From Macrostomum lignano (taxonomy: Eukaryota): 64,000 nt of DNA. Location of the stretch: NCBI GenBank assembly GCA_002269645.1, contig NIVC01001204.1, positions 1 to 64,000 of the forward strand, given 5' to 3'. Positions 1 to 64,000 of this stretch are shown in pieces. A program made the position numbers and the translations under genes. A model generated the notes under the pieces. It saw only the letters and a program-made list of their open reading frames with translations, did not search any database and was not told the DNA's origin. Position 1 is the stretch's first letter. The number at the start of each line of letters is the position of its first letter.

Positions 1-17
1 GAAAGCTAAGAAAAATA

Positions 18-1430
18 TTGATCAGTCAAAGAAACTATCGACGACATACAGGAAACCCAAGTGCAAAAGGTTTGGGCAAAATTCCAGAAGCACCACAGAT
101 ACAGCCGCAACCACAACAACCACAACCACATCAATCACAACTAAAAGTGACAGATAACATTTTTGGACCAGTAGAGCGTGTCGAACATGATGGGAAATAT
201 GTATTTGGAATAAGTATGTGGAGAAAAAACATTTATAATGAACCAGTGGAATATTATATCGACATAAATAAGAAACATATTTCTGTTGTCAAAGCTCGGA
301 AACTAAGAGCATTCCTTTCACAGAAACCTTACTGATTTATGACCAAGAACCAAGAGAGAATCTCGGACAAACAGCTAAAGAACTATAGAGATCTAGTGAC
401 TTTTTTCTCTTGCTAGAGATATAGAAATACTAAAGGCCCAGAAGTCTGAACTTATGTATGATAACGGTGTCACCTGACTAATTCAAAAAGTACAATCACT
501 TTAAACAATGGTTCGATTTGCCAGATCAGGCGGAAGTCATAAAATATCTAGAACAACAACACAACAGCAACACAACACAACCACAGCAGCAGCAACATTT
601 ACAGAAGTACAGGCAACTGAAAATGCAGATCCGACTCAAGTAGCTGAATATAAGAAACAAAACCCAACAGATTGGCAACACTTAGAACAACACTCTCCAG
701 ATCGAATGAAACAGAATCAAGCAAAGAGTTTTCACACCTCAACAAAGACAGGCACCACATGACAGTTCCATCTCTGAAAGTGAGTAGTCTTTTGCATCAC
801 CTCCCCAGCAGCCACAAGCCCAACCAACTCCACAACCTCAAGACCAACCGCCCTCAACTGGAAAAGGAATAGCTGAAATCTACAAGCGAGTAGCGTTCTT
901 CTAGGAGCAGCAAAGACCGGAATGAAAGATGAAAATAGAAAAGAATTTGTCAACATCCTGGACAAAATGCTTGAGAGAAAATACATCGATAAGAGGGCGA
1001 GAGAGCTTCTGCTTTCGCGGTTCAACAAAAAATAATTTATTTCAAGTAAAAATGCCGATTATTTTTGAGAAACATGACAAATACTATGACAAAGAGGAAC
1101 TTAATCTCATTAAACGCGGATCTGGACTTTTCCCTGCAGGCCACTATCCAAGAAAAAGAACGCTCTGGGAATCGGCCTTGCCGATTTGATCGCTCAGGGG
1201 GCCAAGATTTTTAAGGTCATTGGAGAGAACAAAGAGAACATCAAGAACGTTGCCGAAGCGGCTGGCAGTGTAGCCACAGCAGCCAAAAAGATAAAGGATA
1301 CTGTAACACCTAAACAAGAGATTCAACCTCCACTGGCCCCGCTGGCCCCAAACCAGACAGTGTGGACCCTGCAGTCTATGAGAAGATGAGAGCTAGCATT
1401 AAAAAAGGAAGTGGTTTCAAATTTGACTAA
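18..1430 (+). CDS. Frameshifted Polinton ORF(s), probable core/structural protein(s)
   Basis: Chain of same-strand ORF fragments (18-335, 508-762, about 900-1189, 1186-1389). The chain ends IKKGSGFKFD* at 1430 and contains LGAAKTGMKDENRKEFVNILDKMLERKYI and KRGSG. True gene boundaries are unresolved. Confidence 0.45.
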
Positions 1431-1476
1431 AGGTACTTTCCAGGGTACAAGAAATGTAAAGGTACAAGACTAGTCT

Positions 1477-1639
1477 CAAAATGACACATCTAAGTCCCAA
1501 AATGACACATTAAGTCCCAAAATGACACAATTAAGTCCAAAATGACACATCTAAGTCCCAAAATGACACATCTAAGTCCCAAAATGACACATCTAAGTCC
1601 CAAAATGACACATCTAAGTCCCGAAATGACACATCTAAA
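1477..1639. repeat. 21-bp tandem repeat (caaaatgacacatctaagtcc), about 8 copies, between Polinton ORFs
   Basis: Directly visible. Confidence 0.95.
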
Positions 1640-1677
1640 TTATTTATTATTTAATTATTTTTTTCATCATAGAAAAA

Positions 1678-2476
1678 ATGGACTTTTCAAACGACTTCAA
1701 TCCTCACTGGACGCGTAATCAGATTAAGTTTTCTCATCATGAGTCAATCCGAGTCACTTCAGATGCATTGTTGTTGGTTCATCAGGTTCAGGTAAAACAT
1801 TCAGAGTCTTTAACATGCTTCTTAGACCTGGCTTTATCGACTATGACACTCTGCACATCTACTCTCCCACACTGTATCAAGATGAGTATAGAATGCTGAT
1901 TGCAGGGCTTCAAACAAGCTGAACAAAGAGGACATTATTGCATGTTTTAATAACCAAATGAGCCTTCCCAGTAACCCTGAAATTGTAGCTGCCGAATATG
2001 CAAAGCACCTCAAAGACAATGAAAAATGGCAGAACATTAAAGTGTTCACCTATGGAGATCCACAGGCTGATCCAAAGACCAAACTTCTACCCCAACCAGA
2101 TGAGCTAGAAAAGGGGAGAAAGCATTTGATCGTCTTTGATGATTGTATGACAGGCCCACAGAAGCAGATAGAAAACTATTTTACAAGAGGGCGACATAAC
2201 AATTGCAATGTAATTTACATTGCACAGAATTGGTTCGAGCTCCCGAACAAAACAATTCGCGGGAACTGCAATCTGATTCTCCTGTTTCCAACCATTCCAC
2301 AGGACAGGTTAAAAAGATTTTACAATGAGGTCATTGCGCCTGCCTATTTCATAAATCCAACAAAAAACTCAAGCAGAAAGATTTCACAAGAGGAATTCGT
2401 TAATCTTTGCTATGACAAGTGGAATCAGCCTTACCAGTTTGTGATTATCAGCAAAGAAAAAAGAACTGTAATTTAA
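1678..2476 (+). CDS. A32/FtsK-like DNA packaging ATPase (two -1 frameshifts)
   Basis: Walker A CIVVGSSGSGKT lies at 1776-1799 in a shifted frame. Walker B HLIVFDD and the motifs FTRGRHNNCNVIYIAQ and IRGNCN are in ORF 1958-2476. Adding one base near 1750 and one near 1915 restores the frame. Confidence 0.9.
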
Positions 2477-2492
2477 AATTTGCTATTAAAAG

Positions 2493-3228
2493 ATGTCGAT
2501 AAACTTTGCAGGTGAATCCATTTCTGGCAACAGCGCTCTTACATCAGCTCAGATATCCATCCTTGACAGGCGATATATCAACAGCGACGAAAAGATCCCA
2601 GAGATCAAACTGAATAAAAACAGACTGAAAGCCTAGAGCGCTCCATGCACCAGTTGCAAATAAACATGGAAGATCTCAGGCTTAAAGTAGCTAGGCAGAA
2701 GTTTGAAAGTGATAAGCTTTATGTGCCGTTGTTAAACGCAAACTAATGAACTTAGGTCAGAAATAACTTCGATAGTCTCGCTAATCAACGGCTTGAGATC
2801 ATCAGTTAATCTTCTGGGAAATTCCACTGATAGACGGATGCGTATTCTTGAAGGAGAAGTTTTCACAAACACAGCTAAAGTAAATAATTTAGAAGAGTTC
2901 ATGACTCAGTCAACATCGTTGCATGATCGAATCAAAAGAAAGACTTGAAGCATTAAAGAGAAAGGATGTATCACACAGTAGCTATCTAAACGGAATGTAT
3001 AGCTCTTGGGGTAAAATAATAAGGAGGCTTGATCGTCTGGAGAGAACACTCAATCTTCGTGATATTGCTATTGATGAAGCAGAATCTGCTGCTCGTCCGG
3101 TCATGTCTACAGATCGAGTAGAAGGAGCTCTGGACCCCGCCGGAGTAATCCGGCACGCTCTCAAACGTCAGCCGCCCAGCCGCTGCCTGCTGGACTCGCG
3201 ATCCTCCGGCGTCACGAGAGCCGCCTAG
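2493..3228 (+). CDS. Fragmented Polinton ORF, coiled-coil-like, function unknown
   Basis: ATG 2493 (MSINFAGES…) followed by broken helical or charged frames up to ORF 2923-3228. Confidence 0.35.
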
Positions 3229-3320
3229 ACAACCGGCGGTGCAGATGGAATTATCAAAAAGAAAACAGATCTTTCAACCGGATAGTTTTATAATTTTTTT
3301 CTTTTTTTCTAGAGAAAAAA

Positions 3321-4056
3321 ATGGCCCAACAAAATTCTCTATACGATCAGTCTCATACGTTGAACCTAAAATACCGACAGCACCAAACTCAATGGCACCG
3401 AATTCGAACACACAAAACCTGGCACCGAATCTGAATGCACCTCAATATGAGCAACAAAAACTCTACCCCGTCATTACTTGTAACTCTCAGCAGTTTCGAC
3501 TAGTGGAGATTCAAAAAATGCGCGATGATCTTGAAAAAAATATTTTCCACAACACAAAGAAAATTAAGCGCTATGACAACCACTGTAAATTTTTCGACTA
3601 CAGCAATATGATTCTAGGATCTGTGTCTGTTCTATCTGGATCTGCTGCGCTGTCTCAACGTTGCCAGTCATCACAGCCCCAATCGCAATCCCGCTCGGCT
3701 CTGTGGGTGCTGCATGTGGACTTATTTCAGCAATTACTGGAGCATTAGCGCGAAACAGGCGAAAAAAACTAAAGCAGCTACAGGAGAAGCAAGTAAAAGA
3801 GAAAGGGGTGCACACTTCAATCATAGGGTACATTTCAAGGGCAATCGAGGATAAGTTCATTTCAGAGGATGAGTTCAAAACCATTCAGGATCTTTATGAA
3901 CAATCAATTCGAATGAACTTGAACATGGTCGGTACTGATGACATGAGTCAGCTGAAAATGAACTCGAGAAAGTTCTTCAACATTATGTGGAAAGAAGGAC
4001 AACGAGAAGTACAACGAGGAATGCACAATGAACCCTATGAAACACAGCAAGAATAA
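3321..4056 (+). CDS. Conserved Polinton membrane-active protein (two hydrophobic helices; 'GasderminX'-like)
   Basis: FRLVEIQKMRDDLEK…hydrophobic hairpin (ILGSVSVLSGSAAL / PVITAPIAIPLGSVGAACGLISAITG)…ISRAIEDKFISEDEFKTI. -1 shifts near 3362 and 3655. The family name is recalled, not searched. Confidence 0.6.
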
Positions 4057-4487
4057 TTTCCTTGTAGGTCTTTCGTGTTTTGGTCATTGCATACAAAACA
4101 GTCATGCACAGCTCACCGCAAATATCACTGCTAAGACCTTGAGAATAAAGTCTGAGCGATAAATTTTTTTATTATTTTTCCCTTCATATAATTTCTTAGC
4201 TCTTCTGGTACTGCCGTCCCATAGCTATCGAAGTAATAACACTTGTGCTTGCGATCGGGATCAATCACCCAGCAAACCCAATGAGATCCTGGCTTATCGG
4301 TGGTGTCAAAGTTCATGATGCCGCATTCCTTTCTTAGAGGAAAATCAGGCAGAGTGTCCCTCATAAATATTCCTCTAAAGTTTGGGATTTCCAGTTCGTT
4401 AGCCAAATCTTCAAGAAAGTTATTTGTCGTCATTTTTATGTCATTTTTTATGAGGTTTATTAAACTTTCTCTCAAACCTAAACCCAA
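4040..4487 (-). CDS. Adenain-like (C5) maturation cysteine protease, frameshifted near the C-terminus
   Basis: GSHWVC (His) and YYFDSYG (Asp). In the shifted frame, LQGLSSDICGELC supplies the Gln and Cys. Probable ATG at 4433; the 3' boundary is approximate. Confidence 0.88.
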
Positions 4488-4497
4488 TATCCACCTC

Positions 4498-7400
4498 CTA
4501 AACCCAACCTCCTAAGCCTAATCTCCAATGCCCGAACGATAGACTGTTGATATTGTCATCAAAAATGAATCTCTTGTTATCTGCACCTGACAGTCCAATC
4601 TTCTTTTGCTGAATTGTGTGAATAATATGGTTTTTAGATTGTAGCTTTGAGAACTCATGTGATGTCTTTTTGTTGCAATTCAAGGCGTCTCTGTATTCAG
4701 CTTCATTAATTTCCTTCCTAACACGCGTTTCGGAATTCCCTTTGATTTTTTAATTGGGTCTGACGACTCACATTTTACAAAATAGGACTTTGCTCTCAAC
4801 CCAATGAATTCAGTGATTATGTCACCAGCAATCTCGTCCTTCATTTTCCCAATCACTTTCTTGTTAGTGGCGTCAAACACTTGATCGCCATTCTGTGTCC
4901 TGCAAGATTCATCATACTCAGACAAGTCAAACAAATCTTTTTGCTGCAGCATGTCCTGATAAATGTCTTCTGTTTGAATGTCCATAATAAAACTGTCTGT
5001 GTCAGTGTACAAGAGTTTCATTTTATCCTTGTACTGCTGCTTCATGCCATAGAAGAATGGTACATCAGACGTTTTGATTCGTCGAGAACAGTGACACCTG
5101 TATAGATCGGCTTGCGCAGCGTCACCTTGGTTTTGTAAAATATGATCACACCTAAGTAGCTATTAAAGATATGGAGTTCTTTGAATGTTGGCTTTGACAT
5201 ATTTGCCTGAATAACAGCAGGCTCTGATGAGGTAACAAGTTTCAGGTTTGTTCTTTTCCGCTCATTCTCAAGAGTCTTGCCATAGACAGAGTTGTTGGCC
5301 AACTTAAAGAGGTTCTTGTCAAAGTCGTTGGTTGCTTTGGTCCTAAACTGGGTGTTCTTATCAATGTAGGGTTTCATCCACGCTTCCTCTGTAAATGTAA
5401 GAGCCCTGTGAACTTTGGTGACCCTGCAACCAAGTGAGATAAAATACTGAAGCAGTTTGTAATGGATTTTGTAACGTGTCTTGTTGTTTAGATTCTGTGT
5501 TAGTTTCTCTGTATGTTCTTTTTCTGTTCCTGACAGGTGCCAAGTTCCATTATTATCATTGGGAGTTTCGATTATTTTCGGGCACTTGATGTTCTCTGGG
5601 AAGGGTGGAAAGTCAGAGAAATAGTCGTGAAGCTCTGGTGGAATGTAAACATCAACCTCATAAATGGCAGCCAATGAAAAGTCCCACTTTAGTTCTGATG
5701 AGGGTAGCCATCGAAAATCTCTAACTGGAAGATCTTGACTCATCGCCCACCCGTAGAGATTATTAGCGTCCAAGTAAGTAATGTAGTTTGAGGGCTGCTC
5801 CTTATTGTAAGATTCAATGTAGGGATTGTTTGCTTTTGCATACCTGTTAACGCAAATTGAGATCCCCCTCGCTTTGACGATTCGACAAAATTGTACATGT
5901 CAATGTCTGTAAGAAGTTCAATGTACCAATCTGGATCTTGATCCCATTTCATTTTAAGCAAAGATTCCCAGCTAGTGGCAGGCAGAGACACATAATGTGC
6001 TGGATCGAGGCCATATGCTGTGTACCAGGTGTATCTGAAGGTTTCAAACACATCGGCCAGCAGAAACACATCTGTGAAGAGGTAAAGCAGGTGATACTGG
6101 AAGAAGTTTTGACAATTAAAGTAATTATAGACATGCTTCGCGTGCTCATAGTCTTTGTCAGAGATTCCAGAGTCTGTTAGCTTTGAAAAGAACTTCTCCT
6201 GTGGTGGTAAACCTTCTTCAAATACGTGATACCCAGTAATATTTTCATAGGGGTAGAAGCCTTTGGTTCTCAGGAGTTTAAATGATTCATCACTGTTGTT
6301 AATTTTACTTGCAAACATCTTTGTATATGTACATTGTTCATCTTTTAGATTCTTGCTTAGTTCGTCTAGACTGGCAGCTAGAAATTGATATGAATCCTTC
6401 AGTCTTATTTTACCTTCACTCGAACCGATACCTTTACATGAATTATCCTGTTTAACATCAACACACTTAAACTTCTCCTTGTTCTTTGCGATGCAATCAA
6501 GGTGTATGTCTGGAATCATGCCGATTTTTTCAACTATTAAATGCATGTCATAGTTCTTTGCGTTGTGACAAAATATCGTTAGATCATGAATGTTCGATTT
6601 TAGCTTTAGATTACAGGTGTTATGCGCTGCACCTCTAAATTTCCCAGTAAAGTGGCAGTGGTCCCTAACGGTGGGGTTTTTAATATTAGTGCAAGTTAAC
6701 TGTTTCCTGCAGATGTGGCAATGAGTTGCTGATAGGAAATTGCTTTCATCCTCCTCAGTCATCATTATTGGAACAGGTTGAAGGGTGCTAATCACTTTTT
6801 GCAACTCTAACATTCTGGCAATAAACTGCTCCACACACTGCTCTCCAAAGAAATAATTATACTCAACAAGTCCTTTTGTATTAATAAAGGCATATGCTAC
6901 TGAATTGGGGACATGTTTTTGAGTTTGAGTTTGTTTTTGTGTTTCCGGCACGATTGAGCATTCGAAATCAGCATATACAACAAATGGGAGCTTCTCCATC
7001 TTGTGATAGTTCTTAAACCGGAGATACTTCTCTTCAGCTGAAGGAAGAGAGCAGTTTGTTGGGTGATCCTCGCATGATAGTTCATGCTCTGCTAGTTTTT
7101 CAAAGCGCTCAGGTCCACTGTAATGCTTAAGGCACAAGCGGCAGATGGCAACAGCCTCGTGATGATTATTCAACTGCTTGTGAATGAGTCTTGAAAGATC
7201 TTTAATCCAAACATAGTGAGCCTCCTCTAGTAAATTACCAATCACTAGAAGATCCACTTCAGTCCGCCTTTTCCCCTCAGGATCTAAAACGTCTTTGCTA
7301 CATCTGACCGGTTGAACTTTCTCAGTTTTTTCACTCCACTCAAAGACTGTGATTCTAATTTTGTTATTAAACACTTCTTCTAGCTTTGGGATCTGAGAGA

Positions 7401-8342
7401 TCGCCAAGCCTCCTTTGTCAAACCTGATTCCCTTCTTTTCGCATTCGATGAGATAGTAGTTGAAATAATTTTGATAATTTGAGGTTCTTTCGGGGTGGTG
7501 AGGTACACTAAAAAGTGCAGAAAGAACTGCCCATAGAGCACAGCAATTGTCTTTATTTTTAACATTTATGCAAGCTTTTTTGCCGGCTAGCTTGTGTGGG
7601 AGCTCTATATAAGAGGAGGCTTTAAGTGGGTCATATTTCATGACCATGACAGTCGCTCTTTGAATCCCTCCACGACCCATCCGGAACCTCTGGATGTAAA
7701 CGCTTCAATTTTCTTATTGACATCTTGAAGGAAAGGATCCAGTGTGTCTGTTGGGGTGAATGGCTTTGCCTTTGTTGTCATGTAATACTCGAGATGCTCA
7801 GTGGGTTTCGCAGGCATATAAAACGCAATCTTGAATGATATCTGTAGTTTAAAGGTCTTGCGTGTTTTGAGTGTGTGATCAACAACTGATTGGATGCTGT
7901 CTTTATAGTCGTAGATGTTTGCGGTGGTATCCTTAATTGGGATTGTGTACTCTATGTAATGTTCTGTAAACTTCCTCTGTGCAAACTTAATCTCTTCAAT
8001 GGCAAGCTCCGACTCTTTTAAATGGATTAATTGCTCTAATTTCTCTTGTTCCTGCTTATTTTGTGGGTACTTTGCTTTTTCACCAGTGAGAGTTTCGTAT
8101 TTGTTAACTAAGTTGCGACTCCTCTCTTGGTGTTCCTTTGCAGGACTTTTTATAGGCGCATACTGGTTGGATTCTAATTGTTTGATGATTTCCGACTGTT
8201 TTTCATAGCTTCCCAGGTGACCAGGGTCGGTGTTGAACTTTTGTTTGCATGCTTCTCTTAGTGAATTACTTTTGTCTTGAAATGAGACGCCTTTTGAAAA
8301 ATATTTGTTGACTAAATCTTTTGCTGGATTGGCTTTTGGCAT
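4498..8342 (-). CDS. pPolB: Protein-primed family B DNA polymerase with EndoVII-like insert; four frameshifts
   Basis: Exonuclease motifs YADFE, HNAKNYD and YLFTDV. Insert CHIC…DHCHFTGKFRGAAHNTCNL. Polymerase motifs LDANNLYG, KLANNSVYGK, YTDTDS, KKVIGKMKDE and KSKGI are spread over 5 consecutive ORFs. Confidence 0.96.
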
Positions 8343-8484
8343 TTTTTCTCTAAAATAAAAAAAATTTTTTGAGGGTGACCACCCTGATAGAAAAGTTGAA
8401 CTGTTTCTACATCCTATAAGTAGCGCTAGGTTTATGAAGCTGGATAAAGTGGGGTTTTAAACCTCATCACATCCGCATTCACAT

Positions 8485-8948
8485 TCACATCCGCATTATT
8501 GTAAACCCAGCATTGTGCAGTGTCATGATGGCTTTGACAATGTCAGACTTGCTTACAGAATTTTCATGCTCACAATCATCACAATCATCACGATCATCAA
8601 AATCCGGGCAGCCCTCTCCTGCCTTAATTGTTATACCTTTGTCTCTTGCAATCTTTTGCAATTCTAGCTGGTGGGCTCTATCATTCCCAGCTTTAACAGC
8701 AGTTGCTACACCTCCAGCTACACCACCTGCGGCACTTACAGCGCCTGCAATAATTGGATAAGAGCTGCTAATGGTAGGATTCCTCCTGACTTTTCATCTG
8801 TGATGCTGTGTCTTTGTTCATTACATTGAACTATTTGCTGCACGGGATCGACTTTTACTTTGGCACCTTTTATTGATATAAGACCTGGTCTCTTTGATTC
8901 AATGATTTTATTGAGTTTATTGATGGTTCTGGTTTCAATCTTTGCCAT
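8485..8948 (-). CDS. Adenovirus pX-like small core/membrane protein (one -1 frameshift near 8757)
   Basis: Reconstructed sequence: …EKSGGILPLAALIPIIAGAVSAAGGVAGGVATAVKAG…KAGEGCPDFDDRDDCDDCEHEN…MRM*. It resembles the adenovirus pX GG-ILPxLIPxIAAAIG segment. Confidence 0.65.
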
Positions 8949-8965
8949 TTTTTTATTTTAATATT

Positions 8966-9987
8966 TTAATTAATTTCTGTGTCAGCTGGTATCACTAGGA
9001 GTTCAGCTCTAGTGAATGACCGCGTGGGGGATTTAGGGTTAAAGGCTTGAGATAAAAAGTAATACTCTCCAGAGTCGGAGGTAAAATGTCTGTCTATTTT
9101 ATGTACATCAAGGCTGAAGTATGGATCTGTAGCTCTTCTTTTAGTGTCCTTCTCTAGCTCTCCAGGTAGATATAAAAAGCGTAGAAACTCAGAGTTTGTC
9201 AGTATGTATGGTGATTCAACTCCTGGAAGCTTAGGGTAGTTCGAGGTGTGTTTTGTGTTGTGTGTGTTTTGTGGGGTTGTCGTGTTGTTGTCTGTTCTAT
9301 GAGATGCCTTAAGTTCGACAGTGTCTTGTTTAATTGCATGGGACGGTTTCAATCCAGTCATACGTGTGACTTCATTGTTCAGTTGCTCTATAACAGTGGG
9401 GGAGTCTTTCTGTCCACTTGGTATAGTACTGCCCCCGCACTCAGTTTGAGTTCTTGCGCTGTCGGCTTTGTGAATAGCCTCTTGGCTAGAGTTAGATTGA
9501 ATCTTTCCATAAAAGCCTGGTCTCTGTGCAAGTCTGTTCTGCCATAGCGAATCTTCGTATTTTTCTTTTCCATAAGGGATTTGACTGCACCCATGAATTC
9601 CTTACCCGGGTCGGTCATAAAGATTCAGTTTTTATAAATATCTTGGAGTGCGGCTGCAACAACCTCTGACTTCTTCGTCTTGAGTGGGCGAGCTTCCTTA
9701 TATCTGGAAGCAATGTCTGTAATTGTGAGAGCATACTTGTAGCCTGAGTCATTGGGGAGAAACAGAAGATCTGCTTGGTGCGCCTCGTTAGGTTTATAAA
9801 TACTGAAATGGGGCCTTTCAAATTTTACTGGTGGGAAATAGACTTGAAAGACAGCCTGCTTAGAGAGCCATTTTTCTACTGTAGCTTTTGGTTCCTTACT
9901 CAGCTCCATGAGTTTACTAACGGCATTTTTGCCTACAAAGAATCCTTTGTCGCTGTAGTAGAGTTTTTTAATTTTCTGATCTGTCAT
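8966..9987 (-). CDS. Retroviral-type (rve/c-int) integrase, disrupted
   Basis: HQADLL (D), TDPGKEF (D) and ERFNLTL (E), then NNEVTRMTGLKP. In-frame TGA at 9625-9627 and indels near 9435 and 9400. Confidence 0.92.
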
Positions 9988-10017
9988 TTATTTAAAAAGA
10001 AAATTTTAAATAAAATA

Positions 10018-10497
10018 ATGCAACGCTCTGGTGGTAAAATAGATTCACATGGACTGATAGAAAAGCTTCCTCATCCAAACAAAGGCTGGACAGTTCCCGG
10101 GTACAAATATTGCGGGCCTTTGAATCCACTTGAAATACAGCTGGATGGTAACAACAACCCAAATCCTGGGCATGAGCCTGTGAACGAGCTAGACTCTGTC
10201 TGCATGTGGCACGACGTTAAATATAGAGATTTTGCTGAGGAGAAGAATCGCTGGGACAAAGAAATGCTCAGGAGACTCGACAATATGGGGATTTCAAGCG
10301 GATTTCGTGAGTCGATTGCTAGGAAATTAGTCAAGGCGGTTATTTATAGTAAGGCAAAGTTGGGATTAGGAATGGGCGCTGAGGGTGGGTGCACGGGGAG
10401 AGAGGGCGGACGCACGGGAGCAGGGTTTATTTTGTGTGCTCCAAACAATGAATTAGGAAGACTGTTGAAAGAGCTGGGGGTTGAGAGAGGCGCTTGA
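10018..10497 (+). CDS. Parvovirus-VP1u-type phospholipase A2 (Polinton PLA2X-like)
   Basis: Ca-binding loop VPGYKYCGPLN and catalytic segment LDSVCMWHDVKY, followed by KLGLG. The ATG at 10018 is divergent from the integrase ATG 30 bp away. Confidence 0.85.
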   Translation: MQRSGGKIDSHGLIEKLPHPNKGWTVPGYKYCGPLNPLEIQLDGNNNPNPGHEPVNELDSVCMWHDVKYRDFAEEKNRWDKEMLRRLDNMGISSGFRESIARKLVKAVIYSKAKLGLGMGAEGGCTGREGGRTGAGFILCAPNNELGRLLKELGVERGA

Positions 10498-10825
10498 GTC
10501 GGGAAAGATTATTCGCAGCCAAGCGCAACAGCTGCATTTCGAAAAGGGGTGGGGTAACTGCTATTTGCTGAGGGAGCGCAGCTTTTGCGAATGTACAAGT
10601 TCCACGCGTGCTTTCCTTTCCTTTCCTTTCTTTCCTTTGTATTGCGCACGCCAAATAACGAATTAGAAAGACTGCTGAACAGTTTACATTGATAAACAAC
10701 TGAAAGACTGAAGCGACAGATTATAGTCGCTATATAGTTTATTAGTTTATTATAGTTTTTCATGTGGTAAGCAACGTGGCAACAACAGAGCATGCAGCAG
10801 AAGACAGAATGCCTATCTTAGGTAA

Positions 10826-11129
10826 ATAATAATAATAATTGATTACACCTGCCCAATGGGCAGATGTGCAACCGACAGCTCAGCCGCAGCTATTGCGCGG
10901 CGCATCTGAAGGCTGCGTGCGGCTGTTCAGTCCAAGGACTGGGGGTCGCCACACACACCCTCAATTACTCCAGCTAATGCTGGTACCCATTTTACAGCTG
11001 GGTGAACTGAAGCAATGCGGAGTAAAGTGCCTTGCTCAAAGACACAGATTGTTGCAGGGGATCGGGAATCGAACCCCAACCTTCATTTAAGTCGTGAGTC
11101 CGACGCCCTAACCACTAGGCTACAACCCC
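10826..11129 (-). mobile_element. tRNA-derived SINE
   Basis: Minus-strand head ggggttgtagcctagtggttagggcg…ggttcgattccc carries A and B boxes. Central domain is Deu/Nin-like and the tail is (ATT)n. A second, diverged copy is at 59.7-59.95 kb. Confidence 0.8.
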
Positions 11130-11260
11130 GTATGTGCAGGGTCTAAACTATGCAACAATATAAAAGGTTTCTGGGTGAGCGCCTGCTTTTTCTCCCCAGT
11201 CCCACCACACTGAACACCCCGCCCAGTTCTGCCTGTCTCTTTTTTTCTAGCCTCCGCAAC

Positions 11261-12795
11261 TAGTCAAACAGCCACCTCAGAAAATGAAACCGCTGGTTTC
11301 AAATTTTGAGGTGGGTGATCCTCTAAAGACGCTTGTGTCTTTCTTTTTCTAGCCTCCCAACCCCCCAGAGAGGGTCGGGGGGTCTGGGTAGACCAACTCT
11401 CAGGCCAGCCCTTCTCTCACCCGTCTTGCCCCACCGCCTCTCATTCCAAGCCTGTCCTCTGGGTGCCTCTCTTCGCAACTAGCTCTCTCTAAGCCCTCCT
11501 AGTCAAACAGCCACCTCAGAAAATGAAACCACTGGTTTCAAATTTTGAGGTGGGTGATCTGAGTTCTGCACTGCTTCTCTAGCCTCCGCAACTAGCTCTA
11601 CGCTCTCCCGAGCTCATTCTATTTTTAGTCAAACATAACACTAGCGATCTCGCGCTGGGGGTAGAGGGGCGCCTGGGAATTTTGAGTCTCCCGTTGTACT
11701 GAAATCTCCTTCCCCTTGAGCTCCTCTCCCTTTCCCTTCCCCAGCAGTCCGTGCCAGAGCATTGGGCTCTCTTTGCACAGGGGCGCCACCTCAGAAAATG
11801 AAACCGCTGGTTTCAAATTTTGAGGTGGGTCTACACTGCTGCGCTATCCAGTTCTCACCCGCCCTGCCACTCACTGCATGCAGTCGCGCATTCCGCCACA
11901 AGTCCCCCTTCTCTCTCACCCACCCTCCCTCTGCAATTCACTTCTGTGCAGTGCAGCGCCAAAGCCAAAAGAGAATTGCAGAGGGTTGAGGGTTGATCCG
12001 GGCGGGAGGGGGTCTTTCTTTTTCTAGCCTCCACAACTAGCCGCTCCGTTTTCTTCTGCGCTCTCCCGAGCTTAGTCAAACAGCCACCTCAGAAAATGAA
12101 ACCGCTGGTTTCAAATTTTGAGGTGGGTCTACACTGCTGCGCTATCCAGTTCTCACCCGCCCTGCCACTCACTGCATGCAGTCCGCGCATTCCGCCACAA
12201 GTCCCCCTTCTCTCTCCACCCACCCTCCCTCTGCAATTCACTTCTGTGCAGTGCAGCGCCAAAGCCAAAAGAGAATTGCAGAGGGTTGAGGGTTGATCCG
12301 GGCGGGAGGGGGTCTTTCTTTTTCTAGCCTCCACAACTAGCCGCTCCGTTTTCTTCTGCGCTCTCCCGAGCTTAGTCAAACAGCCACCTCAGAAAATGAA
12401 ACCACTGGTTTCAAATTTTGAGGTGGGTGATCTCTTCTATGCTCTCCCAACGCATGGTATGGGTTTTATTTTTAGAACTTACGTCTACACTCTACAAGGT
12501 ACAACCTTCTGGGTGATCCCTCCGTTTTCTTCTACGCTCTCCTAGTCAAACAGCCACCTCAGAAAATGAAACCGTTGGTTTCAAATTTTGAGGTGGGTGA
12601 TCTGAGTTCTGCACTGCTTCCAGCAGAAACATTTTTCTACACTGTCCCAAGCAAATTTGCTATTTTAATCAGACACCCACCTCAGAAAATGAAACCAGTG
12701 GTTTCAAAATTTGAGGTGGGCAATCAAAATGGCATACTTGTTAAACAACCACCCCAGAAAATGAAACCAGTGGTTTCAAAATTTGAGGTTGGTGT
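11261..12795. repeat. Eight copies of a ~45-bp imperfect palindrome (ccacctcagaaaatgaaacc-nnn-ggtttcaaattttgaggtgg) within duplicated spacers
   Basis: Copies at about 11272, 11511, 11786, 12084, 12384, 12554, 12678 and 12751. Segments 11786-12083 and 12084-12383 form a near-identical ~300-bp duplication. Confidence 0.93.
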
Positions 12796-12887
12796 CAATA
12801 TTAGTAATAAAAAACTATCCAAGGATAACTTGCTATTATTATAGCTTCATGAGTTGCTAAATAAACAATACATTGCTAATTTAAAAG

Positions 12888-13511
12888 TCAAAACAACAAG
12901 CCTTCGTCCACTTCCTGTTGCAGCATCGCAAGGGCCTCTGGCAAGTATGCAATCATCGACTTCAGCTTGTGCAGGGACATTGCAGATCTTTGTAGCACCG
13001 GATATTTCTCAGCTTGGTCAGCCAATTTCATCAGAAAGTTGGTCCACTGGCTGGTGAACGGTGCACGTCTTTTCAGCTCGTTGAACTGTTCCTTACTGAG
13101 AACCCGCTCCATTCTCAGAAAGATCCTGCCGAGCTGTAGGCCGTTTGCAAAGCCATGCTTACCATGCCGTTCAACTAGCTTATGAAGGTTGGCAATCTGT
13201 ACAAGCACTGCGTCGATCGTAAATGTTCCCTGCGTAAATTCTTCTAGAGAATGCACTGGCACAGGCTCACTGTTGGTTTTGTAGGCCGTGCGCAACTCGT
13301 CCAGAGCCTTGCCGATTTGTAATTGCTTGTCGGTAGTTTTCGCTAGCCGTCCATTGATAGTTGGCTTCACGATTGGTGACCGAGCAATTGCATTGTATTT
13401 ATCGGCCCAAACATTCCAGTTGTCGAGATCTTTACTATAAAATACAGCCTTTATGAAGTTATCCAGATTTTGGATGTAAACGTTGTTGCCTGCTTGCATT
13501 TCTTCATCCAT
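12888..13511 (-). CDS. Intact 207-aa helical protein, probable Polinton accessory or regulatory gene
   Basis: Uninterrupted non-repetitive ORF with gccATGg. The C-terminus LGRIFL…FTSQWTNFLMKL…KYPVL…LSLHKLK is reminiscent of DUF3102-like helical domains (recalled). Confidence 0.7.
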   Translation of the reverse strand: MDEEMQAGNNVYIQNLDNFIKAVFYSKDLDNWNVWADKYNAIARSPIVKPTINGRLAKTTDKQLQIGKALDELRTAYKTNSEPVPVHSLEEFTQGTFTIDAVLVQIANLHKLVERHGKHGFANGLQLGRIFLRMERVLSKEQFNELKRRAPFTSQWTNFLMKLADQAEKYPVLQRSAMSLHKLKSMIAYLPEALAMLQQEVDEGLLF

Positions 13512-13628
13512 GGCAAGATCCAGAGATTAAGCTAGTCAAAAATAAGAAGTTGCTGGCTCAGCGAGTTGAGGCGGGGCGAGGCGAGGCGGAGCAGGCTGGG
13601 TGAGGCGAGGGGCGATGTGAATCGGCTG

Positions 13629-13636
13629 TATATATA
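13629..13636 (-). promoter_or_regulatory. TATA box of the 207-aa ORF
   Basis: TATATATA lies about 120 bp upstream of the ATG, next to a GC-rich gaggc-repeat leader. Confidence 0.45.
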
Positions 13637-14061
13637 CCATTGGTGTGGGCTCGGGAATCCACGGATTCTCTTTTTGTTCTAGAATTTTCTAGAATTCGAA
13701 TTCTAGAAGGGAAACCCGCAGATTTTCTACTTATAGCCAGTATTTTCTATTAATGGTTGATTGGGGTTGCCTGGGAAAGATCTAGGAAGACTGCTAAAAG
13801 AGCTGGGGGTTGAGAAGGCTGGGGGTTTAAACAAGGAACTAAATGGGCGTTTCTGAAGCTAGGCAAGGGATCTTCTGAGCTAGTTAAGGCTTGAGCTGGG
13901 CAAAAGCTTTTTTCTCTATGCTGCACACGCCGCTCGCGCTATGACAAGAAACAGCTGCCATACCCATTCCGCTATCACCCACCCGCCACACAGCAAAATA
14001 CCATGCGTAAAAATATATATTAATGCAGTCTTAAAGTCTTAAAGCGTATTGTAACGACATT

Positions 14062-14301
14062 CTACAATTGCCTAATGATTTCTGCAAAGTTATAGTAGCT
14101 GTCGTAATCTTTTACGTAGGTTACTCCATACTTATGAAACCAGTGTCTTTGGAGAGCTAGATTAATATTAGGGACATTGATATCAACGTTGGGCCAATAT
14201 TTTCTCATGTACTCGCTGCATTCAAGTTTGCATTGGTACTTGGATTTGTACAATGGATTAGGCTGAGTATAATAAGAACCTGGAGAGACAACTGGAAACA
14301 T
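14062..14301 (-). CDS. Small Tyr-rich hypothetical ORF (79 aa from ATG 14301)
   Basis: Open non-repetitive frame with aaaaATG context like the other Polinton genes. No recognisable domain. Confidence 0.35.
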   Translation of the reverse strand: MFPVVSPGSYYTQPNPLYKSKYQCKLECSEYMRKYWPNVDINVPNINLALQRHWFHKYGVTYVKDYDSYYNFAEIIRQL

Positions 14302-14509
14302 TTTTATTGAGAATTTAATTTTTTTCAAAGGGTAAGGACCCTGGGTTAGGGGATTTAAAGTTTTAGGGATCTGGTTTCGCCGCTTCGGATTGAATGTGGG
14401 CCCCATGGGGAGAAGAATGCAGATTTTTTTTCTGATTGTTTCGAAGATGCTATGGGTGGATGTTGGTGGATGATGTCAGTGTCAGTGAGCATAACAGGTG
14501 TCCACTGTC

Positions 14510-14725
14510 TGATTCTGTCGGGGATAATATGGATGGATTTAATAGGATTATGTTCGAAGTTTTCAGAGCAAGTGCGGCCCCTCCCCTTTTTCATGATTCT
14601 GTCAGGGATAATATGGATGGATTTAATGGGATTATGGAGGACGTTTTGTGAGCGAGTGCGACCCCCCTTTTTTTCTGATTCTGTCAGGGATAATATGGAT
14701 GGATTTAATGGGATTATGGAGGACG
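14510..14725. repeat. Three ~90-bp direct repeats (gattctgtcagggataatatggatggatttaat…), possibly within the Polinton TIR
   Basis: Repeats are directly visible and lie just before ccttctact at 14757-14765. Confidence 0.8.
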
Positions 14726-14959
14726 TGAAAAATTTTGTCCCAAAAGCCCCCTCATGCCTTCTACTAAAGTCCTTACTTTCTTAATAGACTTGCCTAATAT
14801 AGACTAGATTACAAAGTTCTACAAGTTTTTATAGAGCCCAAATTAGGCATGAGAGATTAAAAAGTTAACTTACGCTTTTTCATAAACTGTAGCATCGCTT
14901 GTCTCTCAAGACGACGTTTTTTTCTTAGATTGACCACGCTTCGTAGATCGTAGCGACCG

Positions 14960-15018
14960 CGTTGCTGCTGCTGCTTCTTCTTCTTCTTCATCTTCATCTG
15001 CTGCTGCTGTTGTTGCTT

Positions 15019-15051
<33 letters not shown>

Positions 15052-15078
15052 TTCCTCCTCCTCCTGCTGTTGTTGTTG

Positions 15079-15123
<45 letters not shown>

Positions 15124-15145
15124 ATGCTGCTGCTGCTGCTGCTCC
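14960..15145. repeat. Mixed trinucleotide microsatellite (CTG/GTT/CTT)n
   Basis: Directly visible. Confidence 0.95.
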
Positions 15146-15504
15146 TCTTGAGGCTGTTGCCCATCGTGCCGTTGCAGTTGCAGTTGACAATTGTATGGAT
15201 ACGAGTACGGCCAAATCGGATAGGGGTGTGGAAAAAAAACATCGATGGGTATGGACAGAAGCCACTGAAGAAGTTCATTAGAGGAAGATGAAAGGAAACG
15301 AGAAATTGAAAGAAAAGAAATTAAAATGAAATAAAAAAGTAAAAATGAAATGAAAACAAATAAGATGAGTCGAGAGTAAAAATTATTTTGAAAAATGTAA
15401 AAATGAGAAACTGATAAACTGTGTGAGGCACAACTGAGAAAGTTTCAGAGCTGTCGCTGAATCGATCGATGCATTTTATTCTTTATTTCAAACGCAGAGC
15501 TACG

Positions 15505-15645
15505 TTGCTTACTCATCTAACGAGTATAATAACTTCAAGTGCACAAGTCCTACACTGAGTCCTATACTGAGTGTAGGAGTGTAGGTTATACGAGTGTAAG
15601 ACTTGCGCACTTGAAGTTATTATAACTACTGAGTTGCGCAACAAC
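15505..15645. mobile_element. Small foldback/MITE relic
   Basis: 25-bp inverted repeat with 1 mismatch: 15525-15549 vs 15600-15624. Confidence 0.6.
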
Positions 15646-15699
15646 CCCCTGACCGCTCTATTTTAGTTATTTTAGTTTAATTGATTGACTGAGAGGTGA

Positions 15700-17306
15700 G
15701 TGTTGCTATTCACGTGGTTATATTATCAACATATTTGAATAAGAAGTCAGTGGCTGCGTGTGTTCAATCGGACCCTGGCTCTCACTGTAGCAGCCAAAGA
15801 ATTCAATGCTTTAAATCGGTATATTTCAAATGCAAACTGTTCCACGAGTTTTGAACTTTCAGTAAAAAGATTTATATTGCTGGAAAGATCTTGCTGCCCT
15901 GAGTTCGGGATATAAGTTGTTTGCTTTAAATATGAAAGCGAAAAGCACAGCATCCAAAAAACGATTTCCATACTTTTAACTTTCTTTAAAGATGGTGCTC
16001 ATTTTTGTGAGACGTAGCAGACAAAGTTCGAGGGTTCAAATTCTAATTGCTCAGTGTGCTTTAGTGGGGGGTGGTCGGTCGCTGTGTATTGGAGGGTTGA
16101 TTTAGATTGCGCGATCATTTTAATTGAGACTCTTACTGACTGACAGAGAAACGAATTGCGCTATCAATTTGTTTTATTATCTCTGCCTTTCAATAGGCTG
16201 CTCTGTGTAATAGCGTGGCAGTGAAATGAATGAATAAACTTGAGCGCCTCCTTAGCAGACAGTGAATGTGACACTTGATACTTAAATGCTTTAGAACTGT
16301 ATATTTCAAACGCTAACTGTTCCTCGGATTTTGAGCTTTGAGAGAAGAGACTTATATTGCTAGAAAGATCTTGCAACGCTGAGTTCGGGAATATAAGTTG
16401 CTTGCTTTAAATATGAAAAATAAAAGCAAAGCATTTAAAAAACGATTTCCATACTTTTTTATTGTGCTCACCTTTGCGAGGCGCGTGCTTTAGTGAGGGT
16501 CAGTCGCTGTGTATTGGAGGGTTGATTTAAATTGCGCAATCTTTTTTGCTAACTTTAACTGATACTGACTGACTGAGAAATCGTTTGTGCAATCAATTGG
16601 TTCAAATATTTTATTATCGGCACCTTTCAACACCCAGCTCTGTTCAGCTCTAACCCTAAACCTAACCCTAAACCCAGCAACTGAATCCTGACACTTGAGT
16701 TCTGTTTGAGGGAGAAAATTTCGATGGTGTTCAGTCTCACGGAGAGGATTTCGATGGATTTGGAGAAACGCTGGAGGATGGTATTCTAAGGGGTGCTTCT
16801 AATGGAAATCTTTGGATAGGTGATTCATTGGGGAATTCCATCGATGTGGGATTTTTTCGATAGAGGTTTCTTTGGGGGATTCTTTAGATGAAGGATTCTT
16901 TCGATAAAGGGATCCTTTAGATATGGGATTGTTTGGATGGGGATTCTTTAGATGGGGGTCATTAGGACATGATTCTTTAGATGAGGGGATTCTTTAGCCA
17001 AGAATTCTGTTGATAGGGGAATATTTGGATGGGAGGTTTTTTTGGGTGGGGATTTTTTGGATGCGGGATTCTTTGGATGGGGATTATTTGGAGGGGGTTC
17101 TTTAGATGGGATTTTTTGGCCAATTTTTTATGGGGGATTATTTAGATAGGAGATCTATAGACTATTTGGATGTGAATTTTTTGGATGGGAATTTTTTGAT
17201 GGGGGATTCTTTGCATGTGAGATTCTTTATATCGTGGATTTTGTGGATGGGGAAAACTTTGGTTGGAGTTTGGACGGAAAGCCCCAAGGGGGTTGGAATT
17301 GGCTAG
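15700..17306 (+). mobile_element. Helitron-like non-autonomous element 1 (5' end uncertain)
   Basis: 3' hairpin cccc-aa-gggg, then CTAG at 17303-17306. Contains an internal ~400-bp duplication (15800-16190 vs 16260-16620) and a module shared with elements 2 and 3. Confidence 0.5.
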
Positions 17307-19555
17307 TCCTATATACTAAAAATGAAAATCTTGCTTGCTTGCTTGTAATCGATTAGAGAAAAAATGGCTTAACCGATTTTCATGAGACTTGCACTGTTCG
17401 ATCAGAAATTTTCCCGTGACTGTACATGCATCGTGGCTAAGAAATTGCTCGATGCTAAAGGCATTAAATATTCGAAAAACATGCTTTTTTGCAAAGGTCA
17501 AGCAAACTTTTCGACTTGAAATGCATTGTAAGAATGCTAGAAAAAAACTGACTGGTTGAATTCTGATTCTGAAATAGATTGCATCATAACTGAATTGTAA
17601 CTCCGACTTGAATTGAAAATGCAGTGTGGAAGCGTAGCACCAGACTTGATTTAAATTGCGTAACCATATTGTTAACTGATACTGACTGACTGAGAAACTG
17701 ATTATGTCATAACTGCTTTGTGTGATTTACTCTATGCTTGGATTTTAAAGTGTTGAATTATATAAGTGCAAAATTTGGTGTTATCAAAACGATGAGAGCT
17801 AGCCTAGAGGTGAACAAACTGAACTGCTAAATGCAGTTTGGTTCGAATTGGTTCGAATTTTCATAGAGTATAATTTTTTTAATTAAAGCTTTTCAACGTC
17901 AGGAAAACTAAAAGACTTTTTAAAAAGAAGCGTCATGTAAAAATCATAGAAGCGTCATGTAAACAATCATAGAAGCGTCATGTAAAAAATCATAGAAATG
18001 CCATGTAAAAAATCATAGAAGCGTCATGTAAAAAATCATAGAAGCGTCATGTAAACAATCATAGAAGCATTATGTAAAAAATCGTAGAAGCGTCATATAA
18101 AAATCATAGAAGCGTCATTTAAAAAATCATAGAAGCGTCATGTAAACAATCATAAAAGCGTCATGTAAAAAATCATAGAAGCGTCATGTAAACAATCATA
18201 GAAGCGTCATGTAAAAATCATAAAAGCGTCATGTAAAAAATCATAGAAGCTTCATGTAAACAATCATAGAAGCGTCATGTAAACAATCATAGAAGCGTCA
18301 TGTAAAAATCATAGAAGCGTCATGTAAAAATCATAGAAGTGTCAAGAAAAAATCATAGAAGCCTTATTTAAAAACTAATAAGTGTGTCATTTAAAAAAAT
18401 AAGAAGCATCATGGTACAATAAAAGAAGCGTCATGTCAGACATGAAGGGTGTCATGTAAAAAATTAAATGCAGCTATAATGCTGTGCTGGGGAGAAAAAC
18501 TGAGACGTAAAGGCTCTCAGATAATAACTGAGATTACGGGGGGGGGAGGTTTCTGAGATGTCAAAGCAAAAGTCAGAAGCTACTTCAAAGTTCATGTACT
18601 TTACTCAATTTTTTATTGCATTCTTTGTTGGCTCGCCACGGGGGGCGCTGATAGAAGAAGAGCCATGTAAGAAATAAAAGTAGCACTATGTATACATAAA
18701 AGAAAAGTCATGTCGAAGTTAAAAGATTCATTTGGGAATTGCTACGATGTCAAAGCTTGGTGGAAATCGTTATAATGCTGTGATTCTTAAATAAGGAATC
18801 ACTAAAATGTCAAGGCTTAGGGGAGAAGAATTGCTGAGATTTCAAGGCTTTAGGTTGGGTTAAAGTTAGGTTTAGGTCAGGTTTGGGTTGAGGGTTATAT
18901 TTTATCGGGTTTCAAGGTTAACAGAATAACAGGGGATTTTTTAGATTTCAAGGTTTATGGGGGCCATCGCTGACATGTCAAGGCTTACGGGGGGAATAGC
19001 TGAGATGTCAAGGCTCACGTGGGTATAAATGAGATTTCAAGGCTAAAGTCAGAAGCTACATGTAGTTTATTGAAAACTTTTTATTACATTATTTGATGCC
19101 TCCTCAGGGGAGGGATCGCTGATAAAAAAAAGCGTAATGTAAAAAATAAAAGAAGCTTCATGTCGAAGTTAAGAGATTCATTTGGGAATCCCTACGATGT
19201 CGATGCTTGCAGGGAATCGCTATAATGCTGTAGTAGTGCTATAATGACTCTTAGAGAGAATTACTGAAATTTCAAAGCTTTAGGGTTAGGTTAGGGTTAG
19301 GGTTAGGGTAGGGTTAGGCTAGGGTTAGGGTTAGAAAGTTGACAGATATTTTTAGATTTCCAAGGCTTATTGGGGGCATTGCTGAGATGTCAAGGGGGGA
19401 AGTTGATATGTTAAAGCTTGTGGGGGGAATTACTGACATGTCAAGGCTTACAAGGTTTGACAAGAGATTTTTTAAGATTTCAAGGATACATGTAGCTTAT
19501 TAAAAAACGTGTATTGCATTTCTTTGGCTCCCCAACGGGGGGCGTAGATTGCTAG
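17307..19555 (+). mobile_element. Helitron-like non-autonomous element 2 with an internal 22-23-bp minisatellite
   Basis: 5' end TCctatatactaaaa…(ttgc)n…aaccgattttcatg. 3' hairpin cccc-aac-gggg, then cgtagattgCTAG|T at 19552-19556. Array agaagcgtcatgtaaaaaatcat at 17930-18470. Confidence 0.7.
19281..19333 (+). repeat. Interstitial telomere-like (TTAGGG)n
   Basis: Directly visible; a degenerate CCCTAA-type run also occurs at 16648-16675. Confidence 0.85.
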
Positions 19556-19608
19556 TAGCTGTCTAAATCTCGAAGTCATAGCCGAATAGAAGGGACGCTG
19601 CTGGGACT

Positions 19609-19965
19609 AAGATCGGCAAGAACGGAAAAACCACTTCACCCGTCGGCTTCGTGACCTTCAAGACCCGGCTGGACGCTGAGATGGCCAAGAAGGACCTGTA
19701 GGGCGTGAAGTTCGACCTGGAGATGCCGCAGACGCTCTGCTTGGAGTTCGCTACCAGCAACGAAGGTGACGCAGCCGAAGCAGCACAGCCCGCAACAGCC
19801 CGCCGCCCACCAGACTCTGCTGCATCAGCTCGCTGGGCCCGAGCTGCCAGCCTTCATCCACACTACGGACGCCTAGCTGGCCGACTCACCCGGCCTTCTC
19901 GTACGCGGACTTGACCACGCCGACGCAGCTGTTCCCGTCCACCGCGCTGCAGCCACTCACCTAGA
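19609..19965 (+). pseudogene. RBPMS/cpo: RBPMS/couch potato/MEC-8 family RRM fragment, intronless and disabled
   Basis: [47 protein letters not shown], then after a frameshift KVTQPKQHSPQQP…. Stop at 19699-19701 and frameshift near 19760. Confidence 0.85.
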
Positions 19966-20391
19966 TGTCCATCCGAACCCCCCGCCTTATGTAAGGACCA
20001 GAAGGGGCTGTACTGCGAATGAGCGCTGGCGGCCTGCGATTCCTTGTTCAACTTTATAACCTTTGCTATGCCGTTTTTCGGGGAATCAGTTTCCCCGCAT
20101 CCCTATCTAACGTGTGCGAGACTTCCAATAAATATCTGTAGCCGCCGCAGCTGCTACAAGTCAGTCTGCCGCTTTCTTCAAATCCGCAAATTGAAAAATG
20201 CCGAGAAATGTAAAACAAACCGTTTTTTCATGCGCACCCCAAGCAGCAAAATTCATTGTTTAAATCGGTCGCATTTCGAATTCTTCCGTTCAGCCAATCT
20301 CCGACCGGGAAGGAGGGGAGGCGGTTTAATTTGGCGGGCCAAACTTGACTTAAAAACATTTGACTGTTCTCAATTCTTTTCTATTTCACCC

Positions 20392-22853
20392 GTGCCCACG
20401 TGCAGCGCCTCCGTCTTGCGAGCATTCACCAGCAGCCCAACACGGGCGCCCTCGTCGCACAGCCTTGTGAGAGCGCGCTGGGCCGCAGCTGGGTCGCGGC
20501 AGAGCAGCGCGATGTCGTCAGCATACGCGAGAGCGGGAAGCGAAACATCAGGGTGTCTGGAGCTTCGGCGTGGGACCAGCAAGTAGCTATCATCCTCGCG
20601 GAGGGACAGACGAAGCACGTAGTCCACAACCACGAGGAGGAGCAGAGGAGCCAGCGTGTCACCCTGAAGAACGCCTGAGCTGGTGCCGAACTCTTCTGTG
20701 GGGCCGTCGCTCGACATGACAAAAGCCCTGGAGTCGCGGTAGAGGTCCATCACCGCACTCACCAGCGCAGCAGGCACGCCATATTGCGATAGAAGCCACG
20801 CGATCGCAGGCCTGGACACCGAGTCAAACGCCTTGCGAAAGTCGACGAAGATGATTGACACGGAGCGCTGGCGGGTCTTGCAGGCCTCGATGACAGAGCG
20901 GATGGTGGCAACCTGCTCGGTGGTGGACCTACCCGGGCGGAAGCCGCTTTGGAGGCTCAGCAGCAGCGAGTTGAGGCCAGGCAGCAGGCGGTTGCGCAGA
21001 ATTGCGTTCAGCAGCTTCGGCGTTGTGCATTCCAGTGCGATGCCCCGCTGGTTGTCCAGGCTGGTGGAGGCGCCTTTCTTCGGGATGGAGACAATCTTGG
21101 AGGTGCGCCATTGCTGAGGAGCTGAGGCGGTCTCGTTGCCTCCAATGCTGCAGTGTTTGTTCAGCAGGCTGGTGATGGTTGGGGTGAGTTCGGGCAGCTT
21201 CAGGACCCTGGGAGGGATGGCGTCCACCCCAGCGGCGGCATCAGCTCGCATCGTCCTCAGTGCTCGGTCAACCTCGCCTGCAGTGATGGGGCCGGTGTTG
21301 AAGGCGCTCGGCTGGGCTGGAGTGAAGTCCGGGATTGGCAGAAGAGGCGCAGTTGGAGCGGGCGCGTTGAGCACCTCGCGGTAGTGGGCGGCCAGTAGTG
21401 CCTTGCGGTGCTCGGTGGAATCAGCGCCGACGATGGTGCTGGGCCTGGGTTTCCTGCCTGTCAGCTGGTTGATGGCCCTCCAGGCAGCGCTATGGCGGCA
21501 GTTGTCAGTGGCGAGTTGGATTTCGCTCACAGCCTCTTCGATGAAGGCTTCGGTCCGTTGGGCGTAGATGCGCTGCAGCTCGTCCCTGGCAGCACTGGAC
21601 TGGTCGCTGTCATGGCCGTGGAGTGCAGCAGTGCTCTGCACATGCCGCCTTGCCTGGGAGATGACGCGATCGCGTTCCCACAGTGTCTTTGGATGGTTTG
21701 CCTGTCTCCGTGGGATAAGCGCTGCAGCATCCTCAACAGCGTGATGGAAAGACTCGAAGGACTCGGCTGGAGCAGGAGTGGCGGCAAGCAGCTTGCGAAG
21801 GAAGGCCTGCCGCGTGTCCGGGTTTCTCAGATCGGCCCAGAGCGGGTGAGGTGGCGCAGGCCGGAGCTTTTGCCAGTGCAGATCGAAGTCGCATGCCACC
21901 AGGCGGTGATCAGATTGAACGCAGTCGGGGCGGATATTGAGGACTCTGCGCACCCTGGACCTCAGAGCAATTGGGCAGAGAATCCAGTCCAGCCGAGTGG
22001 TTCGCCCGTTGGGACCAGAGAAAGTTGGGAGCTTGCTGAAGCGCTGTCGCATGGTGCCATTGACAGTTATCAGATCTCTGGCCTGGATAAAACTAGATAG
22101 AAAAGGAGAGTTGGCATTGGGGGTGCCACAGCTGTTCTTTACCAAGCGGCCGTCAGCTGGCAGTGGCGAGTTGAAGTCACCAGCGACAATGACAGAATCA
22201 CGAGCAGGGATGGAATCAAGCATGCAGTCCAGAGTGTCGTAAAGGGCTTCTGTCTCAGATGGATCTTTGCTGGTCCGAGGGGCCGTTGGGGCATAGACGC
22301 AGATGATGTGAAGGCGCCTGTCTTTTCCGGTAAACGAGGCGTGTCCCAGGCGTTCGGATGGGAATCTGATGTCCAGCAGCGCTCTGGTTGCGGCGGGTGA
22401 CATCAGGAAGCCGATACCTCCAGTTCCCTGTGGAGTGGCTGGGGCAGCCTTGAATTGCCAGCTTAGGCCCAGATCCATAGTCTCGTCGGGGTTCTGCCGC
22501 CGATGTTCTTGAACTGCCAGGATGGAGATGTTGAGGTCGGCCGCCAGCCTGGTCAGCTCCTGCAGTCTCCATGTCTGACTGAGAGTGCGGGCATTGAAGG
22601 TGGCGACCCGAATCTGGTTTTGAAGATGTGGCCGACTTGTCTCCTTGGCTCTGCTTGTGCGTGCATTGCGGGGGGCCGAGTTGGGTGGGAGCACTGGCCC
22701 TCGAGGCTCCGGATTGGCAGGCCGCGAGTCCTGGAAGGTCCGACGGGCATTGGCACGGAGCTCTTTGCGCCGCGCATTAAAAAGCTGCCGGCGGCGCTTA
22801 GAGGCCTCCTGACTCCGTCGTCCCCTGTGTGTCGCCAGCTTGGTTGCGCCGCG
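20392..22853 (-). CDS. RTE ORF, 5' part: APE endonuclease plus RT core
   Basis: Endonuclease motifs VATFNARTL, AVQEHR, IVAGDFN, LDWIL and SDHRLV. RT motifs QSGFRPGRST, FVDFRKAFDS, GVLQGDTLAP and LAYADD. The frame is open for about 820 codons up to the breakpoint at LHVG. Confidence 0.95.
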
Positions 22854-22890
22854 CTATCAGGACTGATGGCGGCTCCGTTGGCACCTGGTC

Positions 22891-23530
22891 TTGAATACAG
22901 CCCCAGCTCTCACGCTGACCAATGGAGACCGCATCGCGGTGTGCGAGGACTTCCGGTACCTCGGCGCCCTGGTGATGAGCCCCGATGCGATTGTCTCCGA
23001 CAGGAGGAATCAGGCCTGGCGCGCCGCTCACCTCCTCAGGAACGTTTTTAATTCAGCTGCCAGAGACGACCTGAAGGTGCGCCTGTTTCGCACGGCCGTC
23101 GAGCCGATTCTTCTGTACGGCATGGAGGCTGTGCCGCTGACCGAGACGCGAGAGCGAGCCCTGGACGCGCTTTACCGATCGCTGCTGCGCTACGCGCTGG
23201 GCGTGCACTATCCGGATCGCCTGCCGACCAACGCTCTGATGGCCCGCGCCGGAACTCCGCCCCTGAGTGCCATACTGCGCCGGCGCCGCCAGGCTGCTGG
23301 GCCACTGCCTACGGACCCTGGGTCGCGGCGCGCCCGTCCCTCTGGCCCTGGCCATGCTGCACCGGCCGACTGAACAATTGCGCCGTGGCCAGGCTCGCAC
23401 TGCCACCCTAATGAACTGCCTCATTGCGGACTTGCAGGCGCTTGAGCTGACCCCTCAGGCTGCTGCTGCCTGCCCCTCCCGCCTGTTCTGCGAACGCGTG
23501 CGCGCAAGGGGCCTCCCCTCTGCGTCTTAA
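22891..23530 (+). CDS. RTE ORF, 3' part (RT thumb and C-terminus), one frameshift near 23290
   Basis: NTAPALTLTNGDRIAVCEDFRYLG…RLFRTAVEPILLYGMEA…LRRRR/RLLGHCLR…LPSAS* continues the minus-strand ORF. Confidence 0.9.
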
Positions 23531-25349
23531 TATATATATATTTCACCCACCCTGCTGAGGCTCCCCGCAGTTCATCAGTTGCTCAGTTGCAAAACTCTGG
23601 TTAGTTATTTGTCAACCAAGTATTTTTCATTCAATCAATTATTTCAACCGCGAAAGATTTTCCATACGAAATTGAGCTTCAGCTGCAGCTGCTGTTTCTG
23701 GCTTTGCAGAAGGACGGGTAAATATTTTAAACACGCTGACTTGGTTCATATACCTATACTATACACGCGCAACTCCCCATTAAATGCGACTTACGTACTT
23801 ATAAAAGAAACCCGAGCAAAAAACGTAATCTTGAGTAAACGGTAGGAGTAATAACTTAAACTATTATTAAAGTTCAATGCCTCGTCATCTAGTTAGTACT
23901 ATTTTATTAGATGGCCATTTTTGGGTGGGCATTTGGCTGCCTCCCAGCCCCCCAGTGTAAATGACAAATTGCAAATTTATGTATAAGTTTGAGTGCAGAT
24001 TTGGTGCTGGTCTCTCATCACTCCAGTCGGTCCGGTCACCACCCGCCGTGCAGCAGCAGCGAGTCGGATTTTTTATGTCTGATGGGTTTCGACCTTAGGG
24101 CCCCTTGTTAGGGAAGCCTTCGGGCCTCAGGCTCAGAAACAAATCACTTAGAGACCTGGCCCCCCACTCCTGTCAGATGGTCAGCCCCATGGTAGCTTGA
24201 TCGTGTGACGAGCAGTCTAGGTCCTATAGCTAAGAGAGGGACAGCGAGAGACGAGCAGGGAGAATTTCGAAGGTAGAAATTAGCTAATCCGCAGATCAAC
24301 TAACTCGCTGCCACCAGCCCGTGCGCCCTGGCTCACCACACCGGGGCTCTCGAAATCGGGCTTCCGACTAGAAGGGGCTTTGCACTTACCTGCCAACTAG
24401 TGTCTTTTTGCTGTCAATCTCGAAGTCATAGCCGATGGTAAGGGACACTGCTGGGACTAGATCGCATTGGCCATGCAGGTACAGAGGGGACTTGTGCAGG
24501 GGATTCTTGCAGTGGCGAGTCTATGGGGTAGCTACATGTACTATTACATTGCTAAATACGAAGGTATGTACTTTTGGCCTTCAACGCGCCAACTAGCCTC
24601 TCCTAGCGCTGATGATAGGCTAACTCGAACTTCAGAGACCTCGCATGATTCATTACCCGAGCCGCTTGGCTAACCTAGAGTGCACAAAGTACATCTCTGG
24701 CGCCGATTCTGCACTTCTGGCAGTTTTGCTCACTGATTTGATAGATTGATCGACTGAGAACTGCCTTGCCATTGGCCCACTGTGACCGGCGCCTACTAGC
24801 TTAGCTACTCATCTGAGCCATCGGCGAACAAAGAAACAAAACCGATAAAAATAACTGTTAGATTTAACCTTCTCCTCAATTCACTTCACACCTCAGATTG
24901 AATTGGAGTTTCAGACTACTAGCCGTATTATTGAATGATTTCTGCCTCAGCAACAGCACTACTGAACAAGATTAGCAAAAGTGTGCGCCTAATTCAGCTA
25001 CTGAAACCGGGGACAGATAGGGGATCACCCAATCAAGCAAGTCTAGGTAGCCTCTCACCCAACCAATCAGAAACCCAACAGCCGGAGACCAGGTAATCCA
25101 CAGTGACCGAATCGGCTTGATGCTTCGCAGCTGTTGGCTCGGGATGATGCTGTCACAATCTTCGCTGTTAGCTAGCAGGTGATGATCTTAACTTGATGTT
25201 CGCTGCTGGTGGCCGGGGGACTCGTCCTTGATGATGATGGGGGGGGGAAGTCGCAATCCGGGGATCAAGAAACGACGGTCAGGCTCCGGGAGGTCTCAAG
25301 CGAGGCCAAGTTCCCAGGAGGTTGGAGTCCGAGCGCGCCAAAAACTCCG

Positions 25350-25460
25350 GTTTAAATAGCCGCCAACTGGACCGCAGTTTGTTATAATGGAACACGTCGA
25401 TTCTGATTGGCTGAGCCGATTTGTTAAAATGAGCGCCGAATTTTCTGATTGGCTAAGCTT
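25350..25460 (-). promoter_or_regulatory. Promoter-like cassette: two CCAAT boxes (agccaatcag) and TATTTAAA
   Basis: ctgattggct occurs twice and tttaaata once on the + strand. No downstream ORF was identified. Confidence 0.3.
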
Positions 25461-26389
25461 GTTGCTACCCAGAATCACGTGACCGGGAGATCCTATCAGT
25501 TCCCACAGGGTCGTAAAAAGATGACAGGTGCGGCCATAAATCAATCAAAATCGCAACAAAATGATTTATGACTTTTCGCGTAGGATTGACAGAAATTAAT
25601 GAAAAAATATACATTAGAAAGCTCTTATTAAATAGAAAGTGAAGATAATGAAGAGAAATCGCTAATTGCTAATCCCAAAGTTCTTTTAGGGGTAAAACGC
25701 ATAGCTGTCAAAGCTGTCACACGCATGAGTGAATCCGAACAATAGGCTCTGACCTCATAAATCTGGTGGCCTGTCAAAAACGATGAGAAAAAAGCTATTA
25801 TTCGCATCCCCTCAGACCATCTGGCGTCAGCCTCAACACTGAGTGAGGCGCAGGTGGCTGTCAAACCGGCTTTGAGAGCGATGATTTATGACCCAAAAAG
25901 TTACCCCTATGCTATTATGACTACTAGTATGACCAAACATTATATCTAGTATAGATTTCAAGTTAATTTGCAGAAAAAAGATAAAAATGCCCAAAGCCTG
26001 CTATGAGTAGGCTAGTAAGTTTTAGAGCCCATGTGCTAGCGCGGGATTTAGGAAAAAGTGTGTCCTCATCATGTCTATGGTCAAAGATTGACCCATGCGA
26101 CTTCATGTAGGTTACAATAATTAACGCATCAAATGGTAAGTCAACTGATCAAGATCAATTCAAATTCAATTCTATTCAATCAGTAATAGATTGAAAACAA
26201 TCAGGGGCGGATTTAGGGGGGGGCGGGGGGGGCGGCTGCCCCCCCCCAAAATAGCTTGACCGAACATATTGCGGCCCCCAAAACCAAAATTTGCGCCCCC
26301 TAAACGTGATTTTTCGCCCCTAAATGCCTTTTTAGCGCTCCTAAGCTTGATTTCACAACAAGTTGAAAACAGTGCCGAAAAAATGCACA

Positions 26390-28414
26390 CACAACTTGAT
26401 TTAAATTGCGTAACCATATTGCTAACTTAAATTGAGACTGATACTGGCTGACTGAGAAATTGATTATGTCATAACTTTTTACTCTAACCGATTTGCTGAA
26501 AGTATTGAATTATAAGGGCCACAATTCATGTTCTCCAATTGAAAAGAGATAGTCTAGATGCGAACAGACTGGACTGCTAATGAAGTGACCTGGGTTCGAA
26601 TCTTAGTAGTGGAAAATGATTTTTTTACTAAAACACTTTGAAAACACAAAATGCTAAACATAAAAGAAGCGCAATGTCAAACATAAAAATGGCACCATTT
26701 CAAACATTATAGAGCCACCATGTCAAAAATAAAAGAGCCACCATGTCAAAAATAAAAGAGCCACCATGTCAAACATATGTGACTCCATGTCAAACACTAC
26801 AGAACCACCATGAAGAACATTAAAGAGCCACCATGTCAAATATTAAAGAGCCACAATGTCAAACATTAAAGAGCCACCATGTTAAACATAAAAGAGCCCC
26901 CATGTCAAACATATATGTGACTCCATGTCAAACAGTAAAGAGCCACCATGTCAAGCATAAAAGAGCCACCATGTCGAACATAAAAGAGCCACCATGTCGA
27001 AAATTAAAGAGCCACCATGTCGAACATTAAAGAGTCACCATGTCAAACACTAAAGAGCCACCATGTCGAACATAAAAAAACCACCATGTCAAACATAAAA
27101 GAGCCACAATGTCAAACATTAAGGAGACACCATGTCAGACATTAAAAAACCCCAAATCAAACATAAAAGAGCTACCATGTAGAGCATAAAGGAGCCACGA
27201 TGTCAACATAAAAGAGCTACCATGTAGAGCATAAAGGAGCCACGATGTCAACATAAAAGAGCCACCATGTCAAACAATAAAGAGCCACCATGTCAAACAC
27301 TAAAGAGACACCATAAAACATAAAAGAGCTACCATGTAGAGCATAAAAGAGCCACGATGTCAACATAAAAGAGCCACTATGTCGAACATAAAAGGGCCAC
27401 CATGTAGAACATAAAAGAGCTACCATGTAAGACATAAAAGATACACAATTTCAAACGTAAAAGTAAGCGTCATGCCAATTTTAAAGGAGCCACTATAGAG
27501 CTAAGGGAATTGTTGCACTAGCTACTTATTGTCTGGTGGATGCTTACTATTTGGGGATGCTTGCTATCTGGGGGGTGCTTGCTATCTGGGGGATGCTTGC
27601 TATCTGGGGGGTGCTTGCTATCTGGGGGATGCTTGCTATCTGGGAGGGGGGGATGCTTGCTATCTGGGGGAATATTAAAGAGCCACTATATCGAACATTA
27701 AAGAGCCACCATGTCGAACATAAAAGAGCCACCAAGAAGAACATTAAAAAGCCACCATGTCAAACATTAAAGAGCCACCATGTCAAACATTAAAGAGCCA
27801 CCATGTCAAATATTAAAAAGCCACCATGTCAAACATTAAAGAGCCACCATGTCAAAAATTAAAGAGCCACCATGTCAAACAATAAAGAGCCACCATGTCA
27901 AACAATAAAGAGCCACCATATCAAACATTAAAGAGCCACCACGTCAAACAGAAAAGAGCCACCACTTTAAACAGAAAAGATACACAATTTCAAACGTAAA
28001 AGTAAGCATCATGCCAATTTTAATGGAGCCACAATGGAGCTAAGGAAATTTTTGCACTAGCTACTTATTGTCTGGTGGATGCTTACTATTTGGGGATGCT
28101 TGCTATCTGGGGGATGCTTGCTATCTGGGGGATGCTTGCTATCTGGGGGGTGCTTGCAATCTTGGGGATCCTTGCTATCTGGGGGATCCTTGCTATCTGG
28201 GGGATGCTTGCTATCTGGGGGATGCTTGCTATCTGGGGGATGCTTGCTATCTGGGGGATGCTTGCTGTCTTGGGATGATTTCTCTTTGCATTGCACTTTA
28301 TTTGAGCAGTTTGTCTGTTGTCTTTGTGAAGGCTTTTTTTGGCTGTCTTTTTGTTACTCGTAGAGAATAGAGATTCTATCCAGATGTCCCCCAATGGGGG
28401 GCGAAGATTGCTAG
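26390..28414 (+). mobile_element. Helitron-like non-autonomous element 3 with 22-23-bp and 18-bp minisatellites
   Basis: Shares ttgatttaaattgcgtaaccatattg…gactgagaaa with 17644-17715. 3' hairpin ccccc-aat-ggggg, then cgaagattgCTAG|T at 28411-28415. Arrays gagccaccatgtcaaacataaaa and ggggatgcttgctatctg. Confidence 0.65.
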
Positions 28415-28499
28415 TTATACTCTAAACCTTAAAATTGCACCCTGAAAGTGAGCATAGGGTGCGATTTTGTACCTTGTCTCTAGCAAAAAATAAAAGCCC

Positions 28500-29160
28500 T
28501 GCTCTCCTCCTCTATCCTCTTCTCTACTCTCCTTACCTCTCCTCTCTACTCTCTCCCCTCCTATATCTTCTTCTCTACTCTCCTTAACTCTCTCCCCTCC
28601 TATATCCTCTTCTCTACTCTCCTCAACTCTCTCCCCTCCTATATCCTCTTCTCTACTCTCCTTAACTCTCCTCTCTACTCTTTCCCCTCCTATATCCTCT
28701 TCTCTACTCTCCTTAACTCTCCTCTCTACTATCTCCCCTCCTATATCCTCTTCTCTACTCTCCTCAACTCTCCTCTCACTCTCCTCTCCCCTCTACTCTA
28801 CTCTCCTCACCTCTCCTCTCCTCTCTACTCTCTCCCCTCCTCTATCTTCTTCTCTACTCTCCTCACCTCTCCTCTCTACTCTTCTCTCCCCTCTACTCTC
28901 TGCTCTCCTCTCCCCCAGTCCCCCTCTACTCTACTCTCCTCACCTCTCCTCTCTACTCTCTCCTCTCCTCTCCCCCTCTACTCTCCTCTCCTCTCCTCAC
29001 CTCTCCTCTCTCCCTCTACTCTCCTCTCCTCTCCTCTCCTCACCTCTCCTCTCCTCTCCTCTCCCCCTCTACTCTACTCTCCTCTCCTCACCTCTCCTCT
29101 CCACTTCCCCTCCTTATCTTTCCTCTTCCTTCTCTACTCTCTCCCCACTCCCTACTCTGG
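28500..29160. repeat. CT-rich low-complexity tract
   Basis: Directly visible. Confidence 0.95.
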
Positions 29161-30899
29161 CCCGCAATCATGCGCTAAGTTATCAATCTGGCCCTTGACG
29201 GATTGAAGTAAAACTTTTGCCGACGCCTAAGTTAGTGGTACAAGCAAACTGAAACAAGCAAGGAACTATAATGACACTTATCTTCTGCGTTGACTCCAAA
29301 TTTGTAATGGAAGTAGAAAGTGTAGAAAAATAGTGAAAGAGTTGAAGTAGAAAGTTAGTAAGAAAATTATTGAGTAAGAGAGTAGGAAGGAAATTGAGCT
29401 TGAGTTGGAACTGAAGACAGACGTGTTTTAGACTGAAGAGACTGCAGACTGCAGAGTTAGAGATCGAGCTTTCAAACCGGTTCAAACCGGTTTATACTAG
29501 ACAGATTGCTTTGTCTGCTTTCTGGGAATTTTCCACGTCCTATTTTCCATTAAGGTGGTTACTGTTTACGGGAAGTGAGGAAAGAGACTCCGTGCACCTT
29601 AGAGGACATCTGAGTTCGCATCTCCTCATCCAATGGCAGATGACCAATGCTTCGACGACAAGGCCAATGAAAAAGAGCTCGTCCGTCCCGTTTAGTTTAA
29701 CAAAATAAAACATTTTTATTGCTTTTATTTTTGTATTTTCCCATTCCTTTTAAATAAAATATCACATGTTGTAACGTGGCGTAAAATTATTCTTTTTTCT
29801 CTTCAAACTGTAATTAATTTGCTTCGCGTCCTTGAACCGCACTACTAGTAGTGCAACAAGGATATGACAGGCAGAATCGTGTTTTATGCGCATTGCGAAT
29901 GATTTTGCGACTGTCATTACACCTTACTAGACTGGTCAGCAGAGGAAATGTGGTAGCAAATTAATCAATGCGACAGACACACTGCGCTGGAATACTGTTT
30001 ACAGCTAGCACACAAGACTAATAACAAACAGCAGTAGTGATATAATAGACTGTTGACATTTCACGAATACATGTAAATGTATAAGCATTTATGTTCTTGT
30101 TGATAGTCTGTCTGCCTTAGTAGTATAGTGTCTGTCTGTCTGTCACTCATTTTGCGCAAGACACCCAGACACTGCATGTAAAAAACTGCAAAAGGACTTT
30201 TAACAGCTTTGTCATCACAGACAGATCAACAGACAGACAGACAGACGGCTTTTGCAGCAGCTACTTGTCTACATGCCCCTAGGCGCTGGGTAAAAGCAGA
30301 AACTTTTGTAGTCTGGAAGAGTTCCTCCGAAACGGAATGCAAAGAGTAAGTACTTTCGGCTGATAAGCAAGTGTTTTCCCTACCTGCCGGATGCGACTTC
30401 GAAACTGTGATAATGATAGCCTCTCCACAGCGTCTTATTGATACTGGAGCACCTCCGACACTAACGCGGCCGGAATACCGACTGGTGGAAATAGGTTGCG
30501 ATTGCAGATTCCCGAAGGGCCGTTTATCTGTTCTGGACTGGCAGTTCATCAGACCTGGACAGTCTGGACTGGCGCTCATCGTTGCCGCAGGGCAGTTCAT
30601 CAGACCTGGACAGTCTGGGCTGACGCTCATCGTTGCCGCAGGGCCTGGGCCTATTATTAGCGGTATTTAGCTTTAATTGTTGCTGCATGTCTACGCCAGG
30701 TACTGACTGGGTGGCTTGTACAGGCACCGAAGCGTGTTCGCCGGGAGTAGAAGCTTCTTCTGGCTCTTCGTCGTGCTGTTGTTGTGCCTCTTCAGTAACG
30801 ACTGTAGAGTTGTCGGAAGCTGTTCGCAAAAAATCGTTTGCAAGGCTTGCAGATTCTTACTTTGTTGTTTGATAAACTCAACAAGGGATACTAGCTTTC

Positions 30900-33002
30900 C
30901 ACAGAATAGGGAGTTCCTAACTAACCCCATCCATCTTTCCGTATGACCTTCCGTGAAGCCAGCCGTCGATCGTGGAATCGACGAAAATTTTTTTCCTCCG
31001 AGGAGTACCGTCCCGGCACAAGCAAAATGCCACTCCAGATACGAAGGAACGGAAACGCCACATCAATTAGCTTCTTGGCCAGCTCAAGGCTGTAGAACGG
31101 ATTAGGAAATTCTGCGTTGGCTGCTTCTGCGTCAGACTCAGTGTCGAGCACAACTTGTTCTTCGATTCCTTTAGCCCAGTGCCAGAATGAAGTTGTGTGT
31201 GCATGATTGTGTCATCGACACGTTTGTACCAGCAGGTCTCTTGATGGACAAAGATTAGCATCATCGATCACGTCGTCAATTGCCTGCCGAAGTAGATCAA
31301 GAGCCTCTAAAACTGAACTTGACATCGGTTCTAGAAGAAGACAGAGAAATCTTTTCAACACTTGTTCAACTTGATAGAGGCTTGTGGAATGCTTTCTTCC
31401 AAGTACTCTGAACGTGCTTATTGCGACAGTTGGATACCTCCGGCCAGCAACAAAACTCGTAGACGATGTGACTTCTTCCAAACCCAATCAGGGTGAAATT
31501 TCGCAGTTCAATAGCGGGATAGCTGCGACTCAAGACGCAATGCAATCACGCAAGTAGGTCACAATATCCATGCCATGGAAGCCAGAAAGGACGGCGCGCA
31601 GAGCCGGTATATTGTAGTCAATTACAACCTGATCGAAGCGCAAACCTGAAACTGATGTTTTGGCTGATGTAGTCCAAAGGTCAACAATATACTTTAGTGT
31701 TGCAGCAGTCTTCGATGAAGACAACAATTCTACATCGGCAACGGGAGCTTCTTGTCCACGAGGATGGCGTAAGACTAACGCGTGATAATACAAATCATTC
31801 TGAAGGCTTCCCGGCAAACGTGGAATAGGCGCACCAGTAGAATCCATTCCTAGCATGATTGGCATGCCCTGTGACCGTAGGGCACGTAGGAGGTCAAAAC
31901 TACGATCATGCCAGAGCGGTACATAATGGGTTCACAAGCACCAATCTGTGTGGAGGCAGTACGCATGTACGCTGGTTGCATTGACAACCCCGTCGCCAGA
32001 AGGTCAAACAACGGATCATTAGATGCTCTGTCTTGTAGACGCTGTCTGCTAGCTGCAAGTCAGAGTGTGTTAGCTGTCGGTATTTCGGACATTGGAACGT
32101 TGCTAGCGGCAATTTCGGCGCGGACTTTAAAAGCATTTGTTGCTTCAACGCGCTGTGCAAGATCTACACGGCGGCTTCCACGCAAGAGCCGGGGTGCAGA
32201 GATATGATTACTGGGAGGCTTTAGCACGCGAAGCACCCAATGCAGCCTGGTCTCGTCTGAGACTAATTTGAACTCTGCGCTGCACTCCTTGCTGTCGCAA
32301 TACAGGTCAGCATTAATAACTCTATCGCCCATGTTAACTCGAAACCTGCGAGTGCACAAAGTGCAATTGACTTGGCAGGAAAATGCAGGAACAATGTCGT
32401 CTTGCCACCGCTGTTTTAGCCGTCCTTGCTCATTATCGAAAGATTGCTACACAAGCGAGTGACGAAACTCAGTAGGACTTGAAGTCGTGCCGATCGTACC
32501 AGAATCCAAAGCGGATCTAAAAATATCAAGAAATTCTTTCTGTAACTGAACAAATAGGCTTTTAGTTTTCACATTTGCATTTCTCCTTTCCCATATTTCC
32601 ATCAGCTTTAAATTAAGCACAATATTATCCCAGCCTACTTATCTATCTATCTATAGAGTATATGTGTAGAAATTTCATCTAGGATGACCAAAGATTATAA
32701 AACACTTACACTGAGTTGCCGGAAGCCATTTCGACTTCTGAAAGAGCATCTGCGAGTACATTTCCCCGACGTAATTGGTCATACAAAGCTCGACGAACTT
32801 GCTCGGATGTACCATCTAAACCCAACTGATTTGCAAGATCAGATACAGCACCGTTGGGCTGCCTCCAACTGGGAATGCTGCTAGAAAATAGATTGGGATC
32901 GACTTGGTCATTTAGGAAGACGCGCGCGATGTCAGAAGAAGAAGCTCTCTCGCCTGGAGAAAAATGAAAAGAGGGAAATAATTCAATATTTTGATTATTC
33001 AA
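30900..33002 (-). pseudogene. Degraded intron-containing MULE-like DDE transposase
   Basis: GMDSTG (D), LYYHALV, PVADVELLSS, VVIDYNIPALRAV (D), GRSH and NPFYS…LRIWSGILL, with a Cys-rich N-terminal part. A phase-compatible GT-AG intron lies at 32709-32517. Multiple stops and frameshifts. Confidence 0.55.
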
Positions 33003-33067
33003 TTAGTACCATTTGAGTTTAATAGAAAGAAAAAATAATTTAATTTATATTTTAAAATGAGATCGAT

Positions 33068-33559
33068 TCAACATGAATCTGACCACAGGTCCTCTTCAAT
33101 GGTTGTCGACACGGGCTCTGCCTTCCTCAATCCAGCGCCCTTGCCCTCCGCAGTAGAAATCTTCATGGCCGCGTCCAAAGCCTTTCTGCTCTCTTCGAAC
33201 TCGATGTCCGTCCAAATGCACCACTGACGGCGATACACATGGCGCATGTGGTGCTGTATTGACGAAAAGAAATCCTTTAATGTCCCAGCGGAGTAGCGAT
33301 CGTTCCTCTTTGTCCTGACCTCCAGAATGAAACTTTTCATTAGAAAGTTCAAATCGGACTTCGAGAACTCATCTGCGTCTTTCAGTACCATGAGCGCGGG
33401 TCCACCGTCGGAACACCAGAGTACTTTCTTCGCCGCATGCCACTCTTGAAAAGTAGCAAACATCCAGCGACATTTCTTTAGCGTGTTTGTTGGAACCGCT
33501 CCTTCGATGAGTGAACTGACTTCTTCGTCAGTCAGATTGACAAATTTTTCGGTAGCCAT
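33068..33559 (-). pseudogene. Crypton-type tyrosine recombinase N-terminal fragment (ZMYM/KCTD1-like)
   Basis: NTLKKCRWMFATFQEW…FILEVRTK…YSAGTL…IQHHM…FEESRKALDAAMK…GKG…KAEPVS…EEDLW. It is truncated before the catalytic domain. Confidence 0.75.
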
Positions 33560-34259
33560 TTTAACTAGCTAGCTAAGCCAAGCACTCGCGCTGTCTCTCT
33601 TCTTTTTACGAGCGCGTCTTTCATTTAGCGGTACAGTACCTTAATGCTAGTGTCTATGGCCATTTTTGCTTTTAGCTTTGTACTTATGCTATTCAACAGA
33701 GGGATACATATAATATTCCCCATTAATACCAAGTGTTAATTATGCATCATTGTTGACATACAGTTGCGAAATTCTTACCAATAAGTGATAGATTGGCGGA
33801 CTTTTCAGTTCAGCTGTAATTAAAATAGTACTCGTAATATTCGATGACGATAAGAAAGGTTTTGGATTATAACTTTGTGACAGCAGGAGTTGTTAAAATA
33901 TGAGAAATCAAGCTGGATAAAGAAGACACAATAAACAAGAGAAAACACTACAAGGAAATAGCCATATAGACTGCCAGGTAAAATTACTCTAAAGAATTTA
34001 CAAAATTAAAAGGTGACTTTAATACGTAATTAACATAGTGTCCCAACACATGTTTAAAGACACCAAAATAAAAAAACTTGCCTCAACGAAGCTTGCAGTA
34101 GCCTGTTGACATGCCACTTTAGCTGTAAAAAAACATTGAAGTAATTGCAATGAAGAAAGAAGAAAATTAAATTCAAGACTTAAAAAAGACATAGCACATT
34201 AATAAGATATAAAGCCTTAAGGACAGTGATTAAACAGTGCATCACAAAAATACTCTACA

Positions 34260-34395
34260 GCTGGTAGAGTTGGCATAGAGTTGGTATGGAGTTGGTATGG
34301 AGGGTATGGATTTGGTATGGAGTTGGTATACAGTTGGTATACAGTTGGTATGGAGTTGGTATGGAGTTGGTATGGAGTTGGTATGGAGGGTATGG
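34260..34395. repeat. 11-bp-based tandem repeat (ggagttggtat)
   Basis: Directly visible. Confidence 0.9.
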
Positions 34396-34651
34396 ACGTA
34401 TCCACTCGCACGGTACTCGATACTCGCAAACCCTCGCATCGCATCCGCCTTCTACTTCCCTTGAGGTGTGGTGTTTAGAAGAGAAAATAAGTAATCCTTT
34501 TCATGAATGGGTCTCCAGGGCTGCAAAATAACTTTGTTCCGCACCTAAATGGATACGCGACTTCTGCACCGCAAGGCCGATATCTCTCACAGCAGATGCT
34601 GAATGACAGCTTGATGACAAAAGTAAGCATGTAGAAGAAGAACCCGCGGCT

Positions 34652-34748
34652 TGGTCACCAGCAGAATGGGCGCCGTCACCAGCAGAATGGGCGCCGTCAC
34701 TGGCAGAATGGGCGCCATCACTGGCAGAATGGGCGCCATCACTGGCAC
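34652..34748. repeat. 21-bp tandem repeat (gtcaccagcagaatgggcgcc)
   Basis: Directly visible. Confidence 0.9.
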
Positions 34749-35419
34749 GATCTTTGTCTATTTGCGTTTCTCATCCCCCCTTATAGTTCTATCCCTGCCA
34801 GGGCTAGCTCGAGCCCCCCCCCTCTGTGTGGTCCCTGGGGCAGGGTTTGGGGGCTAGAGCCTCACCCATGGTCTTGGGGCGCCTCCCCTCTACCCCGACC
34901 CTTGTGCAAAGCGCTGAGCTCCCTGTCAACTTAGTAAGGGCCAAGACCCGCTGATAAGGAAGGGGCGCCGCATAGTTTTGTCAGCCGATTGGGGGGGGGG
35001 GCACGGCCCCCCTTGACCCCTCTGGCTAGGCCCCTGGCTGGGATACAGATGTGCTGTAGCTAGCCCAGTCTGCTATGAAAGGTCTAATTTTAGATCAGCT
35101 ACGATCTGTGAGCGGACACAGCAGGTATCAATAGATGTACTACTGGCAGTAAAGTGAGAGGGAAAATACAATAAAATACTTGACTATAGCTAGTTTCAAG
35201 AGATATCGCTTCCAGACCTGTTTTAATGAGTCTCCTATCACGAAATTTTCTGGCAGAAATTCCCTAATTTCCTACCGCAGGACGACAGCACATGGATATA
35301 CAAAATGTCTTATTAAGAGCTGCCTTACTGAACGAAAACTATGATTCATCACTACTTTCTCTCGGTTGGACTAGAGATCTTCATGGTTTCTGGGGACAAG
35401 GGGGGCCTGCTGTCTGGGC

Positions 35420-35635
35420 CTGGATGCTGCTGCTACTGCAGCCCGTGCTAGATCGGTATTTGCGGCCTGAGCTGAACGGTTTCCGGCCCCATCGCGGCAC
35501 AATGGCGTAGTCCTGGCTCTTCGCCGAGTCATCGAGGAAGAGGAAGTGTGGACCCCCCACTCGAGCCTGATTGCTCTCTTTATTGACTTGAGGAAGGCTT
35601 TTGACTCGGTCGTGAAGGCCGTGCTCCCATGGTGC
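35420..35635 (+). pseudogene. Short degraded RTE-like reverse transcriptase fragment
   Basis: LQPVLDRYLRPELNGFRPHRGT…LALRRVIEE…LFIDLRKAFDSV, cut off by the adjacent tandem array. Confidence 0.75.
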
Positions 35636-35639
35636 TTCG

Positions 35640-35925
35640 GGGACAGCGACGTTTGCCTGCGGGACGTTTGCCAGCCGACGTTTGCCAGCCGACGTCTGCC
35701 AGCCGACGTTTGCCAGCCGACGTTTGCCTGCGGGACGTTTGCCTGCAGGACGTTTGCCTGCGGGACGTTTGCCTGTGGGACGTTTGCCAGCCGACGTTTG
35801 CCTGCGGGACGTTTGCTAGCCGACGTTTGCCTGCGGGACGTTTGCCAGCCGACGTTTGCCTGCGGGACGTTTGCCAGCCGACGTTTGCCTGCGGGACGTT
35901 TGCTAGCCGACGTTTGCCAGCCAAC
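35640..35925. repeat. 14/15-bp tandem array (gacgtttgcctgcgg / gacgtttgccagcc)
   Basis: Directly visible. Confidence 0.95.
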
Positions 35926-37053
35926 ATTAAGTCAGTGAGTGAAAAATTTGATACTGAAATGTTCGCAGTTTAGCGGTTTTTTAGTCCAAGTTTTTGACGG
36001 TTGTTCGCATGTATAAAAGTTCGAAAACAAAAGCTACACAAATTATGCAGTTCATCAATCTAGCATCTAGTTTAACAGCAATTTATTTGAATGTGAAAAT
36101 ATAATAAAGTTTACTTCTGACAGTTTTGTATCGCTTTTCTCCAGTTTGAGATGTTTCATTTTTGATTTGCGAATGAAGACACGCAAATTTAAACGGGAAT
36201 CTCAAGCGAGCCAAGTTTTGAGCAAATAAAAGAACTGCTGAACGATAATTCTGGCTTATATATTTCCCAGTTCATTGGGAGATCCGAAAGTAAGCGAATT
36301 AATTCCAATGCAGCTTGTCAAGTGCACGCTGTCATGGTCAAAAACTCCGTTAAACAGAGTTTGGCTTTTGAGTTAAGTATATATAGGCGAGACTAAGCAA
36401 ATACCATTATGGATGTCTCAGTCTTTTCCCATTTAGCTTGTATACACTTAGCTTGTTTGGCTGCTGTGCAACACCGGACGGCCTGTCGGATTTCAACCTA
36501 ACTTACAGGCACCCTACCGGCGGGGACAGGCGCGCACTCGGCTGCGATGCTGGCCACGAAATATTTCGTTGAATAAAATTACAACGAAACTACTGAGCTA
36601 TCTTGTACAAGAGATGTAATGGACCATGTCAGGCAGCAAGCTACATTTACTATCAGATAAGTGCATACAGTCTTCTCAAGCATTGGATTGCTGAATTAAA
36701 ATTTCAATATTTCGCCTTGATCATTCCCTCCTACAGGCTCACATCTGATTGCTAAAGCCATTATCGTTCTCATCACAACTGTAGCAGCGACCTCCGGATC
36801 CGTCTGAAGGCTTGCGGACGTGCAGTGCGCTCCCGACAGCTTCAGCGCCGCAGCCACCTTCTTCCTGTTCTTGGAAAACAGGGAGACTCACTGCGTCATG
36901 ACGGGCTCCGAGAAAGCGCCCACAGGAGCTCTGGTGGCCCAGTTCGACTAGCTCTCCCGAACCTGATCCGTGTTCGATTTCCAATCCGTGTGCCGAGCTC
37001 TGATCTCCGGACGTGGCTACGTTTTAGGCCGTGTTTTACCGATTTCCAATCAA

Positions 37054-37260
37054 TCACCGATCGATCAACGCCAAGCTCAAAAACGTGTGGCTGGCGGACG
37101 GCGTGAGCAGACTGGAGAACCTGGTGTGCCAGGCTGACCGGGACACCAACCAGCTGCATACTGTGGGCGTTGTGTGGAGCAGCGAAAGTGCCGTGTTCGA
37201 CGGAGTGAGCGCCTTCGCCCAGCTGAACAAGACCGGCATCAGCTTCACCACTGGCCTCAG
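37054..37260 (-). CDS. Possible downstream exon of the TMEM145/GPR180-like gene
   Basis: GC3-rich open frame PVLFSWA…AWHTRFSSLLTPSASHTF weakly matches the TM7 H..F..L..P pattern. The strand is ambiguous because a + frame shares the same third positions. Confidence 0.25.
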   Translation of the reverse strand: MRPVVKLMPVLFSWAKALTPSNTALSLLHTTPTVCSWLVSRSAWHTRFSSLLTPSASHTFLSLALIDR

Positions 37261-37273
37261 CTTCACCACTGGC

Positions 37274-38084
<811 letters not shown>

Positions 38085-38149
38085 GTTAATTAAAGCTAAT
38101 TATTAGTCAGCTGAATAACCGACAAAGAACCTTAAAACTCTGACACCCC

Positions 38150-38310
38150 TACCTGTTAACCACGGTCACCCACACCTATCTGTTAGACACGGACAACCAC
38201 ATATGTTAGACACGGACAACCACATCTGTTAGACACGGACAACCACATCTGGTAGACACGAACAACCACATCTGTTAGACATGAACAACCACATCTGTTA
38301 GACACGGACA
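38150..38310. repeat. ~23-bp tandem repeat (ctgttagacacggacaaccacat)
   Basis: Directly visible. Confidence 0.9.
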
Positions 38311-38316
38311 CCCCTA

Positions 38317-38552
38317 TCCGATAATCCCGTAGCCGGCCGGACTATCCCAGCGGTAGAGGCTTAACGCGGCATCGAAGGTGGCCGCTTGAACCGCGTACAG
38401 GGCGATGTAGGCGATGAAAAAGGCGCTCATCAGGCCGGCTATGAGGAAGCTGGCCCAGGTGGGCAGCCGGCCGCAGGTCACGGTGTAGCCAAGGGTGAGG
38501 AGGCTCAGCATCAGCACGAATGCCATCTGAGAGACCGCGTACAGCCCGTGAG
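38317..38552 (-). CDS. TMEM145: TMEM145/GPR180-family (GpcrRhopsn4) internal exon
   Basis: Acceptor ccctccAG, then [20 protein letters not shown]…[20 protein letters not shown], matching the recalled TMEM145 segment LLGKGFTVTRGRI…LYTYESPAGYGLIG. The donor is not canonical as assembled. Confidence 0.75.
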
Positions 38553-38719
38553 CTGGAGGGGGAGAGTGCGAGGAGCGGTGGAGAGAGCTTGTATGGAGAG
38601 ATTGACTGAAGAGCTGATGAGGAGGGAAGTTGGAGAGGTTGAGATAAACAGGATAAGTAGATTTGGTAGGCCTCATCAGTGAGGTGGATAGGCTAGGAAG
38701 GGAGAGGTAGATAAATGAG

Positions 38720-39600
38720 GAAGAGGTAGACTAATGAGAGACAGGTAGACTAATGAGAGACAAGTAGACTAATGAGAGACAGGTAGACTAATGAGAGACA
38801 GGTAGACTAATGAGAGACAGGTAGACTAATGAGAGACAGGTAGACTAATGAGAGACAGGTAGACTAATGAGAGACAGGTAGACTAATGAGAGACAGGTAG
38901 ACTAATGAGAGACAGGTAGACTAATGAGAGACAGGTAGACTAATGAGAGACAGGTAGACTAATGAGAGACGGGTAGACTAATGAGAGACAGGTAGACTAA
39001 TGAGAGACAGGTAGACTAATGAGAGACAGGTAGACTAATGAGAGACAGGTAGACTAATGAGAGACAGGTAGACTAATGAGAGACAGGTAGACTAATGAGA
39101 CAGGTAGACTAATGAGACAGGTAGACTAATGAGAGACAGGTAGACTAATGAGAGACAGGTAGACTAATAGAGACAGGTAGACTAATGAGAGACAGGTAGA
39201 CTAATGAGAGACAGGTAGACTAATGAGAGACAGGTAGACTAATGAGAGACAGTTAGACTAATGAGAGACAGGTAGACTAATGAGAGACAGGTAGACTAAT
39301 AGAGACAGGTAGACTAATGAGACAGGTAGACTAATGAGACAGGTAGACTAATGAGAGACAGGTAGACTAATGAGAGACAGGTAGACTAATAGAGACAGGT
39401 AGACTAATGAGAGACAGGTAGACTAATGAGAGACAGGTAGACTAATGAGAGACAGGTAGACTAATGAGAGACAGGTAGACTAATGAGAGACAGTTAGACT
39501 AATGAGAGACAGGTAGACTAATAGAGACAGGTAGACTAATGAGAGACAGGTAGACTAATAGAGACAGGTAGACTAATGAGAGACAAGTAGACTATTGAGG
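38720..39600. repeat. 19-bp minisatellite (gagacaggtagactaatga)
   Basis: Directly visible. Confidence 0.98.
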
Positions 39601-39779
39601 GTTAGGTAGACTATTGAGGGTTAAATAGACTTTTTAGGGACAGGTAGACTAATGAGGGAGAGGTAGACTTGGGAGGGAGAGAGGTAGAGCAGTCAAAGAG
39701 AGAGTTAGATTGGGGAGACAGAGGGCCTTTTAACGTGCAGCAGCCTTACATGTACCAAAGATGATGACTTCATCACTTT

Positions 39780-39932
39780 TAATGCCAGTGAGTTGAAAAC
39801 CACAGATAGAAAAAATATTAATGCCAGTGAGTTGAAAACCACAGATAGAAAAAATATTAATGCCAGTGAGTTGAAAACCACAGATAGAAAAAATATTAAT
39901 GCCAGTGAGTTGAAAACCACAGATAGAAAAAA
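39780..39932. repeat. 39-bp tandem repeat, 4 copies
   Basis: aatgccagtgagttgaaaaccacagatagaaaaaatatt. Confidence 0.95.
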
Positions 39933-40211
39933 TAAAATCACTGAGCCCAGGAATTTCTTGTAGGTGCTGTGAAACATCTACATGTTGTGAGTTTCTCCGA
40001 AAAAAAGAATGAAGTGTCAAGTTTTGACACTTTAATTTGTGACTTTGTCAAGCGTCAAAAAACCACAAATCTAACTTGTTTTACGAACTTACGTAAACAT
40101 AAATTGCAAATATCAAAGATGAAAGTGATGAGGAGAAATACAAGATTTAACTCTAGAATGTCAGATAGATTCTATTGCGAAATTCTGAAAAACAATTGAA
40201 ATATAAAAAAA

Positions 40212-40895
40212 TCATCACCGATGCCCCAGAATCATCATTGATGCTCAAAAACATCACCGATGCTCCAAAATCATCACCGATGCTCTAACATCATCACCAA
40301 TGCTCTAACATCATCACCGATGCTCCAAAATCATCACCGATGCTCCAAAATCATCACCGATGCTCTAACATCATCACCAATGCTCTAACATCATCGCCGA
40401 TGCTCTAACATCATCACCGATGCTCTAACATCATCACCAATGCTCTAACATCATCACCGATGCTCTAACATCATCACCAATGCTCTAACATCATCGCCGA
40501 TGCTCTAACATCATCACCGATGCTCTAACATCATCACCAATGCTCTAACATCATCACCAATGCTCTAACATCATCACCAATGCTCTAACATCATCACCGA
40601 TGCTCCAAAATCATCACTGATGCTCTAACATCATCACCAATGCTCTAACATCATCACCGATGCTCCAAAATTATCACCGATGCTCTAAAATCATCACCAA
40701 TGCTCTAACATCATCACCGATGCTCCATAACTATCACCGATGCTCTATCATAATCATCACCGATGCTCTAACATCATCACCAATGCTCTAACATCATCAC
40801 CAATGCTCTAACATCATCACCGATGCTCCAAAATCATCACCGATGCTCAAAAATCATCACCGATGCTCCATCAAAAACATCACCAATGCTCTAAC
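40212..40895. repeat. 20-bp satellite (catcaccgatgctctaacat), left portion
   Basis: Directly visible; it resumes in the same orientation at 45061. Confidence 0.97.
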
Positions 40896-41111
40896 GGGTC
40901 CACCCCAACTGCCAGCCGGAAAACTGCCAGCCGACAACTGCCAGCCGGAAAACTGCCAGCCGACAACTGCCAGCCGAAAACTGCCAGCCAAAAACTGCCA
41001 GCCGGAAAACTGCCAGCCGAGAAAACTGCCAGCCGGAAAACTGCCAGCCGGACAAGTGCCAGCTGGAGTACCACTAATATTAATGCAGACAGCTGTAAAA
41101 AATATAGCTCG

Positions 41112-41290
41112 GACTACGTCATCCGTGCCGAAAGCTACTGCCCCCAACCTGTCCAGGACGTCCTGCTCACCATGCAGGGCCTGTTCAGGCGGGACCAGGC
41201 TCAAACCCAGCGATATGTGGACTCACTGGACTGCCTGCTGTGCGACGCCAAGGCGCTGGACACCGCCGGCGGGTGGACTTCGTTCTCTTG
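41112..41290 (+). other. Captured exon-like GC3-rich fragment (DYVIRAESYCPQPVQDVLLTMQGLFRRD…CLLCDAKALD)
   Basis: Coding-like composition after atatAG, inside the foldback element. The protein is not recognised. Confidence 0.35.
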
Positions 41291-42974
41291 CTAGCCCTGC
41301 CCCTATTTCTGTAACTCTTGGGCTAGGTTGCCATTGCATTGTTACAGAAATCAGTTAGCCTAGCTAAAAGTTGTTTTGTTTTATCGCCAACAAAAGTTTG
41401 TTTACAAGCTTGTGCGGCATGTGCGCGAATCAGAGCTGGCAACTTTCGGCTCCTGCACGAACATTTTGGTTCAAATTTTGTATTTTAGGTAGCCTTTGCT
41501 CTTTCTTTGAAAGCTTTATTTAAGTAAAGTAATTTAATAGACTTTTCTAGGATTGCGTCATATAACAATCGCAATAGCAAATTAAATAATAAAGTAAATG
41601 AACTTTCAATACAAAAATATTTACAATAGGCATTACAGAATGCCTTCTTCTTCACATATATACTTCTAATTGAAATCTGAAAAAATTAGGGAAGGGAAGA
41701 GCGACATTTAATGCTACCCCACAAGCCTTTTGCTAGCCAAACAGTTTCGTGCTTTTTACTTAGCTAAGTAGGCTACAGTAGATTCAATCAGCTAGAACTT
41801 GTCGGCTGGCAGTTTTCCGGCTGGCAGTTTTTCCCCGCTGCAAAATATGGTTGTTTCTTTGGCTGATTCCAAGCGGAAACACCGATGTTTCCACACACAA
41901 ATCCCGCCCACACACAAAACCCTCCCAATGAGACGATTCTAGGTGCAAGAAACTGCCAAAAAACCACCGAACACTTGGCGGTTTCTTTCAGAGATTCCAG
42001 CCATGTTGAAAATTGGAATCAACGAAGGAACCCGCCAAAAACTTTGGCGGGTTCTCACAAAGCTTTGGATGATTCCTGCAGAATCCACCATTTACTCTCT
42101 TTCAGGAAACCGCTAAGAGAATCGAATTTCATTTCATTTTTAGAGGCCATTCATTTGCTTGAAATGTTTATATGAAATATATGCTTATATGAAATAAATG
42201 CTTAGCTATATGAAATATATTTAGCAACTATGATTCAACTACATTTTCTTACTGTACTGCTTATCAAAAGTTGTACTTCTTTTCCTCCATTTATTTATGC
42301 TGCACAATTGAGACAACCTTTAGGCTCATTTTCGTTATTTTTGTAATGAAATTAATCTTTACTGATGACCAGTTTGCAAGCAAGTTACTCCATACCATAT
42401 AGTCAATTTTAGGCGTAGTTTCTCGACTTGTTTTTTTATTCTGGCTGATGTAATGCAGTACATTTACACGTCATAGATGGTCCCCAAAAATTTCAGCTAA
42501 ATGAGCGACCGAGTGCCGAGTTGGTTCGTTTTGTAATTCGAAGGTTTTTGAATAAAAAGCATGCAAAGTAAACTTTAAACACGAATTCATTAAACTACAT
42601 GTTGACTTTTCCCGGCAGATCCTCGTCAAAAAACTCCATCGGTTATTCCATCCGAAGATTTCATACATTCACTGTGAGAGGAGAGAAGTGAGAGGAGAGG
42701 GAAGAGAGGAAGGAGAGAGTAAAGAGGGGCGAGAGAAGCGGGAGGAGAGAGTAGAGGTGAGAAGAGGGAGAGATGAAATGAGAGGAGAGAGTAGATAGGA
42801 GAAAGTAGAGAAGTGATAGAGGACAGTAGAAGTGGGAGAGTAGAGAGATGAGAGAGGAGACAGGAGAGATTATAGAGTGGAGATAAGCGAGCAGAGAGAA
42901 GAGATGAAAGAGAGATAGAGATGGAGAGAGATGGAGCTATGAAAGAGGAGAAAGGAAAGAAGAGAGAGCAGAGA

Positions 42975-43925
42975 CGAAATATGTGAGAGTAGACAGAACA
43001 GAGGAGATAGAAGAGAAATATGTGAGAGTAGACAGAACAGAGGAGATAGAAGAGAAATATGTGAGAGTAGACAGAACAGAGGAGATAGAAGAGAAATATG
43101 TGAGAGTAGACAGAACAGAGGAGATAGAAGAGAAATATGTGAGAGTAGACAGAACAGAGGAGATAGAAGAGAAATATGTGAGAGTAGACAGAACAGAGGA
43201 GATAGAAGAGAAATATGTGAGAGTAGACAGAACAGAGGAGATAGAAGAGAAATATGTGAGAGTAGACAGAACAGAGGAGATAGAAGAGAAATATGTGAGA
43301 GTAGACAGAACAGAGGAGATAGAAGAGAAATATGTGAGAGTAGACAGAACAGAGGAGATAGAAGAGAAATATGTGAGAGTAGACAGAACAGAGGAGATAG
43401 AAGAGAAATATGTGAGAGTAGACAGAACAGAGGAGATAGAAGAGAAATATGTGAGAGTAGACAGAACAGAGGAGATAGAAGAGAAATATGTGAGAGCAGA
43501 CAGAACAGAGGAGATAGAAGAGAAATATGTGAGAGTAGACAGAACAGAGGAGATAGAAGAGAAATATGTGAGAGTAGACAGAACAGAGGAGATAGAAGAG
43601 AAATATGTGAGAGTAGACAGAACAGAGGAGATAGAAGAGAAATATGTGAGAGTAGACAGAACAGAGGAGATAGAAGAGAAATATGTGAGAGTAGACAGAA
43701 CAGAGGAGATAGAAGAGAAATATGTGAGAGTAGACAGAACAGAGGAGATAGAAGAGAAATATGTGAGAGCAGACAGAACAGAGGAGATAGAAGAGAAATA
43801 TGTGAGAGTAGACAGAACAGAGGAGATAGAAGAGAAATATGTGAGAGCAGACAGAACAGAGGAGATAGAAAAGAAATATGTGAGAGTAGACAGAACAGAG
43901 GAGATAGAAGAGAAATATGTGAGAG
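42975..43925. repeat. 39-bp purine-rich tandem array, about 24 copies
   Basis: gagagtagacagaacagaggagatagaagagaaatatgt; preceded by a GA-rich tract from about 42675. Confidence 0.98.
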
Positions 43926-45060
43926 CAGAAAGGAGAGGCAATGGGAGAGAGAAGTGGAGTGAGGAGAGAGGATACAAGAAGAAGTAGAATCGAGAGGATG
44001 TATTGCATTATGGATGTAGTGTTGACTATGTATTGCATTTACGCACGAGTTTTTTTATGCCATCTGCTATAATCACATGTTACGTTCCCTTTTTTACAAC
44101 TTTGGTTTGGTCCACTAAAAATATAATATACTATTTTAATAATACAAAGTGCACTATATTTTTGGCTTTAGCCTTGGAAAATGTGAACTCATGTTTTTTT
44201 ACTGTTTGCACTTATTTGGATCATATTAAATGCTTCAGGCTACCCTTGACTGTTGTAGTCTTTGTAATCAATGATTATTGAAGTAGGTGTTTATTACAGA
44301 TAAAGTACACTTCTATGTTACTCGTATTTTAACAATAAATTTCAACATTAACATGCATATTAAAATAGGGTTAACGCGATAATTGTGCTCTACATAGGAT
44401 CCGCAGAATAATTAGATTTCAATCAGTAGCTTCTTCGGCAGTTTCTGAAAAGAAATCCACCCAGGAAACATCCAAGTGTTGGGTGGGTTATTTGGCGGAT
44501 TCCGCACATTTTATGCGTTACATCCAGCCGATTGTCGGCAGTTTCCTCTACACTACAGAGGTAGGCCTTCTTTGGCTGGTTTTCGCAGTAAAATTCCCGC
44601 CCAAAAAACCGCCATATTTTGCAGAGGGCCGGCTGGCAGTTTTCCGGCTGGCAGTTTTCTCGGCTGGCAGTTGTCGGCTGGCAGTTTTCCGGCTGGCAGT
44701 TTTCCGGCTGGCAGTTTTCTCGGCTGGCAGTTTTCTCGGCTGGCATGCAATTGTCGGCTGGCAGTTTTCCGGCTGGCAGTTTTCCGGCTGGCAGTTTTCT
44801 CGGCTGGCATGCAATTGTCGGCTGGCAGTTTTCCGGCTGGCAGTTTTCCGGCTGGCAGTTTTCTCGGCTGGCAGTTTTCTCGGCTGGCATGCAATTGTCG
44901 GCTGGCAGTTGTCGGCTGGCAGTTTTCCGGCTGGCAGTTTTCCGGCTGGCAGTTTTCTCGGCTGGCAGTTTTCTCGGCTGGCAGTTTTCTCGGCTGGCAT
45001 GCAATTGTCGGCCGGCAGTTGTCGGCTGGCAGTTTTCCGGCTGGCAGTTGGGGTGCTCCC

Positions 45061-45752
45061 TGCTCTAACATCATCACCAATGCTCTGAAATCACCACCAA
45101 TGCTCCAAAACCATCAACGATGCTCCAAAATCATCACCGATGCTCCATCAAAATCATCACCGATGCTCCAAAATCATCACCAAAGCTCCAAAATCATCAC
45201 TGATGCTCTATAATCATCTCCGACGCTCCACAATCATCACCGATGCTCCATCAAAATCATCACCGATGCTCCACAATCATCACCGATGCTCCATCAAAAT
45301 CATCACTGATGCTCCAAAATTATCACCGAAGCTCCAAAATCATCACCGAAGCTCCAAAATCATCACTGATGCTCCACAATCATCACTGATGCTCTATAAT
45401 CATCTCCGACGCTCCACAATCATCACTGATGCTTCACAATCATCACTGATGCTCCACAATCATCACTGATGCTCCACAATCATCACTGATGCTCCACAAT
45501 CATCACTGATGCTCCAAAAGCATCACCTATGCTCTAACATCATCACCGATGCTCCATCAAAATCATCACCGATGCTCCAAAATCATCACCGAAGCTCCAA
45601 AATCATCACTGATGCTCCACAATCATCACCGATGCTCTATACACATCACTGATGCTCTATAATCATCTCGGATGCTCCAAATCATCACTGATGCTCCACA
45701 ATCATTATCGATGCTCGACAATCATCACCGATGCTCCAAAATCATCACCGAT
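45061..45752. repeat. 20-bp satellite, right portion
   Basis: Same family and orientation as 40212-40895. Confidence 0.95.
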
Positions 45753-46419
45753 GCACTTCGTTTTGAATTTGGGCTTCTTATTCTCAGCTGCTTGCGAAGC
45801 TGTGTTCTGGCTCATGCCATGCGAATGATAAAGCTAAAGGGGTTGCCCTCGCTGGCTCGGGACTTAATGTCTGCCATGTATATTTGGTCCATAGACTAAA
45901 TACCAAGTGCAAGAGATTGCCTTATCTAAAAGGCTCATGAACAACATTGCTGCAGTATTGCACCAAGGACTACTTGAGTTGTCTTTGTTTTGCACATTTA
46001 TACATGTCCGTCTACAGCTTGTTAAATCAATTTCAAGTAAAACTTCACCTAAACGAGTGTTTGGATTGCGATGAACGATTTTTTGTCAAATTATTATTGA
46101 ATATCTGATAAAAGCGTACGTATGAATGTGCTGTAACAGTGTAGATAGCTTCAGATGCAGCTCAATTAAAATTAACTGCGATCGGAATAGTCTTTTCACG
46201 TCGAGGAATTAATTGTGTCAGTTTGAACTTATTATAATAGTTCTAACTCTTCAGTTTTGAAACAGGAATTTAAAAAACTACCTTTGGAATGATTTTTTTA
46301 AGAAATAAAGCCATTAAAAAGATCAAAGAGAGAAAAACAAAAACACATATAAAGATTTTCTTTGTGCCGTCATGCCAACAACATCGCACCCGCAGCTCCG
46401 GCTCCGCTACGAACACAAT

Positions 46420-48509
46420 TTAAACAGTTCCGTAGATCTTTTTCTCGAGTTCAAAGTCCGACTCTGTCTCCGATTTCACTTCGACTCCAGCAAGCGGCTC
46501 AATCTCCGTGTCGGTTTTGATAATGTCAAACCAGCGCACAAAATCGGCACCCAGACACTCCTTGAACCAGGTGTCAGCCTTGAACGCTTCCAGGGCTTCG
46601 GGGAAGCTATGCGGCAGGTCTTTAGTAGTATCCACCTGGTCAAGCCGGAGATCGCGCTGGATTCCATCCAGTCCAGCGAAGAGAGTCGCCGCCAGAGCCA
46701 GGTAAGGATTGCAGGCGCTGCTCACGATGCGACTCTCGACGCGGCTGGTCTCCTTGCGCTGCGTCTGCAGCCGGAACGTCGTCATTCTGTTGTCAACGCC
46801 GTAGTCGCACTTGGTTGGCGCCCAAGGCGTGTGCAGCCGTCGGTAACAGTTCACCGTTGGCGAGCTGACCGCAGTCAGTGCTCGGGCGTGGTGAAGCAGC
46901 CCAGACAGGAACTGCTCACCTGTTGTGCTCAACTGCTTGCTGCTACTGTCGGCCGCGTGAAAAATGTTTGTTAAGCGATTCCCGCTGGTCCACAGCGACA
47001 AGTTCAAGTGCCAGCCGTTGCCCGTCTGTCCAGGCAGACGCTTCGTCATGAATGAGGCCTCAAAGTCATGTCGACGCGCTGTCTCCTTGGCAATCAGCTT
47101 GAATCGGAAGCCTTCATCGACAGACTCGATGCCCCACTGAGGCAGCAGGTTAACCTCAACCTGACCGGAGCCGTACTCGCTGTGCATGACCTCCACGTGT
47201 AGTCCCGCTGCGCTACAGCTACGCTCCAGATCGGTGAGGAACGGCTCGACTTCGCTGAACACGAAGGCGTTGCCGTACTGCACCGGCTGCCAAGCCGGCT
47301 GACCGTCCTTCAGCTTGAAGAGTCGAAACTCGATCTCGTAGGTGGCGAGAACTTCCAATCCGATGTTGTTCATTTGTTCGATGGCTTGCTTGCAGATGTA
47401 CCGCGTGTCGGTCGGGTATGGTTCCCCAGTGCCTGCTACGAACATGTTGCAAAGCACCTGTTGGAAAATTTAGCACGGAGTTATTTTATGAATCAGATAT
47501 CATGTTAAACTTAAAATGAAATGAATCTTTTATTTGTTTATTAATCTTTTTTATTAGTTTCTTTGTCCAACAGCACACAATAAAAGGTCCAGTTCCGCGA
47601 TCCGCACATGCACGCGGATTAAACAGTTCCATAGATTCCTTAAATTCCGAGTTGATGAGACAAATCACAAGGAGAGAGTGCCTTAATGTTGTCAACACAC
47701 AATGCAAATTCAGCAGTGGTGACACCAATGCTTTGTCCCCCACCCCACCTTGTGAACCGCTATGGAAATCAATACTTTTGCTTTAGGGTGCCAACATTTA
47801 ACGCTTTCGGCGCCAAAATGAGTTCCTGCCTGAGGCGCCAAAACTGAGTAGCCACCAACAAGACACGGGCCTACCTGAACAAGTGGCGCCACCAACAAGC
47901 CACGGGCCTACCTGAACAAGTGGCGCCACCAACAAGACACGGGCCTACCTGAACAAGTGGCGCCACCAACAAGACACGGGCCTACCTGAACAAGTGGCGC
48001 CACCAACAAGACACGGGCCTACCTGAACAAGTGGCGCCACCAACAAGACACGGGCCTACCTGAACAAGTGGCGCCACCAACAAGACACGGGCCTACCTAA
48101 ACAAGTGGCGCCACCAACAAGACACGGGCCCACCTGAACAAGTAGCGCCACTAAGACATGGGCCTACCTAAACAAGTGTAGTGGAGAGCATATGGAGAGA
48201 GTACTGTATATATTCAGTTATCAAATGAAGCAGGTATACTCACATCGCCGTACTGGGCCCCGATTGAGCCGTGTAAGTTCGCAGCGTGCTCCAGTCGGCC
48301 TTGACGATGGCGTTGCCGCAGCCGGAGTCGGCAAGCATCCGCGTCACTGCGGTACCCTGACAGGCCATGCCCAGCATGCCCTGGAACATGGCTAGGCCGT
48401 GCTGTTCGAACGCTTTAAACGCTCGCGGCGTCAGAATCTTCGACCGTGCGCAGCCGTTGATGTCGGGAAAGAGCAGCCTCAGGTACTCGACTCCGTTAAG
48501 TTGATTCAT
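46420..48509 (-). CDS. GSI-type glutamine synthetase-like (lengsin-like) gene; exons 48509-48244 and 47457-46420
   Basis: YLRLLFPDINGCARSK, YEIEF, HSEYGSGQVE, FMTK…GNGWHLNLSLW, PTVNCYRRL, DNR, RVESR…NPYLALAA…AGLDGI and LPHSFPEAL. Donor GTGAGT and acceptor ccaacAG. The splice phase needs one extra base (a G lost at ATG|GT would explain it). Confidence 0.9.
47850..48175. repeat. ~37-bp intronic tandem repeat
   Basis: gccaccaacaagacacgggcctacctgaacaagtggc, about 8 copies. Confidence 0.95.
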
Positions 48510-48989
48510 GCTTTTGTTCTTGCTTAGATTTTGCAGTTTGTGAATACTTGGGTCTCGCGGTTACCGAATCCAACTGGTTCGCGCTTTTCTGCCTCTTGTG
48601 CTTGACTGGCACTAGATTATTTTATTTATGCTGGCTTGTGTGCACACAAATACAACCATTTCTTCCAGTGCTAGCTAATCTCTGCTCCACACACGTATGC
48701 TCAATTGTAGACCACTGTACTCGGCCTACACGCATTTATATGAGACTTCTACGCGCAACCAGAATTTCTACGAGCGTACGATGCAATCTACAGTGAATCG
48801 AGGCATGCAGTGAGCTTCTCAGCTTTATGAATGAGCATGCCGCGCATTTCAGGCCAAATTGAAGCAAGCTGTTATCTAAGGGTACGTTTTATTCGTAGTG
48901 GTCATAATAAAAAGCGGCCGGTCGATAGACCAACTGCCTAGCAAATCAAATTTCAAATGGGTTTGAACTGACCTTATATTTATTTAGGA

Positions 48990-49865
48990 AATCAGAACAC
49001 AGATTGGCTCTCCTGAAACAAAGATTCGTGGACCTGACACACAGTTTGGCTCTCTCCTGACACACAGCTTGGCTCTCTTCTGACACACAGCTTGGCTCTC
49101 CTGACACACAGCTTGGCTCTCCTGACACACAGCTTGGCTCTCTCCTGACACACAGCTTGGCTCTCTTCTGACACACAGCTTGGCTCTCTTGACACACAGC
49201 TTGGCTCTCTTCTGACACACAGCTTGGCTCTCTCCTGACACACAGCTTGGCTCTCTTCTGACACACAGCTTGGCTCTCCTGACACACAGCTTGGCTCTCC
49301 TGACACACAGCTTGGCTCTCCTGACACACAGCTTGGCTCTCTTCTGACACACAGCTTGGCTCTCCTGGCACACAGCTTGGCTCTCCTGACACACAGCTTG
49401 GCAATCCTAACACACCTCGGCTCTCCTGACACACAGCTTGGCTCTCCTGGCACACAGCTTGGCTCTCCTGACACACAGCTTTGCAATCCTGACACAGCTT
49501 GGCTCTCCTGACACACAGCTTGGCAATCCTGACACACAGCTTGGCAATCTTGACACACAGTTTGGCAATCCTGACACAGCTTGGCAGAGCTGACAAACAG
49601 CTTGTCTCCACTAGTACAGCGCTTAGCAGACCTGACACATAGCTTTGAAGACCTGACACATAGCTTTGAGGATCTGACACATAGCTTTTAGGACCTGAAA
49701 CACAGCTTGGCTCATCTGACACACAGCTTGGCTCTCCTGACACACAGCTTGGCTCTCCTGACACACAGCTTGGCTCTCCTGACACACAGCTTGGTTCTAC
49801 TGACACACAGCTGGGGAGAGCTGACACAACTTTAAGGATCTGACACATAGCTTTGCGAACCTGAC
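48990..49865. repeat. 21-23-bp minisatellite (ctgacacacagcttggctctc)
   Basis: Directly visible. Confidence 0.97.
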
Positions 49866-50200
49866 ACACGTTTTGGCAAAAATATTGATGCCTCTGTCCC
49901 GTGATAAATTAATTTATACTTGAAAATTCTGAATACATTGCGCATTTTATCTATTGAATAAATTCAATATACAATTCGCAGTTTGCAAAACATTTAAGAA
50001 TTAATATAGCAAAATACATGTGAAAGAACAAAGAGCAGTAGTAAAACAAGAACACGAGAGTAGTACATCATAAAATTCTATGCTAAAGCTTAAAAAATGA
50101 TTTCGTAAAATAGAACGTTTTGTGCCATGTCTCTTGTTCATCATACACCTGAATAACCAGTGTTTACCTCATCTCAAATTCTCCCTGTCTCACCATTAGT

Positions 50201-51598
50201 TTATTCATCCCAATTGTAGCTCTGCACGGCCGTGAAGCTGGTGTCTCTATCGATCGCTACCATTTGCATTGCCCATTCTGGACTGGTCTGAAAATTGAAC
50301 TCTTCACAAAATGTCGATTTGCCGTCGTTAATACTGCAGCTGCCAAATGATGAGCCCGCTGCAGGTCTGCTCGTGTGCACCCGAAATTTTGTTGGCTGAC
50401 GGTATTTTGTAAGCAAGACGACAATAACTACTAATAGAATGGCGATGATGGCTGAACTTACTGACACCGCGATTTTGCTTGGCAGATTGAAAGTGACGTC
50501 ACATCTTGCTTGGCATTGTTCTGGCGTTAGCAAACTCTGTGGTGTGGGGACCAAAGACTCGGTTGTTGAAGTAGGTTCCGCAGTCCGAGGATCCGTGGAT
50601 GAGGTTACGGCAGCAAAAGTTGTTTGAGCTGTTGACATTTTTGTGCTAGATGACTCTGTAGCTGAAGTCTCCAATTCCGGTGATGATACTGCTGTGGTAG
50701 ATGTGCTCAAAGGTTCTGAATTAGTTATGGTAGATTTGACAGTGCTCAAAGTTTCTGCATCAGTTGATGTTGCAACTGTTGTGGTAGATTTGACAGTGCT
50801 CAAAGTTTCTGTATCAGTTGATGGTTCAACTGTTGTGGTAGATTTGACAGTGCTCAAAGTTTCTGTATCAGTTGATGGTTCAACTGTTGTGGTAGATTTG
50901 ACAGTGCTCAAAGTTTCTGTATCAGTTGATGGTTCAACTGTTGTGGTAGATTTGACAGTGCTCAAAGTTTCTGTATCAGTTGATGGTTCAACTGTTGTGG
51001 TAGATTTGACAGTGCTCAAAGTTTCTGCATCAGTTGATGGTTCAACTGTTGTGGTAGATTTGACAGTGCTCAAAGTTTCTGCATCAGTTGATGGTTCAAT
51101 TTTTGTGGTAGATTTGACAGTGCTCAAAGTTTCTGCATCAGTTGATGGTTCAATTGTTGTGGTAGATTTGACAGTGCTCAAAGTTTCTGTATCAGTTGAT
51201 GGTTCAACTGTTGTGGTAGATTTGACAGTTCTTGGAGTTCCTGATTCGTCGGGTGCCTCCGTTGTGGTAGCTTCCGTTACTGAAATATTTGGTGCTGTCG
51301 ATGGTGATGATGCGGCAGATCCTCTGCTTGTTGAAAAATCTGAGTTCGTTTGTAAAATAGTGGTCGTCGGACCTTCGGCGGAGGTGTCATCTTCATCGGA
51401 TGACAAGGAAGTTATCGGCGGTTCTGAGTAGAAATCTGTCTCTGAGTCTGAGATAGACGGGGTAGCAACACCTTGAGCAGCAGCACTTCTGGCAGCTTGA
51501 TCGTCGGTCTTATCCAACAAAGTCGAGCCTTGTGCAGTGTGGATCACAGCCAAACAACAGTTTAGGAGCACAACTTTGACCAGTAGGCACCTTTGCAT
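50201..51598 (-). CDS. Mucin-like type I membrane glycoprotein
   Basis: Signal peptide MQRCLLVKVVLLNCCLAVIHTAQG. S/T-rich ectodomain with about ten 17-aa repeats (TTVEPSTDTETLSTVKS), TM helix IAVSVSSAIIAILLVVIVVLL, and a cytoplasmic tail. Uninterrupted ORF. Confidence 0.8.
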   Translation of the reverse strand: MQRCLLVKVVLLNCCLAVIHTAQGSTLLDKTDDQAARSAAAQGVATPSISDSETDFYSEPPITSLSSDEDDTSAEGPTTTILQTNSDFSTSRGSAASSPSTAPNISVTEATTTEAPDESGTPRTVKSTTTVEPSTDTETLSTVKSTTTIEPSTDAETLSTVKSTTKIEPSTDAETLSTVKSTTTVEPSTDAETLSTVKSTTTVEPSTDTETLSTVKSTTTVEPSTDTETLSTVKSTTTVEPSTDTETLSTVKSTTTVEPSTDTETLSTVKSTTTVATSTDAETLSTVKSTITNSEPLSTSTTAVSSPELETSATESSSTKMSTAQTTFAAVTSSTDPRTAEPTSTTESLVPTPQSLLTPEQCQARCDVTFNLPSKIAVSVSSAIIAILLVVIVVLLTKYRQPTKFRVHTSRPAAGSSFGSCSINDGKSTFCEEFNFQTSPEWAMQMVAIDRDTSFTAVQSYNWDE

Positions 51599-53269
51599 CT
51601 TGACCAACTTGAAATTATAATTCTTGTCGATTAGCAATAGCCAGCCAAGGCGAAAGTAAAAGCATCTGTTCTGGGCCATTGATATTATATCATTATAACG
51701 CATGCGCCTATACTAAAATAGGCATGATCACTCTTCAAATCTTACAAAAATTAACTACAAAAACAGGCCGAGCTGTATGTACCGAGAGGTGAAGTTCGAT
51801 CTTATCAACGGCAAAAACCATTGCCGTTCGTTTAATTCGGTGTCTGCTGCAGTCTTCGATAATGACTGCATCACTTAATAAAGCCAGTTTTAGGGCGTAG
51901 CCAGGGTTTTCTATTATCAGGTAGAATGCTCATACAGAGACAGGAATGCATTACCAATTATGAGCCATATATTATGGAAAGGATTATTGTAATTCTTTTA
52001 GAGGGGTAATTTGAACAATAGCGGCCAACAGGAACTTTGCCCAGTTAATAGTACATCCGACTTCGAACGTTTTATTCGCTAGCTAAACCTTGAGGAATTT
52101 CACCTCAGCTGCTTCGGGTACTGCAGTATATACTAAGGTCAGGGCTAGATTGCTGCTAAATATAGGGGTTAGGCTGTACTTTTTTTACAGATGGGAAGTA
52201 ATTCACCTTTTCCGGTCTGAGGCAGGAAGCATGCACTTCCAGTCACTTTGCCAATTCATCTCTCTCTCTGTGTGGGGGCCTGTGAAAACGCAGAAAGTCG
52301 AACATTATGGGAGGCTGCGGCGGCCGAAAAGTGCAGCGCCATGAAGCATGCAACCTGAGCGCAGCGCCATCACGTGCATTTGACGAACTTCTATCGTAAC
52401 TATGGGTAGACGGGTTGGAACGCTGCAGTTAGTGGTCGGTACCTGTGTAAGGGAAGATAAAGTGGCGCATCAGCTATAAAAAGTACATTGAATTGCACAC
52501 GTATACGCCCTTCCTTTCGATGCATGGCAACTCCTATAGTGGGTTGGTTTCTATGGGAAGCTCGTCGTCTGGAATGATGACGACTGCAGGGCTGATGTAC
52601 GTCACGCCTGGGGGGTTTCTATGGGGTTATAGGATGTCTTCGCGTGAATTGTAACGACATAAAATTTTAATGCTTAAAATTAATTTTGATTTTATAGTTT
52701 CCGCAGTATTTGGTTTCATTAGTATGTACATTAGGATGTTAAGCCCTGAAGACATGCATGTATACTGTACATGTGGGACATGCCAATGAAGAGGCAACGC
52801 AGGGGACAGGGGTAGGTAGGGGTTCATCTCAAGAGACAGGGGCGCCTAACAAGAGAATAGGAGCGCCAACCAAAGAGACAGATCGGCGCCAACCGAGAGA
52901 CAGTTGAGGCCACCACACGACACCAAACATTGTTTGTGGTCCGCTCCATTTAAAATTCTTGCTTGCGCGGTACGCCACTCTGCTAACCAATTATACTCGT
53001 AATGCAAAATTGACTCTAACACCTGCGCCCCGCTTCCACCTTACAATGTTGTTAAATGAGTAACAATTAAAGGAGTCTAATCAATTGTCTTCTAAAAGCT
53101 GAAATCTCTTATTCAGAGCCTAAATATTCCCGAAATAGATTCGAAATAGTGCATTTTTTATTGCTTCCTAACCGATTTAGCAACATTTTCCAAGCCATTT
53201 TTGTTACTTAATTACCACTTGGTCCTTGGTAAAGTTTTTTCGCCGCATAGACAGATACAGGCGCTCAAA

Positions 53270-53420
53270 TCTCTACCTATAAAAATCAAAACTCTGTGTG
53301 TGTGTCTGTGTGTGGACAATTTTGATCGCTATGGACTCCCAAACCGCTCAACCAAATTACACCAAACTTTACACCCACCCTAAACTTACTACGGAGAATG
53401 TCTTAGGCTACCTTTTAATT
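53270..53420 (+). mobile_element. Helitron-like 5' end; 3' end not found
   Basis: A|TCtctacctataaaaatc…(tg)n…aaaccgctcaaccaaattacaccaaacttt has the same architecture as the end at 17307. Confidence 0.4.
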
Positions 53421-54579
53421 TCCTAGACTCAAGTCTTCCTACCTAAAAGTGCAAAAAACTGCTCAAAATGCGCAATTTTTTCACTAAATCCTCCATAGCG
53501 CCGCTCCACTTCGACCGATTCTCTTCAAATTTGACACAGGCAATTTTCAACTATTTTGTCACAATCGTGTAAAATTTCAAATCTCAAAGTTAATCCTGAA
53601 AGCCGCTGTGCACTTTTAAAGTTAGGCTGTTTTTTTCAGCGTAGCAACCACCCCAACCTCCGCCCGCCTGCCTCTCTTTCCCGATACCGATCTGGGCCCA
53701 GATGTGTAAAAGGGTTTCAAAATTGACTAACTTTCAGCTGCCATAAGTTTGCTCCACGTAAAGCGATTGACTTTAAACTTGACACAATTCTTCATTGACT
53801 CATTCTCTATCTAAATGTAAAGTTTCAACTCTGTATCTCAATCAGGACGGAAACTGTAAGCATGTGAAGTTTGTCTGCTTTTTCTGTTGTTTGTGCCACT
53901 CACTCACTCATTGCCCCAGCCCAGACGAAGGGTCAGGCGATAGGGCTGAATGTACATGGCAACGTACAGTGTTTTGGAATAACTTTTAATAGCCTTCTCT
54001 GCACCCCCGCGCCGCGAGTGGAGAGGCGTGGAGAGGAGAGACAGTTTCAGCGAGAGATTCAATCCACTGTCCTCTGTATAGACAAGTCTGCAGCAGTTTA
54101 ACAGTGGATGGCAAACAGGCAAATCAAGGCGATGCGGGATGGTTTGCGAAAATAAATTTTAAATACTTAAAAATAGCGAAAAATTAATGAATAACTTATT
54201 ACAATGCAAACCTACTAAATTAGTTACACCATGAAGCTTTTAACATAAAGTTTCGCATAGGGTAACTTTAAAATTTAAATGACTCCTAAGAAATGCGCAT
54301 TTCCTTGGTTGTTAGACTGCTGCAGAGTGCAGACTGTGGTGGTGGAGCTGGAGATACACAAATTCCTCTCAGGGCTGCTAATTGGCCAGAAAGGTGACGT
54401 GATTAAAGCATGAGAAATGATAACCATGATAGTACTACATCCCACAAACTGGCTTTCGAAGCAGGGATCGGTAGATTTTTAACTCAAAGGCCAGATAAAG
54501 AATCCAGCTCATGGAGTCATGGGCACATGGCTGCGGGCCAGATGAGAGTGAAAAAGAAAAGGAATAGACTATTAGAAAG

Positions 54580-54872
54580 AGAGGAAGGGCGAGAGGGGGG
54601 TAAGAGAAAAGATATAAGATAACAGGAGAGACGAGTGGGGTGAGGACGAGGAGAGAGCAGAGAATATGGGAGGAGGAAGCGAGAGGAGGGGAGACAGGAG
54701 GGAGAGGAAAGAGTAGAGGTGAGAAGAGGAAGAGAGAAGAGGGGAGAGATGAGACAGAGGATCGATGAGAGAGGAGAGTAGAGAAGAGTGAGAAGAGAAT
54801 AGAGAATAGAGAACATAGAGGAGATAGGAGGGGAGAGAGAGGGAGAGAGGAGTGAGAAGAGAGGAGATAAGA

Positions 54873-54965
<93 letters not shown>

Positions 54966-56030
54966 GAGAGAGATGAGAAAGAAGAGAGGAGAAAGGAGAG
55001 ATGATAAAGTAAAGGGAAGAAGAGGAGAGAGGAAAGAGATGAGATTGTGGAGATGAGAGATGAAGGAAGAGAGGGCAGAGTGCAAAGAGACAAGAGAAGA
55101 GAATAGAGGGGAGAGAGTATAGAAGAGGGAAGAGAAGAGGAGTAAGAAGAGAGGATTCAGTAGAGGGGAAAGAGAAGAGTACACAGGAGAGTGGAGAGTA
55201 AAGATGACAGAAGAGAGTGGGGGTAGAGAGCAAAGATGAGAGTGAACGCGATATATGAGAGGAGAGAGGAGAGTGAAGAGAGAAGAGAGAAGACAAGAGA
55301 GGGAGAGAATAGAAGAGGGAAGAGAAGAGAAGGGAAAAAGGAGAAAGGAAAGAGAGGAGTCAAAAGAGGGGAAGATCGAAGAGTACAGATGAGAGAGGTG
55401 AGAGAACATACGAGTATAAGAGAGTAAAGATGGCAGATGAGAGAGGGGAGATGAGAGACCAGAGACGAGAGTGAACAGATAAGAGATGGGAGAGTGGAGA
55501 GAAAAAAGGATAGAAATAAGAGATGAGAGGTGAGACAAAGGGACAGAGAAGTGAGTGAGGAGAGAGGAGGGGAGGGGAGAGAACTGAGAGGACAGGGGAA
55601 AGAGGAGAAAGGACGAGAGAGGAGAGGAAACATGGGAGAGATTAGAGGAGAAAGAGATATGGGACAGGAGAGAGCAGAGAGATAAGAGGAGAGAGAGGGA
55701 GAGAGAGAGGAGAGAGAGAGAGGGAAAGAGAGAGGAGAAAACATGCAGAAAGAATGAGAAGAGAGAAGAGAGAAAAGATAAAAGAGGAGAAAGAAGAGAT
55801 AGATAAGAGAGCAAAGACGAGAGAGAAGAGAGGTGAGGGAAGAGACGATAAAAGAGAGGAGAGAGGAGAGCGGAAAGAAGAGAAGAGATGAGAGGAGAGA
55901 GAGGAGAGAGTAGAGAGTAGGGAGGAGAGGAGGGATAAAAGAATAGAAGGGGGAGAGAATAGACGAGAGAATAGGGGATAGAGGAGAGAGAGAAGAGACA
56001 GAGACGAGAGAGAGGAGAGGAAACAGAAGA
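54580..56030. repeat. GA-rich low-complexity tract containing pure (GA)n at about 54875-54960
   Basis: Directly visible. Confidence 0.97.
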
Positions 56031-56659
56031 GAAGGTCGAAGTTTTTAAGGATCTAAGGGACATAAGGAGAGGCAGAGGCCAGAGTTTGCCTGTTCGCAGC
56101 ACCCCAGCCAACAATATAAATGTTTGCCTCAAATCCTAATTTTTCACGAATGTACTCTATTTTATGTTTAATTCTAACCTAACTATATATTAACGAGTTT
56201 TTGTTTGAGTTTGACCTCAGATTTTAGAATACGAGTACATGCAAAAATAGTTCGAGGGATTGAAATTCCCCGGGTTCAAAATCCGCGGGTTTCAACAGCT
56301 TGTTTATATATAAACAGAGCTCTACATGCAAAAAAACATGCAGGCAGTACATGTATGTGTACAACTGAAGTAACTTTGAATTTGAATGAATTCTTTTTTA
56401 GTCTCAGAAGAAACCTTCCTTGATCGTGCTATAAATATTTTATCGGCCTGATTTATCCTGAAATTTCTGCTGTGCAATTTGGACTGCACACGCGATTGCC
56501 TTGTCGGCAAGGGCGTCGCCACCGCGCGGGGGGGGGACAGGGGGGGACATGTCCCTCCAGTAAAAGCTATATGCGAGAGACATGCCAATGCTTTGTACCC
56601 CCACCCCACCTTTTGTTGATCTGATATAGAAGTCAATAATTTTGCTTCAGGCCAACAAA

Positions 56660-56950
56660 ACATAGCGCCTGCGGTGTCAAAATGGTGTCTGCGGCGCTAA
56701 GTGGTACTTTCGGCGCTAAAGGGTACCCGCATGCGGCGCTAAAATGGTTCCAGCGGCGCTAAAATAGTACTTGAGGCGCTAAATTGATGAATGTGGCGCC
56801 AAAATGGTGTCTGCGGCGCTAAGTGGTGCCTGCGGCGCTACAGTGGTGACTGCGGCGCTAAAATTGTACTTGCGGCGCGCTGCAGTGGCGCTAAATTGGT
56901 GCCTGTGGCGCGCGCTAATACATGTAGTAGTAGTGCCTGCGGCACTAAAA
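56660..56950. repeat. Dispersed cggcgctaa short repeats (probable MITE interior)
   Basis: About ten gcggcgcta motifs spaced about 25-30 bp apart. Confidence 0.7.
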
Positions 56951-59701
56951 TGAGTTTAAAAAACTCTGTATTTGGCAGCCCGAATTGCAGATGAATCTTA
57001 CAAAAAATGAATTTATCCATACAGACACAAATTTTCATTCAGAAGCATCGCATGGAGATGCAGGTATTAGAACTTTTGCCGCGCTAAAAAATGGGGCTAA
57101 AAAAATATTCGAACTACATGTACATGCCATCGTGTAAGGGAGAATTATTAACTGTCGAATTTTTAAGATTCGTTTAGAATGTTAGCAAAAGGTTATACAG
57201 GACTTCTCATAGCACAAAAATTTTGTGAAATTCCCTTTATTAGTATACCTGATGCAAACTGCACACTTTTAAGCCAACCAATAGCAATCGGCCGGGATTT
57301 CTGATCGAAAGCTAGACAACCAATACAAAACCAGTATTCCAAAATCGGAAAGAAGAGAGCGGAAAAGGTTTCTTGAAAAGTGGAAGCATTTAAATGTGAT
57401 TTTTGTAAGCGAAATAATCTGTAAGAGAGACATCTTCCTTTGTCTAATAACATTGACATATAAGTTTTTGCATCAAAATGTGTACTTACTTTGGAAAACA
57501 GATCAGGTGTTTTAGATAAATCGTAAACAACGACTGAAATTGGTGGGTTCAAAATAAAGACTTTTTGTTTTTTCAATAACTTGTCGAGTCGAGTCCTCGA
57601 ACTTCGATCGATCGACCTGCCTCTGGATTTGTAGCTTTTCTAGCTGCTTGTGTTTTCACTGTAGTTTTGTCACAAGTTAATATCGATATTGAAACTGATA
57701 TTCTATGCTGTATTTTTAACAACTCTAGTTATACTTTAAGTTTAAATGTAAGCCCATGGCCTATGGGCTGGGCATGGATGGCATTACTCCAATACTCCAT
57801 TAGCCACTACCACTTATTCGGCTTGCTTGCATAAGCCACCCATAAGCCTTAGCGTTTGGCCTAGATGTTTTTAATCATCACATGCTGTAGTCAAAGAAAG
57901 ATCTTTGAGTTAAACCTTTTGGCAATTAATTTAAAAAATATAACTAGGGGGTTAGTTAGACTAGGCCAATAAGACCTTAGATTGGACCTTGGTGGTGTGG
58001 TGTAATTCAAGCAAGTCAGTTGAGTTAATATCTTATAGGTGCCTAATTTGATATATTTTTATTTGGCTCTATCTAATAATGTTGCCATTTAGAAATTTTT
58101 TATTCACAATATTAACAATAATTCAATAAATAGGCCTCAGCAGTCAGGCCTAGGCTGAGCTGAGTCTTTAATTAAACCAAGGTAGGGCCTAGACATGTCA
58201 CATAGTCCATATGCAATTATAATTATCATAAGATATAGATTCATATACAATCATTTTTTGTACTAAATTGTTAAAAATCTTAAAAGTATAGGCTATTCAT
58301 ACTATTGGCAAGCTTCTATATTGTTTCACAATACAATATTATTTCCAAGTTTGAATTGGTGCTACAATATAATGCCTTTCAACCTTTGATTTTCTAAATA
58401 TTAGATAAAAATAGTTTATTAATAAATAAATAAAGCAATAGCTAAAGTGGTAGATAGAGCAAAAGATAGGCCTAGGGCAATAAAAGTAGCAATAGATGGA
58501 CCAATAGATAAAGAAATAGATAGAGTGATAGACTAATAGGCCTAAATAGAGCAATAGATAAGAACTAAAGGCTAAAGCATTTTCTAATGCTATTTCCTAT
58601 CCCTTTTGGCCATAGATATCATTTTCTACCATGGCACTATATTGTAATACCAATTCAAACTTGAAAATACCTAGAAACAAATAGGAATATCATTAGGAAT
58701 ATCATAGTCACAAATAATTAAGCCTATATAATTGCAATTCTTAACTTTTTTCAAGATCTTGAAAGTTTTGAAACCGAGATCAAAATTAAAAATAGTGCTA
58801 AGATCTTGACAATTAAGACTAAGATTGAGATCAAGGTCTTGTCCAACTCCTTACCAATAGATCAAATAAAAAGTCAATGTTTTAATATTGCAAAAATAAT
58901 ATTGATTGCATTCTAATTGTTTATCAGGCCTCTACTCCTTATAGATAGAAACACTAGGCCTATATTATGAACGTTTCAATAGATAAAAACATGATTATTA
59001 AGTTTCAATTTGAAAACAAGAACTTAAATTTGACATAGCATCTATAGCTTTCATTCTATATAACAAATAATCTTATTGCTGCAAGTGTGAATTAATATTT
59101 TTGTTAACAAATGCTTCTATGAAAGTATAACTATTAAGACCATTATAGATAAAAGAAAAATTATATAGGTATTCATAAGGGTATTTCCATGAGAATAATG
59201 GTCGTTTTTAGGGCACATTTTTTTACTTCAAATTGCCACATCTCTAAAACAAAAAAAATGTTCTGTTATTTTTTATAGAAGTATTATAGGTACCAACCTA
59301 TGTCAATTTCAACTGCTTTAGTGATAATTATTGATTATAGTAAAGTAGGCTAACAAAGGAAAACTTGGTAATAGTCATTTCTGGTAGTTTTGCATGGAAC
59401 ACATTTAAAAAAAAATTTCCTGCGAGTTTGATATTTTTGTTGCTTTAAAGGTTTTTTCTGAAAGATAACATGTAGGCTTGGTATACTAGTATGTTAAACT
59501 ATAAAAAATATACTCTAAATGGATATAATTGTATAGAAATATACAAATAATGAAAATATAAAATATTTTCTAAAAGAAAATTAAAAAATCTTTCTAACTA
59601 TCTGCAAAAAAATTTAGTCTTCTAGTTGACCTTATCATAAAATAACCCATAAGGTTTTTAGTATGTAAACCTATTTTATTACTTAATACATTGTTAACAA
59701 T

Positions 59702-59950
59702 TGAATAATAATGATTGATTACACCTGCCCCAGTTAGCCTAGATATGCAACTGATAGCTTAACTGTAACTATTTTGTGTCATATCTGAAGGCTGCATATA
59801 GCTTTTCAGTCCAAGGACTGATTGCTATATACACCCTCAATTATCCCAGTTAATGCTGGCACTGCTAGCACAATGGGATTTTATAGCTGGGTGAACGTAA
59901 GCAATGCAGAGTTGTATGTCAGGAATCAAACCCCAATTTTCAAGATATGA
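59702..59950 (-). mobile_element. Heavily C>T/G>A-mutated copy of the SINE at 10826-11129
   Basis: Colinear anchors gattacacctgccc, atctgaaggctgc, ttcagtccaaggactg, caccctcaatta and agctgggtgaac. Confidence 0.85.
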
Positions 59951-60543
59951 AGTAAGCTAATATATATATATATATGTATTAGTGTTTTGCCATAAGGAAG
60001 GTCCATGTACCATAGCCGTAGCAGTTAATACAAAATATATAAATATAATATATATATAAATATATATAATACAGTTTACTAAAAGTATGTTTGTTTTACT
60101 CTACCTGTTTCTAATATTTTTTAAATTTTTTAACATTAATAACTACGGCTATAGGAATCTATGGACTGTGACAACAACAACCATATTTCTGTATTCGTAG
60201 CCAAAAGAGCAGCTAGCTAATGTGGGTGTATCTGTAGCTGCCATAGGCACCTATTTTACCATATTTGCTGTAGGATCCCGTAGCCATAGCTACAGCTACA
60301 GCGGAACACTAATATATATATAAACAAATATTGAATTTATGCATGTGCACACTGGTGCTCACCCGCTGCAGACTGCTGCTGTCTGTGCTCAAATAATTTG
60401 CAATACTGCTGCAATCGAAACACCACTTGCCATCCTTTCAAATCTTGCCAGCAATTAATTGGTTTCCAACGCGACACTTTACTGCTTCTTTTTAAAAGGC
60501 AACTCATCGCTTCGCTGCTCCCCTCCCCCAGTCTGAGTTTCAC

Positions 60544-62827
60544 ATGCACCAAGCTCACAAGATGGGCCAGCGTTTAGTCACAGGACTGCACTCTGGGCCA
60601 CAGCAGCAGCAGCAGCAGCAACAGCAACAACAAAATGTTTTGCCGCATCAGCAAGTAGCAGACTTAGTCTATAATAGCAGTCAGCAGCAGCAGCAGCAGG
60701 CCCAGCTCCGTCACCAGCATCATCAGCTACTGATGCAGCACGTTTCCAATAGCAACAGCAACATCGGAGGCGGCTCCAACGTAAGCAGCGACGGCGGCAG
60801 CAGCAGCGCAGGCGGCTCCTCTGTGCTGCCATTCAACAATAATTCGCAGAATCTGCTGAGTCCGGACTGTGAGAAACCGGCTAGACTGGACCTGCTGCTA
60901 GACATGCCGCAGTGCCCGCATCAGGTGGCAGTTGAGAACGCCTGGAATCCCAACGATCGTTCGTTGAACATCTTCGTCAAGGAGGACGACTGTCTTACTC
61001 TGCACCGCCAGCCGGTGGCGCAGAGCACCGACTGCATTCGGGGTGCCCGAGGCTACTCGCGCGGCCTGCACGTGTGGCAGATTCACTGGTCTCGCAAGCA
61101 GCGTGGCACACACGCTGTGGTTGGCGTGGCCACCGCTAACTGTCCTTTGCATTGCGTCGGTTATCAGTCCCTGGTCGGATCCAATCCGGATTCCTGGGGC
61201 TGGGATCTGGGCCGAAATCGAGCCCTGCACGATGGTCGTAGGACTCCTTATCCGGCTACGATGTGCGCACCTACTTGGAGTAGCGGCGCAGTCAGCTCTA
61301 GCGAGGAGAATTTCCCAGTGCCGGACAGCTTCCTGCTTGTGTTAGACATGGATGAAGGCACGCTGAGCTTCGTTGTTGAAGGCCAGTTCATGGGTATCGC
61401 GTTTCGCGGATTGAAAGGCCGAGTGCTTTATCCCAGCGTTAGCGCCGTATGGGGCCACTGCGAGATAACGCTGCGTTATTTGAATGGATTAGAGCGTGAG
61501 TCTATGCTCTGTTCTAGGTGATCCTATGATCTCTCTTCATGATCCTATGATCTATTCTTCATGATCCTATGATCTACTCTTTATGATCCTATGATCTATT
61601 CTTTATGATCCTATTATCTATTCTTCATGATCCTATGATATATTCTTCATGATCCTATGATCTATTCTTCATGATCCTATGATCTATTCTTCATGATCCT
61701 ATGATCTATTCTTCATGATCCTATGATCTATTCTTCATGATCCTATGATCTATTCTTCATGATCCTATGATATATTCTTTATGATCCTATGATCTATTCT
61801 TCATGATCCTATGATCTACTCTTTATGATCCTATGATCTATTCTTTATGATCCTATTATCTATTCTTTATGATCCTATGATCTATTCTTTATGATCCTAT
61901 GATATATTCTTCATGATCCTATGATCTATTCTTCATGATCCTATGATCTATTCTTTATGATCCTATGATCTATTCTTTATGATCCTATGATCTATTCTTC
62001 ATGATCCTATGATCTATTCTTCATGATCCTATGATCTATTCTTCATGATCCTATGATATATTCTTCATGATCCTATGATCTATTCTTCATGATCCTATGA
62101 TCTACTCTTTATGATCCTATGATCTATTCTTTATGATCCTATTATCTATTCTTCATGATCCTATGATCTATTCTTTATGATCCTATGATATATTCTTCAT
62201 GATCCTATGATCTATTCTTCATGATCCTATGATCTATTCTTTATGATCCTATGATCTATTCTTTATGATCCTATGATCTATTCTTTATGATCCTATTATC
62301 TATTCTTCATGATCCTATGATCTATTCTTTATGATCCTATGATATATTCTTCATGATCCTATGATCTATTCTTCATGATCCTATGATGTATTCTCCGTTC
62401 TCTCTCCTTTTCTATCACTTGAATCCCTAGGCTAAGTATCTACTCTCTCAGCAGTCTTATCTCTAGTCTAATCCAGCAAATAGACATGCTGAACTTCTCA
62501 GCTCCATGTGTCTAACACAGTCTCCGTAAATGCCTCATCTTTAATATCCCCCTCCCTCGCCCTGCAGCGGAGCCGCTGCCTCTAATGGTGCTCTGCCGGT
62601 CCGTCATTCGCAAGCACTTCCAGCGTCGGGCAGCCGCCGCCGCCGCCGCCGCCGCTGCTGCAGCAAGTCGTCATGGCAACAGCGCCCCTAGCAACGGCCC
62701 TAGCAACGCTGGTAGTACTCAAGCGCAGTTGCTACCAGAGATTAACAAGCTGCCGCTACCTAACAGCATCAAGGATTACCTGCTGTACCGCACCCCCTGC
62801 TCAGATGGGGCCGGCTCTATGCAATAA
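60544..62827 (+). CDS. SPSB/gus: SPRY domain- and SOCS box-containing protein (SPSB/gustavus); exons 60544-61495 and 62568-62827
   Basis: [66 protein letters not shown] and [10 protein letters not shown] phase-1 GT-AG intron joins to the SOCS box [11 protein letters not shown]…[13 protein letters not shown]. The likely start is ATG 60562 (MGQR). Confidence 0.96.
61517..62390. repeat. 22-bp intronic minisatellite (tgatcctatgatctattcttca)
   Basis: Directly visible; fills most of the last SPSB intron. Confidence 0.98.
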
Positions 62828-63444
62828 CAATTATTCATAACTATTTATTATATGCTATAAATCAATTTGATTACTAATTCGCAGCTTATTTGATAACTAC
62901 TCAGTAAGAGACGGCCATCTGTTTGTGTGTGCATGTTTTTTTTTTAAAGAAAAGTGATCTACAAGAAGAAGCACTTAGCAATTGTAATTAAGTATTGTTT
63001 CACCTATATAATGTCTCACATTAGACGTTGCTTCTTGTTGTTCCTTGTTAACTCGGGAATCGATAATCTACTACTTAGCTTATGTTCGTCTACGTGTATT
63101 CTTTTCTTTGTTTTCATTTATTTTTAATTTTACTCGCGCATCCTACTGCAGCTACTGGGGCTAGTAGGCGAGTAACGAGTTTTATTCGATTTATTTGTTT
63201 TTTAGGAAGAAAAAGACTGACAAAATAAGCTTCGTATAATGTGAAGTAAGTATTGTTATTGGTTCTATTGTCTGTACTTTTTTGCGAACAGTCTGTTTGT
63301 AAAACTTTCCTTTGTCCGCCATCCCGTTTTTATCATATGCAATAAACTCAAGCCATTTTTATCGAAGCTGTTTGTTTTTAGCTTTCTAGTACCTATGGAA
63401 AGTCCAAGTCGAGGAAAATTTTATAAACACAGTTATAAGCATTT

Positions 63445-63640
63445 TGGCTAGATTCTCAAGATTGATGTCTATCTTCATGTCTAGATTCTCAAGATTGATG
63501 TCTATCTTCATGTCTAGATTCTCAAGATTGATGTCTATCTTCATGTCTAGATTCTCAAGATTGATGTCTATCTTCATGTCTAGATTCTCAGGGTAGATGT
63601 CTATCTTTATGTGTAGATTCTCAAGGATAGACATCTAGGT
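63445..63640. repeat. 33-bp tandem repeat (ctagattctcaagattgatgtctatcttcatgt)
   Basis: Directly visible. Confidence 0.93.
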
Positions 63641-64000
63641 TCATATCTAATGTACGAGTAGATTATTAAATAGTTTTTCAAGTCTAACTTCCAGTCTATG
63701 TATAGATATCCTTCCTAGGAAAATTTGCCAATCTAGTAGATTATCTTGAAGAAATTGACGTAGGCAAATTTAAAATAGCACCAGTTTCTTCTTTGTTTTA
63801 AGTCGCATAATTTGTTTAAATTTGAGCCTGAGAAATATTATTTCATTGCTGGTCCTGTTCATTTGTTGCCGTTTTTTGTCCCTTTTCTCTTAATGCCAGG
63901 CACTCACCTGCTGCTATGCTCCGGCGCTGATTATTTGCTTTTGTTTGCTTTGCTTTTCCTGCTTCTGCTATAAACTGCTTTTAGTACATTCGTCTGTCTG

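Follow-up and report, generated by a model that had tools for sequence, protein, structure and literature searches.

Known relatives of the element

The closest described systems are the alpha adintoviruses, which as set out by Starrett et al. (2021, PMC8502044) share with this locus an OTU-like region and a PF03175-type pPolB, an rve integrase, an FtsK/A32 ATPase, an adenain-like protease, a parvovirus-type PLA2 and an animal host. They also encode hexon and penton, neither of which was seen in the window (the whole 64,000-nt stretch analysed), and they carry pX at the C-terminus of PLA2, whereas here the pX match is weak and falls in a different gene. Flatworms are not mentioned in the main text or in one supplementary file of that paper.

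Vertebrate Mavericks (Barreat & Katzourakis, 2021, PMC8097293) likewise have intronless core genes, modules on opposite strands, a flanking accessory region and a possible (ACT)2 end motif. Their gene order differs from that found here, where the ATPase gene lies opposite pPolB, and integrase, pPolB and protease share a strand. In that survey an element counts as "intact" if it has eight ORFs as well as terminal repeats and a duplication of 6 bp; 96% of vertebrate elements are degraded, and animal Maverick virions were unobserved as of 2021.

Artefactual fragmentation of Polinton-like elements is already known. In endogenous Polinton-like viruses of protists, genes look shattered because long reads carry errors and the polishing of repeated viral sequence fails (Bellas et al., 2023, PMC10120064); reads from many copies are reported to pile up and yield false frameshifts, and artefactual stops vanished after polishing. 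In that case the artefact was demonstrated by read re-mapping, whereas here it is deduced from internal controls and one lesion, in the integrase, looks real. Polinton-class insertions have also been reported in flatworms, as Orthopolintovirales-related insertions in Rhabditophora, in a preprint whose main text does not name Macrostomum (bioRxiv 10.1101/2025.04.19.649669). Our literature search found nothing joining Macrostomum with an adintovirus, or a platyhelminth Maverick/Polinton with a capsid; subscription journals, Repbase or bioRxiv supplements may list the family.

Gene content and limits of the element

The window's left edge truncates the element. The features are as follows.

1..1035, plus strand: 3' part of a long ORF of unassigned function, cut by the window edge; 10 events (three-frame translation, codon model)
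1052..1430, plus strand: small ORF with two apparent one-short breaks (codon model, identical calls at three penalties)
1472..1638, plus strand: 21-bp tandem array of 8 copies, 5' of the ATPase gene; serves as a local error gauge
1678..2476, plus strand: packaging ATPase of the A32/FtsK type, free of stops, with two one-short breaks (relatives with Pox_A32, Walker motifs)
2493..3293, plus strand: ORF of unassigned function, about 4 apparent breaks in both directions (codon model, with a fifth call at 2497 discarded as due to a misplaced start)
3321..4056, plus strand: membrane-protein gene, two apparent one-short breaks (codon model); two-TM matches sub-threshold only
3983..4433, minus strand: adenain-like maturation protease (Peptidase_C5 E 0.005; adenain 1avp E 0.036)
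4498..8342, minus strand: pPolB, four one-short breaks, no stop (PF03175 above cut-off)
8485..8948, minus strand: gene for a pX-like core protein (Adeno_PX at E 0.031, under the cut-off), apparently one base short near 8760 (codon model)
8966..9987, minus strand: integrase of the rve (DDE) type, with a stop at an in-frame gap of six codons and two one-long breaks (relatives up to 74% identical)
10018..10497, plus strand: parvovirus-type PLA2 gene, intact (PF08398 E 4.8e-13; no breaks called)
10828..11129, minus strand: tRNA-headed SINE-like insert (tRNA-like head 11057-11129, E 0.051, under the gathering score)
11260..12795, no strand: hairpin units of 45-60 bp, repeated in a cluster to which a tandem duplicate of 300 bp belongs (z -6.2 and -4.9)
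12888..13511, minus strand: 207-aa ORF, intact, candidate accessory gene (no breaks called by the codon model)
15525..15630, no strand: 100-bp hairpin ending in (ACT)2, candidate right end only (motif at chance level)
46420..48509, minus strand: host control, glutamine-synthetase-like (GS-like) gene of two exons, one one-short break in exon 1

The Polinton/adintovirus proposed in an earlier note on this DNA is a genuine Maverick/Polinton element, of the alpha adintovirus class. The pPolB matches PF03175 at 35.8 bits (cut-off 25.8), and motif patterns place an OTU-like domain ahead of it (Cys motif at 7551, His motif at 7218). Relatives of the integrase at 74% identity have rve above cut-off, with the gene here broken as assembled; relatives of the ATPase at 58-75% have Pox_A32, and Walker A and B were found. 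The protease assignment is weak but concordant across its two matches; the adenain alignment pairs the catalytic His, and the His/Asp part and the Cys part lie in separate frames. The PLA2 domain, in a gene oriented divergently to the integrase, has no pX match in its own ORF. The polymerase, Walker A/B and DDE motifs were all found by pattern search in the natural, unrepaired pieces, including those of pPolB, in line with the earlier statement that catalytic motifs are conserved. The membrane-protein gene may resemble the gasdermin-like genes of adintoviruses.

Family matches were found neither for the ORF at 1052-1430 nor for that at 2493-3293, the ORF at 1-1035 has no Pfam or PHROGs family above cut-off, and the pX-like gene has no PDB match. 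Look-alikes of the 207-aa ORF are largely unnamed viral and bacterial proteins (0.93), and its predicted structure is all-helical at low confidence (pLDDT 44).

The element continues beyond the right limit of 9987 given to it earlier, with the intact PLA2 gene following at 10018-10497. The SINE-like insert has a 73% identical copy at 59704-59912 and no target duplication at its ends. Should the element reach beyond it on the right, the insert would be internal to the element; the hairpin cluster is an unproven candidate part of the element. The (ACT)2 at 15625 was dropped as a right end, as one such motif was seen against 2.6 by chance in 10.5-20.4 kb.

By the definition in PMC8097293, which asks for every core ORF to be open, this copy is not intact: ATPase, pPolB, protease and integrase are broken as assembled. 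Profiles of the Pfam/PHROGs type identified no capsid gene among the frames scanned in the window, where short-piece scans are insensitive and the left edge cuts the element. Polinton terminal inverted repeats have (AG)3 or (AGT)2 ends; no inverted-repeat pair joining both sides was found within 1-17000, the left end lying outside the window, and no target site duplication was seen in the window, the 6-bp duplication requiring that left end. Since none of the three was found, virion competence cannot be judged.

Frame breaks in the ATPase and pPolB genes

Frameshift-aware alignment shows the ATPase gene one base short near 1750 and 1910 against all eight relatives tried (65-79% identity; up to 75% for the closest in the search listing). 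The pPolB gene is one base short near 7665, 5860, 5060 and 4720 and is free of stops against all ten relatives tried; tblastn gave an identical frame order with the 12 top-scoring of 269 relatives, and the gene is colinear with full-length relatives through all four breaks. The earlier note had placed the ATPase breaks near 1750 and 1915 and those of pPolB near 7660, 5867, 5055 and 4720, with no premature stops in pPolB, and is confirmed on each point.

Conserved columns of pPolB carry no substitution decay: there are 5 mismatches at 154 such columns, the median for relatives is 3, and 29 of 70 relatives have at least 5, so that conservation is ordinary. Four genes could be compared with relatives, and point-mutation stops are absent from them, against an expectation of 1.0-3.5 (P 0.35-0.03) if 3-10 substitutions accompany each frameshift.

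Breaks in the remaining genes

For other genes we used a homology-free codon model, trained on other genes, at a penalty of 7. At this setting it recovered all nine relative-defined events and called none in PLA2; a penalty of 5 gave seven false calls in pPolB, and penalty 7 alone was therefore used. By this model alone there are two one-short steps in the membrane-protein gene, two in the protease and one in the pX-like gene, mostly about 25-40 nt or less from where they had been noted earlier. The protease is equally readable with one opposite step. The earlier note did not count the ORFs at 1-1035 and 2493-3293, in which apparent breaks are more frequent and run in both directions, with an apparent in-frame stop at least once. 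Calls in these two ORFs come from the codon model only; the ORF at 1-1035, to which many of the breaks and one apparent stop belong, has no relative, and confidence in it is low.

The break set consists of 13 breaks over seven element genes (7738 bp). It excludes a +1 step called close to 3996, in the tail of the membrane gene, where the frame is open to 4056, two calls in the ORF at 1052, and every call in the ORFs at 1-1035 and 2493-3293. All six ATPase and pPolB breaks are one base short, as are 11 of the 13 (P 0.011 at even odds, 0.058 at 60:40), or 11 of 14 if the call near 3996 is included.

Break density is 1.7 per kb in the element (13 in 7738 bp) and 0.3 per kb in host and RTE coding DNA (2 in 6850 bp), an approximately six-fold difference (P 0.007; P 0.038 with relative-anchored breaks only). 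The host count leaves out, as false calls in open frames, one in the low-complexity start of a SPRY gene, six in a mucin-like repeat ORF and two in the 5' part of the RTE. Because of this excess, host controls alone are insufficient to account for the element's breaks, and a local loss of accuracy has to be assumed. The left-right gradient, 3.1 versus 1.2 per kb, is not significant (P 0.08).

The placing of lesions in short runs, stressed in the earlier note, is a marginal enrichment and a poor discriminator, since 79% of random 6-nt coding windows contain a run of at least 2. Summed run length at the eight localised breaks is 28 against 20.0 (P 0.010), or against 23.8 with intervals widened by 3 nt (P 0.10). 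The longest run is a G/C run at three of six one-short breaks, with a background of 20%. Polymerase slippage likewise favours runs.

Controls in host and repeated DNA

Apart from its break, the GS-like gene shows no residue difference from PAA70620.1 or A0A1I8GZ00, two named proteins whose frame is unbroken, and four differences from PAA91471.1. The one-short break had been noted at the splice donor; it exists, but lies inside exon 1, about 15-20 nt 5' of the donor. The host gene model is shortened by the same error (341 versus 434 aa). A loss of one base had also been claimed for the RTE, but the single break found in its roughly 3 kb, near 23300, is a +1 step.

In the 21-bp array, two of six complete copies scored lack one C, and the 300-bp duplicate has two single-C gaps and no substitution in 300 bp; all four gaps are thus single C's. 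A distal tandem-array control (1 gap in 3768 bp) uses the 7 cleanest of 15 rows, is biased low and was not relied on; other distal rows are gap-rich, for example with 9 gaps in 38705-39669. Single G/C losses are reported among PacBio consensus errors (PMC8574707), and the published M. lignano assemblies were built on PacBio, with REAPR error-free bases of 64% and 32% (PMC5730564).

The integrase lesion

The integrase behaves differently. The linker that leads up to its second catalytic Asp is 7 codons long, compared with 13 in 13 of 16 relatives and 12 in two (one was unmatched), and this gap, which sits between catalytic residues, is accompanied by an in-frame stop at 9625-9627. Two one-base-long breaks lie in 9390-9440 with nine of ten relatives, the tenth preferring a single opposite step; they are unlike the insertion pattern described in PMC8574707. 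The earlier note had set the integrase apart for its in-frame TGA, apparent small deletion and two +1 shifts, and rightly so. As an 18-nt in-frame loss, the gap is not a homopolymer error and most likely represents a real deletion. If so, the copy is probably integrase-dead and mobile only with the help of a sibling copy. The first 360 nt of the integrase and the neighbouring PLA2 gene are free of breaks; thus the stretch is not uniformly poor.

Comparison with sibling copies, proposed earlier, had nothing to work on, as no sibling of the element was found: the best relatives are 74-75% identical, and for pPolB at most 66%. In the pPolB searches the 120 long proteins listed were 31-38% identical; of 150 representatives, 149 were at 34-44% and the other, a 227-aa piece, at 66%. 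Only one of 15 window proteins was present in the collection by exact look-up, and a GTDB scan with the ATPase alignment gave 52 pattern matches and no relatives. The environmental relatives P0274 (integrase, 74%) and P0346 (ATPase, 75%) have open, full-length genes colinear with the window pieces, but are too distant to be sibling copies (contigs of 1.4-1.5 kb).

Origin of the breaks

We consider it probable that this is a relatively recent alpha adintovirus insertion in which most one-base breaks stem from the assembly and the integrase gap is real. Assembly error would best explain most of the element's breaks, at each single site by inference from internal controls. Mostly long-read consensus errors in a little-decayed element is thus the preferred view, given the host gene, the tandem copies, the codon model and pPolB conservation, but the case is weaker than claimed: the run context is marginal, the RTE break runs the opposite way, the element has about six times the break density of host coding DNA, two further ORFs look more damaged, and the integrase gap is no homopolymer error. 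The claim that the element is nearly intact and possibly virion-competent is unsupported for this copy, given the integrase gap and stop and the lack of a capsid gene, terminal repeat pair or target duplication in the window.

An unlikely account holds that the breaks are genuine, in a dead copy gathering slippage indels faster than point mutations after losing its integrase. The six-fold excess over host coding DNA fits this, as do the probable integrase deletion, the two ORFs at 1-1035 and 2493-3293 with their mixed directions and apparent stop, a possible SINE insert (lacking a target duplication) and the 96% of vertebrate Mavericks that are degraded (PMC8097293). Against it stand the ordinary conservation of pPolB, the lack of point-mutation stops and the single direction of all six ATPase and pPolB breaks; the host gene shows the same type of lesion while its named counterparts keep the frame, and the 300-bp duplicate has two gaps and no substitutions.

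We regard it as quite unlikely that everything, the integrase gap included, is artefact from a thinly covered stretch with a consensus of one or two noisy reads, leaving an intact copy that may be virion-competent, with capsid genes left of the window; this is the strong form of the earlier note's reading. Every catalytic motif was found, PLA2 and the 207-aa ORF are intact, break density is higher towards the left edge, and artefactual stops vanished on polishing elsewhere (PMC10120064); however, an 18-nt in-frame loss is unlike a single-base run error, the clean PLA2 gene and integrase start argue against uniformly poor sequence, and neither a capsid gene nor a pair of terminal repeats nor a target duplication was seen in the window. 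It is very unlikely that collapse or mis-polishing merged several near-identical copies into one sequence, whose lesions would then belong to no one molecule. The DV1 line has duplicated chromosomes, and in one assembly duplicated sequence amounts to 180-312 Mb (PMC5730564); pile-up of multi-copy reads is reported to create false frameshifts (PMC10120064). But the RTE, which is presumably multi-copy as well, shows a single break over roughly 3 kb, and sibling proteins above 75% identity were not found.

On the preferred reading, that of a recent insertion broken mostly in assembly, an element of the alpha adintovirus class would have entered the flatworm germ line fairly recently. By analogy with its family, it would copy itself with a protein-primed polymerase and integrate by its rve integrase, the ATPase would package DNA into the capsid and the protease would mature the capsid. 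Long-read consensus, dropping single bases, often G or C, would then account for most one-base breaks, and short-read polishing, poor on repeated or thinly covered DNA, would have performed worst near the window's left edge, possibly where coverage is low. The integrase gap and stop would be a real deletion, after which the copy would depend on a sibling for movement.

Implications

There is also a small chance that M. lignano hosts a young, active adintovirus family masked by assembly error, with intact siblings elsewhere, and that spliced-leader acceptors feed its polycistronic transcripts into host trans-splicing. A T-tract, an AG and an A-run stand directly before the start codon in the ATPase, membrane-protein and pPolB genes (AG sites before 1678, 3321 and 8342), a pattern defined post hoc, after the sites had been seen. 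The sites end in TAG and the host's top motif in CAG; that they are host spliced-leader acceptors, taken as a part by itself, is highly improbable.

An active family of this sort, if it exists, would mean a living Polinton in an animal that is transparent, transgenic and kept in the laboratory, with its particles and extrachromosomal DNA open to direct search. Two points of significance can be named, neither new in kind, and the present copy has a probably real integrase lesion. Assembly error may swell the number of endogenous viruses counted as "degraded" in long-read drafts, and here it also cuts short a host gene model. Animal Maverick virions could be sought in a laboratory flatworm if it harbours a young family.

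Gene content and extent of the element

A Maverick/Polinton core takes up the leftmost 10.5 kb of the window. Family profile searches identified pPolB (a PF03175 match above the cut-off), a PLA2 domain of the parvovirus type (E 4.8e-13) and a piece of rve; matches for the protease and pX were weak (adenain, E 0.036). Database relatives share up to 75% identity with the ATPase, up to 74% with the integrase and, for long relatives, up to 44% with pPolB. Like the alpha adintoviruses (as defined in PMC8502044, excerpt), the element has OTU-like motifs ahead of the PF03175 polymerase and a PLA2 gene, and because of these features it fits the alpha class. It overruns the left edge of the window. An earlier note, made from the sequence alone, had placed it at 1678-9987; the element is indeed there, but it exceeds this right limit, with the PLA2 gene beyond it. 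No capsid gene was detected by family searches in the frames scanned, and no terminal repeat pair was found for the element. At 9987-10018 the integrase and PLA2 genes diverge from starts only 30 bp apart, separated by pure A/T; in the relative P0295 they are fused into a single 493-aa protein. Polinton-class insertions have already been reported from rhabditophoran flatworms (bioRxiv 10.1101/2025.04.19.649669, excerpt). No description of a Macrostomum Polinton was found in a literature search that lacked most subscription journals and repeat databases.

A 38-bp repeat occurs both at the 3' end of PLA2 and at 13783-13819, an indication that the element reaches beyond a SINE, which would thus be an insertion taken by this copy:

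10828-11129, tRNA-headed SINE

About ten copies of a hairpin unit of 45-60 bp (z -5 to -6) at 11260-12795, partly within a 300-bp tandem duplicate, could form an origin-like array belonging to the element or be the ends of another repeat. The stretch 12888-13700 holds an intact 207-aa ORF (12888-13511) and, upstream of it, boxes that are TATA-like, CCAAT-like and GC-rich. The ORF matched no known family; the proteins resembling it are viral and bacterial ones without a name. Two more open frames are possible accessory genes: a poly-Gln frame (14857-15444) and, on the minus strand, a short ORF (14062-14301) that scores positively in the codon model and has an A-rich leader resembling those in the element.

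A T-tract, AG, an A-run and ATG occur in succession before the ATPase (1658-1680), membrane (3296-3323) and pPolB (8340-8364) genes. This pattern, drawn post hoc, has only three matches in the 64 kb and none in 200 simulated 10.5-kb sequences. The motif resembles a splice acceptor, and trans-splicing affects about 30% of host genes; since the host's top motif has CAG at its end (PMC8629364, excerpt), an AT-rich viral leader is likelier than a host trans-splicing acceptor. A similar T-tract and TAG lie 20 nt before the 207-aa ORF.

Other features of the window

A LINE resembling RTE, its 5' part inverted, lies at 20382-23548. It has a (TA)n tail, and its 10-bp target duplication is present at 20382 and 23539. 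The 2.4-kb inversion is consistent with twin priming. About ten units of (TTAGGG)n form an interstitial tract at 19280-19334.

22853-20410, minus strand, single open frame of 827 codons for both RTE endonuclease and RT
22895-23520, plus strand, RTE 3' part
33068-33568, QRICH1-domain piece, below the cut-off, in a host-side ORF
50201-51712, mucin-like host-side ORF with a 54-bp repeat
60496-61521, SPRY-domain exon in a host-side ORF

Breaks in the reading frames

In frameshift-aware alignments with the relatives tried, the ATPase came out one base short at two points (8 of 8 relatives) and pPolB at four, without any stop (10 of 10); for both genes this upholds the earlier note. In the integrase, nine of ten relatives indicate a stop (9625-9627) and two breaks with one base too many. 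A homology-free codon model, trained on the element's other genes, recovered all nine relative-defined events in these three genes and made no calls in the PLA2 gene (penalty 7). It also called one-short steps, with no relatives behind them, in the membrane (two), protease (two) and pX-like (one) genes. These lie near the positions noted earlier, but the protease can also be read with a single step in the opposite direction. Two ORFs absent from the earlier count, both with no relatives, gave uncertain calls in both directions: about ten in ORF 1-1035, which has an apparent in-frame stop near 335, and about four in ORF 2493-3293.

The stop-bearing linker of the integrase has 7 codons. Relatives have 13 (13 of 16) or 12 (2 of 16; one is unmatched), so that this copy lacks six in-frame codons between its first two catalytic Asp residues. 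The exception made earlier for this gene (in-frame TGA, small deletion, two +1 shifts) was borne out in each part. About 16 extra low-complexity codons are present in frame in its C-terminal linker (9230-9300), relative to the three closest relatives.

Assembly error or decay

The best control for error is a host glutamine-synthetase-like gene (46420-48509, minus strand), which clusters with three named Macrostomum lignano proteins and thereby marks that species as the most likely host. Its exon 1 has a single one-short break; the earlier note had recognized the loss but put it at the splice donor, whereas it lies about 15-20 nt before, inside the exon. Apart from this break there are zero residue differences from PAA70620.1. 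Exon 2 also matches A0A1I8GZ00, which keeps frame across the break. The protein collection has the product as a 341-aa form, whereas two named counterparts reach 434 aa; the exon-1 break would fit this shortened model. The -1 claimed for the RTE ORF proved to be a +1 step, which counts against error. Copies of the 300-bp tandem duplicate (11785-12428) differ by two single-C gaps and no substitutions, and two of six scored copies in a 21-bp array (1472-1638) lack one C each. Single G/C losses are a reported PacBio consensus error pattern (PMC8574707, excerpt). Both M. lignano assemblies of PMC5730564 (excerpt) are PacBio-based, although the window may come from either of them or from neither. 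Artificial fragmentation has been described for endogenous Polinton-like viruses (PMC10120064, excerpt).

The homopolymer argument on its own is weak, because relatives 40-75% identical place breaks only to within a few bases, most windows of that size touch a short run anyway, and enrichment is marginal. The short runs noted earlier are enriched with tight intervals (P 0.010) but not convincingly with 3 nt of slack (P 0.10). A G/C run is the longest touched at only 3 of 6 one-short breaks.

We consider it probable that the copy is young, with most single-base breaks being assembly errors and the integrase truly damaged; the earlier observation is partly confirmed, and its interpretation partly supported. 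Real decay, which we regard as unlikely, is favoured by the density of breaks (1.7 per kb, versus 0.3 in host and RTE coding DNA; P 0.007, or 0.038 with relative-anchored breaks). The host error rate is therefore insufficient, and error requires an added local loss of accuracy. Density is 3.1 per kb towards the left edge versus 1.2, a non-significant rise (P 0.08) that would fit thinning coverage if a contig end lay at the left edge. Against decay, conservation of pPolB columns is ordinary (5 mismatches in 154, against a median of 3 for a sample of 70 relatives, 29 of which show at least 5; 2 in the strictest 67, with 10 of 70 as high), and substitution decay is not visible. A stop is made by 4.4% of random substitutions here (computed), so that eight real frameshifts would bring 1.0-3.5 point stops, assuming 3-10 substitutions per frameshift; none was seen (P 0.35-0.03). 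Eleven of 13 breaks share one direction (P 0.011 at even odds, 0.058 at 60:40).

Somewhat less likely than decay is a wholly intact copy: the 18-nt integrase gap is no run error, and the adjoining DNA (the integrase's first 360 nt and the PLA2 gene) is clean. Least likely is a sequence that blends several copies. By analogy with the family literature, an element of this kind would replicate by protein-primed synthesis, integrate via its rve integrase and be packaged by the ATPase into a protease-matured capsid, and PLA2 may aid entry.
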